DNA from: Neophaeotheca triangularis | Lineage: Eukaryota | Assembly (NCBI GenBank): GCA_054600435.1 | Contig: BAAIJX010000021.1 | Coordinates: 124,001-188,000 of the forward strand | Length of the DNA stretch: 64,000 bases | Reading direction: 5' to 3' | Shown: positions 1 to 64,000 of the stretch, piece after piece | Layout: every line of letters begins with the position of its first letter | Numbering within the stretch: the stretch's first letter is position 1 | Notes under the pieces: model-generated | The model's input: the letters and a program-made list of their open reading frames with translations, nothing else | Told to the model about the DNA's origin: nothing | The model's database searches: none | Position numbers and translations under genes: made by a program

Positions 1-1312
1 GCCGTCCTCGTTGATAGCGGCCAGCTGCTCGACGACGTAGTTATGATACCGGTTGAACATGATCAACAGACATCCAACGCCAGGAGGAAAACTCAAAAGG
101 CGGGTCTCCGAGAAGCAATCCGGCTTGATCTTGCCGTCTTTGAAAGTTCGCATCTTTTGCTGCTCGCTCCAATTGCTACCGTACAGGGGAGCGAGGTCGA
201 GATATGACGATGTTGTCGACATGCGGTAGTCGGTGTGACTTGTCCTGAAGCAATCGTGGATGATGATAGAGGCAAGATTGAAAAGCATGCTGGAGATTCT
301 GTTGGGGTGTAATTCGGGCTTCTTTCTTGCCAGAAGTGTATCAAACAATACTGCAGGGTCTGGTAGCGATCCGGGCTGCATGGTCTTCGGTGCTACAGTT
401 CTGGCGTACGGCATATCTGCTGCCCCCAGGCTTGGGTTGACGAAACTGTTTCCTCTACCATCCGGATGACGGAATTCGAATTCTGGTGTCATCAAAACCT
501 GAGGAGGGTGATCGAGATCGTTCCAAAGAGCCGTCAAAAAGCTGTCTGTAATCTTCTTGCTGGCAAGATTGTCGGGTAACTTGGCGGCGGCTTGAATCAG
601 ATACTCCATCTTGTACTCGCGATCGTTCATTGGTAGTCCAAGCTTCATGTTGACGCCAGTCGACACCACGTCTTTGACTGACTTGAAACCGAGTATTCGA
701 GCATCTCGTAGCACATCGCGGATATCGTAGTCGAATTCGTCGTCAGAGCTTTGCTCAAGCGTCGTCCCGTTACCAGTCTCTTTGGGTAAGGGTGCCTTTA
801 TGGCCTTGAGGAGGGTTCGCATCTGCTCGAGTGATGCTCCCGCCTTTCGACGCAACAGTGTAAGATGGGAACTTGGCTCTGGCTCTGAAGGAATCTGGAA
901 CCCATTGGCGTACGGACTGGGAGTGCCTGGCTGAGAGATGTTTTTAACAAACTCCCCTGCTCCCTGGCGTATACTGTCAAGCATTGAAAGGTCGTCCTTC
1001 TTCTCGGCGGGTTTAACGCCATTAACCTCCAGGGACTTCATCTTGTACCTACTATAAAAACGTCAGTGGTTGGGCGCTGAAGACACTCCGCAACTTTTAC
1101 AATAGCTGTTGGATGCTCATTGCTCTCCGCCATTTTGAGGGAGACGTTCCAGTCCGGGCACGCCGACTCCTGAATCGCTCCAGCAGGCCGATGGAGCGTG
1201 GTCTTGAGTGGCCGTCTGTTGCGCTTAAGCTTCTTATCGATTTTCCAAGACCCGAGGAGACCAATGGGTTTTCTTCTACGCTGTCGGAAACCGCCATATC
1301 TTCATGAGACAT
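1..1312 (-). CDS. Ppo / linoleate diol synthase-type fatty acid dioxygenase (heme peroxidase domain); 5' part only, runs off the window start
   Basis: Manual minus-strand translation from 1041 down to 1 is open: ...LWNDLDHPP...HPDGRGNS...LGAADMPYART...LPDPAVLFDTLLAR...HPNRISSMLFNLASIIIHDCFRT...SSYLDLAPLYGSN...DGKIKPDCFSETRL...LLIMFNRYHNYVVEQLAAINEDG, typical of fungal Ppo/LDS. A probable first exon 1312-1101 joins in frame via a GTAAAA...CTGAC...TAG intron. Missing from the ORF track because it has no stop in the window. Confidence 0.9.
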
Positions 1313-2617
1313 TTCGGTTGTGTTGCAATTGGACGCAGCGACGGTGGACCCGCTTTCGTCGTAGTCCCTGGGAAATGATGTCGAGCCAAAACAAACCCTG
1401 AGGGTCAGTAAAGCTGCATTTGACCGGTTGTGCTATGAGCATCCTAGGTAACCACGGTTTCGTATGGTTCCTGCCCGAGCGGACTGTAGCTTGGCAAGCC
1501 GGTATAGCTGATCCGAACCGAAACACCTTTAAAAGACGACAACCTTAGAGAGCGATTTTAATGTATTTGACTTACTTAATTGAGTACGCCTGCAGTAAGC
1601 GTCAGCGGTACGGGCAAATGCTGTAACGATGAGCTTCAACAGAGTCTGGCGCAAGATGGTGTTGCAGGTGTCTTGGGATTCGAAAAGAGCGCGACAGTAT
1701 GGAATGATAGTGCAACCATGGGCGGTTGTGAGATGCCTTATATGCTGTGGCTACCGTAGGGAGCCCGCCCAGGAACGGGGGAGCCAAACCAAAAGCAGCG
1801 TCGGATGAGAAAAAAGAGCAAGAAGAGCAAGCAACTACGCCAATTGGTCCAGCTCACAGCCGCAGCTGAGGTCAATGGTTTGGGGCCGCTGAGCCCGTAT
1901 TCGGTCGGCAGCTTGCACCGCTGCTTATCGCTATACAACAACACCTTAAAATGCAAGCTGCCTACCTAGGTACGTATGTAATAGGTGAGGTGGTGGTGGC
2001 GAGAGGCCTGCAAGTCAGCGTGGACGTTGCTGCGCACCTGGGCAGTACAGGGGGCCGTTTCCTAGTCTTATTAATGATATGGAATGGCAGACATGCATCG
2101 ATGCGATCAAGTCCGGAGGGCGGCCCCAGGTACGGCCAGAGATTTTCAGAAACGTTCCAACAAGTCGCTCGGGTATTTCCTTGACTAGTAGCCTAGTAGG
2201 TAGTAGTGGAGGTAAATATTCATGGCCCCTCCATACCTGATAGGTATCCTAAGAGGCACATGAGCAACACTTTGCAACATACTTTGCTGTGCTTAGTAGA
2301 GGCACAATGTAAGGCATATATCTCTCAGCCTCGGTAGCTGAGATACAACGAGGTATAAGCACTAGTAAGGTAAGGTAAGGTAAGGTAGTCAGGAAGGAAC
2401 CCTGGGTTATCAGTATATATGCGGCGGCGGTGATTGGCTGTAGCTGAAGTTGGGCTAACAAAAAGCCCTCTTTACCTTACCTTACTCGGCTGTGTACAAG
2501 TAGAGTACTCGAGTACTGCCACACCCAATACCGATCACCAACAGCAACCGAGACAACAGCGACAACTCGTAATTGCACAGCCTCGCGAGCATTTAACTGC
2601 TTACAAGGCTGCCGGCA

Positions 2618-3648
2618 ATGGCATCTAAACCAGTGACCCTGCAGGTCAAGCCTCGAAGTACGCTGACACGAGATGCAGAAAGCAGCTACTCACCATGGAT
2701 ACTGACTGATCCGTAGGCAAGCGTATACCCAATCTGCCGAGTGAGACCAAGACGTACCTTCAGGGCAGTGCCAGCGACCTCTACCACCGCATAGCAGCCG
2801 AGTCCAGCTTCTCCATCCACAGACTGCGTCTCTCCAAGGCAGACGACGGCACTGCTATACCCAATGACAAGAATGTGACAGTGGACAGTCTAGGTCTCAA
2901 AGATGGAAGCGCGGTACAAGTCAAAGACCTAGGTTTGTGACCTCTAATTCCCTAACGGCCGACTTTCCACTGACAACTCGTAGGACCTCAGATAGCCTGG
3001 CGAACCGTCTTCATAATCGAATACCTAGGTCCCCTCCTCATCCACCCCCTATTCTACTTCCTCCGACCGTACATCTACCGCGGCGCGCCAACGCAAGCCT
3101 CGACGGACCAATTTTTCACCATGGCCATGCTGTTCTTGCACTTCTTCAAGCGTGAGCTCGAGACCCTTTACGTACATCGCTTCAGTCTGGCAACGATGCC
3201 GGCGCGAAACATTTTCAAGAACTCGCTACACTACTGGGTCCCCGGCGGTGTCCTCATCGCTTACTTCTCGTACTCGCCGAACTCGGTGACCGCAAAGGCC
3301 AGCAACCCGTTGCTCACGTACGCTGGTCTGGCTCTATTCGCCATTGGTGAGCTGGCCAACGCCAACGCACATTTGGTCCTTCGGGGATTGAGGAGCCCGG
3401 GAGGTACCGAGAGAGGCGTGCCAAAAGGCTTCGGGTTTGACTGGGTCACTTGTCCCAACTACCTCTTCGAGACTGTTGCATGGTTGGGTATCTTGATGGT
3501 GAACAGGCACTGGTCGACGGCCTTTTTCATCGTGCTCGCGGTTGGGCAGATGGCTTTGTGGGCGAAAAAGAAGGAGAACAGGTACCGTAAGGAGGGAGGT
3601 GCGAGCTACGCGAAGAAGAAGTACGCAATGATACCGGGAATTTGGTAG
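2618..3648 (+). CDS. TSC13: Very-long-chain enoyl-CoA reductase (ubiquitin-like N-terminus plus steroid 5-alpha-reductase C-terminal domain)
   Basis: Spliced (introns 2658-2716 and 2933-2983): MASKPVTL...VKDLGPQIAWRTVFIIEYLGP...HFFKRELETLYVHRFSLATMP...NSLHYW...VTCPNYLFE...MIPGIW. Confidence 0.95.
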
Positions 3649-6249
3649 AGGGAGCTGAGTAAGATTAGACTCGTCAGACTCAAGGGATGAAGCGACGTGA
3701 GCTACCGGAAGCATCGTTGTACAGTGTGTACATGAAGAGCACGAGAATCCGAGAACTATGCACAGGGTCATGGTCAAGCCGCTCGAAAAGCCCCATCAAT
3801 TCCGGCTTTTCTTCTTAGCACTGCCCCCACCACCACCTAAACTCTCCCTGCCCTTACTCCTCGAGTTGCCGTCTCTAGCGGCATCCGCATTGCCCTCATC
3901 TCGTGCGACTTCCTTCCCTTTGCCCTTGCTGGCTCTCCTTGAGCTCTCCCCTTCCCGCGAAGGAAAGGGGGTGCGGTCCTCGGGCCAGTCGATTTGTGCA
4001 AGTTCTTCTTCGGCGGTGAAACCAGCAATGACATTGTGGAAGTGAAGTCTTGTCTGAGTCAAAGACTTTGGTGGAAAGTAAGCGTGATGCTCTACTTGAA
4101 TGTAAAGATACGTAGCTCACCTCGCATGAGTAATCAGAGCGAGATGGAGCTTTGCACGTGACATACCTCGCACCGTTGAAACGAATGCCAGCTGAGCTTT
4201 TCGTAGCTCTGCAGAATCTCGGCCGCATCGTCCCTCTCTGACAAGGACTTGAACGACTCCGGTGATGGCTCCGGTCGCTTCGAAGCTCGGGATGAAGAGG
4301 CCATGGATAATCTTGCGGAGGATCAGTAATTGCAAATCCCCAGAACAAGGATTTCCCCTCCGCCTTTATCAAGATTCAAGGGGGACAGGGTGAACAGCTC
4401 CTTGATGATGAGGTGAGCGTAATTGGTCTCCTGCTGTGATGCCACGTGCAAATGGTTCCCGTCCCCTGCCTCGCTACTGCGCGAGTCGGCTTGGTTCCAT
4501 GGTATTGGGTTGGATGGGGTGACAGATCGTTTCTGGAGAACAAACACACTGCCTAGGTACTACTCTCTCGGGTCACCTGTCGGGGAAGATATTCCGTTTC
4601 GCCAGCCGCGTGGTGAAGCTGCTGGATCGCGAGGACCACGAGGAGGGCGGAGTCTAGTAACAAATGAATTCTGTGCTGCTACCGTCGAGTTTGCGCAAGG
4701 CGCTCTAGAACGAGGAACGAACAGATGATTGATCCGAAATTGATTCTACAATACTTGAGACTTGACCCGATGGTTGACGAAGTGCAACTGCCCCCACTTG
4801 CACTTGCCAAGAAAACTCCGCGAAACTTGGGTGCAACTGCAACCGCAGGCTTCTACGTGTATCTTCTCCTTCCAAATTTCCCAAGCACGCAGATACATGG
4901 GATACTGTACCTATCATGCTTGAGAGACAATGAAAATGGTTTCTCGCATACCTACTATAGCACGTCTTGTCCCACGGACTGCAAGTTGAAGGTTGAGAGG
5001 CAAACCGACCTTCCTCAGGATGCAACTTTGAAGGAATCTACTGCAAGCATTAGTCTGCCAATAGACCGTGAGAGCACATGGATATACGCACCGCAAGGTG
5101 TAGAAGATGAGACAATCATCGTACCTCCCGCCAAAGATTTGTGGGAGATGCCAACCTTGTCGGAGCAAGGCAAAGGCGATTGTTCCATGAAGCCCTCACT
5201 CCTGCCGCGCGACAGCTTTCTGAGCCTCATGCTCCATCTGCGACTGTCTCGTCGTTATCGGCGCTAGTGTGTGGACAGTTTCCCTTCGAGAGCGCCAATC
5301 GGTCGTTATGTAGCTGGCCAGGAACTACCACTACTAGGACTTTCAAAAGCGGCTAGAGACAAGCCACAGCGTCTAGCTGTTCTCGATTTCTCTTGGAAAT
5401 ATTCATGTGTCCCTGGCGGCGATGTTGACACCTTCCTTTCTGGCTTCGAAAACAGACCTTCCCTAGCTTGCCCGGGAGCGTCTCAACCGCTTGCAGCTTA
5501 TCTTTGGGTAAAGGCTGGGGCAACAATATTACACAAAGTCACTTCGTTCCAGCCATCGAACGTACGGGGGTTTCAACGGCAGTTTGTCGTTCATGACTGC
5601 CTGGCGAGACGAGCTGAAGAACAGCTTTGGCGGGACTTCACCTTGGTCATCCTATAGAGTCTTGTTTCATGGACCGTGCAGAATCCATGTCTCCGGGCCA
5701 TTCAGCGATAGCGCAGTTGCTTGAGAAGTCGAGATAGGTCTTGACCTTAAAGACCTTCCCCTTCCAGACGCCCCCGTAAATCATCCCCGTGTTTCGGGCG
5801 ATAGCTCACGGCGGTTGAATGATCGAGTGCTCGAGCCTCGCAGCTAACCCCCTTGGTGGCTTTAGAGGCGTCGCGCTTGGAAGCAAACCCATCCTTGGCA
5901 GATAGGCCAACGAGGCAAAGGCCACGATATTCTTTACTCTTAAGTCGCAATTATCGATCGGAAAGCCCATGAGAGCGGCGAAAAGTAGCTACTGTCATCG
6001 TGGGATGAGCTACTCACACATGCATCTCCTTGCACTTCAGCCCGGCATCTTATGAAACTGATGACCATTGCTGCCACTTGTAGCCTCATAGAAGCGGCAG
6101 GTGCATCATGGTAGACCCAATCACTGCTATCGAGCATATCCGACCATGCCGCACACGGCGCAGTCTCTTTTCGATACCTATGGAGGTCTGCCTCGCTTCC
6201 CCATACCGAGAAAGTGATGTACAATCCCCAAGGTAGACGCCAAACTCGC

Positions 6250-6300
6250 GCAAGCTAAAATGCAAGCTCAAGGCAAGCTCAAGGCAAGCTCGAGGCAAGC
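6250..6300. repeat. 11-bp tandem repeat GCAAGCTCAAG, about 4 copies with variants
   Basis: gcaagctaaaat gcaagctcaag gcaagctcaag gcaagctcgag gcaagc. Confidence 0.8.
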
Positions 6301-7004
6301 ATTGGTACCAAGTTTGACTTTCCGGAGTTCGTCAAAAGCAGCGAATGACTGCGTTGCCTCGGCAGACAAGCTCTACAGAGTGATTGCGCACAAGAGCGTG
6401 CGCATGTCTGCCTCTCGGGTGTCTATGCAGATCGCCGCCTTGCTCACTCACCTTCACCTGCACTTCGTGCGGTCTAGACGGGTCTCTCGCTGTTTCTTGC
6501 ATGAGGTGCGCGAAAGCCGTGATTAAGGTTCCTTGTGAGTTGCTAAGATAAACTCCAGATCTGGGGTATCTGTGGGGACTAGCGACGGTATCATCGTATC
6601 ACGGTATCTTGTGGTATCCGCCAGAGCTCGCATGGTTTACAAGCAATACCTAGTCGATACGCTGCGGGAATGTCACCAACCATCCGTTAGTTGACAGGCA
6701 TACCGCAGCTAGATGTGATGAGTGTGCGGGTTAGCTGAAGCATGCCCGCAATATGCGCCTTGGTCCTGTGGAGCCCCTCGACGGCCCCAGGCTCGTATGC
6801 TGAAGCCGGGTCCCATCATCTGATCAGTCGAGCCAGCACATACCATACCGATACTGGAATGAGAATGCAGACCTTGCCCCGAGTTCTATAGAAAGGACGT
6901 TTCCTCCCCTCGCCGGCTCGAGAGAGAATCAGTAGAAGCCTCTTGCACAGTCCTAGCCCCTCCCCCTTTACCTCAAGCCATCTCCTCCATCCCGCTCCTG
7001 CTCA

Positions 7005-8806
7005 ATGGCGGAAAAATACACCGTCACCAACACGCTCGAGGCGCCCGTGTTGTCAAAGAATGAAGCCGTCCACCTCGAACGAACCCTCTCCGAACAGTCT
7101 GAAGCCATCAACGATGCTCGCATCGCGGCCTTTACGGAGAAAGAGCAGCGCAGGATCATCCGCAAGATCGACTTTCGCCTTGTCCCAACGCTCGGGTTCA
7201 TGTACTGCGTCAGCCTGATGGATCGTACCAACCTTGGTATCGCCGTCGTCGGTGGCATGGGATACGACCTGGCTCTTGTAGGCGCTCGCTACAGCATCAT
7301 CGTGCTCCTCTTTTTCATCACCTACGTTGCACTGCAGCCTCCAGCTACCGTCATCCTGCGCAAAGTCGGACCCAAAGTTTTCCTCCCGACCATCACTGTA
7401 CTATGGGGTATTGTGATGGTCGGCTTCGGCTTCGTGAAGGAATGGACGACACTCCTCCCGCTCCGTCTTCTTCTCGGCATCTTTGAAGCTGGTGAGTTCA
7501 TAATTGCTCCTCTCCAACAGACCATTCGCTTACACTATTCCCCTAGGGTTCTTCCCGGGATGCGCCTTCCTCCTTTCTACATGGTACCCGCGCTACGAAC
7601 TACAGAAGCGGAACGCTGTGTTCTACTTGATAGGGTCCATGTCGTCAGCATTCTCTGGTATACTGGGGTTCGGTCTAACGAAGATGAATGGTCTCGGTGA
7701 CCTTGGCCCAGCCTACGGGCAACACTATGGTCCTACAGAGCTTGACCCTACCGCTGAGAGCGGAATCATGGATGGCATTGCTGGATGGCGATGGATGTAA
7801 GTTTGACCAAGGACGTCCGAACACTTCTTCCAGACGCTAACAACGTCCAGCTTCATTATGCAAGGCCTCATTACCGTTGCGGTGGGCGTGGTTGGTGCCT
7901 TCTTCATCGTTGACTTCCCCGAGAACGCAGCCAAGAAGACCACAGCTCTATCGATGGCTTTCCTCACTCCAGAAGAGGCCGATTTCGTTGTCGCTCGCAT
8001 TGAGAAAGACCGCCACGACGCCATTGCCGAACCCTTTAATCTGAGGCGCTACCTGGCCGGTGGGCTCGATCTCAAGATCCTCGGGTTCGCCATGCTCTTC
8101 ATGCTGACCACCACCACCACCTATGCCATTGCGTATGCCGCCCCGTTCCCAAAACTCTCATCATGAAGACGCTAACGTGAAGATTGCAGATACTTTTTGC
8201 CAATCATCCTCAAGGACGGCATGGGCTTCTCGACCGCCATGGCACAATGCCTCATCGCCCCTCCGTACGTCTTCGCCGCCATTGTCATGTTCGCATGTGC
8301 CTGGGTGGGTGACAAGTACCACGTCCGTGGGCCCATCGTCATCTTCAACGCGCTTCTCGGTGTCGTCGGACTTGCTCTCCTTGGCTTTTGTGAAAACAAT
8401 GCTGCCCGGTACATCGGAGTCTTTTTGGCTACCACCAGCGCCAACGCAAACGTTCCTGCAGTCCTCACCTACCAGGCCAACAACATCCGTGGCCAGTGGA
8501 AACGTGCTCTGTAAGTACTCGTTGACCCCTCGCTTGACCACCGTGAGCGATCACTAACAACCCTCGTTAAGTGCATCAGCGACCCTCGTTGGAGCAGGCG
8601 GTATTGGTGGTATCATTGGCGGTACAGTCTTCAGGGAGGAGGACAAGCCTAACTACGTGCCCGGTGTCATCGCTACTTTGCTCGCTTGCGTTTTGACAGT
8701 TGTCATCACCCTTCTGTTGACGCTTAAATTTCATCGGGCGAACAAGAGGGCCGCAGCTGGTGGTAAGATCATTGAAGGCCTTGAAGGATTCAGGTACACC
8801 TTGTAG
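7005..8806 (+). CDS. MFS transporter, anion:cation symporter family (allantoate/nicotinate/phthalate permease-like)
   Basis: [47 protein letters not shown] and C-terminal GFRYTL*. Introns about 7492-7546, 7797-7850, 8133-8189 and 8511-8571. Confidence 0.93.
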
Positions 8807-9083
8807 ATAGTCGGGAATATTGAAGTTTCGCGGTACACTGTCATTAAAAATCGTACCTTCCGCTGCCTCTTTAGACTGACATATCGTAGATGGAACAATG
8901 TCAACTTGTAGCGACCATTATCTTCATTTCAGGGGTACTTACCTGTTCGGCCTCCCCAGTCACATGCAGGACTGCATGCGTTTTTTGCTGCCCATGCTCA
9001 TCGCCGGCACTAACTAAAAAGGGGCAGCTACCTTCCAGTCTTTAGTATACCGAACCACCGCACTGCAGACATTACTGCCTTCA

Positions 9084-9298
9084 GGATTCTTGGTGTAGTG
9101 GAGCACAGCTCGTTAATACACTCGACGGGGGGCACCCCGGTAACCACACCTCACCCTCCACTGGCCCCAAGCGCCATTCTTCCCGATGCTTAGCCGTCAA
9201 AGTGAGGCCCTTAGCGGCCAGTGCGCGCGTGCACTTTGGGTTACAGTGAGTAGTGCTACCGCAACGAGCAGGCCTTGGTTCGATCCCAAGAGAGTCCA
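9084..9298 (+). tRNA. Atypical tRNA (AAT anticodon, nominally Ile) with a 145-nt intron (9119-9263)
   Basis: Acceptor GGATTCT/AGAGTCC+A; D stem GTGT/GCAC; anticodon stem GCTCG/CGAGC with loop TT-AAT-A^A; variable AGGC; T arm CTTGG-TTCGATC-CCAAG; followed by T-tract terminators (9303-9315). Confidence 0.8.
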
Positions 9299-9511
9299 AT
9301 TCTTTTTGCCTTTTTGATGTTGGTTAATCAACTTGATGCCCAGTACGGCTCCTCGAGCAAGCGCCGACTAGAGGCAGGCACTTTGGCTCTCGAGAATGCA
9401 TAGTAAGTGAGTAGGACCGTAGAAAAGAGGCAAATCCTGCACATGTTCGGAAAGTCTGGGACAAACTTGAGATACATTCCTTCGCCTTCACGCTCCCTCT
9501 ATACTACATAT

Positions 9512-10326
9512 CTACAAAGTGTCGGAGAGCAGCTTGTTCATGCGGGCCATCTTGGCGGAGACGGAAAGGTCGATGGTACGGTCGCCAATCTCGACAATGA
9601 GACCACCACGGATATCCGGGTTGACCTGGTTATGATTAGCATTAGGACTTCTCTTTTGTCCAACGTGGTCACGGAGCGCGACGTGAATGGTGTAGACAAA
9701 CCTTTGGCACAACCTTCAACTTGTTTCCCTGTCCAACGTATTGGCTCTTGCTAACGGCAGTCTCCAATTGCCTAACCGTCTTCGCATCCAGAGGCGCAGC
9801 AGAAGTGATTGTCATCTCGACCTCGCCCCTGGAGGCACCCATCAAAGCCTCAAACTTGTCGCATACACCCTCAAGGACACTGAGGCGGTTGTTCTCGGCC
9901 AGGGTGTCGAGGAAGTTCTTGACGGTGCCCTCCTTGTCGGTGCCGCCAATGCTCTTCTGCAATTCGGCGACAATCTGCTTCTTGTCGTCCACGCTGAGCG
10001 TCGGGGCCTTGAGGATGGTGTTGAGGCGAGCGTCCTGCTTGAAGGTGTTGGCCAAAGAAGTCAGGGAGCGGGCGACGTTGTCGAGGGATTGCTGCTTGGC
10101 GGCCGCGGTGTACTATTGCGCGGACATGTTAGCCCTATAAGTATCCTTTGCGCAATCCTCTTCCGAGTCTGCGTACCAGGGCGCTGGCGTAGGTGCCATC
10201 GACACCGAACAATGGGATCGGGGGCTTGGTGTTGGCAGCGGCCTCGGCGTAGCCTCTGATGGCGGTGGTCTGAAAACGGGGAGCGGCCACACGGGCGCCC
10301 CTGACGGCAGCACGGCTGGCGAACAT
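9512..10326 (-). CDS. ATP5: Mitochondrial ATP synthase OSCP subunit
   Basis: MFASRAAV...PPIPLFGVDGTYASAL|YTAA...NFLDTLAENNRL...VNPDIRGGLIVEIGDRTIDLSVSAKMARMNKLLSDTL. Introns 10176-10113 and 9701-9626. Confidence 0.97.
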
Positions 10327-12130
10327 GATGAGTGGAGTCGGAGGAGGTATGGTGTCACGGGATGGGCGGCGGAGTGGTGGTTGCGGTCGCTGAGGAGGCA
10401 GATTGGACGTCAAGCTGCTCCCCGCTTGATCTTCGGACGACTTTCTCTCCCGGAATTTACCGGGACCCGACTTCACCTCACCTCACTCACGATCGCACAT
10501 ACCAAAGTCCGTATCGCGAAGGGTACTATAGTATCAATTAATAACAATGTTCTGCGCTAAAACAACCCTTCAAATCGCCTCCAGAGCTTACGCCTTTCCA
10601 CACTGAATCCATGCCTGGTCATCGTCGTATCCACGCTGAACAAATCATTGATGAACACTGAGGACATTGAAAAGTCATGGGACGCAGTGAAATCTATCCA
10701 AGTGCGCACGTCCGACGAGCAAGACTTTGAAATAACGGGCGAGAGCGTTGGGTCGGGTGGTCATCGTCGAAGGGTGGCGGCGAGAGCGAGTGCAGGGCTC
10801 TCCGTCCTCACCATCTTGGCCGTGGGTTCAGCGCCCAGTGAACACCTGGCCGGGGCGCCGACTTTTCAAGGGAAGACGACTTTGTAGACATATGCAGTCG
10901 TGGTGCTGAGAATCGATTGAGTCTGTGTAAAGATCTGCGTTCTTATAACTCATTCATGTAATGCAAAATCTGGTAGGTTCCATTCTCGGCCTTTTAATGC
11001 ACAATCTCCCTCACCTCACTGCGATAGCCATTTACTCCGCCGTTGGGCTTGAGGTAATACACTATGCTGTCAACCTTCAGAAAGTACTTGATTGCCAGTC
11101 ACATTGACAGTAATCCCTCTGCTTTGAGGGCAGAACTGTCAGACATGCCTTGTCTCTCTCCGGACTTTACTTTCAATTACCCTCATGCTGGACACTTTGC
11201 ATCTTCCCGGCCGGCCAACGGTGACTGCCGCGAGGGAAATCAGCGCTGCCGCGCACGCAGGTAGGTCGTAGGTAAAACTACCTGCTTCCTACACCTCTAA
11301 CTGCTCGGTCACTTTGCAGGCAGAGCCAAGATGCCCGACGTCAAGCCTCACCAAGTGAACCAAAGATGCTCAGGGCACGGACTGTGTCTACTATTCTCAA
11401 GGTCAGAATTGAGCATACGCCTGCTATTGTCCTTTACAGTATCAATAGCCCCAGCCACCGCGAACTGCACGCCATGGCTATGCGGTCAGCCACCGCAGTT
11501 TCCTACCAATCCCAATGGAAACTGTCGCTAAATAAAGCTCTTGAGCTCAACTAGCGTCAGAGCTATCTCTGTATGCAAAATGTCTCGGCATTGGTTAAAC
11601 CGACTTCAACGAAGCTGACATTTATACAGCGACTACCATCACACCACTCCACGGGCAGCCTGCATCAATCAAAGACCTGTCAGATGTCGCGACAGAGCGT
11701 GCGATTCTGCTCGTGCAACTTTCATGCAACTGCGACTTCCATCACCGGCGCAATGGCTTCGGAGAGCAAGACCTTGCCTTCAATGGCTTCGACTCACTTT
11801 GAACGACTCTGCCATCCAGACTTCACTGTGGACGAGCTAAGAATACCTTTACTCGACAATAGCAGGCCACAATGCTTGGTCTATTGTCGAGCAAACGCAT
11901 ATACTCTTCCTGCGTTCCTTCTCCTCTTCTTCCTCCCAGATCTTTCCTACCTTTCCTACCAGCACGCTTTCCCATTGCATTCTTCGAGTTTTCCTTCAGC
12001 ATACCATCATCTTGAACAGAGCTGGTCTCTTTTACCTTCAGCATACGCCTTACTACAGCCCTTCCATCAATCTCAGCAGGCCTGAGTCAATCTCATCATT
12101 ACCACAAATAAGCCTACGTCGCCTACCAAG

Positions 12131-13617
12131 ATGCCCTGCGACAACCCCCAGCACAATCACATCTGGCCAACTTCTGGTAATCTGATAATCGAAAGATGCG
12201 AGGTATACTGTCAGTTCTGTGGACGACTTCCCCGCACTGGCGAGTACAAGTTCTGGTTACATGGATGGTGAGTTACATTCTTCTTCGTCAATTACCTCAG
12301 TGGCCTCCAGCTAATGTGTCACGCAGGCAACTCCGTCGTCACGTGTACCAAATCCATGAGAAGAAGAGGAAGATGCCCATTAAGTTGCAGGATGGTTGGA
12401 CCGGCGTCCAAGGAGGGACCAAAGATTGGGACATTCATCACGATGAGACCTCACCGAACTTTGTGGGCAAACGGTCGGGCAAGACTAGGAGGTCACCCAT
12501 CCGGCCTCGGAGACCGCCTCCCAAAGTGCGCAGCGACTTGCTTGAAAGACGTCGAGCCGGTCGTCACTCGGTTCCGTTTGTACCCAGGCTCGCACCGGTC
12601 TCGTGTCGTCCAGAGACAGTCGCGCGCTCCGCCCCTGGGTCTTTGGCTGGAGAGGCCAATGCCGTCAACACGGTCGAAGCCCATGAGCCGCTGGATCCAG
12701 TGGCCAACAACGCGAACGTCAACGACGATTCCAACAATCAGGGCCCCAACGACCAGAGCCCCGTCCTCGCACACATTGATCACAATGTGCCGTTGCCTGC
12801 CGCTGCTGGCTCAAACACCTATGGCTACGGCCTGGAAGACGCAGATGCCCAGCTTGGCGCAATGCTGACTCACCACAACAACCTTCACGAGCACGACAAC
12901 GGTGTCAGCAACAACGGCGGCAACGGTCAGGACAACTTCTACAACGGAAGCTACGACTATGGCTATACCAATGTGCAGGAGGACAACTACAACGCTCAGC
13001 TAGGCTACGACAACAACTCTTTTGGTCTAGGTCTCAACGATCAGGGGTATTATCAGGGCAGCTCCGCCTACAACAATGGTCCCTTGAACACCGACTACGC
13101 CTCGTACAACGACCATCAAGCATCGGTCAATGGGTACGGCGCACCAGTTGCCACTTACGTTGGCACGGGTTTGGCCCCGCCTGCTCCCAATCAGCAACCA
13201 GCCTTCCAGGCCCCAGGTTTTCCCGCTGCGACGAGCGCCTACGCACCTTACACCTACCCACCTTACCCCCAGCAGGCCGCGCAAGCCGCAAACAACTACG
13301 TGAACCCAACTTCACTCTCCCGGCTCTCGGACCAAGCTCCCACCGCGCCCAATGCGATGACCCATCCGCCAGCCATCCAGCAGCCCACGGCTCCAGCAGC
13401 CAACAACGTCAACCCGACTGCCTTCAACCAGACGGCACCAATGGGCTCGAACAACTTCCTCGCAAACACCACGTTCGACGACATCTTCGATCTGAACCCC
13501 ACCAACGACGACGAAGTCGACTTCGGCTTCGGCAACCCCGCTACTGCGCCTTCCGCCTTCAACGACGCCTTCTTCGGCGCTGAAACTCCCGAGAACGCTT
13601 GGGACTTCGACTTCTGA
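12131..13617 (+). CDS. Putative single-C2H2 zinc-finger transcription factor with N/Q/Y-rich low-complexity region and acidic-aromatic C-terminus
   Basis: ATG 12131; removing intron 12268-12326 (GTGAGT...CTAAT...CAG) joins YCQFCGRLPRTGEYKFWLHGW to QLRRHVYQIH in the frame of the 473-aa ORF. Confidence 0.7.
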
Positions 13618-14108
13618 AAGCCTCTTCTGCGACGGGTTTTCTTCTGCGACAACATCTCCACTCATCGACCGTGCCACGACATTCATCGTGGCTTGTTTTC
13701 CTTTCCTTTCTTTTTTCCGACTGTCAAATCCTTGGACTCAGCACTGCGCGCGACGTCTCTCCGTCGCCTTTAGCAATACGCCTATCTACTCAGCGAGGCG
13801 TTGGAGGCCTATTTTTCGCTTAGACGGAAGCGAGCCATGAGGTAGTCCTCATCGAAGAACGCAATGCATCACATAGCGAGGAACTTTTGTTTCGACATGG
13901 GAGATGCACATACTCAACAAGTTACCGAAGGCGCTGGTGGGATACCATGTAACGCTTTCATATGCGTTGGGGATGGCGCAGTAGCATGTGAAAGGGACAG
14001 AGCATAGCATATTTTAGAGTTTCATGAGTTTAACGAATTTAACGGCCTTTGCAAATTACAACTCTTTTCTACACTAAATTTACATTTCGTGTCGGCCTAT
14101 CGGCCTAC

Positions 14109-17100
14109 TCAATCTGTTCCTTTGAAGATAATCCTCCTCGTGCCCCCAACTTTACCCAGTTCGTCAAAACGTTTACTCTTGCCTTCTCCCGTCGTATGCT
14201 TCTCGCCGCTACCGCTGGCCTTTTTGGCTTTCTCAATCATGCCCTCGACCCAGCGGGCTTTCTGCTCGTTGAGCGCGCCGTTTGATTCGGCCGCCGAGGG
14301 ATCTTTGACACTCTGTCGGCTACCAGGGCGAGGCGTTGATGGGCGAGAGTTGCCGTATCGGGTGGGAAGAGGTTTCAGCGAAGGTGAGGTTGGTGAAGTC
14401 GGCGAAGTTGGCGAGGTAGGAGATGCGGCATCCGTTTCCCTGTTTGGGGTCCTCGTGGCCTCTACTTTGCTACCAGCTGGCATACGGTACTTGCTGACAT
14501 CGTTGACAACGGTGACGGGGCCACTAACCCGGCGTCCCGTCCCGCCTACAGCAGGGAGATCGGTGTTCACCTCCAACAAGCCTTCGGAGACGGTGCGACG
14601 GGGATGATGTTCAGCGTACTTGCGCAGATACTCGGCCAAATCTTCCCAACCGCCGCCCACTCTGACCATGACTCTTTCGCCTTCGCCGACGAGGCGTACA
14701 AACAGCTTGATCGGCTCATCACGCCCCGCTTGCGTGAGATGATAGAGTTTCACCTCGGGCTCGCTTGGCTTCGAGCGTCTGCTCGGCGTCTGCTCTGCGG
14801 GTACAATAGTCATGCCCTGCGATGTTCCAGCTCTTGCCAATGGGGGCTTGGGCCGAGGGCCAACGTAGCTACGAGGTTCAGCGGTACGAGAGCTACGCTC
14901 AGGCGTTTTGGCACCTGGACGGGACTTGAAGCGGATGCTAGAGGTGGAAGGGAGGCTCGAGAGAACCTCGCTGACATGACGATCAAAGGTGTCCTCGCCA
15001 GGCTTGAGAGGCGATTGCCTAGCCTTGCTCTTCGGAGGCGGCCCTTCAGGGGTCGGGGGAATCACAAAGGCTGACTGCTCGCTTTCCTCAGCGTTGACGT
15101 CGGGATTGTTCTTCACAGATCCCGCACTGGTCTCCACTTGCCGGCGCTTGGCCATTGCAACGTTGAGCGGTGCAGGTGGCATGATGGAACCTTTTTCTGT
15201 AGATGTGCTTTCGGCGCCAAAGTCAGGTGACTCGGAGCGCCTCGAGGACGAAGGGCTAGCACTTTCATCTCTGGACTGCACGATGCCTCGCAGTATGTCG
15301 CCGTTGTGCATGGCGCCAAAGTCCAGTGGTAGCGAGCCGCTATCCGAGTCGGCCCTGCCGTGATTGCTTGCGCAACTATAACCTAGCATATTGCTTGGCC
15401 CATTTCGTCCAGACCCAACGCCATGGGACCCAGACATGGATAGTCGGGGCGTCACAGTACCAGAGGCCGTAGAGCCAACGCTGTTAGCCCTGTGGACATC
15501 TATCTCCCTCAGTTCGGAGCGAGGGAAAGAGCCGATGCTGGCTATCGAGGCTCGTTTTACCGGACTAGGGCGGCCACTGCTACTTGCATGGTAGGAAGAC
15601 TCGCCTGAGGTTGGGTTCATTTGTCCGGAGTGCCTCATGGCCATCGGACTTACAGGTGAGGCGGTGCCCTGACGATATTCGTTAAGGGCGGTATGGCTGC
15701 TGGCGCGTGACACGACCGGTGAAACTTGAAAGGAATCCCGTGACATCGCGTCTCTTGGTTTCACGGGCGAAATGGCAGTATCGGTTGAGAGAGGTGTAGG
15801 TGCCTCCTCCTGTAGCACGTCGGCCCAAGACACATCCGGCTCCTCGAAAGACTCGGGCTTGTTCAGCGGCAAGTGAGGTGATCTTTCCCTTGCGACACTT
15901 TGCTCTGGAGACATGCTCGGCATCGAATCAAGCATGCCGTCATCCAAAGTCGGCACATTGGTTGGATTGTGCCAGCTTATTGACTGTCGCTTCCTTGGCC
16001 TGGCTTCTTCGCCGATGACTGCAACAGGCTCGACAGGTTCATAATCCCCTTCTTCCGGAGAAAAAGAATCAACGAACATGCTATGGAAAGTATCGCTCTC
16101 GAATGGTTTGCGAGGACTGTGTATCTCCGGGCTGCCATCAGAATCGTCAAAATCGTCAAAATATCCCCGAGTGGAGTCCATGGCGCGAGTGTGGGGCTCG
16201 TTCTCCTCAAGGGTATCTGCGCTTTTATCGTGTTCCCATTCCGGATTTTCTGCGTGCGATCGGCCGCGCTCTTCCCGCGGCTCACGTGATGTTGTGGTAG
16301 CTGGATTTGTCTCTTTATGCGAGACTAGCGGCCAATTTTCAGGAAAGGCGGGCTCTTTTGGTGAAGTCGATTGGCGTGTATGGCGTGATTGAAGCGATCG
16401 CGGTCTTGGGCAGTAGCTCTCTGGATTGCCTCGAGCGACTGTGGGCTGGGGTTCCTCAGGAGATTTCCTCCTCAAGTGCTGCGGCAACGGTGGCAGCTCC
16501 GGCGCATCAGCTGACGCCTGCCTTGTGTCTTTGACCGGAAAGACCACATTATTTGTATTCGTGCCGGCGGAACGACTTCTTCCTCGAACGACAGGAGGTC
16601 TCTCTATGCTGTTCGTAGAGCTTGGAAGACTCCTGCCGCCCCATACAACACTGTCCGCACCTGAGGACTTGGGGTTGAGGCTGCTCGTGCGACTGCGACT
16701 GCGGTTCTTCATACTTGACGCAGCTGAATTCCGGCCGCTACGCTCCGGAGACTTGGCCTTTTGGAAAAGTCTCGTAAACGCGTTGCTAGCGTGTTCGAAG
16801 GACCGAACGGGTGATCTACTCTGCAGCTGCAAGGAACTGTTGTTTTCTATGTTGCGGTTCAAGTATGCCGCGCTCTTTTTTATGTCGGATGAAGTAGCAT
16901 TTCCGTCAGGTTGTGGCGAAAGGTTGTTTCTTGCACCATTCGTGTCCGGCTCAGTGACAGAAGGTTCCACGGTCGTGTCATGTTCGTCCATGAAAGTCGT
17001 GGCAGATGCGAAGGCTTCAGGAGAGTACTGCTGTCCATCGCCATCGTGGAAAAGGACTATGGGTGTGTGCCGGCTGCGTTTAGAGGGACTCATTGTGCCA

Positions 17101-18545
17101 TTGCTGTATCTATTCGACAGTGTTCTCGCACGACTGCTCTGGTCAACATCATTTTGGGGTAGAGCCTGTAAATCTTCTCTTAGCAGCTCCACCGGGGCTT
17201 GAGGATCCATAGATTGCGTTCTTGTAGGGCTAGTGACTTCATGTGCAGGAGAGAATGTGTCGCTTCTTTCAGCCTCGGTGGGAGCAGGAATAGATGCAAT
17301 GGCGGGTTCCATTGGTGCATCCGTCCGACTGCCCTGGTGTGACGAATAGTCAGAACTGCTCATTCGCAAATTACCGCCCGCAAGTGCTGCACCAGTCGGC
17401 TGATTCGAAACGTCCTCCAAAGAGAGTTTCGCGACTCGCTGGTCCAGAGCCCCTTCCTTGGCCTGACTTGAACGGCGAGTTACGTTCTGGCGCCACTCGT
17501 TTTCGAGCGCCTTTCGCTCTGCTTGTACTACCCAGTCTCCGTAAGCAGCCTCCAGGCTTTCGAAATCATCGATCCAGGGTTCGGGTACTGTTTCCTCTCT
17601 GCCTTCGAGCTCATCAAGAAACCCATCCAGTCGCCTGCCCAGGCTCAAGACCTTGTGTTCTATCATACTCTGCATCTCAATCATGTTTCCTCTTCCAAAC
17701 GCAGCACTGGTGGATCCTGGGACTGACGAAGGCGCCACTGCTATTGCCGCCCAGCCATGATCTAAATCCGTTCTCGCCTCTTTCAAGTCCTCCAAATAGA
17801 CAGGCGCTGACCGCAGTATGCGCGCTCTTAGCGACCAGGCGTCAAGCAAATGAGTAACGCGGGACGCGTAAGGCAGAGCTTGAAGTATAGTTGCAGTCAC
17901 AATTGCTGTGAAATCATCCAATCTTCTCAGATCTGTTGCAGCAGCGATGATACCGATGCTATCGTCGATGGACGCCCTGTCCGAGTTGGCCTGGTTATGT
18001 GCCTTGAGCACGAACTCCTTCATCTCTTCCAAATCTATGTGTTCAAGCTCGTCACCAATCTCTTCTAGCCTTTGCTCATACTGCTGCACTGCAGTCGCCG
18101 GTAACGAGCCCCAGTATTGCTCTTCCTCGTGGTGGTCAAGTGCAGGAGATGCAAGACTTCCGTAACTCATGTATGACATGCGCATCTTTTTCCGAGAAGG
18201 CTCAGGTACGTCAAAAGTGCCTGGCCACTCCCAGCCTTCCAACTCGCGAGTCCAGGATCTGAGATGAAGGCATGCCTCAGCGGCTTTGATTCCCAGCGCC
18301 CTCTCGGAGTTGGAAACGTCATCGGTGCATTTTGCTATGATCTCCTCGTAGCTACCTGTAGGCAGACGAGTGTTGGAGGCGAATGCGCGCAAGGTGGTGG
18401 TTGGCGACAGATGGCGCAGTATGGGATCGTAGTCTCGGGGTTGGTAGGTTCGAAGCGGCGATCGCGAGGGGGAACGAGAGTGGAGGCGTCTTCTGGCAGA
18501 CGAGTCTAAGACGGGAGGGTTGAGGGCTGGGTTGGAGAGAGGCAT
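14109..18545 (-). CDS. Large low-complexity protein with a C-terminal GAR (GAS2-related) microtubule-binding domain
   Basis: Single long ORF with PIKLFVRLVGEGERVMVRVGGGWEDLAEYLRKY, the GAR signature; first ATG in the ORF is 18545 (MPLSNP). Confidence 0.88.
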   Translation of the reverse strand: MPLSNPALNPPVLDSSARRRLHSRSPSRSPLRTYQPRDYDPILRHLSPTTTLRAFASNTRLPTGSYEEIIAKCTDDVSNSERALGIKAAEACLHLRSWTRELEGWEWPGTFDVPEPSRKKMRMSYMSYGSLASPALDHHEEEQYWGSLPATAVQQYEQRLEEIGDELEHIDLEEMKEFVLKAHNQANSDRASIDDSIGIIAAATDLRRLDDFTAIVTATILQALPYASRVTHLLDAWSLRARILRSAPVYLEDLKEARTDLDHGWAAIAVAPSSVPGSTSAAFGRGNMIEMQSMIEHKVLSLGRRLDGFLDELEGREETVPEPWIDDFESLEAAYGDWVVQAERKALENEWRQNVTRRSSQAKEGALDQRVAKLSLEDVSNQPTGAALAGGNLRMSSSDYSSHQGSRTDAPMEPAIASIPAPTEAERSDTFSPAHEVTSPTRTQSMDPQAPVELLREDLQALPQNDVDQSSRARTLSNRYSNGTMSPSKRSRHTPIVLFHDGDGQQYSPEAFASATTFMDEHDTTVEPSVTEPDTNGARNNLSPQPDGNATSSDIKKSAAYLNRNIENNSSLQLQSRSPVRSFEHASNAFTRLFQKAKSPERSGRNSAASSMKNRSRSRTSSLNPKSSGADSVVWGGRSLPSSTNSIERPPVVRGRSRSAGTNTNNVVFPVKDTRQASADAPELPPLPQHLRRKSPEEPQPTVARGNPESYCPRPRSLQSRHTRQSTSPKEPAFPENWPLVSHKETNPATTTSREPREERGRSHAENPEWEHDKSADTLEENEPHTRAMDSTRGYFDDFDDSDGSPEIHSPRKPFESDTFHSMFVDSFSPEEGDYEPVEPVAVIGEEARPRKRQSISWHNPTNVPTLDDGMLDSMPSMSPEQSVARERSPHLPLNKPESFEEPDVSWADVLQEEAPTPLSTDTAISPVKPRDAMSRDSFQVSPVVSRASSHTALNEYRQGTASPVSPMAMRHSGQMNPTSGESSYHASSSGRPSPVKRASIASIGSFPRSELREIDVHRANSVGSTASGTVTPRLSMSGSHGVGSGRNGPSNMLGYSCASNHGRADSDSGSLPLDFGAMHNGDILRGIVQSRDESASPSSSRRSESPDFGAESTSTEKGSIMPPAPLNVAMAKRRQVETSAGSVKNNPDVNAEESEQSAFVIPPTPEGPPPKSKARQSPLKPGEDTFDRHVSEVLSSLPSTSSIRFKSRPGAKTPERSSRTAEPRSYVGPRPKPPLARAGTSQGMTIVPAEQTPSRRSKPSEPEVKLYHLTQAGRDEPIKLFVRLVGEGERVMVRVGGGWEDLAEYLRKYAEHHPRRTVSEGLLEVNTDLPAVGGTGRRVSGPVTVVNDVSKYRMPAGSKVEATRTPNRETDAASPTSPTSPTSPTSPSLKPLPTRYGNSRPSTPRPGSRQSVKDPSAAESNGALNEQKARWVEGMIEKAKKASGSGEKHTTGEGKSKRFDELGKVGGTRRIIFKGTD

Positions 18546-19138
18546 GATGGAGGAGGAGAAGGAGGCGAGGGGATAGCGCAGGTGGGCGGTCGATGGGCTA
18601 TTCGAGTATTCGGTATTGGCGAGCAATTAGTGGACGGTGGTCAAGAGCGAAAAGAACGTCATGTTGGGGAACAGAGCGTTTAACGAGCGATCAGGTTGGA
18701 GGGGTCGGCAGGGTACCTAAGATATACACGGAGGTATAGTCTACAGAAGCGTTCTGCGTTCTCCCCCGGGCCGTTGCTGCTTGTGTGACGATTGATCCAT
18801 ATCGGAAAGGGAAATAGCACAAACGGTGCACGGGCAAGCTGGAGCAAGCATAGTTAATCATAAGATAACTTAGATAAGATACCTTGTGGGTAAAGTCAAT
18901 CTCGCAGAAGCCGTGGGGAGGGGACGTGTTGCAGATTTAGATGCGTCCATCATGCAGGCCCTAACTCTACTATACACGACTCGCCCACGCCTTACTATTA
19001 CACATAAGGTACCTAGCCATCCGCACTCCTTGAAATACCACCTCAACTACTACTTCTTCTGTAACACACGCAGTCATCGGCTTCACGTCACCAAATAGCT
19101 ACTAGCCATCTCCGTCGCAGCGGCCAGTCCCTGCTACA

Positions 19139-19884
19139 ATGGCAGACACTGCTGTAGCCAAAGATGTCGCGGCAAAAGAGCGAATTATCCGGCACATGAA
19201 CAACGACCATCATGATTCCGTGAGCAGTGACCCCCTCCCCCTCTTCGTTCTCCCCTACAATGGTGCGAGGCTGACAAGACTTGTCCCCAGATTCTGCGCT
19301 ATCTGCAACATTACTGCCAGCTGTCATCCTGGACCGCCTTCGACTCGCACATGACCGACGTGGACCTGAGCGCCATGAAGTTCGCTTGTAGTGGCAAGAC
19401 TTACTCGATTCCCTTCGAGCCCCCTCTCGGCTCTATGCGGGAGATTCGGGAGCGTGTTGTTGCCATGGACCAGGACTGCCATGCGGCTCTTGGAACCTCG
19501 CCCGTCACGGTCAACGAGTACGTTCCGCCCACAGTCAGCTCCTTCTACATGGCGGAATTCTCCATCGTCGTCGCCACATTCATCATTAATGGCCAGCGCC
19601 GGCTGTTTGAGCAAGGAGGATTGGTGGAGTCTCTGCTGGGCACTGCCTTCGCAAAGTTGTCCTGGCAGATTGCCCCCTACGTTTTCTGGGGGTTGCTTGG
19701 GGTTCACGGCGTGGAGGTGGTTTTATTTTCGCAGTCAAGGTTGGCCAAGCATGGGGTCAATATCAGAACGCCATGTTGGTGGAAGTGGGCTATAACTTTC
19801 CTGATTGAGGGTGTCTTCGGTGTCAGGCGGTTTGATGATTTAGTGCAGGCAAAGAAAGCGGAGCGAGAGAAAGCGAAGCATTGA
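19139..19884 (+). CDS. DUF2470 domain membrane protein
   Basis: KERIIRHMNNDHHDS|ILRYLQHY (intron 19220-19290)...IPFEPPLGSMREIRERVVAM, then hydrophobic segments and WWKW...EG. Confidence 0.85.
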
Positions 19885-20395
19885 AGCGACAGAGTCAAAA
19901 AATCGCCCTCTTCACGTGGCGGGGGGGATACATTTTGCACGACCTGCGTAGGTGTTAAATGCTGATCCACAGCAACGTACTGTGTACTGTGCAGTGTGTA
20001 TACCTACTCTACGCATGCCCAGGTGGTCGCTTTGTTGGAAGAGTTGATGTGCAGTCACGTGTCAGCGCTTGTTCCCGCATCTCATTCGGCCGCTTATCTC
20101 CGTCTCCGCCTCTACATCTGGCTTCAAGGTTGCAGGTGCAGGTGCTTCCGTGTGCCTGCGGTGTACTAGCACCTTCACTTTTACTAGGTAGCCATCTTGC
20201 GCCCTTCGAAGTCCTTGATATAAGTGACAGAGACAACACAGGTATCTATCTACTAAGAACGTCAAGGTGACAAGACTGCATTGCATTGCATTGCATCATC
20301 ACCATCTACCGAAACGCGGACCTTTTGCCTGGGTTGCTGCATCTCGAACCGGTGTCTTGCCGCGACTCTACGCTGATGATGGAACCATAGCCAAT

Positions 20396-23300
20396 ATGGA
20401 CGACACGGCCACTCCTATTGGATCAGTTCTCACACGAGATTCGTCTTCAAGCGAAACCCAAGTCGCAACAGGCTCAGCGTCCAACCTGAGCGGTTCGCCA
20501 CCAGACGGCTCCTCTCCTGAGCTGCAGGAGAGCAACGCCTCATCTTCCTCGAGAACGTCCATTTCGACCCCTGATACTTCTGTGGTCAAGACCAAGAGCC
20601 ATGTTCACAATGTGTTAGACGATGCGCATGCGCTAGTCTCTGATCTCAGCAATTACCTTGCGCTAGGATGTCTCTGCTTTGAAGATTTCGTCAACACGGA
20701 CGGTGATGGCAAGGTCGACCAATGGCAGGAAGTCGTTCATCCGGAGGTTTTGCTTGCGGTTGACGGCGGTCTGGGAGCGCACATCGCAAGACTCATCTCG
20801 TACCGATGGATACGCATGCAAATGGGTCGCAGCGAGACCGACGAGCACACGTTGATTTTCCGGGTTTATGTCTTGCCTGGAGACGTTGGACTCCGATTCA
20901 TTGACCGCCATAATCGCAGATTATATGCTGACCTCGAACATTTGATCGCCGAAATCGACACCAGCCAGGAAACATGGGCCGGACGTCCCGGCAATACTCG
21001 CAAATTCGACATCTGGGCGACAAGGGATGAAGGCTCGCTGTTCTACATGTTCAATAAGCTCCCTTCTCCGGCACCGTCGATTGAGATAGTAAAGGAGAAG
21101 TACACACGCGAAGCTCTAGAAGACTTGTTAGATCCTGCATCCGTACTGCCTGGTCTTCGGACAGAGCTGTACCCATACCAACGAAGATCTGCAGGCTTGA
21201 TGTTACAGCGCGAATTCACTTCGGAGTTGATGCTGGACCCACGCCTAGAATCCAGAACAGCACCCGATGGTAGTACGTACTATTATGGTCCGAGGGACTT
21301 GCTTTTTCTGCGATCACCCCGGCACTACGAAGCCTGTAGTGGGGGCATCCTCGGCGAGACGATGGGTTTAGGCAAGACGGTAATTTGTCTTGCTGCCGTG
21401 TTGGCGACCAAGCATCATTTGCCGAAAATCCCTTCGCCGTACCAGACTTCTCGAGTTCGTAACCAAGGGGCTGCGAGTCTTTCGGACACCGTCGTTGCCT
21501 CTATCAATCGGAAATCGATTCCTTGGAAGGTCGAGTTTGAGCGCATACGCCACGCATCTGGTCAAGATATGACGGCTTGCATCAAGCGGTTGGAAGCCGA
21601 GCCACCTACCTATGAAATACCAGTCGAACCTATGAGGTGGAATCGCAAGACGACGCTGCCTCCTCCTACACGCATGATGTTGGCTGCTACTACACTTGTT
21701 GTGGTACCGCGAAACCTTTGCAAGCAATGGCACTCTGAAATAAGGAAACACATAGAAGAAGATGCCTTACGCATACTTGTGATGGAGGAACTCCGATCTG
21801 TCCTACCGCCGCCTACTGAACTCCGCTCGTACGATCTTGTCCTGTTCAGTCGTAACCGATTCGAACAGGAGATCAAGGATGGCTCCGACGACGAAGGGCG
21901 ACGTATTGCGCCGGTACAAGCAAAGGCTATGTGCCAATGTCCGTACATCGGCGCCAGTAGGGTTCGAGACTGCCGTTGTGTTCGAGAGGACCTGCTTTAC
22001 GATTCGCCTTTGAAACACCTACATTTCAAGCGCCTGATCATTGACGAGGGCCATTTTTTCTCGGCTACCAACACCACGGCAGTCACAGTGGCCAACAAGC
22101 TCGTCAAAGCAGATCATCGATGGGTTGTTTCCGGAACACCAGCGAAGGACTTACTGGGTGTAGAAGTTGACATGTCCTCGGCCAGCGCGTGGCAGACGCC
22201 GGATCTCCCAGGGGATCGAGACGCAGCGCTCGAGGGTAGACGCAATTTCAGCGTCAAAGAGGACACTAATGGCGCCATCAAGAGCTTAGGGGCGCTTGCA
22301 TGCAACTTTCTCCAAGTCCGTCCTTGGTGTGCGTCGGATTCAGAGCGCCCGCTAGTCTGGGACGATTGCATCTATCGTCATGAAGATGCTCGAAAGCGAA
22401 CCTATTCCGGCTTCTCGATCTCTTTGCGGAAAACTCTAGAAGCAATGGTCGTGAAAACGCAGCCTCAAGATGTGGAGCGTGACATTGAGCTACCACCTCT
22501 GAGCCACGAAGTTGTGTACCTTGAACCGTCCTACTACGACAAGCTGTCCGCCAACCTCTTCACGCTAGTCTTGACCGCCAATGCTGTAACATCGGAGCGC
22601 ACTGATGCCGATTACCTCTTCCACAAGAACAGCGCCAAAGCTCGATACCAGCTAGTCACGAACCTCCGACAAAGCGCTTTTTTCTGGACGGGATTTAGCG
22701 AGGCAGATATACAAGCCTCGTGCGACAATGGCCAGCGTTACCTCGACAAGGACAAAGAGCAAACAAGATGCAGTGACGAGGACCGTGGGCTCATGACTAC
22801 AGCCATGCAAGGCGCACGTTCGATATTCAATTCCCAGGGCTGGAAGGCCATGAGTAAGTCCCACGAGATTGGCCTCTTCGTGGAAGATTGGCCGCCGGAG
22901 TCTGCTGAGTTCTGGGCATTCAGCGAGCCACATCAGCCGTTACTCACTGGAGTCTCGCAACTCTTGGAGGCACAGAAACACGTCAACAGCCGGTCTATGC
23001 AGGCTGATCCGGGCGAAGGACTAGGCGGGTTAGGGATTACTTCACTTGCACCCGCAAGATTACAGGGCGATTCTTCCCAAGACAAGGCAGTCCTCATCAA
23101 ATCTGGCATTCCGACCTCCAGCATAAATGGTGAGCCACCGAAGCGTAGAACCTCGTCTACAGACACGAGCAGAAGTCCTCAGAAGCAGTTACCCTTCACC
23201 GTCAAGAAACCTACCACGTCTGTAGGCCATAGGCAGACGCCCCAGAAATGCAAGACAACATCGATAGAAGAGGCCAGCACTTTGCACAATTCAGCGGAAC

Positions 23301-24391
23301 GCGGTATGGACGGTCTAAAGAAGTCGCGCAAAAGGAAAAGGTCTGATGTCGAGCCCGTTGAAAGTGCTGAGCCCGATGAAGATCATCTCACCGATTCTGT
23401 CTATGACAGAAGTCGCATCATCGGAACATCGTCTGCGAAGCTCAGCTATCTGCTCTCCAAGATACTCGAGTACCAAAAGGATGAGAAGATATTGGTCTTT
23501 TACGACGGCGACAATGTCGCCTATTACATTGCCCAAGCGCTAGACCTACTTCACATCAAGCACGAAATCTACGCCAAGTCTCTCCCCCAACATCTCAAAT
23601 CCGAGTACATCGTACGCTTCGACCAAGAGCCGCAAGATCGGGTTCTCCTCATGGATGTCAAGCAAGCAGCATTCGGACTGAATCTCTCATCAGCATCGCG
23701 AATTTTCTTCGTAAACCCCGTCTGTCAGCCTAATATCGAAGCACAAGCCATCAAACGAGCGCACAGGATCGGGCAGACTCGCAAAGTGCACGTCGAGACG
23801 CTCGTATTGCGAGGCACGATCGAGGACAAGATGCTCGACCGTGCGAAGAAAATGACAAGGAGCGAGCACCACGACGCGAAGCATCTGGAGGACGATGGGG
23901 GTATCAGGGAGATCATCCAGAGTGCTAGGATCATTCCGATCAGCGAGGAAGAGGCTTTGCCCAGGGGTCAGATGGCGCCGTTAGATGTGCCGCAGCAACT
24001 GTGGGGGCGAGAAGGCTGGAAGGAGGCTCTGGAACGCAATGCTTCGAGCAAAGGGCGTAGGAGTGATAGGGACAAGAAGCCTGGGAAAAAGGTCAAAAGG
24101 TCGGTCGGTGGTGAAGAAAGGAGCGCCAAATCCTCAGAGCAATGGAGACCGTCTGCTACCACCTCAGGCCAAGGTGTTAGCTTGCCCACGCCGGAGCGGA
24201 GCTTGAATGCTCGAGATGGCGAGAGCGATGAAGAGCCTCTGATCGTCCAACACTTGCGCAAAGGCATGCTGGGCTTGAACGACCCTAGTCTGCCAGCGAT
24301 GTCGTCGAGGTCTGCTATGCAAGCACAAACATCACGTGCAGGGCTCCCGTCTACATCACTCGACTGGTCCAGTGGGTTCCGCGAAGCGTAG
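20396..24391 (+). CDS. SNF2-family ATPase/helicase (Rad5/Rad16-like group)
   Basis: LYPYQ, GGILGETMGLGKT (motif I), TLVVVP, RLIIDEGH (II), VVSGTP (III), FGLNL, EAQAIKRAHRIGQ (VI). First ATG at 20396. Confidence 0.92.
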   Translation: MDDTATPIGSVLTRDSSSSETQVATGSASNLSGSPPDGSSPELQESNASSSSRTSISTPDTSVVKTKSHVHNVLDDAHALVSDLSNYLALGCLCFEDFVNTDGDGKVDQWQEVVHPEVLLAVDGGLGAHIARLISYRWIRMQMGRSETDEHTLIFRVYVLPGDVGLRFIDRHNRRLYADLEHLIAEIDTSQETWAGRPGNTRKFDIWATRDEGSLFYMFNKLPSPAPSIEIVKEKYTREALEDLLDPASVLPGLRTELYPYQRRSAGLMLQREFTSELMLDPRLESRTAPDGSTYYYGPRDLLFLRSPRHYEACSGGILGETMGLGKTVICLAAVLATKHHLPKIPSPYQTSRVRNQGAASLSDTVVASINRKSIPWKVEFERIRHASGQDMTACIKRLEAEPPTYEIPVEPMRWNRKTTLPPPTRMMLAATTLVVVPRNLCKQWHSEIRKHIEEDALRILVMEELRSVLPPPTELRSYDLVLFSRNRFEQEIKDGSDDEGRRIAPVQAKAMCQCPYIGASRVRDCRCVREDLLYDSPLKHLHFKRLIIDEGHFFSATNTTAVTVANKLVKADHRWVVSGTPAKDLLGVEVDMSSASAWQTPDLPGDRDAALEGRRNFSVKEDTNGAIKSLGALACNFLQVRPWCASDSERPLVWDDCIYRHEDARKRTYSGFSISLRKTLEAMVVKTQPQDVERDIELPPLSHEVVYLEPSYYDKLSANLFTLVLTANAVTSERTDADYLFHKNSAKARYQLVTNLRQSAFFWTGFSEADIQASCDNGQRYLDKDKEQTRCSDEDRGLMTTAMQGARSIFNSQGWKAMSKSHEIGLFVEDWPPESAEFWAFSEPHQPLLTGVSQLLEAQKHVNSRSMQADPGEGLGGLGITSLAPARLQGDSSQDKAVLIKSGIPTSSINGEPPKRRTSSTDTSRSPQKQLPFTVKKPTTSVGHRQTPQKCKTTSIEEASTLHNSAERGMDGLKKSRKRKRSDVEPVESAEPDEDHLTDSVYDRSRIIGTSSAKLSYLLSKILEYQKDEKILVFYDGDNVAYYIAQALDLLHIKHEIYAKSLPQHLKSEYIVRFDQEPQDRVLLMDVKQAAFGLNLSSASRIFFVNPVCQPNIEAQAIKRAHRIGQTRKVHVETLVLRGTIEDKMLDRAKKMTRSEHHDAKHLEDDGGIREIIQSARIIPISEEEALPRGQMAPLDVPQQLWGREGWKEALERNASSKGRRSDRDKKPGKKVKRSVGGEERSAKSSEQWRPSATTSGQGVSLPTPERSLNARDGESDEEPLIVQHLRKGMLGLNDPSLPAMSSRSAMQAQTSRAGLPSTSLDWSSGFREA

Positions 24392-25540
24392 TGTCTGTCG
24401 CTGAGAGGGTGCTGAGCGTTGGCTTGCGAGAAAACCTGAGCTCTCAATCGAGTAATGGCGTTTTCATAGAGATACCCTAAGACAGAACGGATTATTGTAC
24501 ATACCGGCAGAACAGTGCCAAAACCCTTCTCCATCACTCCCTTACCAATTTTCCTCAATGGGTTTTCGTTGTCCGCCAGCAACATTGGAATTCCTCTTCC
24601 GCCCAAGCGTTGCTGAATCCTCGGTGATCTGTCCAAGCACCCTGAAAGCATCTTTGAAGTCATCACGTGGTCAGCTAGGCTGCAACAACTCGTTCTGCTG
24701 ATTCAATACTCCAGCTATTCAGGGATGATCATTCGTCAAGTCGTCAAGGGGCAATGTTTATAAACATGAAAGCAGTTTGCGCGGGTTTTGAGTGCTTAAA
24801 GCGTCTAGGTGGCGCTGCTTGCTCTAGACAGCAGCGTGGGATGCTACATTTGTGTTGCTGATACTGATCAACAATTGATGATCTCAACTAATCTATAGAT
24901 CTCGCTATTGGCTATAGGAAGGTTCGTGGTGAGGAGGGAGCTTCACGTGGGATAACTTCCAAGCCCCCGGCTTTGTCTAGTCATGCTTCAGAGTTGTGCA
25001 CAGCATGAGGTGCTGTCTAGTCGGCGGTGTGTACGCAATTTATAAAGTTTGACGAGTAGGTCAGCTACTAAGCTAGCAATGTAGGAAATTACGGAGTTGG
25101 GACTACTCGGTCTACTGTGGGTAGGTGTTGCCATCAGCTACCGATAGACATTGCTCGATGATCTCGACCGACCACACCTCACGTTCTGCAATCTTGGAGG
25201 GGGTAAGGTGTGATGGCTGCCAAGCGCCAAGGATCACCATCACCTCCCCCCCCCCCCCCTCTTTGCTCCCGCGTTTTCTCCACAATTCTCCACACGTACA
25301 CGGGCGATTTCTTCATGGGACATTCTTGTCTCGACTCACCTGCACCGTTGTTGTTGTTGTTGCCTGCGCCTGGCCGACTAATTTCGACGCGCCGTCGTGC
25401 ACCGGCTGTCGGTATGGCGGGCCCAGTCGTGCATCGGCTGTCGGTATAGTTGAAATATCGAGCATCCCGCGTGGTGTGAAAGGCCTCGCTCGAGAGCTGA
25501 TCACCCTCGTCACCTTCTTTACTTGGACCCAAAGCCGGCC

Positions 25541-27718
25541 ATGCGTAGTAGCCTCATCAGTCGATTGCTCTGCCTTTCCTCCGCCCTGGCTTTAGCCAAA
25601 CCGACTGCGCAAGCAGACTCCTCCAATCATGCTTCCCGTCCCAATATCGTAATGGTCATGACCGATGACCAAGACCGTCGGCTGGGCTCACTCGAATACC
25701 AATCGGTTCTTCAGGACGAGATTATTGCGAAAGGCACCGAGTTTACAAATCACTTCGGCACCGTTGCCCAGTGCTGTCCTGCTAGGGCGTCCGTATTCCG
25801 AGGGCAGGCCGCGCACAACACCAATATCACTCATGTCAATGCTCCAGGGGGCAACTATGACAAGTGGGTGTGGAGTGGTGAGGACCAGGACTACTTGCCC
25901 ATGTGGCTGAAGAAGGCTGGATATCGAACCGAGTGTAGGTTCAAAGTACTAGGGCCATCGATGCAATTGAGATAGCTCGCGGCAGCCCGGGGGGACTTGC
26001 TAACCGTTAGACTTTAGACATTGGGAAGTTTCTGAATGGTTACCTTCCACGCAATTACCATGTGACGCCCAAAGGATGGGACCACGTGGACGCCTTGGTA
26101 GGATGAGGTTCGTTGCCGCAAGGTCGATTGCCAGCTGATAGTCTCTGGCAGGTTGATCCCTACACCTACACCTTCAACACCGTTGTTATGTCTGAGAACG
26201 GGCAGAAACCCGTCTTTTACCCCGGATACCATCAAACCGATGTCATTCGTGCTAAAGCGTTCGTCAAACTGCGATTCCGGTTCGGCTCACAAGCTGACCG
26301 CACATAGGCTCGCGAGGCTCGAGCACAGCATTAACCGACCAGAGCCTTTCTACATTCAGGTCGCCCCTGCCGCTCCGCACGTCTCTCAGGAAGACGATGT
26401 GGACGATACAATATTCCCCCCCGTACCGCTTAGCCGACATGCCGATCTTTTTATCAATGCCTCCGCTCCTAGGCCACCAAATTACAATCCGGCGCAAGCT
26501 TACACTGACCAAAAGCCTTCGTGGCTCCACGAGCTAAAACTGCTTAACGATACCGAGCTCGACTACGCTGATTTTAATTTCCGGGAGAGGATTCGATCCC
26601 TACAAGGTGTTGATGAAATTATGCATGACATGATGGAGATGCTCGAGGCTCGAGGCGAACTGGAAAATACCTACTTCGTCTTTACTACTGATAATGGATA
26701 CCACCTTGGCCAGCACCGCATGACCTCCGGTAAGGCTACGCCGTATGCGGAAGACACTAACCTACCTTTCGCAGTCCGCGGACCTGGTATACCGAAAGGC
26801 AAGGTGTCTGTAGACCCCGGTACGCACGTGGACCTGGCCCCTACTTTCCTTGAGATCGCGGGACTCGACAAGACGCAGTGGCCGGCTTTCCTAGACGGCC
26901 GGAGTTTGTTGAATCAATGGCATGGCAAGACCGTCAATAACCACGTCGAAGATGAACGGGTAGCGGTCGAAGTGGTAAATATCGAGTTTTGGGGCGGTAA
27001 CCATTTCGAAGGGCCGCCATTTCAGACGAACACTGGAAATAGTTACAAGACAGTCCGCATCGTAGACCAAGAAGCATCTTGGTACTTTGCTAAGTGGTGT
27101 AATGGGACCGTGGACACTGAACTCTACAACACCAAGGTACGAGTGTGTGTGTGTGTGTCAAGCCGGTAAGAAGGACCTACTGACCACTATTAGGATGATC
27201 CATACGAACTCACCAACCTTGCCATTAACGCCACGGCCGCGACCCAGCGCACCCTGGACCGCCTAAATGCACTTCTTCTCGTGACCAAATCCTGTGCCGA
27301 AGGATCCTGCCGTCAGCCCTGGGCCCTTTTCCAGCCTAACGGCACTTGCACCACTATTGATTCCCTCGCTACCGCCATGCAACATCAATATGACTCTTTC
27401 TTCGCTTCGTTCCCGGATGTTCAATTCACCGCTTGTCTCAATTACCAAAGTGTCGAGAACGAACGTCCCTTCTATCCGCCGGGGGCCGAGCTGCTTGGCG
27501 AGCAGCACAGGAGACTGCTTTCTTTTGAAGAGTACAATTTGGAGACAAGTCCACGTCCTCCGGCTCAAAAGGTGCCGAAGAACGAGATTAATATGGGGGA
27601 TTGGAGCCAAAGACATGTGTCGCTAGAAGAGATGATGCGTACGGCGAGAGAATTGACGGAATGGGAGCTGGAAGATATGCCCAGGAAGAGATCGATCGGT
27701 GACTATGAGAGTAATTGA
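25541..27718 (+). CDS. Secreted arylsulfatase (fungal ARS-1-like)
   Basis: Signal-peptide-like N-terminus; PNIVMVMTDDQD; CCPAR formylglycine motif; YIGKFLNGY; TDNGYHLGQHR; DLAPTFL; ELYN..DDPYELTNL. Introns 25935-26017, 26098-26151, 26259-26328 and 27137-27193. Confidence 0.94.
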
Positions 27719-28208
27719 TAATGAGTGCACGGGTGTGGCAATGTGGAGGGGCTGGAGAGTTGCGATGTACCATCAGATTCTCTGGCTCAAATCCAACCGT
27801 TCTGGTGCGGCAGCTTGGTGATGTGGAACGTGGCGACGGGACTTGCATCTTGCCCCGAAGCGTTTCGAATCCTCCAGCAGACTTGTCGTCTCACAATAGT
27901 TGCAAACCCCGACGCCTATGCTGGGCTCTCCTTTACTTTGTGTGATTATGAGCGCGAAAGAGTCAGACATTCTTGCGAGGAACATTCGTCGAGTATCTAG
28001 ATGAGAACCCGAAAACACGCGATACAGGAAGGTACTAGTACTCTTAGGCACCCCTCTTGGAGCCTTAAGTTCCATCCAGCCTTGCGAAACACCAAATGGC
28101 CTTCGGCGCCCCGCGCTCCAAGAGACACGACTGCTCCGCTATATAGCGCTTAATAACCCGAATCACGTCCTCGGGAGCGATGCAGAAGGGCTTGTGTGCT
28201 TTCAAGTA

Positions 28209-28280
28209 CATATTCAAGCACTGAAGCGGGTGAGTAGTACTACGGTGGGCGACCACGTTGGAATCCCACCTGTTGTATGT
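28209..28280 (+). pseudogene. 5S rRNA 3' half (5'-truncated or chimeric 5S copy)
   Basis: CATATTCAAGC...GGGTGAGTAGTACTACGGTGGGCGACCACGTTGGAATCCCACCTGTTGTATGT matches the 3' part of fungal 5S rRNA (loop E AGUA/GAA, GTGG-GCGA-CCAC hairpin, terminal TGTTGTATGT) and is followed by a T run. No ACATACGACC 5' end is present at the expected position. Confidence 0.8.
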
Positions 28281-28418
28281 TTTTTTGCTCTCTTCCTTGG
28301 ATTCTTTTTTCTTCCCCTTGGATCTGTCTCTGTAACGCAACGAAATGTTCACCTTTAGCGGTAAGTCATACTAAAGTTACACGAGAGACGCAAAATATGC
28401 TGCACCACTCGTAGATAA

Positions 28419-30689
28419 CTAGCCTCTCCTCTCCTCAGCAACGCCATTACCAACACCGAATCCCCTGACCCACTCTCCAATCTCAAACCCCAGTCTCCTC
28501 AGCACACTGCCATCGACACCGGTATCGCTATCAGTGTCTTTCGTCGCCGCTCTCTTGACGACGACGTTTTTTTCTTCCTCCAAAATCTCTACGCTCTGCT
28601 TGGTCCCCGTCTCACCGTTGTCTTTGAGGAAGATGGTCAAGTCCGGTCCTACTATGCCTCGCCATTGGGTGGCTGTCCATTGCCAATGGTCGGAAGGCGA
28701 GTAGGGGTCCTTGATGGGGATGAGGGTCGCGAAAGTGTTTGAGGCGTGGAGGGAGAAGTTTGGGATGATCACGACGCAGGGGTCAGAGAGCGGCGAGGTG
28801 GTGGAATTGGGACCAGACGGCGAGGGTGCTGCGTCGACGTCCATCTTATCGGTTGAGTGGCAACGGGTAGCGGTGGTGTTGTGGCTTGACATGTTGTTGG
28901 CGGAGACTTTGGGGGAAGAGGATGCATCGCTGTCGTCATAGTCTTCACTGATGTGGCGGTTCGCAGATTGAGGTGCGGCAGCAGTAGCACCTGACTGGAC
29001 GATGGGCTTGCATCCAGAGGCCAGAGCCTCTACAAGTTCAGCCTGCTTGTCAAGCCAATCAGCAGCAAGTCGATGATAGGTGGCCATGGCATTGTTACTC
29101 GAGACGTTTTGGGGCATGGCAGGTCCCTGATACTCCACGACCCCCTTTTGCTCTTCCTTGCTGAGTGTCTTGACCAACCACTTTGATAAAGCTTTGACAG
29201 CAACCGGGTTGTCGCCTTCGACAGCAATCAGTGGCCCGCGAGGTGTCTCTTTCCTAAGCGGGGCAGGGGGAGCGATGCGTCCGAGAACTTTGATTTTGTA
29301 GTTGAAGGCGATGCCAGCAATGATCTCTTCAATTGTCTTGCTGGAATTTCTGCTGGATGTATTGGGGGGCGCTGCGGTCGTGGGAGTCTGACTGGTAGCA
29401 GTAGGAGTCGAGTTCGTCTGCAGAGGGGGAAGTATCAAAGAACGATCGTGTGCCATATGACCTTGGCTGAGACGATGCTGTGAGTAGCCCATTCCGGGGC
29501 GTGGCGGCGTTGCCATGGGTCCTGGGGGGCTTACCACGCCCCTAAGGCCGGGCAAGCTCTCCCGACGAGATACTGCTGGTGGGTAAGGGTGCGGTGGTGG
29601 AGGCGCGCCAAATGGAAACGGTGTACCAGGGCCTCCAGGACTGCCCTGAGCCATCGCATGGGTGTACCGCTGTGGCATTGTGCGTTGCATAACTCCTTGG
29701 TGCTCGACGTTGAAACGACGACGCTTCAGATCGGGGCTCAAAGGACCTAGCTCGTCACGCTCGTCAACATGAGGGCTGTACATTGGCGACATGGCGTTGG
29801 CTGGAAACTGCCTGGTGCTGCGGGCTGCGGCAGGCGACTGGATGCTTAAATCTCGCAACACTGGCAGAGTACGGCTGACGGGGGTAATGCCTGCAGTGTG
29901 CGGCGTTCGAGGCTGCACGTTCGTGGGACTTGATCTGCTTGAATTGGCGGTAAAGGGAGTGCTGAGAGCGAGAAGACTCCTTCCTCCACACCTCGCGCAC
30001 TTTGGCTTCTCTCCGTTGGCAGTGATTGGGGAATCCGAAGTTACAGAGTTACGTCGACCGTTGCGCTTCGGTTGATAGCGGTAAGATGGGTACTGTTGCT
30101 GATGGCGAAGCTTTTCTTCTTCTGCAAGAGCCTTCCACTCGTTCTTGACCTCGGCCGACTGGTTGCGCCACTGCTCGCCAATGATCTTTGATATCTCGGG
30201 ATTGGCGAGACTAGGGTACTGCGCAACGACGCTGGCTTGGTGGTGTTGACGATATAGGATAAAGGCTGAGAAACAGATGTCAGTACATGATGTGTGACTA
30301 TAACGTGCTGTTCATGGGCGATGCTAGCAGTGGAGCTTACCGTTACGTGGCCTTGGTATCTTCGGATCAGGCTGGCAAATGCAGACTTGGGCGGTAGACT
30401 CTTCGCCGTCGCCTGTCCTGTGGGCGGGCGTTCCTATACTTTCGATCTCTTTGTCCTCGAGCGCGACAATACTGGCGTCCCTTTTCCTTGTTTGCGTGAA
30501 AGGTGGACTCTCTTCCGGGGTCAGGGGTGTTTTCGACCCGCGCGAGGGGCTTGGTGAGTGTTTATGGGAGCGCGAAGATGACTGGGTCGAGGACGTGCGT
30601 CTTGAGGAGCTGCGAAGGTTAGGTGCATTCGATTTGGGTGCCTGAGACTTGTTCAAGACAATCTGCTCGCCCGGATCCGTGTCTGGCAT
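28419..30689 (-). CDS. HMG-box transcription factor (Rox1/Rfg1-like, SOX-TCF type box)
   Basis: KIPRPRN|AFILYRQHHQASVVAQYPSLANPEISKIIGEQW...WKALAEEEKLRHQQQYPSYRYQPKR (intron 30340-30266), continuing in frame into the 499-aa ORF. Start codon uncertain (30689, or upstream at 30848). Confidence 0.9.
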
Positions 30690-32558
30690 CGTTCGCTGCC
30701 ACAGCTGTCTGGTGAAGATGATACGTCCCGTATCATCTGGCTGTTGATAGTGCAAGGTCGAATTACGTCCAACACACGGCTTCTGCGGTAGGTTTTGATG
30801 ACATCCTATTGGCAAGGTCGGGATCGATTGCTCAGCTGAGGCCGACATGGAAGGCGAATAGAGGGTGGCACGCTTCTTGTTCTGCTCACATTCCCTTTGA
30901 CAATGAGAGAGCGTTTCCACGCCAATGGCGAGCCACGCAACAGCGAATCAGAAAGGGGCGTGGCGACCATTGTGCGCCGACGAGCCTTTGTTCTCATTAT
31001 ATAGAGTCCCAGGAGCGGAATGCAAGTTCTTTGTTGCTCCATGACGAGCACGGCGGTCGCCGAGCACGATGATGTTGGAACACTTGCGCGAGCTGGCCAA
31101 GGGCCCATTGCTCAGTCGGCTTGAGTAAGCAGCTGCCGCGCCTTTCTTTGTTCGTTGTTTGGTGCATTTCGGAAGACAGACTTGGCCAAGGCTAGTTTCC
31201 ATCAGCTGTTCTGAGACATTCCAGCTTTGGGGCGCCCGCTCGATGCAAGGAGGTGAGGCGTCTCAAAGAACTCGACAATGCGAACGGACTACGCCTCAAA
31301 ATGGGTAGTGCTTTGTAGACCTACCATCTTCGATACCGGACGGTTGTGAAACGTAACGCATAGGCTATCCAAGTCGCCGTAGTAACATGGAAGCGTGAGG
31401 GTGTGTGGAATGTCACACTCTTCCGCATCACAACGGCAACAGCTTTCTCTTGGTTTACCACAACTACTGGGATAGTGAGACTTCTGGGGCTCAGAAGGTC
31501 GGACGCAGCAGGCCTGCTTCAAACCGTAGTATCGCTGTACCCGAACGGCCGGGGTGAGTGCTATACTTTTGCGGCACCCTCTATCGTTGGCTGACGTGAC
31601 GGAGTAGTTCGCCTTCCCAGCAATGATCTGATGGTCGTTCGCTCGCAAACGCAGAAACGCGTCACTGATGGGTCGCAGGCAGAGACTGAGGTGTAGCTCG
31701 ACTTTGGAGCCAGCTCCGATGCTGGGCGGTATCCCCAGCCACGGAGTAGGTCTCGGGCGGTTGCGCGGCGTGGAAAGTAGAAAGAAACGGCAGCTCGAGC
31801 ACAGCAAACATATTGACGGAACGGATATGACCGCCGGGCAGGCGAAAACAACCGTGGAGAGTGACCTTCTCGCAAGGGCGAGCCGTTCCGCCATAGAGGC
31901 AGACTATCAAGCATCAAGTGGCCGAGAACAAGATCCGGAGAGCATGTATAGAAGAACATCGTCAAAGTGACCGAAGTAGTGGAAACTTGAAAGACTGCCG
32001 GTATGGAGGTACCCGTCACCAGCGAGCCCTGTCAGCAGCTTGAAGCAGTTCCAGGTCATTATCCGTCTGCTGCAAGGTGTCACGAGCTGTTCGAGGCAAG
32101 CTGCAGACGTCGCGTGAATCATCATCGGAGACCTGACCACGCGTTCGTGATATCCATGGACGCCCGTTGGTGCCGACAGGTGTTAGTTGGCAAGGCCCGC
32201 CGAGCTGTCATCGGGTGCTTGCACAATGATGCAGCGGCGCGGAGGTAGGTAGCAGCGCAGCAGCGCCTCAAGTGTCTTCAAACGACGAGTCAGCACAGGC
32301 CAGCTCATCTACTGCCATACTGTCGCTGAAACTCGTATTCGGTACCTCTGTAGGATCTATGCCGCTTTCAGCTCTGACGGATAAGTTACAGTAGTCGCAG
32401 CGGTCGCAACGACATATGAGCTGTCAAGCCTGTTGGGCAGCGGCCTTGTACTTTGGGCACATAGGGTCAGGGTTTCAATTTGTACTGCTACAGGGTTCAG
32501 ATTATGGTACAATCGTACAGTTTCGAGCAACCCGCTCGTGCTAGACGACATATCTTGC

Positions 32559-33947
32559 CTACATCGCCAGTGCCTGTTCAGCCTCTTGGGCTCGCTTCTC
32601 ACTCCTTGCAAGCTTCTTTGCTTCCGCCCTCTCTTGCTGACGCAGGTGTTTCTCGGCCAGGCGTTCATTCTGACTGTCCTCAGCCCACCGCCGGGCGTGC
32701 GAGTTGAACTCTTTCGACGCCAAACCCAACGCCTTCTCCCTCTCCGCAGCCAACAGAGCTTTCGCCTTCCGCATTTCACTGAGTTGTTGCTCGATATGGG
32801 CGCTCCTTACTCGGGTGATCTTCGATCTTGCTTCCGAAATTGCTTGTTCCACTTGCTGTACAGCCTTTGTTCGGGAAGCCTTCTGAGCTTGCCTTGCAAG
32901 CTTCACGGACATCAATGTCCCCTGGTCTTCGTCCAACATTGGCCGATACCTGTCGAAGCGAGCGTCTTTGAACCTATCGTGCAAGTTTTGGCGCAACCGG
33001 CGCGCGAGTTCTTTGGTGGGCTTGTCAATCTCTGCAGCTGCCTGAACAACTTTCTCCTCCCTTTCCTCCAAAGCCTTCAGCCTTTCGTTGAAGCCTCTTC
33101 TCACATCGTCAATGGCCGATGTCTTCTTTTTGTCGGAGTATTTCTTGAACAGTTTCTCACGTTCTATGTTGAGCCTGCGGCTTGGGTCTTCGCGCACGCG
33201 CTTCCAGCCCGTCGGCGTCAGGTAGAGATGCTGATGTGGTGCCACTCGGAACTTGAGAGGCGGCAACTCGACAGGCTGCTCTATCTCGAAAGCATCGTCC
33301 ATTTCGACCGCCTCTCCTTCGATCCCTTCAGCATCTACCCCTTCAGCATTCTCGTACTCTTGCGCTGCAGCCTCTACCGTACCCTGGGCTTCAGCCTCGG
33401 CCATCTCGCTCAGACTCTCTTCAGCCGGCCCCGTCTCAACAGGCGGCAGTCCGAGAGCTTCCCTTTGTGCAGCAAACTTCCTTTTCACCACTGGTGTTTG
33501 CATCACCGCCCACCTCAGCCACCATCCGCTCTCGCCGAGCTCCTTGATCCTCATTTCCTTCTCGCCCAGCAAATACTCATCCAAACCTCCCAGCTTGTCG
33601 ATAGTCCGAAGTACCTTTGTCGTAACCCTGACCTGCACATGCCTGTTGAGCGCCTTGGAAAAGAGGCGCTTGGTCTTGACATTCGGGTGCCATGATCGTC
33701 TTGTCTTGACCTCGAATTTGTCGCTCACGTTGTTGCCAAAGCGGATACGCTGTCCTCCGTAAAGACCTTTGGATGACTGTTTGTACCATAGTGTAGGACC
33801 GTATGGGTATGGTGGCACGGCGTCGGCGAGGGACTCGGGGTGGTTGTCCTGCCATTGGAGAGAGACAGGGAGACTGCGAGTGGTGGAGAAGGCGCGCCGA
33901 GTGCAGGTGGCTGCCTGCCTCGACGACGGACGAAGCATCGATGCCAT
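32559..33947 (-). CDS. MRPL24: Mitochondrial ribosomal protein bL28m with a long C-terminal extension
   Basis: PPYPYGP..WYKQS.KGLYGG..IRFGNNVS...KTRRSWHPNV...LFSKALNR...LRTIDKLGGLDEYLL. Confidence 0.93.
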   Translation of the reverse strand: MASMLRPSSRQAATCTRRAFSTTRSLPVSLQWQDNHPESLADAVPPYPYGPTLWYKQSSKGLYGGQRIRFGNNVSDKFEVKTRRSWHPNVKTKRLFSKALNRHVQVRVTTKVLRTIDKLGGLDEYLLGEKEMRIKELGESGWWLRWAVMQTPVVKRKFAAQREALGLPPVETGPAEESLSEMAEAEAQGTVEAAAQEYENAEGVDAEGIEGEAVEMDDAFEIEQPVELPPLKFRVAPHQHLYLTPTGWKRVREDPSRRLNIEREKLFKKYSDKKKTSAIDDVRRGFNERLKALEEREEKVVQAAAEIDKPTKELARRLRQNLHDRFKDARFDRYRPMLDEDQGTLMSVKLARQAQKASRTKAVQQVEQAISEARSKITRVRSAHIEQQLSEMRKAKALLAAEREKALGLASKEFNSHARRWAEDSQNERLAEKHLRQQERAEAKKLARSEKRAQEAEQALAM

Positions 33948-34182
33948 TACCGCGGTCAGCAGCCCCGGTCGGAACTGGCGAGCTAATGAGTTGATTGGTG
34001 TGGATATGTCTGCAGATGTAGTTGCTGCTTGTAAGTGGGAGTAGTCGCTTTTCGGGGGTGAGCGGAATTTGCTGCATGACTCGTGCCTTACCTCACATCA
34101 CCCTCAGCTACTATACCAGGCGCTACTAATATAGCTCAACTACCCTAGATTGAGGCCGTGGACGTCCTGCTTCACAATCAAG

Positions 34183-34853
34183 ATGGTTTCGATGCTACAG
34201 CGTATGCGCAAGCTGCAAACCAAATTATTGGCCATTCGTCTGGGCTCTGGCGCAGTCGTACTCCCAAAGGATGTGAAGCGGATACACCTTCGCTTTGCGC
34301 AAAAGAACGAGGGTGGACACATGGGTTCTAGGTGAGTCTACACTTCCGCTCTTGACTACGATATCAGATGGTTAACAAGCAATTGCACAGAAAATTCTGG
34401 CGCCACGAAATGCCTCGTCTAAAATACCACAACCCCGCCGTCCCCATGACCATTGACCGCACAGCCCTCGCTTCGGATCCCGCTGTTCTGAGCATACACT
34501 TTGCGCCTCGCGATGCACCTCAGACCAGCCAATCGGCAACTTCTTCCCCTGCACCGACGGACTCGACGACGGCAGGCACCACCCCCAGCGAACATACGCC
34601 GAGCGATCGCGTGGAGAGCATAGACTGCAAGGAGCGGACGAATGGTGAAATCATGGAAGCTGTTGTCCAATTAACAAAGGCATATCCCGTGGAGGCCACA
34701 GCAGAAGACCGCGAACAATTGAGAGTGTTGGAGGAGCAAAGGCTGAGAAGCTTGAGGGACAGCAAGCAATCTCAAGAAATGCAAGCACGGAAGAAGAGGG
34801 AGAGGGAGATGTTGGAGCAAGCTAGGGGAGACCAAGGCGCATCGGCTGCGTAG
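34183..34853 (+). CDS. MRP49: Mitochondrial ribosomal protein mL61 (L51/S25/CI-B8 fold)
   Basis: MVSMLQRMRKL...LAIRLGSGA...GGHMGSR|KFWRHEMPRLKYHNPAVPM; intron 34332-34390. Confidence 0.88.
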
Positions 34854-34967
34854 TTTCAGGTATGGGCTGAGTTTTACTGCATTGGCTAGGTGCATTGGGC
34901 AAGGCGTACAAGGGAACGGTTTCAAGGGAGAAGTGTGTGGGCAAACGTCTGTAAGATTTGTACAGTA

Positions 34968-35987
34968 TCAAGTTCCCTCTGTGACTTTGCCGTGACCCTC
35001 GAGGCCATTCCACCAGGCCATGGCGCCTAATACAAACAACACTACCATTGCATCGCTTACGATCGTGGTGAAGATGCTCGCATACCTGCCCACAAGTCGG
35101 ATGTAGCCAGCATATGGTTCAGGCACAAACCCGCTGTTGGCAACCATAGCAATCATCCCGTTTCCCTGCAACTGCCCACGCTCCAAGAAGAATCTTGAGC
35201 TCTGCAATACTAGCTGTACAGTCGCGAAAATGACAAACAGTCCCGGTCCTATCCCGTACCCTCCATCTTCGGTGAAGGCGGATTGCCTGCGCGCCAACTT
35301 GCTACCGTTGAAGGTCGATGAAAGGGCAACGTAGGTGGCGATCGAGACGGCGAAAACAGCGTGCACGATGCGCCACACGTATGCAGAGCCTGATGGTGCC
35401 TTTTGCTGCTGGCCTCCTCCCATCATACTCTGCAACATCTGCGGAATTTGCGGCATCTCGCCATTTGCGTTGTCGCCTGCCATGTTAGGCATCTGACCCA
35501 TGAGTTGCTGCATCATCTGCAACATTGGATCCTCCTCGCCGCCAGATGTCGTTCCGCCGCCCGGGGCTTGACCACGCTGCTGTTGCGCTTGCTGCGCCTG
35601 CATCTGCATCACGGCCTGTTGAAGAGGATTGTCGCTAGGGGTTTGCTTCGTGCTCGGTGTGCCAGGGCCTGAGGATCTTGAAGCTGGAGTGTAGGGATGC
35701 GAGGATATGTCGACTTCTTCAGGGTCATCGTCCACGGTTGCGGCCTTGGAGGCTGGTTCCGCAGCTGCAGGCAGTGTCAGTACCACGGTCACATCTGGAT
35801 CTTATCGTTGTACTTTTAACATACGTCCACCAAGCACTTCCGAAGGCGGCGCGACTCCTCCGTTTAATCCTTTGATTTTCGCAAGCCTGTCCTCCCCGGT
35901 TGCTGCTAGCTTCGCATTTCGCTTTTCTCTTCGTAGACGCGCCTGTCGCTGGGTTGATGTCTCCTCTTCTGGGGCAGTGTCGGCCAT
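34968..35987 (-). CDS. GET2: GET complex receptor subunit
   Basis: N-terminal RQARLRREKRNAKL...GEDRLAKIKG, an M/Q/G-rich linker and three C-terminal hydrophobic helices; intron 35824-35765. Confidence 0.85.
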
Positions 35988-36322
35988 GGCTGAGGTAGAC
36001 GAATCCAGTCCGGAGGCTGTTCGCAGTAAGTCCGTAAGAGTCTATCCAAGATGCCTGTAACTTGTGCACGATGTACACTTAGACAGCTTGTGAGGTCGGG
36101 TGTTTGAAAGTGGGAGTGGAAGGTGGGGTGACGTAGAAGGCCGCCCAGGGTCAGAGTTGGTGCTGTTATTGGGTAGGTACGAATCAAGATACCGAGCCTG
36201 CGAGCATAAACCTGTCCTACTAGAGACCCGGCCCATTGATGAGAGATTCGGTCGCGGCGCTGCGCAATATCACACAGGTGAATACCACAATTACCAATCT
36301 TCTGCGTAGCAACCACGCTTCG

Positions 36323-37270
36323 ATGGCGAAATATAAAGGGGGGGGAAAGCCTGCTCAATCGAAGAAGCCACAACTCACACATTTCCTCTGCCTTCCACTC
36401 GTCAATCAAAAGTCACGCCCTCAATTAGAGGCCTCGTTCCAACGCTTCAAGGATGATGTTGTTGCGAAACCCCCCGGGACAAGCATCGCCAACAAGGATC
36501 ACGACGACGAAGCCCAACCTGCAACAACAGTAACCACAAAGGTACACCCAAAGGCCATTCGACCAATTGGAGCTCTACACTGTACCCTGGGGGTCATGAG
36601 CCTTAACGAGTCTCAGCTCAAGGAAGCCATTGACTGTCTAGACGCCCTTGACGTATCAAAGCTCTTGAATGATGCTGCGTCCTCGAACAACAAAGATGCT
36701 GAATCTTATGAGAAGAGAGGTACGGAGGACCCAATCGAATTAACATTGCGAGGGCTCGAGACGATGCACGCTGCAGAGAAAACGTCAATCCTGTACACTG
36801 CTCCTTCAGACCCATCCGAGCGCCTTCGACCCTTTTGTTTAGCCGTGCAAGACATCTTTCGATCAAAAGGGTTGTTGATTCCAGATGACAGACCCCTGAA
36901 GCTGCATGCTACCATCGTCAACACCATCTATGCAAAGGGAAATGCTCGACGACATCCCAAGCGAGTGGCAGAGTCCGCGAAGCCAGAGGCAGCGCCGCCA
37001 GGCGACACCACCGCACAAGCCTCAACCTCAGACGCTGCTCCCGGGAGTGCCGACGACAGGTCTCAAGGGCATGGACCAAACGCGAACGCACCGCTCAAGA
37101 TGAATGCAACCGGACTGCTTCAAGCGTACCAGAAGTTTGCATGGGCAGAGCACGTAGTCCTTGACAGAATAGCCATATGCGAAATGGGAACGAAGAAAAA
37201 GTATGACGAAGAGGGGAGGATTGTAGGAGAGGAATACAAGGAGGTTGCTACTATGAAGCTGCCAACGTGA
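36323..37270 (+). CDS. AKAP7-like 2H phosphoesterase (2'-5' RNA ligase-like)
   Basis: LTHFLCLPL, two HxT motifs (LHCTLGVM and KLHATIVNT), and IAICEMG near the C-terminus. Confidence 0.88.
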   Translation: MAKYKGGGKPAQSKKPQLTHFLCLPLVNQKSRPQLEASFQRFKDDVVAKPPGTSIANKDHDDEAQPATTVTTKVHPKAIRPIGALHCTLGVMSLNESQLKEAIDCLDALDVSKLLNDAASSNNKDAESYEKRGTEDPIELTLRGLETMHAAEKTSILYTAPSDPSERLRPFCLAVQDIFRSKGLLIPDDRPLKLHATIVNTIYAKGNARRHPKRVAESAKPEAAPPGDTTAQASTSDAAPGSADDRSQGHGPNANAPLKMNATGLLQAYQKFAWAEHVVLDRIAICEMGTKKKYDEEGRIVGEEYKEVATMKLPT

Positions 37271-38542
37271 TAGCAGTGAAATCACAAGTCAAGTGTCAGG
37301 ATTGCTGGTTAACTTTGCGATTTATGATGCTCTCAGAAACCGCGACAACTTTTTTAGACCTGAGCTTGTGTCCGTGGTCGGAAGCAAATACTGTCACAAT
37401 GTGGTGTAGAGCTCTCGGTTCTCGCCTGACACAAGACCTGAAGACGAGAGCCTGGCCAACAGCAAGCTTCGCGCGGCAAAGGGCTGTGGAGGGCCCAAAA
37501 GCAGGCACTTCCAGGTCACATCCCAGCAAACTCAGTGACCAGCATTTGCACTGAATATATCCTCCAGGAAGATGTTGCCTCTCCGGTATCCAAAGACTTG
37601 CTAGCTTTCTCAAATTCCTTCGACTCTTCAACAAAAGTATGTAGGCAGCTATGGTTTTTCCCTCCCATCACAGCCCAACGGGCATAGAGGAACGATTAGG
37701 AATATAGCGCCCAGCGAATGCACCACAACGGCCGAGTTCACGAAGAACTACAAGACCGCGTAAAGTGCACCGCATCTTGCTCTCAGATCTGTCGACCGGA
37801 AATCGGCTCCATAGGATATAGGTGCGGGAGACTCCTTGATAGTGCGTCGAACTGTCGCAGCTCTCAACCATTGACCTGCGAGGCAGGAATGGGAGAGCTG
37901 GACACAGATCTGTGTTTTGCAGGAGAGAGAAGGAAAAGTCGAGATCAGCTTTGAGGTTCGAAAGTTTTTGGGGTTGCTTCGGTCGCCAAGACTGATGCCA
38001 CGCTAGTCCTCATGGGGGCTGTCACCGCGGCATGACTGCTATAGGGTAGGATGCAGCCGACGCTAGCGAATGGATGTCTGTACCATTGACAGCTGCAGCC
38101 GACTTGGGTTCAAAACCCATTACTACCTAGGTAGTATAGTCGAATAAAAACACGCATATCAATGGCACGAGTATGTGTGCTCAATGTCTTCAGACTAGCC
38201 CGATTGCTCATTGATCGTGTCTCCGTCATGATGAAGTTGTACGGAATACAGTATATGCTTCTTGCTCTATTATTACAGGCCCTCTCCACCTTGCTTGACG
38301 TTCAGCCGAGGTCCGTTTAGCTCGACATATAATGTGTATCTACTTTTACTGCTGGGACATATATCGAGCTCTCGGCAATGTTGTTGTACAACAATCAACT
38401 ACATAATCCTTCCAATGCTCGTGTAGGCCAACTTACTCATCATATTGAACCACGAAACTTGTCATAGACCTCACGCGACAAGCGCTTCCCTTTGCAATCC
38501 GTTGCATGTGTGCTCCTGCCGGCCATCCGCATTGCTACCAGG

Positions 38543-40595
38543 ATGTCGCCTATCCAGCGTTTACTGGTCCTCAATAGGTAAGACACGCCACTTGAATCCT
38601 TGCATGCTTCCTCTGATATCCTACTAGGGGCGAGATTGCAGCTCGTATAATCTCTTCGGCTCGCGAGCTAGACATTGAGACAATTGCTGTCTACACCGAA
38701 AACGACATTGGACATATCTACAACGCCACTCACGCCGTCCGCCTGAGCTCGCCCGCGGCCTACTTGGATATTGACGAGGTTTTATCGGTTGCTCGAGCCA
38801 ACCGAATCGATGCCGTTCATCCAGGCTATGGCTTCCTTTCAGAATCTCCCGAGCTAGCTCAGAGGATGGATGAGATGGGTGTTAAGGTGGTCGGACCTGG
38901 CCGCGACGTTCTGAAGCGCACTGGCGACAAGCTAGAAGCTCGCCTACTGGCCGTCGAATGCAACGTTCCAGTTTTACCCGCATTGACAGAGCCCACCAGC
39001 AGGGTTGACTCCGTCAAGGTATTCGCAGAGAAGGTAGGCCTGCCGGTCATGGTGAAGGCTGTCGACGGTGGTGGAGGACGTGGCATTAGATTGATACGCA
39101 AGTTTGGAGACCTGCAGAGTTTCGTTACGAGAGCGATTGAAGAGAGTCCCACAAGGCAAGTCTTTGCCGAGAAGGCTGCGGTTGATGGCTTTCGCCATGT
39201 CGAGATTCAGATCGTCGGTGACGGCCACGGGAATGTGACGCATCTCTGGGAGAGGGAGTGTAGTATACAGAGGCGGTATCAGAAGGTGGTGGAGCTCGCG
39301 CCAAGTACTGTGAACGACCGCCATGCAATTGCTCCAGTGATCGAGGCAGCTGTAAGAATGGCGAAAAAGGTACGCTTGCCGCCCCCATTGCGACATGTAC
39401 TTCGACTGACTCGGCGTTGTAGATACAATATCGATCACTTGGGACGTTCGAATTCCTGCTCAATCCAGCATCCTCGGAACACTACTTCCTCGAAATCAAC
39501 CCGAGACTTCAAGTCGAACATACCATCACAGAGTCGATATGCGCCACAGACATCGTAGCGGCTCAGCTACGCATAGCTCAAGGAGCGACTCTCGCCGAGG
39601 CAGGCCTGGATGCGACCAACGATCCTGGTCGAGCACCCGATCAGAGGTCAATACAGCTGCGAATCACAGCCGAGGACCCGGAAAAGAACTGGTCGCTCAG
39701 CATAGGAAAAGTTCAAGGGTTTCACTTCCCTTCAGGGAACGGTGTACGAGTGGACACCGCACTGGTCCATGGAGCGCCTGCCATAGTCAGTGCCGACTTT
39801 GACAGTGTTATTGCCAAAGTCATCATTACTGCTAGTACGTGGCCGGGCGCAGTCGCTAAAGCCAAGAGAGCATTGGAAGACACTGTGATCACGGGCGTGA
39901 CGACGAACTTAGCGATGCTACGTGCCATCGTCGCTAATCCGAGTTTCCTGGCCGGAGAATGCGACACCCAGTGGCTGGAAGCCCAGCACGACCAGCTCTT
40001 GCGGCAGAGCCGAGCCATCGCTGCTTCCACCAAGAACCCTTTCCACGGTCTCGCATCGCTGCAATCGTCGACTCCCTCGAGCTCAACCGTCTCTACAGCT
40101 TCCACACTCTTCCGCAAGGACGATGCATGGTCACTGACCCTTTCACCCAAAGGGCAAGGCGACGATCAGGAGCAAGCACAACACCATCTCCTCCTGACGA
40201 AGGTTCTACGCAACGACTTCCCAACGTCGCTAGCAGCCGAGATACAGTTCACGTCGCCCAACTCACAACCAGTCCCATACACCGTGTCGATGCAAGCTAC
40301 AAACGCTTCCGCCTCGGCTCTAAGCTCACAGCACCGTCAAGGTTCTACTGGTGACCCGTCACACGTTGTCGTGCCATTTTCTGGCAAGCTGGTGGAGGTC
40401 CTCGTAGACGAGGGCGACAGAGTCAAGAAGGGCGACGTGGTTTGTGTCATTAAGCAGATGAAGATGGAGTTGGAGGTCAGAGCGCATAGAGGGGGAGTTT
40501 GCAGTTGGGTCATGGAGGTGGAGGATGGAGAGGACGTTGCGGAAGGCATTTTGGCTGCTGTGCTTGATGAGGAGAAGAGGGAGGCAAAGTTGTAG
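38543..40595 (+). CDS. Biotin carboxylase plus biotin carboxyl carrier (acyl-CoA carboxylase alpha-type subunit), C-terminal AKL
   Basis: LLVLNR|GEIA, HPGYGFLSES, KAVDGGGGRG, ERECSIQRRYQK, FLEINPRLQVEH, RITAED, KQMKME biotinyl-lysine motif. Introns 38578-38627 and 39370-39422. Confidence 0.93.
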
Positions 40596-42662
40596 GTTCA
40601 AAACGATTCAATTATCTATGGGAAAGTTCCCATGCGCAATTCAATTCTTCCATCACCCGGGCATCCATGCTGGAGCGGACCAAGCCAAATGCCTGACCAG
40701 CCGCGCTGCGTCTAACCACGCTCTTTCGCGTTGCGTGTGACCTCGCGCTACTGGTCCTGGTTGAACATGTAGTTGCCCACCCGATCCAGAATCTCGGCAC
40801 TATGCCTTTCCCCAGCAACTACCAGCCTCTGCCACGCCTGCAGGGGGATCCCCTCATTGTACGCCTGGGCGCGCGAGGTTCTGGACGTACTGGGCCGACC
40901 AGCTTCCTCATGGTTCCCGAACTTGGCGCAAGAAGTTGTTGTTGGTGACCAAGAGGTAGCCGGGCAAAGTTAGAAGGTGGTCCGGTGTGCCAGGGGCAAT
41001 GCTATCGCGGACGGTGGTGCCAGGCATTGGGCTTCTAGGGATGGCCGTGATGAAAATTCGGGAGCGCGTGGGTTGAGTGCCGAGCTCTCTAGAAGCTGGC
41101 TTGAAGATGCATCCGGGGTGACGGGCAAGAGAGCAGTGGCGACGGGGCTATCGATTGACGGAAAGCAGAAAAAGGCGAATGGTGAGAATGTAGTAAAATT
41201 CAGCTGGAGGAGGAAATGGGCATGGAAACTTGTCAGGCCCAGGCTAACGCTAAGCGGGCGATGAGAAAATCGTCACCAAGCCCGGCAGAAAGTTGGTGAA
41301 GTATGCCGATGATGCGTCCGGCCTGCTCTCGATTGAACAGGGCCGCGCCGATGCGATCGACTAAGTCCACCGGGAAGGAATCGCGAGAACGTACAAAAGC
41401 TTGCGTAGCGAGTCGTTGATAGTCTCTGTATTTGGATTGTATTCTACCCTAAGCCAGCCTCATGGGCCCATTCTCCACCGCATCGCCGTACTTATACGGT
41501 CGATGATGTCCGCAAGCGCGTCTTCTCCAGCAACAAGCAGGCGCTGCAAAGAGACACCCATGGCGGGGACAGCTTCTCCACGCCACACGTCTTGCTGCGC
41601 TTGTCCTGCAGGGCCAGGGAGTGCCGGGTCGGACATGTTGCCGCGTGCGCGAACTGCTTGAAGAATAGCACGATTCTGTTCGTGCGTGTACCCCTGGTAT
41701 AGAGGATCCAAGAGCGGGACGGTGTCTGCAGCAAGTTCGAGGCCTTGCTATGTAGTGGTGCCCGGCGAGGACCGCGGCGCAAGGGTTCCTCGATGGACGA
41801 CCGGGAGGAGAAGTCTTGTGCATTGGGCTCCAGATTTTATCCTGTGGAGGCTTACATTGAGGTCTACAGGGGCGTTGCCGGGATGGTCCTTGGAGTGTTT
41901 CTTACACTGCGGTGCACAGCAACGATACCAGCTGCCGCTTAAGTGACAAAGGTTCGGAGTGTCTGCTTGGACTTGTTAGATCGGCTCTGTGTTGATCTGT
42001 TGATCGAACTTTTCGTGAAGCATACGTGTGAACCCGAGAAGTGCTGGGTTGGATGAGGACGGGAGCCCGTATGCTGGCCATCAACGAAGCGCTGAAACAA
42101 TGAGTCCATGTTTTGCTGATGTGTGCAGTATCATAGTTACGGAGGGGCGAGAATGCTCGTGAGTGGTGCTGGCGTCGTCCGCTGACCTCAAGACATCATT
42201 CTTTAATACTTTAGAAAGAGCATGGTCTCTAGTGGCTGTATGGACGTTTCAGCAAAGCGCAACAGAGACAAGATATGTACACATAACAGCTTGCGTCCAG
42301 AGGATAGGGAACCTGAGAAAAAAAAATCCAGATTGTGCCTTTCTACGACAATGTTTGCCAAACGGACCATGGAATAAGGACGACCATTAGGGAGCTGGGA
42401 CTCCACCTGCCTGCTATAGTGTTCCGGCATTGTCTTGTTGTGAACTGTACATGCTCAATGAGGTGCGGTGGTACTCACGTCCTTTGACCCATTGAACCTC
42501 ATCCTAACGCCCTGTAGTGTTGTCACAATAAACCCTTCCGAATTAGCTTTGGACAAAGCCGGCTCGCTGCCCTACTGCAGAGTCTCTTCGTTGCACCTTT
42601 TGCAGAATAGCTGGAGAAGGTTCGGCTGGTGCCCAGCTGCATTCGCCGTAGGGTTGTTTCAT

Positions 42663-43440
42663 CTATCGCTCGAGGTTACTAGCTGCGAGTTGACGGACGA
42701 CTAGATCTTCTTCGCCAAGGCCCCTGCCTGCGGAAAGGTCCGTTGCTCCCGGAACTCCTTGGGTTGGTGGAAATTCCGGGGGAAAGGTTTGCTTGTAGGG
42801 AATACCAGGCTTCAAGTACAAGATCAGACGGAAAGCGGTGTTTCCGTTCAGATAGTAGCGGTACAGACGCTTTGTTCGAAGGAATCCGAGGTTCTCGTAT
42901 ATTCGTAGAGATGGTAGATTGTCTACCTCCGTCTCCAGGGCAATCTGAAAAGGAATTAGTAACTTGCAAAAAGGCTGGTTGGGAGAAAGAAAAATACTTC
43001 GTCTGCGTCTTTAGCTACCATAGCATCTACAGCCTTTTTAACCAGGACTGTGGCGATACCGCAGCCACGGTATTCCCCTTTGGTCGCCAACATGGCAATA
43101 TAGCCTCGCATGGGCCCTCCTCGATGCGGCTCAAGTTTGCAGACGATGACACCGATAAGCCTTTGATCGGGGTCTAGTGCCTGCACGAGGGATTAGAGTC
43201 ACATCATGTTGTTTTTCTATTGTGTTCAGAGCTTACCATGAAGCAAAGATCTCCCCATTGGTACAGGAAGTACCTGTAAACATAAATGCTGTAAGGTTCC
43301 GACAAGTCTTTGGAGATGAGCTCGCGGATGGCGGGCAAGTACGGGGACTCCTTTTCGTCGCCATAAGAGACGTAATGGAGACTGTCGGCCTTGTCGCGCA
43401 TTTCGTCGGAAACGGCATGGTTTGGCTTATCGTTGATCAT
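42663..43440 (-). CDS. MAK3: NatC N-terminal acetyltransferase catalytic subunit (Naa30)
   Basis: [26 protein letters not shown]...[17 protein letters not shown]...[22 protein letters not shown]. Introns 43236-43181 and 42997-42945. Confidence 0.95.
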
Positions 43441-43817
43441 CCTCGCTGTTGGAATATGTCGAATGGGGTCGGTTGACGCTGACAATCGATCACTCGCGCG
43501 GATGACACTTGAATGTTCCACAGCAGGTAGCGAGGGGCCGCATAGCTTTACACCATCAGAGAACTCGAGCTGTCGGGGCGCGAATTGACGTATCAGCGCA
43601 AAAGAGAGAGAGAGAGAGGGAGGTGAGGTCCGAATAGGCAAATAGGCATATCAAGAAGCTGCGGTTTCTTGCCAAGCCACGCGAGTCAGCGGATCAGACA
43701 TGCGACCACCCTTGATCTCGACAAGACGCGCTCTACTTAGTTACCTACTCTTGTTCGAAATAACGCATTACTCCCCCGCATCTCCTCAGAACGACTGTTG
43801 CTGTGCAGTCGCTCAGT

Positions 43818-45866
43818 ATGTCGACACTGAGGCGACGCATCTTTGGCTCGTCTGGTACGCCAGAGAGCACGCCAGACGTTTCGAGAGACGCAAGTCCTGC
43901 GCCGCCTGGCGCAGAGAACAGCGATGACTTTCGCCTCGTCTCCGCTAAGAAGCTCGAGCTACTGAGGGAGAAAGTGCACAATCAGAAGGTCAAGGGCAGG
44001 AAGAGGCGGAATGCTTGGATCTTCGGTCTCGGCGGGTTGTTTGGCGTGCTGATGGCTGGCTTTTTTGCGACACCCAACGATACCATGAACAATCTGGTGG
44101 AGATGGCGGGCTTGAACGATCTGAAGCTGGACAGTATTATGGATGTTCTACCCGCTGGTTTGATCCGGGATGTCCAAGAATTGCAGGTGAGTCGCGTTGC
44201 TTGGGCCAGCTCGTCTGACACCAAGCTGATGTTGACCGAGGTGTCGTTCGTAGAGTAGTGAGAAAGAAGCCGTCAACTACGATTCCTTTTCCGTCGGCCT
44301 ACATGCTCGGAGCCAGGGTGTGGCAGCGAAGCACCCAGTCATTATGATACCCGGCGTCATCTCCACCGGTTTGGAGAGCTGGGGCACTGAACCAGCCAGT
44401 AGACAGTACTTTCGCAAAAGGCTATGGGGTTCATGGAGCATGATGAGAGCACTAGTGCTTGATAAGGCAAGTTGGAAACGACACATTATGCTTGACAAGG
44501 ATACCGGACTCGACCCTCCCGGTATCAAGCTACGGGCTGCTCAAGGCTTCGACGCCGCCGACTTTTTTATCACTGGCTACTGGATCTGGAACAAGATCCT
44601 CGAGAACTTGGCCACCATTGGCTATGATCCTACCAATGCCTTCACTGCATCTTATGACTGGCGTATGAGTTATCTCAATTACGAAATCCGCGATCAATAC
44701 TTCACCCGCCTAAAGCACCATATCGAACTTGCCAACGAGATCCAGGGGCTCAAGGTCGTGCTTCTCAGCCACAGCATGGGTAGCCAAGTGTTGTACTATT
44801 TCTTCCACTGGGTCGAAGCCGAAGGTTACGGCAACGGCGGCCCGTCTTGGGTGAACGACCACATTGAATCCTGGATCAACATTTCGGGCTGCATGCTAGG
44901 AGCGCTCAAAGGCGTACCTGCAGTTCTCAGCGGTGAAATGAAAGACACTGCTCAGCTCAATGCTTTTGCTGTCTATGGTTTAGAGAAGTTTCTCAGCCGT
45001 AAAGAGCGCGCGGAGATCTTCCGCGCTATGCCGGGTATCAGTTCGATGCTGCCGATGGGCGGCGACGCCGTTTGGGGCAACAGGACATGGGCGCCTGATG
45101 ATCAACCCGGCCAGAACCAGAGCTTTGGCGAATTTATGCACTTCAAACAGGTCAACGGCTCGAGGACACCTGGTAATCTGACTGTGGAGGAGACCTTACC
45201 CTACCTCTTCTCCACCTCGGAAGAGTGGTACAAAGATGCCACCACGAGCTCCTATAGCTTTGGTGTCGCACACACTACGAAGGAGGTTGAAGACAATGGC
45301 TTGATCCCCGCCAAGTGGACCAACCCGCTCGAAACCCGTCTGCCTCTTGCCCCTGACATGAAAATTTACTGCTTCTACGGTATCGGCAAACCTACAGAAC
45401 GCGCCTACTACTATCGGGAAGACCTTGATCCAGCGAGCGGAACGAATGTCACCATTGATACCCGTGTCTCTTCGCCGGATGGCTCGATAGATCACGGAGT
45501 AGTCATGGGCGAGGGGGACGGCACCGTCAACTTACTGAGTAGCGGGTATATGTGCAACAAGGGATGGAACATGAAGCGGTACAATCCTGCGGGCATCAAG
45601 GTGGTACCCTTTGAGATGCCTCACGAACCTGACAACTTTAATCCACGAGGCGGTCCGAACACTGGTATGAATGTTCTATTTAGCAGTACCCATGCCCATT
45701 ACTGACGTAGCACGATGCAGGTGACCATGTTGATATCCTTGGGCGTAGCTCGCTTAACGATTTGATATTGAGAGTGGCTGGCGGCAAGGGCGATCTAATC
45801 GAACCTACGATTTTCAGCAACATCAAGGAGTATGCGGAGAAAGTAAAGATCTACGAGGAGGAATAG
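43818..45866 (+). CDS. LRO1: Phospholipid:diacylglycerol acyltransferase
   Basis: HPVIMIPGVISTGLESW, YFRKRLWGS, YDWR, SHSMG lipase motif, GEGDGTV, DHVDILGRS. Introns 44187-44253 and 45665-45720. Confidence 0.96.
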
Positions 45867-48449
45867 TCGTCTTGCGCGATGGCGAGTTTTGGCGGGTGCT
45901 TGGGGCTTAGCCCATGCATTAAGAGATGCCTAGGAATGCGGAACGGCCTATGATACCACAAAGTGCGTACGCCCGAACAGTCTGACTCGGGGCTGACATC
46001 CCAAGTGGCTGCGACAGCTACACTTCGGCCTCCTCAGAGTCTTGCAAAGGCCTTGAGGATCAAGAGGGAATTACAGCACCTTCTTTCATATACGAGCAGA
46101 ACCTGCCTTCTCTCTGGAGGCCTATGCCCGTCTGGGAGCTGTTGGCTTTGGCATCATGCTTTCTACTTAGAGAAATGACTTGACGTGCCCATGGTCGCTC
46201 AAAAGGCTCCAGAGCGGACGGCGACACGTTTCTGGACCTTTCCGGTGCATACTGTCCGTCCTTAAAGACAGCATTTAAACAGGTACATCTATAAATCTCT
46301 CCGCTCATTCTCTTCAGCAAGCTTTGACCTTTCCTACTTCATACTACTTTTTTCAAAACTTCACCTCCCGTCGCGAGCTTCGGCCCATCGATTTTCCGGA
46401 GCATGTCCCCTCGTTTCAAGATCACACCTTACTACTACGCCTTTGGTGCGCCGAGGTCCATACCAGCATTCCATGAGTATACGAATCTCCGTCTTCGGAA
46501 CTGCAACACACATACCAGTCAGTATACACGGCAGTGTCTACCGGTATGCTTTCATCAGTGTTCTTTCGCCTTTCCGTACCACATCAGATTCGGCCGATAC
46601 TGACAGTCAGCAATAACAGACTTGCTTCCTAACAGGTTCTTTCCTCTCTTGGCTACAGTCCCAGCACTGGTAGGTTCTGATCGACGTTTTGTCGGAAGAC
46701 AGGTAGGCTGACCATTTCGACAAGTCGCAGCAGGATCAAAAGGAGCGGTCACAGCTATGTCGGAAATACGAGGGATGATTTCGAGAGTTCTTGGGCGACT
46801 GCAGGTGAGTCTACCCAGCAGCAGCATCCTACCACAAGAACTTCTACTGACAAATGACATAGACCCGCACTTCGCCGCTTGAATAAGCCTCAGACCCGTC
46901 CACTAGGCTTCATGCTCAGCTGGACGGTTCCTCCGCCCCTCCCTTGAATACCGCGCAAAGCCCGCCAGAGGTACGACTTTGCTACAACATCAAATTACCG
47001 AAGACACCCTAACATCAAAAGGCCCCTCAACAGGCTCCTCATGCAGCTTGAAACCAGGCACTTCTTTCTCGGGCTATCAACCCTGACATTGCACCATCCC
47101 CAGCCCCAACTTCCGCCCTGAGGCCGCCATCTCGCTTCCACACATTCCTCCAACGAGCTCCCCAACTCCTCCCTTGCAACATGGATTGCCCCTGTTCATG
47201 GTCAAGAACGTAGCATGGCGGAGGAAATGCTAGCTCGCGGACCACGCACGCCTTCTCCTGAACCAGTGTTGTTAGGGGGCACAGACTACGACGGGCTTCT
47301 TCCCCCGGACGATGATAGCGAGCACCATCGGCGGTACCTGCGCCGAGGCTGATGCGCAAGGTGCCAGTCAAGACATGGGAGAGTCACACATGGGAGAGTC
47401 ATATGACATATTACATGACATAAGCAAAAGCACGTGCACACATGCACTTAGCAAGCTTGCCTGTAGATAGCTTAAGAGAAACACATTTTTATGACACTTC
47501 GATATCAGGGGCCATTGTGCTGAGGGGAAGCTTTGTCTAGCAGCCAGGCTTGGAGGGGTACGAGCAGGAGGAACAAAGGGCTATACAGGTCGAGGAGCCG
47601 CCGCTTGTTGGGGAAGAGCCGCCGATGATGGTCGGGGACCGTAGGATGGTGTCGGAGCCTGCGTGGTAGAGTAAGGGTGGCGTTCATAAGGACGAAGAGG
47701 CTCGAGACGAGCATGGTCTCGCTTTGCGACGCGTTTCATTCTATCGACCGATCTGATGTGGCTTTGGAGTTGGGCGTTAGGGGGGTCTTCATAGTCGCGC
47801 TATGGCTGGTTTCGATATTCGCGTTCCTATGACATCGTCCGATTAGGACATATTCGTTCACCGTCAGCCGAAATGCGTGCTCACTATAGCAATGCTTGAA
47901 AAGACTAGACGAGCGTCACCCCTTGTTGTTTTCTCCTTCTCGATGTATGTTCTCTTGCAAGAGGCTGCTTCTGGCTGTCTCTGGAAAACTCTCATCGCTG
48001 TCTTTGTCCGGGGGCAGAGACGACGGCGTATCTAGCCAATTCGAATTCCATTGATTCTAGAACGTTGATTGTCTTGCTTTTCGTTTTACAAGAGTTCTGC
48101 AGGTGTATAAAACTCCCCCCTTCTCCGTGCATTCTTCAAAGCATCTATCGATCACCGTCATGCTTCGCCTCTACTTCATGCTTCTTCTTATACTTCACCT
48201 GCCCTTGGCGCTAGCCCCGGCCCGTTGTTTTTCCGCTATGATCCCTTTTCTATAGCAACTACTCAGGCAGGAAAGCCTGCTACCTCCTCCCTCACACAAG
48301 ACAACAAGCTTTTGGCCACTCCCACAGACAGAGCAAGAGCTTTACCCACACCGCATTATAACACCAACGATTGCTGTAAATATCTGGCATGCACCTACAC
48401 TCACAAGACTAGAGAGAGACACTCATTGCTGACCACCTCACAGCCTTCC

Positions 48450-49369
48450 ATGCCTGAATTCCGCCAAAGGCTCCGGAGGCTCCTTGGTCGCCGCAGAGTA
48501 AGTGCAATAGTTATACCCCTTAGGACTACTGGATAAGACTGACCTCGACAGGAACGAGCTGCTTCGGCAGCACCACCATCTCCACCGGATTGGGCCTCCA
48601 CAACTGTCGTTGCAGAGAGGGAAGAAGTCACAGGCTCGTCACCATCTCCGTCTCGGGGTATCGAAGAGCATCAGCAAGAGCCGGTTGTAAGGGTTTTCGT
48701 TCCTCGTCACAACGGGCTGCCTCTAACAATCCTCCCTGGAAGACACTCGCACCCTTCACGCCCTTGCCAGGGCTGCAAGGTCTCCGACTCGAGGAAGCAA
48801 ACTGGGGCCTCCCAAACGAGATCGCACCCTTTCCACCTCCTCGGTCAACAACCCGCACACCGCCCTTGTCGGCCACCAGCACGGTTCCAGGGTCTCCTAT
48901 AGTGGGGCTGTCATTTTCTCCGTCGGGCCGGGGGATCATCACGTACGGAAACCAACCACAAGAACCCCCGGCTGGGCTAGCAGAAGCTATGCTCGCACGA
49001 GGTCCGCTCGCGCCAGCTCCTGGGCCTCCTGCCACTGGCGAGGCAGATGTCGAAACGGGTGCACGCCTCCCCCCAGTCGATGGTGGCGCTGACCAGTAAC
49101 GAGCCCTGCGGTGGGCACAATTTTACTTCGGAATGGGAGTCCGAATGCTTACCGACGGTGGGTTTCAAGCTGAGACGGATACCCTTACGGGTCCGCTGCG
49201 GCTTCAGCACGGGCCTGGGTTCGACCAGCAGGTCACCAGGGCTATCATGGATGAGGAGCCGCCGCTTGAAGGAGAGGAGCCGCCGATGGTACCAGGAGAC
49301 CGGCGGTTGGTACTGGACCCAAACTGGGAAGAGGGAGAAAGGTTGGGGGACGGGGTAGGATGGCAATAG
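48450..49369 (+). CDS. Orphan Pro-rich multi-exon protein (model uncertain)
   Basis: MPEFRQRLRRLLGRRR followed by a canonical GTAAGT...CTGAC...CAG intron, then open Pro-rich frames. The terminal ORF 49133-49369 has a paralogous segment at 47541-47669. Confidence 0.4.
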
Positions 49370-49504
49370 CGTGGTTTCGGGGTTTGGCGCACAGGGTTTG
49401 GGGTGTTGGGTTTGGTCTAAGAAGGAAATGGAGGGGTACAGTGTTTGGTATGTGTATGCATGCAGTGATGAGAGAAGTAGCAGCTTTACATGCCCGGCAG
49501 TACT

Positions 49505-50305
49505 TTACAACTTCGCTTTATCAGCCACCAACTCCGGATCCAGCTCACTGGTGCAGAGGATGCAAGTGTCCCTGAGCGCAGGCATCCTGTCCCTGTGATT
49601 CACCTCCTGGTAGTCTTCACTCGCCAACATGTCCACAAAATGCCTAATACTTGGGTAATGGGCCAAAGCGACCTCGTCCCATCCACTCTTGTCCTCACCC
49701 TCGGTGTTTTGGTCAGGGACCACCTTGCCAACGACCTTGGCATTACCGCCGCGCCTGGAACCGATATTCTTCGCAAAGGCTTGACCGTAGCGTTTGTAGG
49801 AGTCGTGTGCTTCCTGCGTCGGCTTGAAGGCGAGCAGATTGAGCATGCTGACAGCGCCATTCTGACCAAGCTTGAACGTCTTTGACCACTCTAGCAGTTC
49901 GCCGTTCAGCTCCAGGCCTTGCGTCGACCCGGCCATTCTGGGTTTGTCCATTGAGCCAGTCAGCTCTGGCACGTCGCCTGGAGATGGGTGCAGGAATTTC
50001 TTGTTGCGTTCTTCAAAGCCATTAAAGACGCTCTTGGGCACACCGGCTGTGATGCTCCAGTGCTTTGCTACCCAGTCTTTGCTGGTGTATGCCTCAGGTA
50101 GCTGGGTGGTGGTAGGCAGGATGATGAGCAGATCCCACTTGGTGTCTAGCAGGGGCGAGGTGGACAGCTTCTCGGGCTTGATGATCCAGCGTATGGCCCG
50201 CGAGACGACGAGCGGCTTGACAGGCACGGAGGAGAGAGCACGGAGGTAGGCTGGGATGTTGGCGTTGGGGGCGAGGGAGACTAGATGGAGCGTTGCGAGA
50301 GGCAT
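49505..50305 (-). CDS. DUF1330-like dimeric alpha/beta-barrel protein, C-terminal AKL
   Basis: MLNLLAFK...Y.RYG.AF...GG.AKVVGKV...WDEVALAHYPSIRHFVDMLASEDYQ...R..AL.DT. Likely start MPLATLHL at 50305; ends DKAKL*. Confidence 0.8.
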   Translation of the reverse strand: MPLATLHLVSLAPNANIPAYLRALSSVPVKPLVVSRAIRWIIKPEKLSTSPLLDTKWDLLIILPTTTQLPEAYTSKDWVAKHWSITAGVPKSVFNGFEERNKKFLHPSPGDVPELTGSMDKPRMAGSTQGLELNGELLEWSKTFKLGQNGAVSMLNLLAFKPTQEAHDSYKRYGQAFAKNIGSRRGGNAKVVGKVVPDQNTEGEDKSGWDEVALAHYPSIRHFVDMLASEDYQEVNHRDRMPALRDTCILCTSELDPELVADKAKL

Positions 50306-50602
50306 GTCGGCTCGTTGTCTTGGTAGAGTGACTATTGACGGAGAGGGTGGGAGGCGACTGTTATCGAGGAGATGATAACCTACCGGAGCAGACACTACAT
50401 CCCTTTGAATATAAATGTAACCTTCCTTTTCCGAGGAAGTGATTACATGGCTAGGGTCCGGATGTGGAGTTGAGGTGTCGTCGTCCACTCTGCTTCTCCG
50501 CGAGCTCAATCTGCCTCGGTATTGGGGGAATCTTATCTTATCAGACAAAGACACATACCCGACTCGTACCTATGAGCTTTCCAATGAGTATACTCTACTA
50601 AT

Positions 50603-52402
50603 CTATGCAAACACTGGCTGTAGCTTTCCAGTCATGCGATGAACGAGCCTCTCAGGCATATCGACCTCGTACACGTGCTTCGCCCACTGTGCCGCCAGCT
50701 CCCTCGTCCTGGCTGGGTCAATGATTTCCTCTGCTCCGAAGGCATTCGCTGTCCGCACTGGATTCATCAGGCGGCGGTACTCTTCGTCAAGCTGGCGATA
50801 TCTCTCCTTCTTTGCCTCCACTCCCTGCTCCTTTTCAATCTTCTTCAACTCCGCCGCGTGGCCCACCTCTATCCCACCGTCCAGCGGCAGTGACCCCCAC
50901 TCCCCCGATGGCCATTCGACTCGAATGCGGGGGTCGCGCGAGTCGAGCATTACGCCGCCTGCAACACCATATACCCTCCGAGTCACTACGCTGAACAATG
51001 GAATAGTAGTGGTGTAGTAGGTCTTCATAAGCTCAATCCCCCATCGCATTGTCGCTGTCCGCTCTGCAACAGTCCCTACAGCGTAACCAGGAACATCCAC
51101 AAACTGTAACAGAGGGATATTGAAGATTTCGCAGAACTTGAGATGCCGGGTCAACTTTTGTGAGCCTGCTGCGTCTAGGGCACCTGCGCCGACTTCGCAG
51201 TTGTTGCTCGCGATGCCGACTGGTCTTCCGCCTAGGCGAGCCAGGCCACAAATCACCGTGCGACCCCACAAAGCACCGATCTCGAAGAAAGATCCCTGAT
51301 CTACGACCGTGGTAACGATACGTCGTGGATCATACATGCGTTCTCGCTTGCGTGGAATGATAGAACGAAGTTCGGGGCTCAGTCGGTCTAAAGGGTCCTC
51401 TGCGGCGACTGTTGGGGGAGCAGCAGTTCCGCAATTCGGAAGGTAAGAAAGCACCGTCCGGATCTGCTCAAAGCATTCGGCCTCGTTCGCAGCCAGGTTG
51501 TCAATGGTTCCATTAGTGCAGTGCATCGAGGGCCCACCGAGGTCCGTCAAACTCAGCCCTTCCTCAAACGTTGCTCCAGCAACGACCTTGGGTCCAGCAT
51601 TGAACAATGCGCCAACGTCCCCAGCCATGACGGAGAAGTGGCAAGCTACGACTCTGGCAGCGCCCAAGCCAATGGCCGGGCCGAGCACAGCGCCGAGGTT
51701 GGGGATCCCCATGTTGAGCTGCTTCACAACGTGCTCGACAGATGATAAAGGCGGAATGTAAGAGAAGCCGGTGGTTCTGATTGTGGTTACGGAGCCACCG
51801 CCAGAAGAACCATCGACCAACTTGATCATGGGCAGCTTCAATGCAACGCTCAGCTTCTCCATGTAGATGGTCTTTTCCTGCAGCGCTCCGTCGGCGTGGC
51901 CAGCCCGTATACTGAAATCATCAGCCGTGAAGACGACTTGTCTGCCTCTCAAGTTACCGAAGCCTTGAACGTTGTTGCTGGGAATAAATGCCTCTGGCTC
52001 CTCTCTGATGCCACCGAGCTGTTTCCATTTGACAGTGCCGCTCACGCTCCCTACTTCGCGGAAAGAGCCTGGGTCTAGTAGTTGATCGACTCGTTCGCGT
52101 ACCCATAGTTTCCCAGCTTGCTTCTGTCGAATGTAACCTGTCTTTGAGGTGTCGGGGGTTTTGGCCATGGTCCTGAGAGCCTTGAGCTGGCCTAGGACGT
52201 CGGAATAGTCCGCTGGCAATCCATCCTCGTTGCCTTTACGTCTCCTGCGACGACCAGAGTTTGCGTCTGCGGGTGCATCCCCATTGAGATGCCCGGAAAG
52301 TTGAGCTGCCCTTGACGCGGCCTTTTCGGACTGTTGTTGTGATGGATCACCAGCGACCTGCCCGCCAGAGGCAGGAGAGTTATCAGACTTCTTGTCTGCC
52401 AT
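50603..52402 (-). CDS. Acyl-CoA carboxylase carboxyltransferase (beta-type) subunit
   Basis: RQKQAGKLWVRERVDQLLDPGSF, ADDFSIRAG, GP..GLGAARV, LFNAGP, LGGPSMHCTNG, GLARLGGRPVG, FVDVPG, EEIIDPARTR. Confidence 0.93.
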   Translation of the reverse strand: MADKKSDNSPASGGQVAGDPSQQQSEKAASRAAQLSGHLNGDAPADANSGRRRRRKGNEDGLPADYSDVLGQLKALRTMAKTPDTSKTGYIRQKQAGKLWVRERVDQLLDPGSFREVGSVSGTVKWKQLGGIREEPEAFIPSNNVQGFGNLRGRQVVFTADDFSIRAGHADGALQEKTIYMEKLSVALKLPMIKLVDGSSGGGSVTTIRTTGFSYIPPLSSVEHVVKQLNMGIPNLGAVLGPAIGLGAARVVACHFSVMAGDVGALFNAGPKVVAGATFEEGLSLTDLGGPSMHCTNGTIDNLAANEAECFEQIRTVLSYLPNCGTAAPPTVAAEDPLDRLSPELRSIIPRKRERMYDPRRIVTTVVDQGSFFEIGALWGRTVICGLARLGGRPVGIASNNCEVGAGALDAAGSQKLTRHLKFCEIFNIPLLQFVDVPGYAVGTVAERTATMRWGIELMKTYYTTTIPLFSVVTRRVYGVAGGVMLDSRDPRIRVEWPSGEWGSLPLDGGIEVGHAAELKKIEKEQGVEAKKERYRQLDEEYRRLMNPVRTANAFGAEEIIDPARTRELAAQWAKHVYEVDMPERLVHRMTGKLQPVFA

Positions 52403-52873
52403 GATTACTAGTATTGCTTCAAAGGCCCAAGAGCGCACCTACGAAGTATTTTTGGATGACTGCTACATGTTCGAGAAATGGTGATGGACCGAGATAGATG
52501 TAATTAATAATGATTGCACTGTATCGCCTTGCGCGTCGAGGGGGAGTCGCCCTTTCGAACCGAGGTCAACGGGCTGCTGAGCCTCTCTCTGGAGCTCCCT
52601 CTCTAAAGTACCTAAGTGAGCTAAGGTGGTTTAAAAGGCCCGCGCACGTGTGCGTACGTGTCAGCACGGCTGTGCTGCAATCTACCGCAGCAGCTCCCGT
52701 CCCCCGTCCCACCGTCCTTGCTGCAAACCTTTACCGTCGCTGGCTGATGAGCGATGAGTCGGAACTCAGCGAGAGTACTAGTACTAGTAGTAGTACCTTA
52801 CCTTGTTATTAAAGCGGCCTTATACTTGTCCTTACTTTCCAACAGTTTTCGAGTTCAATAATTCACAGTCATC

Positions 52874-54606
52874 ATGTCGACCGTTCACTTGCTCGACTAT
52901 GCGGCGGGCAACATTCGCTCTCTGGTCAACGCCGTTGAGAAGCTGGGTTACCATGTCGAATGGATCACTTCGCCCGACGATGTAGCAAAGGCAGAGGTAG
53001 GGGCCTGTTCGCCACGATATACTTTCGAATTAAGACTGATGGCTGACAGGTAGGTTCCATAATGTAGAAAATCATCTTGCCTGGTGTTGGCCACTTCGGT
53101 CACTGCCTCACCCAGTTTGCGAATGCCGGCTATGTTGAGCCCGTCAAAGCCTACATCAAATCTGGCAAGCCTTTTATGGGGATTTGTGTCGGTATCCAAG
53201 CGCTTTTCGAAGGCTCCGTTGAGAACTCAGCTGTCCCTGGTCTTGGGGTTGTCAAAGGCCAATTGCAACGATTTCGAGACGACGACAAAAGCGTGCCACA
53301 CATTGGATGGAATTCTGCCACGACTTGGACCATGTCGGGAGATGGTGGTGCGGTGAGTGTCTACGGACTTAGACCAGACAGCAAGTACTACTACGTCCAT
53401 TCGTACGCGATGCCCTACAAGCCGGGTCTATTGGAAGAGGACGGGTGGACGGTGGCGACTGCAAAGTACGGCACAGAAGAGTTCGTAGGCGCGATAGCCA
53501 AGGACAATGTCCTAGCCACTCAGTTCCACCCCGAGAAGAGCGGAGTTGCGGGTCTAAGAGTGCTCAAGGCTTTCCTCTCCGGCCAGAAGAGCGAACAGAT
53601 ACCCGCAGCCTTTGGCGATCTGAAAGCCATGCAAGGATTGACTCGTCGTATTATCGCCTGCCTCGACGTGCGGTCAAATGACCAAGGCGATCTGGTAGTG
53701 ACGAAAGGCGACCAATACGACGTTCGCGAGAAGAATGAAGGCAACGATGTACGGAATCTCGGCAAGCCAGTGGAAAAGGCCCAGCAGTACTACCAGCAGG
53801 GCGCAGATGAAGTTACTTTCCTGAACATCACTAGTTTCCGCGATACACCTCTCAAGGATCTGCCAATGCTCGAAGTCCTACGCCAGACAGCTGCGACGAC
53901 TTTCGTTCCCCTGACCATCGGCGGTGGTATTCGGGACACCCATGACCCAGCTACGAATCGCACCGTTCCCGCGCTTGAAGTGGCCACACTGTACTTCAAA
54001 TCAGGCGCCGACAAGGTATCGATTGGCTCAGATGCAGTAACAGCAGCAGAAGAATATTACGCTGCAGGGCGCAAACTTAGCGGGAAAACAGCCATCGAGA
54101 CCATCAGCGAGGCGTACGGCGCACAAGCAGTCGTTGTTTCTGTGGACCCAAAACGCATCTACGTTGCATCGCCAGATGCAACATCCCACGCCACAATCAA
54201 AACCAGCACACGCGGACCGAACGGGGAGGAATACTGCTGGTACGCCTGTACCTCTCAAGGCGGACGTCAGACGCGCGATCTTGACGCTGTTCAGCTCGTC
54301 CAGGCGGTGGAGGCTATGGGCTGTGGCGAAATCTTGCTCAACTGCATCGACAAGGACGGCTCTAGCAGCGGCTTTGACCACGAACTTATTGCGAGCGTCA
54401 AAGCTGCTGTCAAGATTCCCGTCATTGCAAGTTCGGGCGCAGGCAATGCAGACCACTTTGCAGACGTCTTTGAAAAGACCACCGTCGATGCTGCTCTCGG
54501 TGCCGGCATGTTCCACAGGGGCGAATGGACAGTCAAGCAGGTCAAGGAAGAGCTTACGAAGAAGGGCTTGCTTGTTCGCAAGTTTGAGGAGGAGGAGGCT
54601 TTATAG
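52874..54606 (+). CDS. HIS7: Imidazole glycerol phosphate synthase (HisH-HisF fusion)
   Basis: [61 protein letters not shown]; intron 52997-53067. Confidence 0.97.
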
Positions 54607-55113
54607 ATTGATTTCATTGTGCACTGTCTGAAACGCTAGATACATAGACGACCCGAATGTTGAAATCGCAATCGCGTCGATACGGGATTTAACCAAGGTG
54701 GTAACAGCTGTACACGCAAGTACCGTAACTGCTTTGACATCTCGTGTCTTTGGCTAAGGCGTACTCCCCCTGCCAATGTCAGAATTCTCGCATGCCTACT
54801 CCCGAGGTCATGACCACGACATATAAGCACTCAGCACAAAGACAGAACGATACCTTACCGCCTGCGGATTCATGCTGGCTCATCATGAACGAGCGGGCCG
54901 TGCTTCTCGCAAATCCTCAAGCTACTACGCAGTCACAGACAACCCGCTCACTTTGCGACTGACATTCATCTTGCCACTTGCCATTGGCTTCAAAGTTGCA
55001 CCGAACGTAGTAGGTTTCCGATCATTTCAGCACATTGAAACCTAATTATTTTAAAAGAGGGACATCTACACAAGACTTTTGCACACATCACACCAAGAAC
55101 CAGTCGAAACATA

Positions 55114-55881
55114 ATGAACGGTCTCTCAGTCACAGAAGGCCCAGTCCTGAACGGCAAGCCAACCCAAATCCAGCTGCTATCGACACTACACTTCAAAAAA
55201 TACCCGTACCTGGAAGAGTTCCTCTCTTGGGCCAACCCGACATTCATGAACAAGCACAGCCACATCATCCCACCTGGCCAAGCAGACGGAGCTCAAGCCA
55301 AACGGTTCGAGAATGTCGACAAGATGCTCGAGGAACTTGCCGTCCCGGAGGGCTTCACGTATCTCATCACCTCGAAAGCTCTCGAGCGACAGAGAAACGC
55401 GAGTGGAGAGTGGGAAAGCGAAGCGCCCGAGTGGGAAGGCAAGGCGCCCGAGATTTTCGCCACCGTCTCCGGGCGCCCGTTCAAGGGTACTAGATCCTCG
55501 GAACCTTACGCCGGGGACAGGGACGAGAGACTGTATGCCGAGGGTCAGGCGAGAGGTGTTCAGCAGTGGGAGATCAAGACGGTGATTGTGGGCGAAAAGC
55601 TGCAAGGTCAAGGGCTCGGGAAGTTGATTATGGATCTGGCCGAGGCGGAGTTTGTGAGGCGGTATCAGGTCATGAAATTGCAGCATGCGCGTGGTGGCAA
55701 AGTGGACGAGGACAGTTGGAAGGGGGTTCAAGCGATGCTGACGACGGTTACGACGGTTAATGCGAGTTTCTACGAGAAGTGTGGGTATAGGAAGTGGGAG
55801 GTGACGACGATTCCGGAGGGCATGTTTCACGGGAACAAGGAGTTTGAGGTCTCTTGGATGGTCAAAGACTTGCCTTGCTAG
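55114..55881 (+). CDS. GNAT-family acetyltransferase
   Basis: Motif A VGEKLQGQGLGKLIMDLAE and motif B NASFYEKCGY. Confidence 0.8.
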   Translation: MNGLSVTEGPVLNGKPTQIQLLSTLHFKKYPYLEEFLSWANPTFMNKHSHIIPPGQADGAQAKRFENVDKMLEELAVPEGFTYLITSKALERQRNASGEWESEAPEWEGKAPEIFATVSGRPFKGTRSSEPYAGDRDERLYAEGQARGVQQWEIKTVIVGEKLQGQGLGKLIMDLAEAEFVRRYQVMKLQHARGGKVDEDSWKGVQAMLTTVTTVNASFYEKCGYRKWEVTTIPEGMFHGNKEFEVSWMVKDLPC

Positions 55882-56073
55882 TAGACGTTTGAAATCTCAT
55901 TACTACATTTCCGAGCTTTCGTTGTGTCATGCAGTGCAGGAGTAATGCCTGTAGCTCTTCGCTATACCTTAGGGTTAGGGTACAAAGCGGACTTCCGCGC
56001 GCGTCCTCAGGTTGTAAATCGTAAGTTGCTCGCCCGACACAGCTCTCTTTAGAAGCATACATCCTCCTCCGCC

Positions 56074-56691
56074 ATGGCACGAAAAGCACTGCAAAATGAC
56101 CAAATAGTCAAACTGATAGTGGGGGCGGGACAAGCAGCGCCCACACCGCCCGTCGGTCCAGCTCTGGGTAGCAAAGGTGTAAAGAGCATGGATTTTTGTA
56201 AAGTTCGTCTCCTACAAGAACCCTCCCCAAGGACACCCCCCTTCCCCCTACTGACAGCCATCACTCTGCAGGAATTCAACGCAAGAACGGCAAACTACGT
56301 CCCCGGCACTCCGATACCCGCCCGAGTGACCGTCCGCCCCGACCGCTCCTTCAGCTTCGAGATCCGCACCCCTCCCACTTCCTCGCTCCTCCTCGCCGCC
56401 GCCGGCGCAAAGGTCTCGAGGAATAAAATCCGCGGCGCCGGCAACGTGCCCGGACCTCACAACAAACTCGGACTCGCCGGGATGGGAAAGGGGAGCTTGA
56501 CGGGGAGTGGAAGCTCCGCGGCAGCCGGGAACGCTGCCATGGGGACTATCGGCAGCGTGAGCCTGAAGCATGTCTATGAGATTGCGAAGATCAAGCAGAG
56601 CGAGACGAGACTGAGCGGGATGAGCTTGGAGGGCATGGTGAAGAGTGTGGTTGCGCAGGCTGGGAGCTTGGGTGTGGTTGTGGTGCCGTGA
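56074..56691 (+). CDS. MRPL19: Mitochondrial ribosomal protein uL11m
   Basis: [36 protein letters not shown]...VRPDRSF.F..RTPP...[12 protein letters not shown]; intron 56203-56271. Confidence 0.95.
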
Positions 56692-56952
56692 GGGAGATAT
56701 GGACAAAGTAGATGGCTTGCATTTTCAGCGGGACACTGTTCAAGAGGCGTTGGGTTGGCATGCATTTGTTGCGGATTTTTTCGGGGTGATACCCGCAGAG
56801 GACATCGAACGAGAGGCTTGTACTGATATTGTACCAATACCTATGCGGCAGGCAACGCTTCAAAAAGAAATAAAAAAATCGTGAAAGATACGAGGGTGAG
56901 ATACGGCAAGTCCACGCTGCTGCGTTTGTTCTCAAGTAATGCTTTGCCCGCC

Positions 56953-57673
56953 CTAGCCAAATTTCCTCAGGAACGCGGTATTCAGGGGCACAGGTTGGCC
57001 CATCCTATTGAGTATACCCGGTCAGCCGCTAAGAAACGACAACGCCGAACACCTCAATGATAGGCCGACTCACCAAGTAGCTCTTTGCGTATGGTCTCTC
57101 AAAGCACCCTCGTCAGTGTTCGGATGAACGAGCGCACTCAACGGGCCGCGATTAATCACCAGCCACGGGACAAAAGCACCAAACTGCTCCGGGGTCAAAA
57201 GATTAACCTCGAACATGCCGATGATGTGCGGGCCGAGGGGTCGATCGAAGAATCTATAGATTCGAAGCTCGGGAACTGATAGCCAGCATTGGGGTGTTAG
57301 CAACGATACTCTGGAGGAAAGATTAGGAAGGCACGGCAGGAAAACGTACACTCCCGCCGTACGCGCTCGTGGAGCTCCTGGGCGAATTTGGTCTCCTCTT
57401 CGTCGGTCTGCTGGAAGTAGATGTGGACGTCGAAGCCGCCGTGGTCGTCGTTGCCTATGGGTTGGGCGAAGGAGGTGTAGGCTTGGCTTCTGGTGGTGAT
57501 TGGGGGGTTCAGGAGCGATTTGCCATCGGCGTTTCTCTCGCTGCGGCTAGGGTGAGCGGATGGTATTTGCTAGCTGGTGGTCTAGTGTTTTTGGATACGT
57601 ACGACGAAAGCGGCTCGAGGTTCTCGTAGCCTTTCAGGGGTGATGGGTAAGTGTAGATTGAAGGGTCTGCCAT
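56953..57673 (-). CDS. DOPA 4,5-dioxygenase family protein (fungal type)
   Basis: Four exons: YTYPSPLKGYE...GFDVHIYF...RVRREFPELRIY...PLGPH..GMFEV...WLVINRGPLSALVHPNT...DHTQRATWMG. Confidence 0.9.
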
Positions 57674-59289
57674 GTTTGATTGAACGACGTTTGGTTGTTG
57701 CCTCTTCTAGCATTGCCCGAGTGTAGCAGTTACACGACCATGCTAGTATTGCTTCTTAGGTTTCCAAGTTGAAAGGTATGTGCAGTGTTGAATCGTTGAT
57801 ATAGAGAGTAGGGTACGCTTGATATATAAATGGCAGCAAGCACAGCTGGCGTGAGGCAAGCCAACTTGCTAAGCAGGCGGAATCGCTCCGTACGCATGTA
57901 TAGATTGGCAATAATCATGGTTGGCATACTTCTCACGCCTTCCCGGATAGCAAGGACGCAAGCAGAGACTGACGGTCGCTCTTGCTCTGCTAACACTGGA
58001 TGACTGTGTATTCATCTTAGATATATATCTAAACTACCGAGCGGAAGAAATATATGAAACAGTCATTATTTTGATCAGATCGAGGACGTCTACGGTCAAA
58101 TACCTCCTGGGATCGGTGAGGGATGGGTCGCGCACCCTCTCATCAATCAGGGCACCCATCAGCACCGCATGCGCAGAGATGGAGGGAAGCTGATGGCTGA
58201 GGTGGCTCCTCTGGTACTCTTCTACCGCCATCACAGATACCTTTTAGTTCTGGGTACTTGGATGAAGGTATCGAACATTAATAATGACCACCAGATGACT
58301 GCCGGATCGCCGCGGACTCATCAATCTTGGTCCGGATTTCCAAGGATGCAGTACTTGGGACCTCAGGCATAAGGCACACTTATGTCATCTTTCTTCATCT
58401 CGGCAGTAGTTGGTGCCGGGGAGGCGTTTTCCTCGAGCCCGACCAAAGCCGGGATGCCCTTGCCTCTCAGCCACCCGGTGATGGATGGAAAGCGAAAAGT
58501 GGACGACATAGCAACGAGTCCCAATCCATGTACCTATGTCCATCTGATAACAAGACGGCAACGCCGCGGCCGTCGCTTTTCCATGGGCCGGCTGCGACGG
58601 CGACTGCCACTACTACGAAAAGCAAAGCAAATGGAAGCAAAGCAAAGCGATGCATGGATGCGATGGTGAAGATGCAGATGGCGCTTCGATGCGACGCGAT
58701 GCGAGGGCGCTAGGCTACCTACCTTAGCCTCTAGTTGGGTGTATTTTATGTTATGTACGGTACCTAGGTTAGGTTAGGTAGTAATCGTTTCGATGTGCAT
58801 GAGCATGACCTCAGGGGGCCTAATAACCTCTGACCTCTCACCCGTAATGGACCAATCAGAGCCTGTACTGAAGCAGTAGCGAAGTCGTGCCGGCTCGCAG
58901 AAGTTAGAACATGATCAGAGGTGGGCTCGCGACCATTTCGCGTCTAATAAATTACAGTATGATCGACTAAAAACAAGACTTGAGCATGCTAGTATAGTGT
59001 AGTGTCGATGCACTGTATGTATTCAATCAAAGTGCTTGATTTGTCCGTACGGTACAGTAATTCGGAAATTACAAAGGTAACTCAAGGTAAATGGAAAGTC
59101 ATCCTTCCATGGTCCCGTTCCGTACCTAGCTTCTTTGCAAACAAAATAAGATTGCGGCTTAGGCTTGGTCGCCAAATGCTCTGACGCTGCTCTCCCGCTG
59201 CCGCCTACTACCTTACCATAGCGGTGATATGGTACCTGCCTTATTATTATTACCTTTTACCGCTTGTTGCCTGCCCATCTTGCCCATCC

Positions 59290-59320
59290 TACTGTACTGT
59301 ACTGTACTGTACTGTACTGT
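59290..59320. repeat. (TACTG)n pentanucleotide microsatellite upstream of AUR1
   Basis: About six consecutive TACTG units. Confidence 0.9.
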
Positions 59321-59687
59321 GTACCCGCTTTTGCACAAACAGAAACACTCCTCCCGATCTCTTTCTCTCCCTCTCACTCTCACTCCCTCTGCCTACCCCG
59401 TCTGTTTTGCTCCTGTTTGCTCTACCTCCTACCTCCCACCTCCTCCACCACCTCCTCCTCCTCCTCCCACCTCCGCCACCACCGCCGCCGCCTGCTTCCG
59501 CGCCAGCCTTGCCCGCCCAGACGTGCGCTGCGCTTGATTGCACAGCGTTCACGCGACCTTGCCGTTACACCCCCGTATCAATCCTTGGCGCATTCAAAGC
59601 AGCAGCCTGGAAAGAAAAACATATACATCCTCAGAAACCCGAAACCCGCCTCTACCACCTTCCGCTACCTTCTCTGGACCCTTCGCC

Positions 59688-61043
59688 ATGTCAAGAACGT
59701 ACTTCTCCCTCGGCGGAGACGACTCGACGCAGCGCTTCTTTACCACGTCAAAGTTCCCCATCTCGTGGCCCTCGATACCGCACATCCTCCCGCACCGCAT
59801 AAGACGGAAGTTCAGATCTACCAGATCCAAAATAGCCTCCAGGCAGACACCTACGTCGGCCATAGCATCTCTCAATACATCGTGGAGACCTTCAGACACG
59901 CTCCAGAGTCTAAGGACCCATCGCTGGAGCTACTACGATGCGCAATACCTATTCCTCGCAATCCTCGGCATTTTCAGTTTATGCGTAATTCAACACCCGG
60001 GACCTATGGTCAAGACTCTGGTGGCTACCTTGATTATGCTGTCACTCATAATACCCGTGACGAGACAGTTCTTCCTTCCCTTCCTCCCTATTGCAGCCTG
60101 GCTCATATTTTTCTACGCCTGCCAGTTTATTTCAGGAGAATACAGACCGCCGATTTGGGTCCGCGTGCTGCCGGCGCTGGAGAACATTCTGTATGGCGCA
60201 AACTTGAGCAACATCCTCTCGGCCCACAAGAGCACGCTTCTGGATGTCCTCGCTTGGCTACCGTATGGCATAACGCATTTCGGCGCCCCTTTCGTCTGCT
60301 CCGGCATCATGTTCATTTTCAGCCCCCCGGGGACAGTGCCTGTCTTCGCGCGCGCCTTTGGATACATGAACATTGCGGGGGTCATGATCCAGCTCTTCTT
60401 CCCTTGCGCGCCGCCTTGGTATGAAAACATGTACGGGCTCGCACCCGCCAACTACAGCATGCCGGGGTCACCGGCCGGGCTGGCAGCTATAGACAAGTTG
60501 TTCAGTATCGACCTGTACACCTCCACCTTCACGGCCTCGCCCATGGTCTTTGGCGCTTTTCCATCGCTGCACTCCGGTTCGGCTACCATCGAGGCGCTTT
60601 TCATGTCGTACGCCTTCCCCCGCTTACGGCCTCTCTTCATTGTCTACGCCATGTGGCTCTGGTGGGCTACCATGTATCTCTCGCACCACTATGTCGTCGA
60701 TTTAGTTGCTGGCTCCATGATTGCCGCGACTTGCTATTTCATCAGCAAAGGCTCTTTCTTACCGCGACTGCAGCCAGGCAAGAAGTTCAGATGGGACTAC
60801 GATTACGTCGAGTGCGGCGAGACAAGCGAACCGTACGCTTATGGGCTAGCGGGAGGACTCGATGATCTCCACCACCCCGGACTCCAGGGCGACAGTGACG
60901 AGTGGACGATTGGGTCAAGTTCTGCCTACTCGAACGCGAGCCGGAGCCCGAGTGCCGGAGTCCGGTCCCCGATAATGGGCGATGATCAATGGGAGGGAGA
61001 CACGCTGGCTAGCAACTCGGACGGCGAGTACCAAAAAGCGTAG
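59688..61043 (+). CDS. AUR1: Inositol phosphorylceramide synthase
   Basis: QFFLPFLP, RPPIWVRVLPALENILYGANLS, LDVLAWLPYGITHFGAPF, PPWYE, FGAFPSLHS, WATMYLSHHYVVDL. Confidence 0.97.
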   Translation: MSRTYFSLGGDDSTQRFFTTSKFPISWPSIPHILPHRIRRKFRSTRSKIASRQTPTSAIASLNTSWRPSDTLQSLRTHRWSYYDAQYLFLAILGIFSLCVIQHPGPMVKTLVATLIMLSLIIPVTRQFFLPFLPIAAWLIFFYACQFISGEYRPPIWVRVLPALENILYGANLSNILSAHKSTLLDVLAWLPYGITHFGAPFVCSGIMFIFSPPGTVPVFARAFGYMNIAGVMIQLFFPCAPPWYENMYGLAPANYSMPGSPAGLAAIDKLFSIDLYTSTFTASPMVFGAFPSLHSGSATIEALFMSYAFPRLRPLFIVYAMWLWWATMYLSHHYVVDLVAGSMIAATCYFISKGSFLPRLQPGKKFRWDYDYVECGETSEPYAYGLAGGLDDLHHPGLQGDSDEWTIGSSSAYSNASRSPSAGVRSPIMGDDQWEGDTLASNSDGEYQKA

Positions 61044-62372
61044 GAGCTTGGCATGACTCCAGCGACATCTGGATTACTCACCGTATCTTTCCTCCGGCAG
61101 GCGGGGCAACGCTTTGTGACGGCCTAGATTTGATAATTTGCTGAGAGCAAAGCACATTGTATGGCGCGTCCAGGAGTTTTCTTCGAGGTGGGCAACTAGA
61201 GGAACAAGTGCTGGTTTTCGATTCCAGAACTAATGCTGCCTGGAGCGCCAGCGCTTTCCGCCCGGAGTGCTGTCGTCCTCTATGGCATATACACCTTGGC
61301 ACTGGCCCGGCGGTGCGCAAAGGCGAAGCTGTACGAGTACAGGATTAAGGGGGCCACGGCTTCTGGGCTTTGCAGAGGAGGCGGGCGACGGGCCACCACG
61401 AAGCAAGGGGCCACGAATCAAGGGGGCGGCTTCCCGTCAGCAAAAGCGGCCACCAGCGTTAGGAACGAGATCAGGGGGTCGGTCTTCGGAGGCAGGGAAA
61501 CGTAAAGGGCACCCATATATCGCCTGGGATGTGTAAGGGATGAGACAGTGGTAATAATATACATAACGACGACGATTCTGGAAAGCCAGCAGAATTCCAC
61601 AAAGGAAATAATAAAAGGAACACTTTTAATGCTACGGCACGTGCCATCGCTGCTTTTGCCTTCCTGCTCTCCATGGGTAAATCAGACGTGAGAATGCGAG
61701 CAGCTGTTAAGGGCATCTCTTTGACGAGAAAGGAAGTATGCCGAGGCGGTTCTCAGCCTCTGCCATAAAGGCTGACACGTTGACTTCACCGTCATGGCGA
61801 AGAGCAGCCCCAGTCGCGGGCGCGTTGCTACAGCTCGTCGACCAGCCCCTCGTGGATTGCGCATCCGTTGACCACGACTGCGGTGAAGTGCCGCCGCCTT
61901 AGCCGGATAGGTTCCCAGGCCATACCGCTAGTAGATGGAGGCGCTTACGTACGTAGGTAGGTAGGTAGGTAGGTGGGAAGGAAAAGGAAGAAAAGGGACG
62001 TAGCACGAGTTGCACTCTGCTCTGGTCGAAGAGGCCAAGGCCTCCCTCAGACGTAGCTCGTTAACGCTAGCTGGGTGGCGTCTATAGAGTAGTAGTAACA
62101 GCCGTCTTTGTCGGTAGTATGTCGAGATGGGGAAGTTGTAGGGTTAGAGATTCGAGACGGCGTTGGCGGTCGATACTACTTACTGACTCTCGGCCTTCGG
62201 ACCACGCATATACCACTCCCCCTCTCCCCGCATCCCCTATCCTCGCCTCCCTAGCGATAGTTGCGCCCTACTACGAGCGGCGGAAAACTCGCAAGACGGC
62301 GTTGCTGGGAGATAAAAACCTAGTGTCTAGGGAGGCACTATATTTGTTGGAATCTTCACTGTTCTAGTAAAA

Positions 62373-62438
62373 ACCCCTATAGATCTTGTGGTTAGATATT
62401 CGCTTGTTACTATGAAATGTATTAATCGCGGGAGACCT
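62373..62438 (+). pseudogene. Degenerate tRNA-Asp-like remnant lacking the T arm and 3' acceptor strand
   Basis: ATAGATCTTGTGGTTAGATATTCGCTTGTTA-[~17 nt]-CGCGGGAGACCT aligns with the neighbouring tRNA-Asp (ATTGGTCTAGTGGTCATGATTTCCGCTTGTCA-[16 nt]-CGCGGGAGACCT). Confidence 0.65.
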
Positions 62439-62555
62439 CAACGCCTATCTTGAATATAAATCAGTAGATATGACATATGAAGAAGAAAAAAGAGAGTGCG
62501 GACAATCGCCATTAATGAGTGAGTAAATCGGATTTCAATAGCAAAAAAGAATTGA

Positions 62556-62643
62556 CTCTCCATCTGGGAATCGAACCCAGGTCTCCCGCGCTTGACATGT
62601 ATTAGATGACAAGCGGAAATCATGACCACTAGACCAATGAAGA
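62556..62643 (-). tRNA. tRNA-Asp(GTC) with a 16-nt intron (62591-62606)
   Basis: Acceptor TCTTCAT/ATGGAGA+G73; anticodon arm TCCGC-TTGTCA^C-GCGGG; T arm CTGGG-TTCGATT-CCCAG; downstream T6 terminator. Confidence 0.95.
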
Positions 62644-63280
62644 TTGGAACAACTTGAGTTGCTCATTGGCTGTGGCGAAACTCAGGATAAAACAAATATA
62701 TTTCTAGATCTAAAGATCAGCTTCACAGTTCGATAACTAGACTAGCCTGGGACAGATGTGAATGAGTTTTGATAGGTGTTGTTTCTGTACTCCTATTCTC
62801 TCGCCTCCCGGGCACCCAAAGTGGCTACTACTTCCACCTCGTATCCACCTTTTGATGCTCCAAATCCACATAATGGAGCCGACTGTGTAGAGAAGCTCAA
62901 CCTGGGGAAGGGGGTCTAGACCTCGAACCCGGCTCGTACAGCTACTAGGTACCCAGGTAGCTTTTGGCGGCTGGGCAGGTTGCAGCTGCGAGATGGTGGG
63001 CGGGCAGTGTCGATCAACAACAATGACGCACGAGAGCTCCCCAGCTTGACGGAAGCAACGCGTGGGCGAAGAGGAGATCCAAAGCAGGTACGCAGGCGAG
63101 GCAGGCAGGTAACTTACAGGTATTCGTTATATAAGGTACGGTAGCTGGGACTTGACCCCTCTCTTTCCCTTTCCCCTCGATCAACCAACCACATCGTCCT
63201 CAAACCCTAAACCAAACCACCCAAATCATCCAACGCACTCAAACCAACAACCCACTACCAGTACCTCCACTACCTCTACA

Positions 63281-63600
63281 ATGTCAGGACTCATGGACAA
63301 GGCGAAGTCGGCGATGAGCGGCGGCGACAAGGGCGGCAGCTCAGGCGGCAGCAGTGGCAGAAGCGACAACATCAAAGCCACGGACAAGCGTACGTTCTCC
63401 CCCGCAGAAGTCTCCTCCACCCCCTCCCTCCCTCCAAGCCTCTCCTCTTCAGGTCTTTGGGGCAAACACGCTGACTTGATCCGACCATAGCAATCGACAT
63501 GGCGACCGACAAGGCCGGCTTGGGAGACAAGTATGACGACAAAATCGACAAGACGGTCGATGGCCAGATCAACAAGCAGATGGGTGGAGGAAAGAAGTAG
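63281..63600 (+). CDS. Small hydrophilin/LEA-like protein (about 72 aa)
   Basis: TATATAA near 63128. MSGLMDKAKSAMSGG...ATDK|PIDMATDKAGLGDKYDDKIDKTVDGQINKQMGGGKK*; intron 63390-63490 (GTACGT...CTGAC...TAG). Confidence 0.75.
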
Positions 63601-64000
63601 AATCGACTCGCAACGACCGAAACGAAACAGGCACGAATGGTACGGATGATGGCGATGATGGCCTGAGAAATGACCTTTGCGGAGGGTCTTGACGAGTATC
63701 CAGATACACTGTATTCAGATACCTACAATTGTCGTCTTTATTGCTTTCTTTTGCTCTCGATCACTCTTTCAGGTACAGTCGCTGTGATATTTGACTGTAG
63801 TGTTTTACTGGCGGCGTACTTGCATGTACACCAAAGAAGCCAGTCGACGCCCAAGCTCTAACCCTAGAATGGAGGGCATCTGTAGGTAGAACCGGCCACA
63901 GTGCAGTTCCAGCTAGTACGAAGCGTACCAAGGCATATGTAGAAAAGGAACAGAGACCGTCGGACTCTCACCTGTTGTGCATCTAAGAAGAAGTAATTGC

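Follow-up and report, generated by a model that had tools for sequence, protein, structure and literature searches.

The 64-kb stretch of DNA analysed here (the window) carries, at 9084–9298 on the forward strand, a complete tRNA-type gene that was recovered at identical coordinates by direct sequence reading and by ARAGORN with introns allowed (up to 300 nt permitted). Its cloverleaf, promoter boxes, terminator and non-isoleucine body are more than a chance arrangement. It is most likely a nuclear tRNA gene, with a D loop and an intron that both depart in length from the textbook form. Our preferred reading, held tentatively, is that of an orphan tRNA gene, restricted to its lineage and weakly constrained, whose product would read isoleucine codons if processed canonically. 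Such a tRNA would probably be a spare, poorly used one, distinct from the working tRNA-Ile of the cell.

Two 35-nt exons (9084–9118 and 9264–9298) are separated by a 145-nt insert in the anticodon loop, which canonical placement bounds at 9119–9263, and together give a spliced body of 70 nt. Removal of the insert yields a cloverleaf with stems of 7, 4, 5 and 5 bp and a 7-nt anticodon loop, in which 21/21 stem pairs are kept across all four stems. The acceptor stem (GGATTCT/AGAGTCC, 9084–9090 with 9291–9297) contains the wobble U4·G69, with G69 at 9294 and U70 at 9295 on its 3′ strand, and U8 and G9 lie between its 5′ strand and the D arm (9093–9106). This arm consists of the stem GTGT/GCAC (9093–9096 with 9103–9106), which contains U13·G22, and the 6-nt loop AGTGGA (9097–9102). 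A26 connects it to the anticodon stem GCTCG/CGAGC (9108–9112 with 9265–9269). In canonical-cut numbering the 5′ exon ends with U32 U33 A34 A35 U36 A37 (to 9118), and the candidate anticodon AAT then falls at 9115–9117, which holds for a cut one base 3′ of the anticodon. The 3′ exon begins with A38 (9264) and continues through a 4-nt variable loop, AGGC (9270–9273), and the T arm CTTGG-TTCGATC-CCAAG (9274–9290) to the discriminator A73 (9298). Bases of the tertiary fold are present by reading (U8, A14, G18–G19, G53:C61 and the T-loop TTCGA), and a G15:C48 pair is possible. At 6 nt the D loop is below the at least 7 nt (positions 14–21) expected of a eukaryotic nuclear tRNA gene and one base under the shortest among the Aspergillus niger families that were parsed; a D stem shortened to 3 bp around a loop of 8 nt is possible as an alternative.

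Type 2 promoters of RNA polymerase III are marked by consensus A and B boxes. Here, an A box (TGGTGTAGTGG, 9091–9101) was read directly and a B box (GGTTCGATCCC, 9277–9287) was found by motif scan; the B box motif GGTTCGANNCC has two matches in the 64-kb window, this gene and a tRNA-Asp gene. Two T5 runs at 9303–9307 and 9311–9315 form a predicted RNA polymerase III terminator, and sequence reading of the insert at 9119–9263 found no run of four or more T. A TATA at 9046–9049 lies at −38, the tRNA-Asp gene having its own TATA at about −55, and the trailer AATTCTTTTT is the same in both genes. The sequence-only reading had listed a spliced body of about 70 nt, the AGTGGA loop, U32-U33, AGGC, U4-G69, paired stems, boxes and terminator, and each of these was seen on re-reading.

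The tRNA-Asp(GTC) gene (62556–62643, reverse strand) is itself ordinary and contains an intron of 16 nt, canonically placed. It is followed by a trailer and terminator, AATTCTTTTTT, similar to those of the gene at 9084–9298. Default ARAGORN mislabelled it as 'tRNA-???' with a 4-base anticodon, and the call was correct once introns were allowed.

The gene at 9084–9298 scored 112.3 in ARAGORN in its native form and 120.0 in its spliced forms, compared to 110.2 for the tRNA-Asp(GTC) gene. Cloverleaves can nevertheless arise by chance, of the sort that ARAGORN yields once long introns are permitted. The A. niger study dropped 14 ARAGORN models with introns longer than 100 nt, its authors knowing of no longer fungal tRNA intron (PMC6108506). 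Shuffled sequence also yields calls, with five obtained from 150 dinucleotide-preserving shuffles of the whole window and long-intron calls at a rate of about 0.5 per Mb. In contrast to the native 112.3 and spliced 120.0, the best of the five reached 101.8, and calls at the gene's score were seen in 0/150 shuffled windows. The A box, B box and terminator also accompany the cloverleaf. A chance origin was rejected as far as the shuffle test allows, and we regard it as extremely improbable. The gene at 9084–9298 was not reported by a default ARAGORN run on the window, and Rfam on the unspliced DNA gave no RF00005 match there, either at the gathering threshold or at E up to 10. Both misses are expected because of the 145-nt insert.

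The dependence of the anticodon on the cut site was examined by excising the insert at all eight placements (k0–k7) that leave seven bases between the anticodon stem strands, each being scored with ARAGORN. Placements k2–k7 all scored 120.0, with the anticodons CGC, AGC, AAC, AAT, AAT and AAT in that order. Placements k0 and k1 gave CGC with C33 and the lower scores 112.4 and 114.7. An NGC anticodon is thus obtained at the non-canonical placements k0–k3 only, and AAT at k5–k7 only. ARAGORN labels the gene tRNA-Ala(cgc), with the insert at 9115–9259 and CGC at 9260–9262; this label is an arbitrary pick because six placements tie at 120.0. According to the available portions of PMC4090602 and PMC13079951, a single nucleotide separates the anticodon from the intron on its 3′ side in eukaryotic tRNA genes, and the endonuclease measures its distance from the body of the tRNA. 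The canonical placement fits in that it leaves a 7-nt anticodon loop, and the sequence is compatible with other sites. The isoleucine anticodon AAT named in the sequence-only reading therefore stands if the cut is canonical, an assumption that we accept as the fungal default, and is not open to direct reading given the tie.

A cloverleaf-constrained fold lengthened the anticodon stem by U32–A38 and U33–A9263 and left the anticodon unpaired; it contained no anticodon–intron helix of the usual kind. CGC at 9260–9262 paired locally with GUG at 9246–9248 in this fold. By inspection, a wobble between U32 and the third-last intron base, G(−3), is possible, and no bulge-helix-bulge motif was seen at ARAGORN's boundaries.

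We propose that a genuine tRNA-type gene, nuclear and present in one copy, occupies 9084–9298 and carries its RNA polymerase III promoter internally. Handled like known fungal pre-tRNAs, its precursor would be cut a single nucleotide 3′ of the anticodon by the endonuclease, which takes the distance from the tRNA body, and the product would be a 70-nt tRNA with the loop UUAAUAA, anticodon AAU and A73. A34 would be deaminated to I34, and the spliced tRNA, with a body of no standard family, would read isoleucine codons by virtue of its anticodon. The available portion of PMC9976931 assigns isoleucine identity to the anticodon and the discriminator base and counts I34 among the determinants in yeast. 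Four steps of this proposal are inferences: transcription of the gene, cutting at these sites, deamination of A34 and charging of the product by IleRS.

The body was compared with the published A. niger tRNA table (PMC6108506 Table S1), all identities being counted by eye. A. niger is a reasonable yardstick because the window's tRNA-Asp is identical to its A. niger counterpart at 63/72 positions (~88%, by eye) and because Afu_309, an Rfam sRNA described from Aspergillus fumigatus, has a full-length match at 37637–37928 on the reverse strand (142.7 bits, E 1e-38), which points to a host resembling Aspergillus. Ten of the 13 A. niger Ile models in that table (PMC6108506) are of one type: 74 nt, intronless, with D loop AGTTGGTTA, anticodon loop CTAATAA and variable loop AAGTC. 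Shared with this tRNA-Ile(AAU) are the anticodon AAT (if splicing is canonical), A37, A38 and A73. By eye, the gene at 9084–9298 departs from the type in every arm. All stems differ. The A. niger tRNA is 74 nt long and intronless, compared to a 70-nt product and a 145-nt insert here; the D loops measure 9 and 6 nt, respectively, the variable loops 5 and 4 nt, and position 32 is C in A. niger and U here. The earlier judgement that the body is unlike an ordinary fungal tRNA-Ile(AAT), for which a longer D loop, C32 and a variable loop of 5 nt were named, agrees with this A. niger type.

By-eye identity of the body to other A. niger tRNAs was ~62% for Gly-GCC, 64% for Ala-CGC, 65% for Val-AAC and 62% for Val-CAC. 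Values of ~62–65% are what unrelated tRNAs reach. The T stem CTTGG and the D stem GTGT/GCAC were absent from the A. niger tRNAs parsed by eye, and the acceptor 3′ strand GAGTCC with A73 is common to the Ala-CGC models Ala4 and Ala12 (by eye). A likeness to tRNA-Gly or tRNA-Asp architecture had also been put forward; it extends to U32-U33 and the 4-nt variable loop and stops there.

At ~65% identity the gene still keeps 21/21 pairs, the tertiary bases, the boxes and the terminator, which argues for past constraint, since a member of a standard family that decayed freely to 65% identity would have had its stems broken. A cloverleaf kept despite a divergent body is, we suggest, the strongest argument for function. 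This is in keeping with the earlier suggestion of selection on shape, in that intact stems, boxes and a terminator on a sequence unlike the standard families argue for past selection. Weighing most against function are a D loop of 6 nt, an insert of this length, the absence of an anticodon–intron helix and the 2/35 changes found in the 5′ exon in one haplotype of X2, a second strain.

By its body the gene lies outside the ordinary tRNA-Ile(AAT) family and groups with anticodon/body-conflict and anticodon-shift tRNAs, except for the donor. It shares the mismatch between anticodon and body with the anticodon-shift tRNAs in the available portion of PMC3923123 and with the tRNAscan-SE 2.0 isotype/anticodon conflicts in that of PMC8450103. 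Shifted tRNAs stay near their donor family, whereas the gene at 9084–9298 is without a donor, its best by-eye match being A. niger Val-AAC (~65%). An anticodon-shifted tRNA, as proposed in the sequence-only reading, is not supported by the A. niger families compared, among which no donor was found at identities of ~62–65%. A change from Val(AAC) to Ile(AAT) would take one base because A73 and A35 are shared; both are common to Val, Ile and Met in the available portion of PMC9976931. A. niger tRNAIle6 (PMC6108506 Table S1) resembles the gene in being a singleton whose loop reads TTAAT..., whose intron is predicted and whose body is non-Ile. It differs in its 9-nt intron and its body (Lys-like by eye) and is no homologue, and it indicates that odd tRNA singletons occur in related genomes.

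Homologues were sought in a metagenome scan with a 21-base word covering the variable loop and T arm. The scan returned three loci, all with prokaryote- or phage-type tRNAs and encoded CCA: two (L001 and L003) carry the same Met-CAT, and the third (L002) carries an Ile-GAT in a cluster of three tRNAs. As a candidate relative, the L002 Ile-GAT shares the D stem and differs in the acceptor and anticodon arms, at ~59% identity by eye including the 21 forced bases; it was rejected as a chance match. No fungal homologue was found in the metagenome scan with the 21-base word or in the 64-kb window. The L002 cluster (310–466, reverse strand) comprises three adjacent CCA-encoding tRNA genes, Met-CAT twice and Ile-GAT, which resemble those of phages or prokaryotes and have no relation to the fungal gene. 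C32-C33 replaces the usual U33 in its Ile-GAT.

The 145-nt insert exceeds the range of ~10–100 nt quoted for tRNA introns in the available portion of PMC13079951. Fungal tRNA introns above 100 nt were not found in our literature search, within cited papers whose supplements could hold such lengths. A 113-nt intron is accepted in tRNA-Tyr-GTA-1-9, a tRNA-Tyr gene of Drosophila (PMC8450103, available portion), which would share a canonical-position intron of more than 100 nt in a eukaryote if 9084–9298 is cut canonically. That animal gene has a normal Tyr body and an intron that is expressed and conserved, whereas 9084–9298 is known from sequence alone. The insert folds no better than shuffles (z −0.85 on the forward and −0.89 on the reverse strand), and the whole gene gave z −1.59. 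Rfam at E up to 10 returned no family in the insert besides Gl_U4 (15.4 bits, E 3.6), a chance match. The insert ends bear no terminal inverted repeats or target-site duplication, only short weak repeats, and the 64-kb window holds no second copy. Complementary matches of the insert within the window span at most 11 bases (E ~1.7 or worse).

A spliceosome-type GT/GC...AG interruption was also tried and rejected; 205 excisions gave 15 tRNA calls, the best at 108.6 compared to 120.0. Interruptions of this general kind were seen by eye in several A. niger tRNA genes (PMC6108506 Table S1), where they are ~53–64 nt long, start with GTAAG, contain a CTAAC/CTAAT-like box and end with AG. Their positions are non-canonical, in the D loop in tRNA-Asn(GTT) and tRNA-Pro(TGG) and in the anticodon stem in tRNA-Trp, and the interrupted tRNAs stand under wrong names in the table (Phe, SeC, Asp6, Ala18/19 and Pseudo). 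In appearance these interruptions are introns of the spliceosomal type that lie in tRNA genes. Our literature search found no description of GT...AG interruptions in Aspergillus tRNA genes.

Contigs of strain X2 cover the whole gene region, partly as two haplotypes. In one haplotype the 35-nt 5′ exon is changed at two forward-strand positions, A>G at 9086 and A>T at 9102. Position 9102, T in the haplotype that carries 9086 G, is the last D-loop base, the A21 position, which is nearly invariant in tRNAs. Position 9086 is acceptor position 3, where A>G keeps pairing (A-U to G·U) and makes G3:U70, a pair that is absent from the window allele (A3-U70) and present in one X2 haplotype only. G3:U70 is the only eukaryotic alanine determinant listed in the available portion of PMC9976931. 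The other X2 haplotype has three differences on 9023–9181, of which the one located (9068) is upstream, so that at most two lie in the gene. A single X2 contig covers 9152–9700 and differs at 9187, 9190 and 9259, all inside the insert, with 0 differences in the 3′ exon; 9187 U>C turns a predicted U·G into C-G in the constrained fold.

Overall, the gene has 3–5 differences from X2 in 215 nt and no indel. The insert accounts for three in 145 nt, compared to ~5.5–7% in the flanks. The upstream flank has 14–20 substitutions and 5–7 indel positions in 264 nt and the downstream flank nine substitutions in 156 nt, giving 23–29 substitutions in 420 nt, with several indels. Fisher tests of gene against flanks gave p 0.002–0.10, depending on which counts were paired, and p 0.11 for the insert alone. 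The gene is somewhat less diverged than its flanks, which is at most a hint of constraint. At 8781–9181, X2 is represented by two contig versions of ~62–71x each, compared to ~97–107x in single-version parts, and the doubled contigs suggest heterozygosity, a hybrid or a duplication in X2.

A close rival stands near the orphan reading and has an appreciable chance of being correct. A 145-bp insertion may have interrupted the anticodon loop of a tRNA gene, possibly a tRNA-Ala, which would now be dead and drifting; AAT would then have arisen accidentally from the bases with which the insert begins. An insert beyond the quoted fungal tRNA intron limit, a constrained fold from which the anticodon–intron helix is absent, an insert fold that matches shuffles (z −0.85), a D loop of 6 nt and the two changes in the 35-nt 5′ exon of one X2 haplotype all point this way. 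So does alanine, in three respects: non-canonical cuts give CGC or AGC, both Ala, at equal score; G3:U70 occurs in one X2 haplotype; and the acceptor 3′ strand GAGTCC with A73 is common to A. niger Ala4 and Ala12 (by eye). However, these alanine pointers are post hoc and singly weak. Drift is also hard to square with 21 stem pairs, boxes and a terminator that are intact though the body is only ~64% like A. niger Ala-CGC (by eye), with a gene free of indels between X2 flanks that have several, or with an insert that has neither a target-site duplication nor terminal repeats and no second copy in the window.

The same alanine features could instead belong to a working tRNA-Ala (CGC or AGC) with its intron at the non-canonical position 33/34 or 34/35, which we consider highly unlikely. 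It would agree with ARAGORN's call, with the pairing of CGC 9260–9262 to GUG 9246–9248 in the constrained fold and with the X2 allele, in which the tRNA-Ala identity pair G3:U70 (PMC9976931, available portion) is shared. The window allele, in contrast, has A3-U70 and so is without the alanine determinant, and an NGC anticodon needs a non-canonical cut. No bulge-helix-bulge was found by inspection, ARAGORN picks one of several placements that score alike, and our literature search found non-canonical nuclear tRNA introns in a red alga and none in fungi, within the available portions of the sources. Alternatively, the tRNA body may be mainly a vehicle, from which RNA polymerase III and the tRNA splicing enzymes would free the 145-nt insert as a stable small RNA. 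The three insert differences in 145 nt, compared to ~5.5–7% in the X2 flanks, and the conversion of a predicted U·G to C-G by 9187 U>C are consistent with this. Free yeast tRNA introns (fitRNAs) offer a parallel for a possible role of a released intron, acting on mRNAs and in one case being circularised by Trl1 (PMC13079951, available portion), and tRNA intronic circular RNAs are described in flies in the available portion of PMC4536317. The yeast fitRNAs are short, however (~10–100 nt), in comparison to a 145-nt insert known only as sequence. The insert fold (z −0.85), the lack of an Rfam family at E up to 10 besides the chance match at E 3.6, the p 0.11 of the insert against the flanks and the complementary matches of at most 11 bases in the window (E ~1.7 or worse) all count against such a role, which we consider very unlikely. 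The earlier proposal of a scaffold kept for its intron likewise gains no structural support, given the intron fold (z −0.85) and the absence of an Rfam match.

If the gene is canonically spliced and expressed, it would have the longest fungal tRNA intron reported and would be an isoleucine reader on a foreign body. Charged with alanine in the G3:U70 allele, it would be a polymorphic Ile-to-Ala mistranslator, a combination that is very unlikely on present evidence. A mistranslator of this kind would be raw material for codon reassignment; one allele bears the alanine mark, and codon reassignments are thought to start so. Should the orphan gene be used at all, fungal tRNA splicing would accept more than the ~100 nt quoted as an upper limit, and the gene would provide a natural anticodon on a body of another family or of none. 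Should it be unused, it would be another odd singleton that tRNA finders flag or miss. What it chiefly teaches would in that case be practical, in that default ARAGORN and Rfam miss the gene and ARAGORN with introns calls it Ala by an arbitrary tie.

Two genes flank 9084–9298, each with its 3′ end towards it: an MFS transporter gene on the forward strand (Pfam MFS_1 at 6957–7700 and 8176–8514) and an ATP synthase OSCP gene on the reverse strand (ATP synthase subunit 5-like; Pfam OSCP at 9669–10112). At 8957–8986 on the forward strand, ~100 nt upstream of the tRNA gene and downstream of the MFS gene, a short hairpin that contains GC precedes a T6 run. Contigs of the RNA runs X3 and X4, and of run X8 (kind not stated), cover 8700–8842 and 9455–9627 and leave the tRNA gene between them uncovered. 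The contigs of all three runs have poly(A) at ~9455–9457, and all depart from the genome at 9627 with one shared continuation. The segment 9455–9627 on the reverse strand holds the OSCP mRNA's 3′ end, with the poly(A) site near 9455, and its last intron boundary. The OSCP transcript has matches of at least 99% in aquatic and marine metatranscriptomes.

Follow-up and report, generated by a model that had tools for sequence, protein, structure and literature searches.

Biotin-dependent acyl-CoA carboxylases of the PccB/AccB type (1xnv PccB, 7w5u ACC beta, 7ybu human PCC) consist of an alpha chain with the order BC, linker, BCCP and a beta chain that is a carboxyltransferase (CT) with a double crotonase fold. 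MCC and the geranyl-CoA carboxylase GCC (AtuC/AtuF) belong to the same enzyme class and share this subunit plan. The chains 5fif and 5h80, named 'Carboxylase' and presumably representing the single-chain enzyme from Deinococcus radiodurans, are single polypeptides, as is the long-chain acyl-CoA carboxylase 4rcn, whereas the fungus studied here has two genes. Proteins that end in a tripeptide of the AKL type (PTS1) are imported into peroxisomes via Pex5, and proteins with a PTS2 nonapeptide are imported via Pex7.

The whole stretch of DNA analysed here (64,000 nucleotides, hereafter the window) is from the black-yeast-like fungus Neophaeotheca triangularis. It probably encodes both chains of a heteromeric, biotin-dependent acyl-CoA carboxylase destined for the peroxisome, and the same two-subunit carboxylase with conserved import signals appears to be present in many relatives. 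We found no description of such a peroxisomal carboxylase in the literature. The enzyme would place biotin chemistry in an organelle where no biotin enzyme appears to have been described. A preliminary description of this DNA had named three genes and their AKL, RAAQLSGHL and AKL signals. These genes, coordinates and signals were confirmed by gene models and domain searches, and the interpretation attached to them is partly supported overall. The features are the following:

38543..40595, plus strand: BC-BCCP (alpha) gene, a spliced model encoding 649 aa with the tail ...EEKREAKL
38543-38577, 38628-39369 and 39423-40595, plus strand: exons of the spliced BC-BCCP model
38578-38627 and 39370-39422, plus strand: introns of the same model
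40461..40463, plus strand: codon of Lys606 in QMKME, the expected biotin attachment site (sequence)
40584..40592, plus strand: candidate PTS1, the C-terminal AKL of BC-BCCP (sequence and tails of relatives)
49505..50305, minus strand: tandem DUF1330-like (ferredoxin-like/Dabb repeat) gene, 266 aa, tail DKAKL (sequence and predicted fold)
49508-49516, minus strand: candidate PTS1, AKL of the DUF1330-like protein (sequence)
50603..52402, minus strand: carboxyltransferase (beta) gene, 599 aa, single exon (Pfam Carboxyl_trans)
50948..50971, minus strand: YGVAGGVM, residues 478-485 of CT (HMMER alignments to PDB chains)
52286..52312, minus strand: PTS2-like nonapeptide RAAQLSGHL, residues 31-39 of CT (sequence and family motif)

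BC-BCCP agrees in length with the Neophaeotheca triangularis database protein P0241 and, over exon 3, in every residue (100% identity). The Pfam domains of the alpha protein are Biotin_carb_N, CPSase_L_D2, Biotin_carb_C and Biotin_lipoyl (1.5e-11 for the last). The glycine loop G159-G164, K231, E283/N285/R287/Q289/E291 and R339, which we take to be the catalytic motifs of the BC domain, are invariant in 35 aligned relatives. Q604, M605, K606, M607 and E608 likewise show no variation among these sequences, and the lysine of MKM (Lys606) is presumably the biotinyl-lysine. Residues 450-580, the linker before the BCCP, matched no Pfam family, including the BT domain. The last strands of the linker align to strands 1023-1075 of the pyruvate carboxylase 4qsl (E 9.1e-9), which sit directly before the BCCP of that enzyme. 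The BC domain is also closest to pyruvate carboxylases (NCBIfam PRK12999, 550 bits; PDB 9vmh, 145.8 bits), and the source databases label the protein 'pyruvate carboxylase'. We rejected this assignment, as the full-length models fall below their cut-offs (965 for PRK12999; 482 bits versus 1114 for TIGR01235). The best stretch of PRK12999 covers profile positions 4-467 of 1147, and this partial match below the cut-off indicates that the alpha protein has no pyruvate-type transferase domain.

The CT gene encodes a full-length carboxyltransferase with two crotonase-like halves. Residues 93-569 match positions 2-470 of the 493-position profile of Pfam PF01039 (Carboxyl_trans, 1.2e-82), and 45 PDB chains match at E <= 1e-10. 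The ACC/PCC-type chains 7w5u, 9j0c, 5inf, human PCCB and PccB score 223.6, 216.5, 213.3, 206.2 and 202 bits, respectively, versus 143.9 for the MCC beta chain 3u9r, 131.2 for 4rcn, 127.6 for the GCC beta chain 5ikl and 124.1 for human MCC beta (8j4z). For the C-terminal half of CT, 3u9r, 5ikl and 8j4z score 81.6, 69.3 and 67.4 bits, compared with 132-143.5 for the higher-ranked chains of the ACC/PCC type. Judged by these scores, CT is of the PccB/AccB type (about 200-224 bits) and not of the MCC/GCC type (124-144 bits). The analogy with the geranyl-CoA carboxylase AtuC/AtuF drawn in the preliminary description is therefore not supported, since the ACC/PCC-type chains (203-224 bits) are nearer to CT than the GCC and MCC beta chains. 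The top NCBIfam match of CT is mmdA, methylmalonyl-CoA decarboxylase alpha, whose 244 bits are far under the cut-off of 998.8.

The motif YGVAGGVM of CT aligns to YGGAYDVM of human PCC beta, with GG opposite YD. HMMER alignments to PDB chains place Gly483 on the specificity position of PccB, and the PccB entries 3mfm and 3ibb differ at exactly this column, which we take to be D422 of PccB. In 42 CT sequences, G479, V480, A481 and G482 are invariant, while position 483 holds G in 36 of them and S in the other 6. Because the specificity Asp is replaced by Gly or Ser in this family, the database label does not hold, and CT is not supported as the beta chain of a propionyl-CoA carboxylase proper. 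The acyl pocket, with Gly-Gly or Gly-Ser where PCC has Tyr-Asp, is unlike those of both PCC (Asp) and ACC (Ile). Thus, the substrate is probably not simply propionyl-CoA and may be an acyl-CoA of C4 or longer.

The import signals are retained across the relatives surveyed. As these relatives are all closely related (at least 58% identity) and belong mostly to a single fungal class, the following counts are not independent events: a PTS1-like end, [ASNTP][KR]L, is found in 118/120 relatives of BC-BCCP (strict [SAC][KR]L in 109/120), a PTS1-like tripeptide ends 118/120 DUF1330-like relatives (strict [SAC][KR][LM] in 107/120), and the family motif R[LAVI]xQ[VLI]xx[HQ][LIVM] occurs in the first 70 aa of 119/120 CT relatives. 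Conservation of the PTS1 and PTS2-like signals on the two carboxylase subunits supports the earlier interpretation. The two BC-BCCP relatives without a PTS1 look incomplete, one being named 'partial' and the other stopping inside the biotin motif, and the single CT relative without the motif lacks the N-terminus. As a check on chance, only three of the 167 stop-to-stop ORFs (at least 100 aa, six frames) in the window end in [SAC][KR][LM], namely BC-BCCP, the DUF1330-like gene and an out-of-frame ORF inside the BC gene. No PTS1 was found on the CT relatives (0/120). The median start of their family motif is residue 25 (range 13-39), and the motif is absent from all 58,867 residues past position 100. 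Its position 5 is hydrophobic and its position 8 is H or Q in 119/119 sequences. In both CT and BC-BCCP relatives, the residues around the signals vary freely while the signals stay.

A stringent PTS2 pattern, [RK][LVI]x5[HQ][LAF], as given in PMC7710942, fits 48/120 CT relatives and does not fit the other 72. A PTS2 would also have a hydrophobic position 5 and lie in roughly the first 40 residues. The family motif differs from it in allowing A at position 2 and I, V or M at position 9. RAAQLSGHL departs from the stringent pattern at position 2 alone, where it has Ala, and hence does not count towards the 48. It is called PTS2-like here. A polybasic run (three or more K/R) follows the motif in 118/120 CT relatives, and a median of 4 acidic residues precedes it. 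In 50 of the 51 full-length alpha relatives, the NRGEI motif of the BC domain starts at residue 10-20, and the alpha chain has no room for a presequence. Neither carboxylase subunit shows signs of mitochondrial targeting.

In four other Dothideomycete genomes (Plenodomus lindquistii, Neocucurbitaria cava, Neocucurbitaria sp. VM-36 and Elasticomyces elasticus), CT and BC-BCCP have consecutive locus tags, and on the metagenome contig L002 they are arranged head-to-head. This linkage elsewhere supports the earlier interpretation of the two genes as one carboxylase. They lie on different contigs in Oleoguttula mirabilis and Vermiconidia calcicola, and are 10 kb apart in the window with housekeeping genes between them. 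On contig L003, the 3.6 kb upstream and the 10 kb downstream of CT hold neither a BC nor a DUF1330-like gene. From the gene adjacency, CT and BC-BCCP are very probably two subunits of one enzyme.

RNA-library contigs from two studies (at least 99% identity) cover CT (50575-51189, 50805-51033 and 51734-51917) and the DUF1330-like gene (49452-50035 and 50044-50306), showing that both genes are transcribed. The contig at the 3' end of CT has 17 unaligned T ahead of 50575 (plus strand). Since the CT mRNA ends at this position, the DUF1330-like gene has its own transcript. The CCTCGG motif is bound by Ctf1/FarA/FarB, according to PMC5068947. Each of the three genes has such a Far-type box in the 240 bp before its start. 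The boxes and the CT poly(A) site are as follows:

38306..38311, unstranded: CCGAGG, Far/Ctf1-type box, 237 bp upstream of the BC-BCCP ATG (motif search)
50431-50436, unstranded: CCGAGG, 126 bp upstream of the DUF1330-like ATG (motif search)
50514-50519, unstranded: CCTCGG, 209 bp upstream of the DUF1330-like ATG (motif search)
50575, minus strand: apparent poly(A) site of the CT mRNA, 28 nt past the stop codon (RNA contig; run X1, record 5)
52560..52565, unstranded: CCGAGG, 158 bp upstream of the CT ATG (motif search)

The two boxes of the DUF1330-like gene sit in the 270 bp that separate it from the CT poly(A) site. The contigs L001 and L003 also have a box upstream of CT, at most about 250 bp from its start, and L002 has one between BC and CT. 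The chance of finding a box in all three 250-bp upstream stretches is 0.003 under a naive model, for a motif that is common in the window (44 copies in 64 kb). These boxes suggest that the three genes are induced by fatty acids.

Pfam DUF1330 (PF07045) matches residues 167-240 of the third protein with E 0.0075 and 17.1 bits, below the cut-off of 23, and 'DUF1330-like' is therefore the right wording. Its structure model has a pLDDT of 90.8. The C-terminal half matches DUF1330 structures in Foldseek (E 3.6e-5, TM 0.73 on the target) and in VIA (Z 11.5, 9.5 and 8.9). As modelled, the protein is a tandem of two ferredoxin-like domains, a fold that gives no function. A partnership with the carboxylase is suggested by the shared PTS1, by the shared upstream motif and by a gene position next to or near CT in a few relatives. 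It is possible, if doubtful, that the protein is a peroxisomal enzyme of the same pathway, for example one acting on the carboxylated product.

The chances are even that the DUF1330-like gene stands outside this system. Its product would then be an unrelated peroxisomal protein, or a cytosolic protein whose tail is fortuitous, and its place beside CT would be a coincidence of this lineage. Its family reaches wider than the known range of the carboxylase: the PTS1-bearing clade is also found in Penicillium psychrofluorescens, Zalerion maritima, Mycothermus thermophilus and Xylaria, while more distant fungal paralogues have no PTS1. Its fold does not point to a function. The gene is 9 locus tags away from CT in Oleoguttula, is missing beside CT on L003 and in the 0.5 kb following CT on L001, and is transcribed separately in the window. 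On the other hand, it lies directly downstream of CT on the same (minus) strand in the window, adjoins CT in Vermiconidia calcicola (tags 021096 and 021097) and is placed between BC and CT in Recurvomyces mirabilis (BC 9495, DUF 9498, CT 9502). A longest contig of 5,255 bp is listed for both the CT relative P0078 and the DUF relative P0218, a proxy for one short contig. The near-universal PTS1 (118/120) and the two Far-type boxes in the 270-bp promoter also speak for a connection.

The carboxylase itself could be a true alpha/beta enzyme that is mainly cytosolic or dually located, with terminal motifs that act as weak or conditional signals. Biotinylation is expected in the cytosol, which favours such a location, as do the deviation of RAAQLSGHL at position 2, the failure of 72/120 relatives to fit the stringent pattern and the conserved polybasic run (118/120), which could have another purpose. 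We consider this quite improbable, because both signals persist amid freely varying residues (positions 5 and 8 of the CT motif in 119/119, strict [SAC][KR]L on alpha in 109/120), and it would be difficult to account for two different import signals on one enzyme's two subunits if these were not imported. It is very improbable that the two proteins are not partners at all, BC-BCCP being a truncated pyruvate-carboxylase-like protein that serves another transferase and CT acting alone as a decarboxylase or transcarboxylase component. Adjacency in four genomes and on L002, the order BC, linker, BCCP in 649 aa as in PCC and MCC alpha subunits, and the partial PRK12999 match below 965, with no pyruvate-type transferase domain, all speak against this, while the affinity of the BC domain to pyruvate carboxylases (550 and 145.8 bits), the name given by the sources, the mmdA match of CT (244 bits, far below 998.8) and the 10 kb between the genes in the window would fit it. 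An ordinary mitochondrial propionyl-CoA carboxylase is hardly credible, although the sources name CT relatives 'Propionyl-CoA carboxylase beta chain, mitochondrial' and human PCCB scores 206 bits. Bacterial ACC-type chains score equal to or above human PCCB, the alpha chain has no presequence, the N-terminus of CT is acidic with a PTS2-like motif, and the PCC specificity Asp is Gly or Ser here. Nor, to our knowledge, would these fungi be expected to use methylmalonyl-CoA by a B12-dependent route, which also speaks against a mitochondrial PCC.

In the peroxisomal carboxylase that we prefer, the alpha chain would have the order BC, PT/BT-like linker and BCCP, would be biotinylated on Lys606 and would enter the peroxisome via Pex5 by its C-terminal AKL. 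The beta chain would be taken in via Pex7 through the nonapeptide R-x-x-Q-[LVI]-x-x-H-L near its N-terminus, or would travel piggy-back with alpha. In the organelle, BC would carboxylate biotin at the expense of ATP and bicarbonate, and CT would carboxylate an acyl-CoA from peroxisomal beta-oxidation at its alpha-carbon, yielding malonyl- or alkylmalonyl-CoA. Localisation, subunit pairing, reaction direction, substrate and regulation are predictions from sequence. We know of no use for alkylmalonyl-CoA in fungal peroxisomes. More speculatively, and on balance unlikely, the three genes might form an undescribed peroxisomal pathway of Pezizomycotina, in which an acyl-CoA (C3 or longer) from beta-oxidation is converted to alkylmalonyl-CoA within the organelle by the ATP- and biotin-dependent carboxylase and the product is processed by the DUF1330-like protein as an epimerase, a decarboxylase or an accessory subunit of the carboxylase. 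If true, this would provide B12-independent disposal of odd- or branched-chain residues, or malonyl-type extender units within the organelle, and a first function for DUF1330.

Compared with the PccB/AccB-type chains, for which CT scores 202-224 bits over nearly the whole domain, the fungal CT has an additional N-terminal extension of ~65-90 aa that is aligned by no PDB chain (matches start at residue 54-97). This extension carries the PTS2-like motif and the polybasic run, the fungal alpha carries a PTS1, and the enzyme is predicted to be peroxisomal. The fungal pocket reads YGVAG[GS]xM, whereas that of human PCC beta reads YGGAYDVM. The beta chains of MCC and GCC are clearly more distant from the fungal CT. 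Of the single-chain enzymes, 5fif is the only PDB chain matching a 56-aa stretch around the CT pocket motif (E 3.6e-6), and its match extends furthest to the CT N-terminus (residue 54), while 5h80 is the best match of the BC part outside pyruvate carboxylases (134.5 bits). However, 5fif (180.5 bits, pocket YGLGAQAM) and 4rcn (131.2 bits) score lower on CT overall. Pyruvate carboxylase is nearest to the fungal BC domain and to the strands before the BCCP, but the fungal alpha has 649 aa and its gene partner is an acyl-CoA CT. The bacterial DUF1330 proteins RPA0582 (3dca/3hhl), Atu0297 (2fiu) and 3lo3, none of which has a known function, share the fold of the C-terminal half of the fungal DUF1330-like protein, which differs from them in fusing two domains of this kind in tandem and in carrying a PTS1.

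We found that the window DNA is fungal and encodes a putative biotin-dependent carboxylase with two subunits, alpha and beta, together with a third protein. The coordinates and motifs that the preliminary description had given for the three genes are all correct, as the spliced and ORF models, the Pfam matches and the termini agree with them.

38543-38577, 38628-39369 and 39423-40595, forward strand: exons of the BC-BCCP gene (biotin carboxylase plus biotin carrier, alpha), with GT..AG introns; spliced model 649 aa
52402-50603, reverse strand: CT gene (carboxyltransferase, beta), single exon, 599 aa
50305-49505, reverse strand: DUF1330-like gene, 266 aa, ending in DKAKL; 297 bp downstream of the CT gene on the same strand

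The BC-BCCP product starts with MSPIQRLLVLNRGEIA, ends in EEKREAKL and contains the Pfam domains Biotin_carb_N, CPSase_L_D2, Biotin_carb_C and Biotin_lipoyl. The database protein P0241 (Neophaeotheca triangularis, Dothideomycetes, by its source name) has the same 649-aa length and 100% identity with exon 3. The CT matches Carboxyl_trans (1.2e-82, residues 93-569) and has the nonapeptide RAAQLSGHL at residues 31-39, while the sole Pfam match of the third protein is DUF1330, at E 0.0075 and too weak to reach the cut-off.

The core reading, a two-subunit biotin carboxylase with a predicted peroxisomal location, has good support from the conservation of its signals and the linkage of its genes. 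Only three of the 167 six-frame ORFs of at least 100 aa in the window end in [SAC][KR][LM], namely BC-BCCP, the DUF1330-like protein and one out-of-frame ORF within the BC gene. For each protein, conservation was counted in its top 120 database relatives, which have at least 58% identity, belong mostly to one class and do not represent 120 independent events. A C-terminal [ASNTP][KR]L is found in 118 of the 120 BC-BCCP relatives (AKL 71, ARL 30, SKL 8, NRL 6, TRL 2 and PKL 1), and both relatives without it appear to be cut short. The DUF1330-like relatives likewise have a PTS1-like tripeptide in 118 of 120 cases (ARL 47, AKL 43, SKL 11 and others). PTS1 occurs in none of the 120 CT relatives, and 119 of them carry R[LAVI]xQ[VLI]xx[HQ][LIVM] within the first 70 aa, the one miss being a sequence without its N-terminus. 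The median start of this motif is residue 25, in a stretch that is otherwise freely variable, and it has no occurrence in 58,867 further residues of the CT relatives. The counts show purifying selection on the terminal motifs, and the targeting signals proposed in the preliminary description are thus conserved in all three families.

One published stringent PTS2 pattern is [RK][LVI]x5[HQ][LAF] with a hydrophobic position 5, within the first 40 residues (PMC7710942). It fits 48 of the 120 CT relatives and does not fit RAAQLSGHL; the relatives outside the pattern, including the window's copy, have Ala at position 2 or I/V/M at position 9. These departures are the main weakness of the PTS2 reading. 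The PTS2-like motif is followed in 118 of the 120 relatives by a polybasic run of at least three K/R (here RRRRRK; window 52229-52255, reverse strand, CT residues about 50-58) and then by a conserved LPADYSD, at a median of 21 residues past the nonapeptide. The polybasic run may extend the import signal, serve in docking or act as a nuclear-type signal.

A mitochondrial location was weighed against the peroxisomal one. The BC domain opens with the NRGEI motif, whose first residue lies at position 10-20 in 50 of the 51 full-length BC-BCCP relatives, so that there is no space for a mitochondrial presequence on the alpha subunit. The CT N-terminus has a median of four acidic residues ahead of the nonapeptide. 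Both features, as read from the proteins' sequences, argue against a mitochondrial enzyme.

The CT and BC-BCCP genes lie 10 kb apart and tail-to-tail in the window, separated by a spliced gene, an acyltransferase gene and stretches without an assignment. Their relatives have consecutive locus tags in Plenodomus lindquistii (NX059_011314 and 011315), Neocucurbitaria cava (N0V83_000561 and 000562), Neocucurbitaria sp. VM-36 (084670 and 084680) and Elasticomyces elasticus (LTR66_004920 and 004921). On the metagenome contig L002, the BC start is divergent and about 0.9 kb from the CT start, and in Recurvomyces mirabilis the locus tags are 9495 (BC), 9498 (DUF1330-like) and 9502 (CT). On the other hand, BC and CT are on different contigs in Oleoguttula mirabilis and Vermiconidia calcicola, and the metagenome locus L003 has the CT alone, which speaks against obligatory clustering. 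The metagenome scan with the CT yielded five loci only. Among them, L005 carries a distant CT of 30% identity, and its surroundings gave no BC or DUF1330-like match. Prokaryote genome scans with the CT and DUF1330-like alignments gave no confirmed relative; the patterns were probably too specific, and the scans are uninformative on bacterial relatives. The carboxylase system occurs widely among Dothideomycetes, with rock-inhabiting black fungi and many plant pathogens among its carriers, and is present in Leotiomycetes too.

The DUF1330-like gene is adjacent to the CT gene in the window, has an adjoining tag in V. calcicola (021096 and 021097), lies between BC and CT in R. mirabilis and is nine tags from CT in O. 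mirabilis; one relative of each lists 5,255 bp as its longest contig, a figure that serves only as a proxy for their lying on one contig. This linkage suggests a possible common pathway. The predicted structure of the protein (40-sequence alignment, pLDDT 90.8) consists of two ferredoxin-like (dimeric alpha/beta-barrel) domains. Its C-terminal domain resembles the bacterial DUF1330 proteins 3dca/3hhl (Foldseek E 3.6e-5, TM 0.73 on the target, VIA Z 11.5), 3lo3 and 2fiu (VIA Z 9.5 and 8.9), and the whole protein resembles the two-domain proteins 2pgc, 3f44 and 3mcs (Z 12.1, 11.4 and 11.2), a group labelled as function-unknown or 'putative monooxygenases'. None of these Foldseek and VIA fold matches yields a function, and NCBIfam gave no families for this protein. 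A chlorite-dismutase/DyP-like fold was rejected, with a whole-protein TM of about 0.4, an rmsd of 8-10 A and an identity of about 10%. ESM Atlas neighbours are own-family or generic only, and a bacterial 262-aa cluster (score 0.86) is a mere lead.

The search of 1.84 billion representatives gave 376 clusters at E <= 0.001, which makes the DUF1330-like family a small one. Twenty-seven of the 78 family representatives of 235-320 aa, mostly the closer ones, end in [SAC][KRH][LM], and the PTS1-bearing clade includes Alternaria, Botryosphaeria, Elsinoe, Eremomyces, Chrysothrix, Bathelium, Trichodelitschia, Xylaria, Penicillium psychrofluorescens, Zalerion and Mycothermus. Fungal paralogues with 27-40% identity (P0409, P0427, P0433, P0446, P0447, P0457, P0477, P0485, P0489 and P0490), among which Coniosporium apollinis, a Fusarium and Stictis are named, lack a PTS1 and have their C-terminus immediately behind the conserved ILC.TE motif. 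These distant paralogues indicate that a non-peroxisomal sister family exists.

Far-type boxes (CCTCGG/CCGAGG) are located 237 bp (BC-BCCP), 158 bp (CT), and 126 and 209 bp (DUF1330-like) upstream of the start codons. Ctf1/FarA/FarB, which regulate fatty-acid catabolism, bind this sequence (PMC5068947). The 64 kb contain 44 boxes, 15% of 250-bp windows contain one, and the naive chance of a box in all three upstream stretches is 0.003. The metagenome loci L001 and L003 also have a box ahead of their CT start, at about 120 bp and about 200 bp respectively, and L002 has one between BC and CT. These boxes hint at a possible fatty-acid control of the three genes.

RNA contigs with a match of at least 99% come from four runs (X1-X4) of two studies whose libraries are labelled marine metagenome. 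They span the DUF1330-like gene (49452-50306), and CT is covered in part (50575-51189, 50805-51033 and 51734-51917). One contig has 17 T before 50575, a poly(A) tail 28 nt past the CT stop codon, and thus CT and the DUF1330-like gene are on separate transcripts. BC-BCCP is uncovered by contigs in all four runs, a gap that is no sign of silence, and the contigs are unable to rank expression. Since the contigs are at least 99% identical to this fungus's genes at 38300-52700 of the window, the species or a very near strain was transcriptionally active in these samples.

The neighbours of the carboxylase genes, listed here together with the spliced gene between BC and CT, are ordinary housekeeping genes.

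28419-30311, reverse strand: HMG-box protein
34968-35801, reverse strand: GET2
42663-43650, reverse strand: spliced gene between BC and CT, introns 42945-42997 and 43180-43235 confirmed by an RNA contig
43764-45705, forward strand: LCAT/PDAT-type acyltransferase between BC and CT
53068-54606, forward strand: His_biosynth and GATase fusion (imidazole-glycerol-phosphate-synthase type)

We take the spliced gene, from its own sequence only, to encode a putative N-acetyltransferase; its exons, searched separately, had no Pfam match. Pfam found no families in 15 ORFs between the BC and CT genes, and the neighbours in the window show no sign of a secondary-metabolite cluster. L003 is a more distant fungal contig with its CT at 365-2206 (reverse strand), where a divergently oriented Zn2Cys6 transcription factor gene precedes CT and short-chain dehydrogenase and thioesterase-like genes follow; a kinase gene is also found in these flanks. 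None of the proteins in these flanks has a PTS1.

The known locations of biotin-dependent carboxylases are the cytosol, mitochondria and plastids. Full-text searches outside subscription journals and supplements turned up no description of a peroxisomal one, and an earlier mention may exist there. In the available part of a Histoplasma peroxisome proximity-labelling proteome (2026), the endogenous biotin proteins named are pyruvate carboxylase and MCC alone (PMC13343957), and that of a fungal peroxisome review (2022) mentions cytosolic ACC only. Ten papers mention DUF1330, none of them in its title or abstract. With a peroxisomal enzyme, ATP-driven carboxylation would occur in the organelle, which would need bicarbonate, would have to import a holo-biotin protein and would contain malonyl- or alkylmalonyl-CoA. 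This would bear on how fungi handle odd- and branched-chain acyl-CoA and on the possible origin sites of polyketide precursors.

The BC domain of alpha is nearest to pyruvate carboxylases, and pyruvate carboxylase 4qsl has a corresponding stretch that aligns with the strands directly ahead of the alpha BCCP. Pfam recognised no BT domain in the linker. Alpha resembles a pyruvate carboxylase minus the transferase domain, and the alpha subunits of PCC and MCC have the same layout. Fungal records often name alpha 'pyruvate carboxylase' and beta 'propionyl-CoA carboxylase beta chain, mitochondrial'. Of the 1147 positions of the NCBIfam pyruvate carboxylase model, only the first 467 match alpha, with a score under the cut-off, and the former name is thus wrong. 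The CT was classified by bit-score ranks against PDB chains, used in place of a formal tree with MCC, PCC, GCC and LCC.

Bit scores of the CT against PDB chains
7w5u, ACC-type beta: 223.6
9j0c, acyl-CoA carboxylase beta: 216.5
5inf, carboxyl transferase: 213.3
7ybu, human PCC beta: 206.2
1xnv, PccB: 202
3u9r, MCC beta: 143.9
4rcn, long-chain acyl-CoA carboxylase: 131.2
5ikl, GCC beta: 127.6
8j4z, human MCC beta: 124.1

On these scores against solved structures, the CT is predicted to be of the alpha-carboxylating ACC/PCC kind, not of the MCC/GCC kind. The analogy with geranyl-CoA carboxylase (GCC, AtuC/AtuF) drawn in the preliminary description is not supported, as the CT has 127.6 bits against GCC beta and 202-223.6 against the ACC/PCC-type chains. 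In HMMER alignments, human PCC beta has YGGAYDVM where the CT has YGVAGGVM. Two PccB entries mutually differ at precisely the Asp column of this motif, which we take to be the D422 specificity residue. This column is Gly (36) or Ser (6) in 42 aligned CT relatives, and the preceding residue is an invariant Gly in these relatives and Tyr in human PCC beta; the ACC-type chain 7w5u has Ile at the Asp column. Gly/Ser at the Asp column, together with Gly for the preceding Tyr, speaks against a plain PCC. The database names of both subunits therefore appear to be wrong, judged by the NCBIfam match and the pocket residues. The two small pocket residues suggest that the acyl group may be larger than propionyl. 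The sole solved chain matching 56 residues around the CT pocket motif is 5fif, and for the BC part the best match other than a pyruvate carboxylase is 5h80, the companion entry of 5fif; both presumably represent a bacterial relative of long-chain acyl-CoA carboxylase that consists of a single chain.
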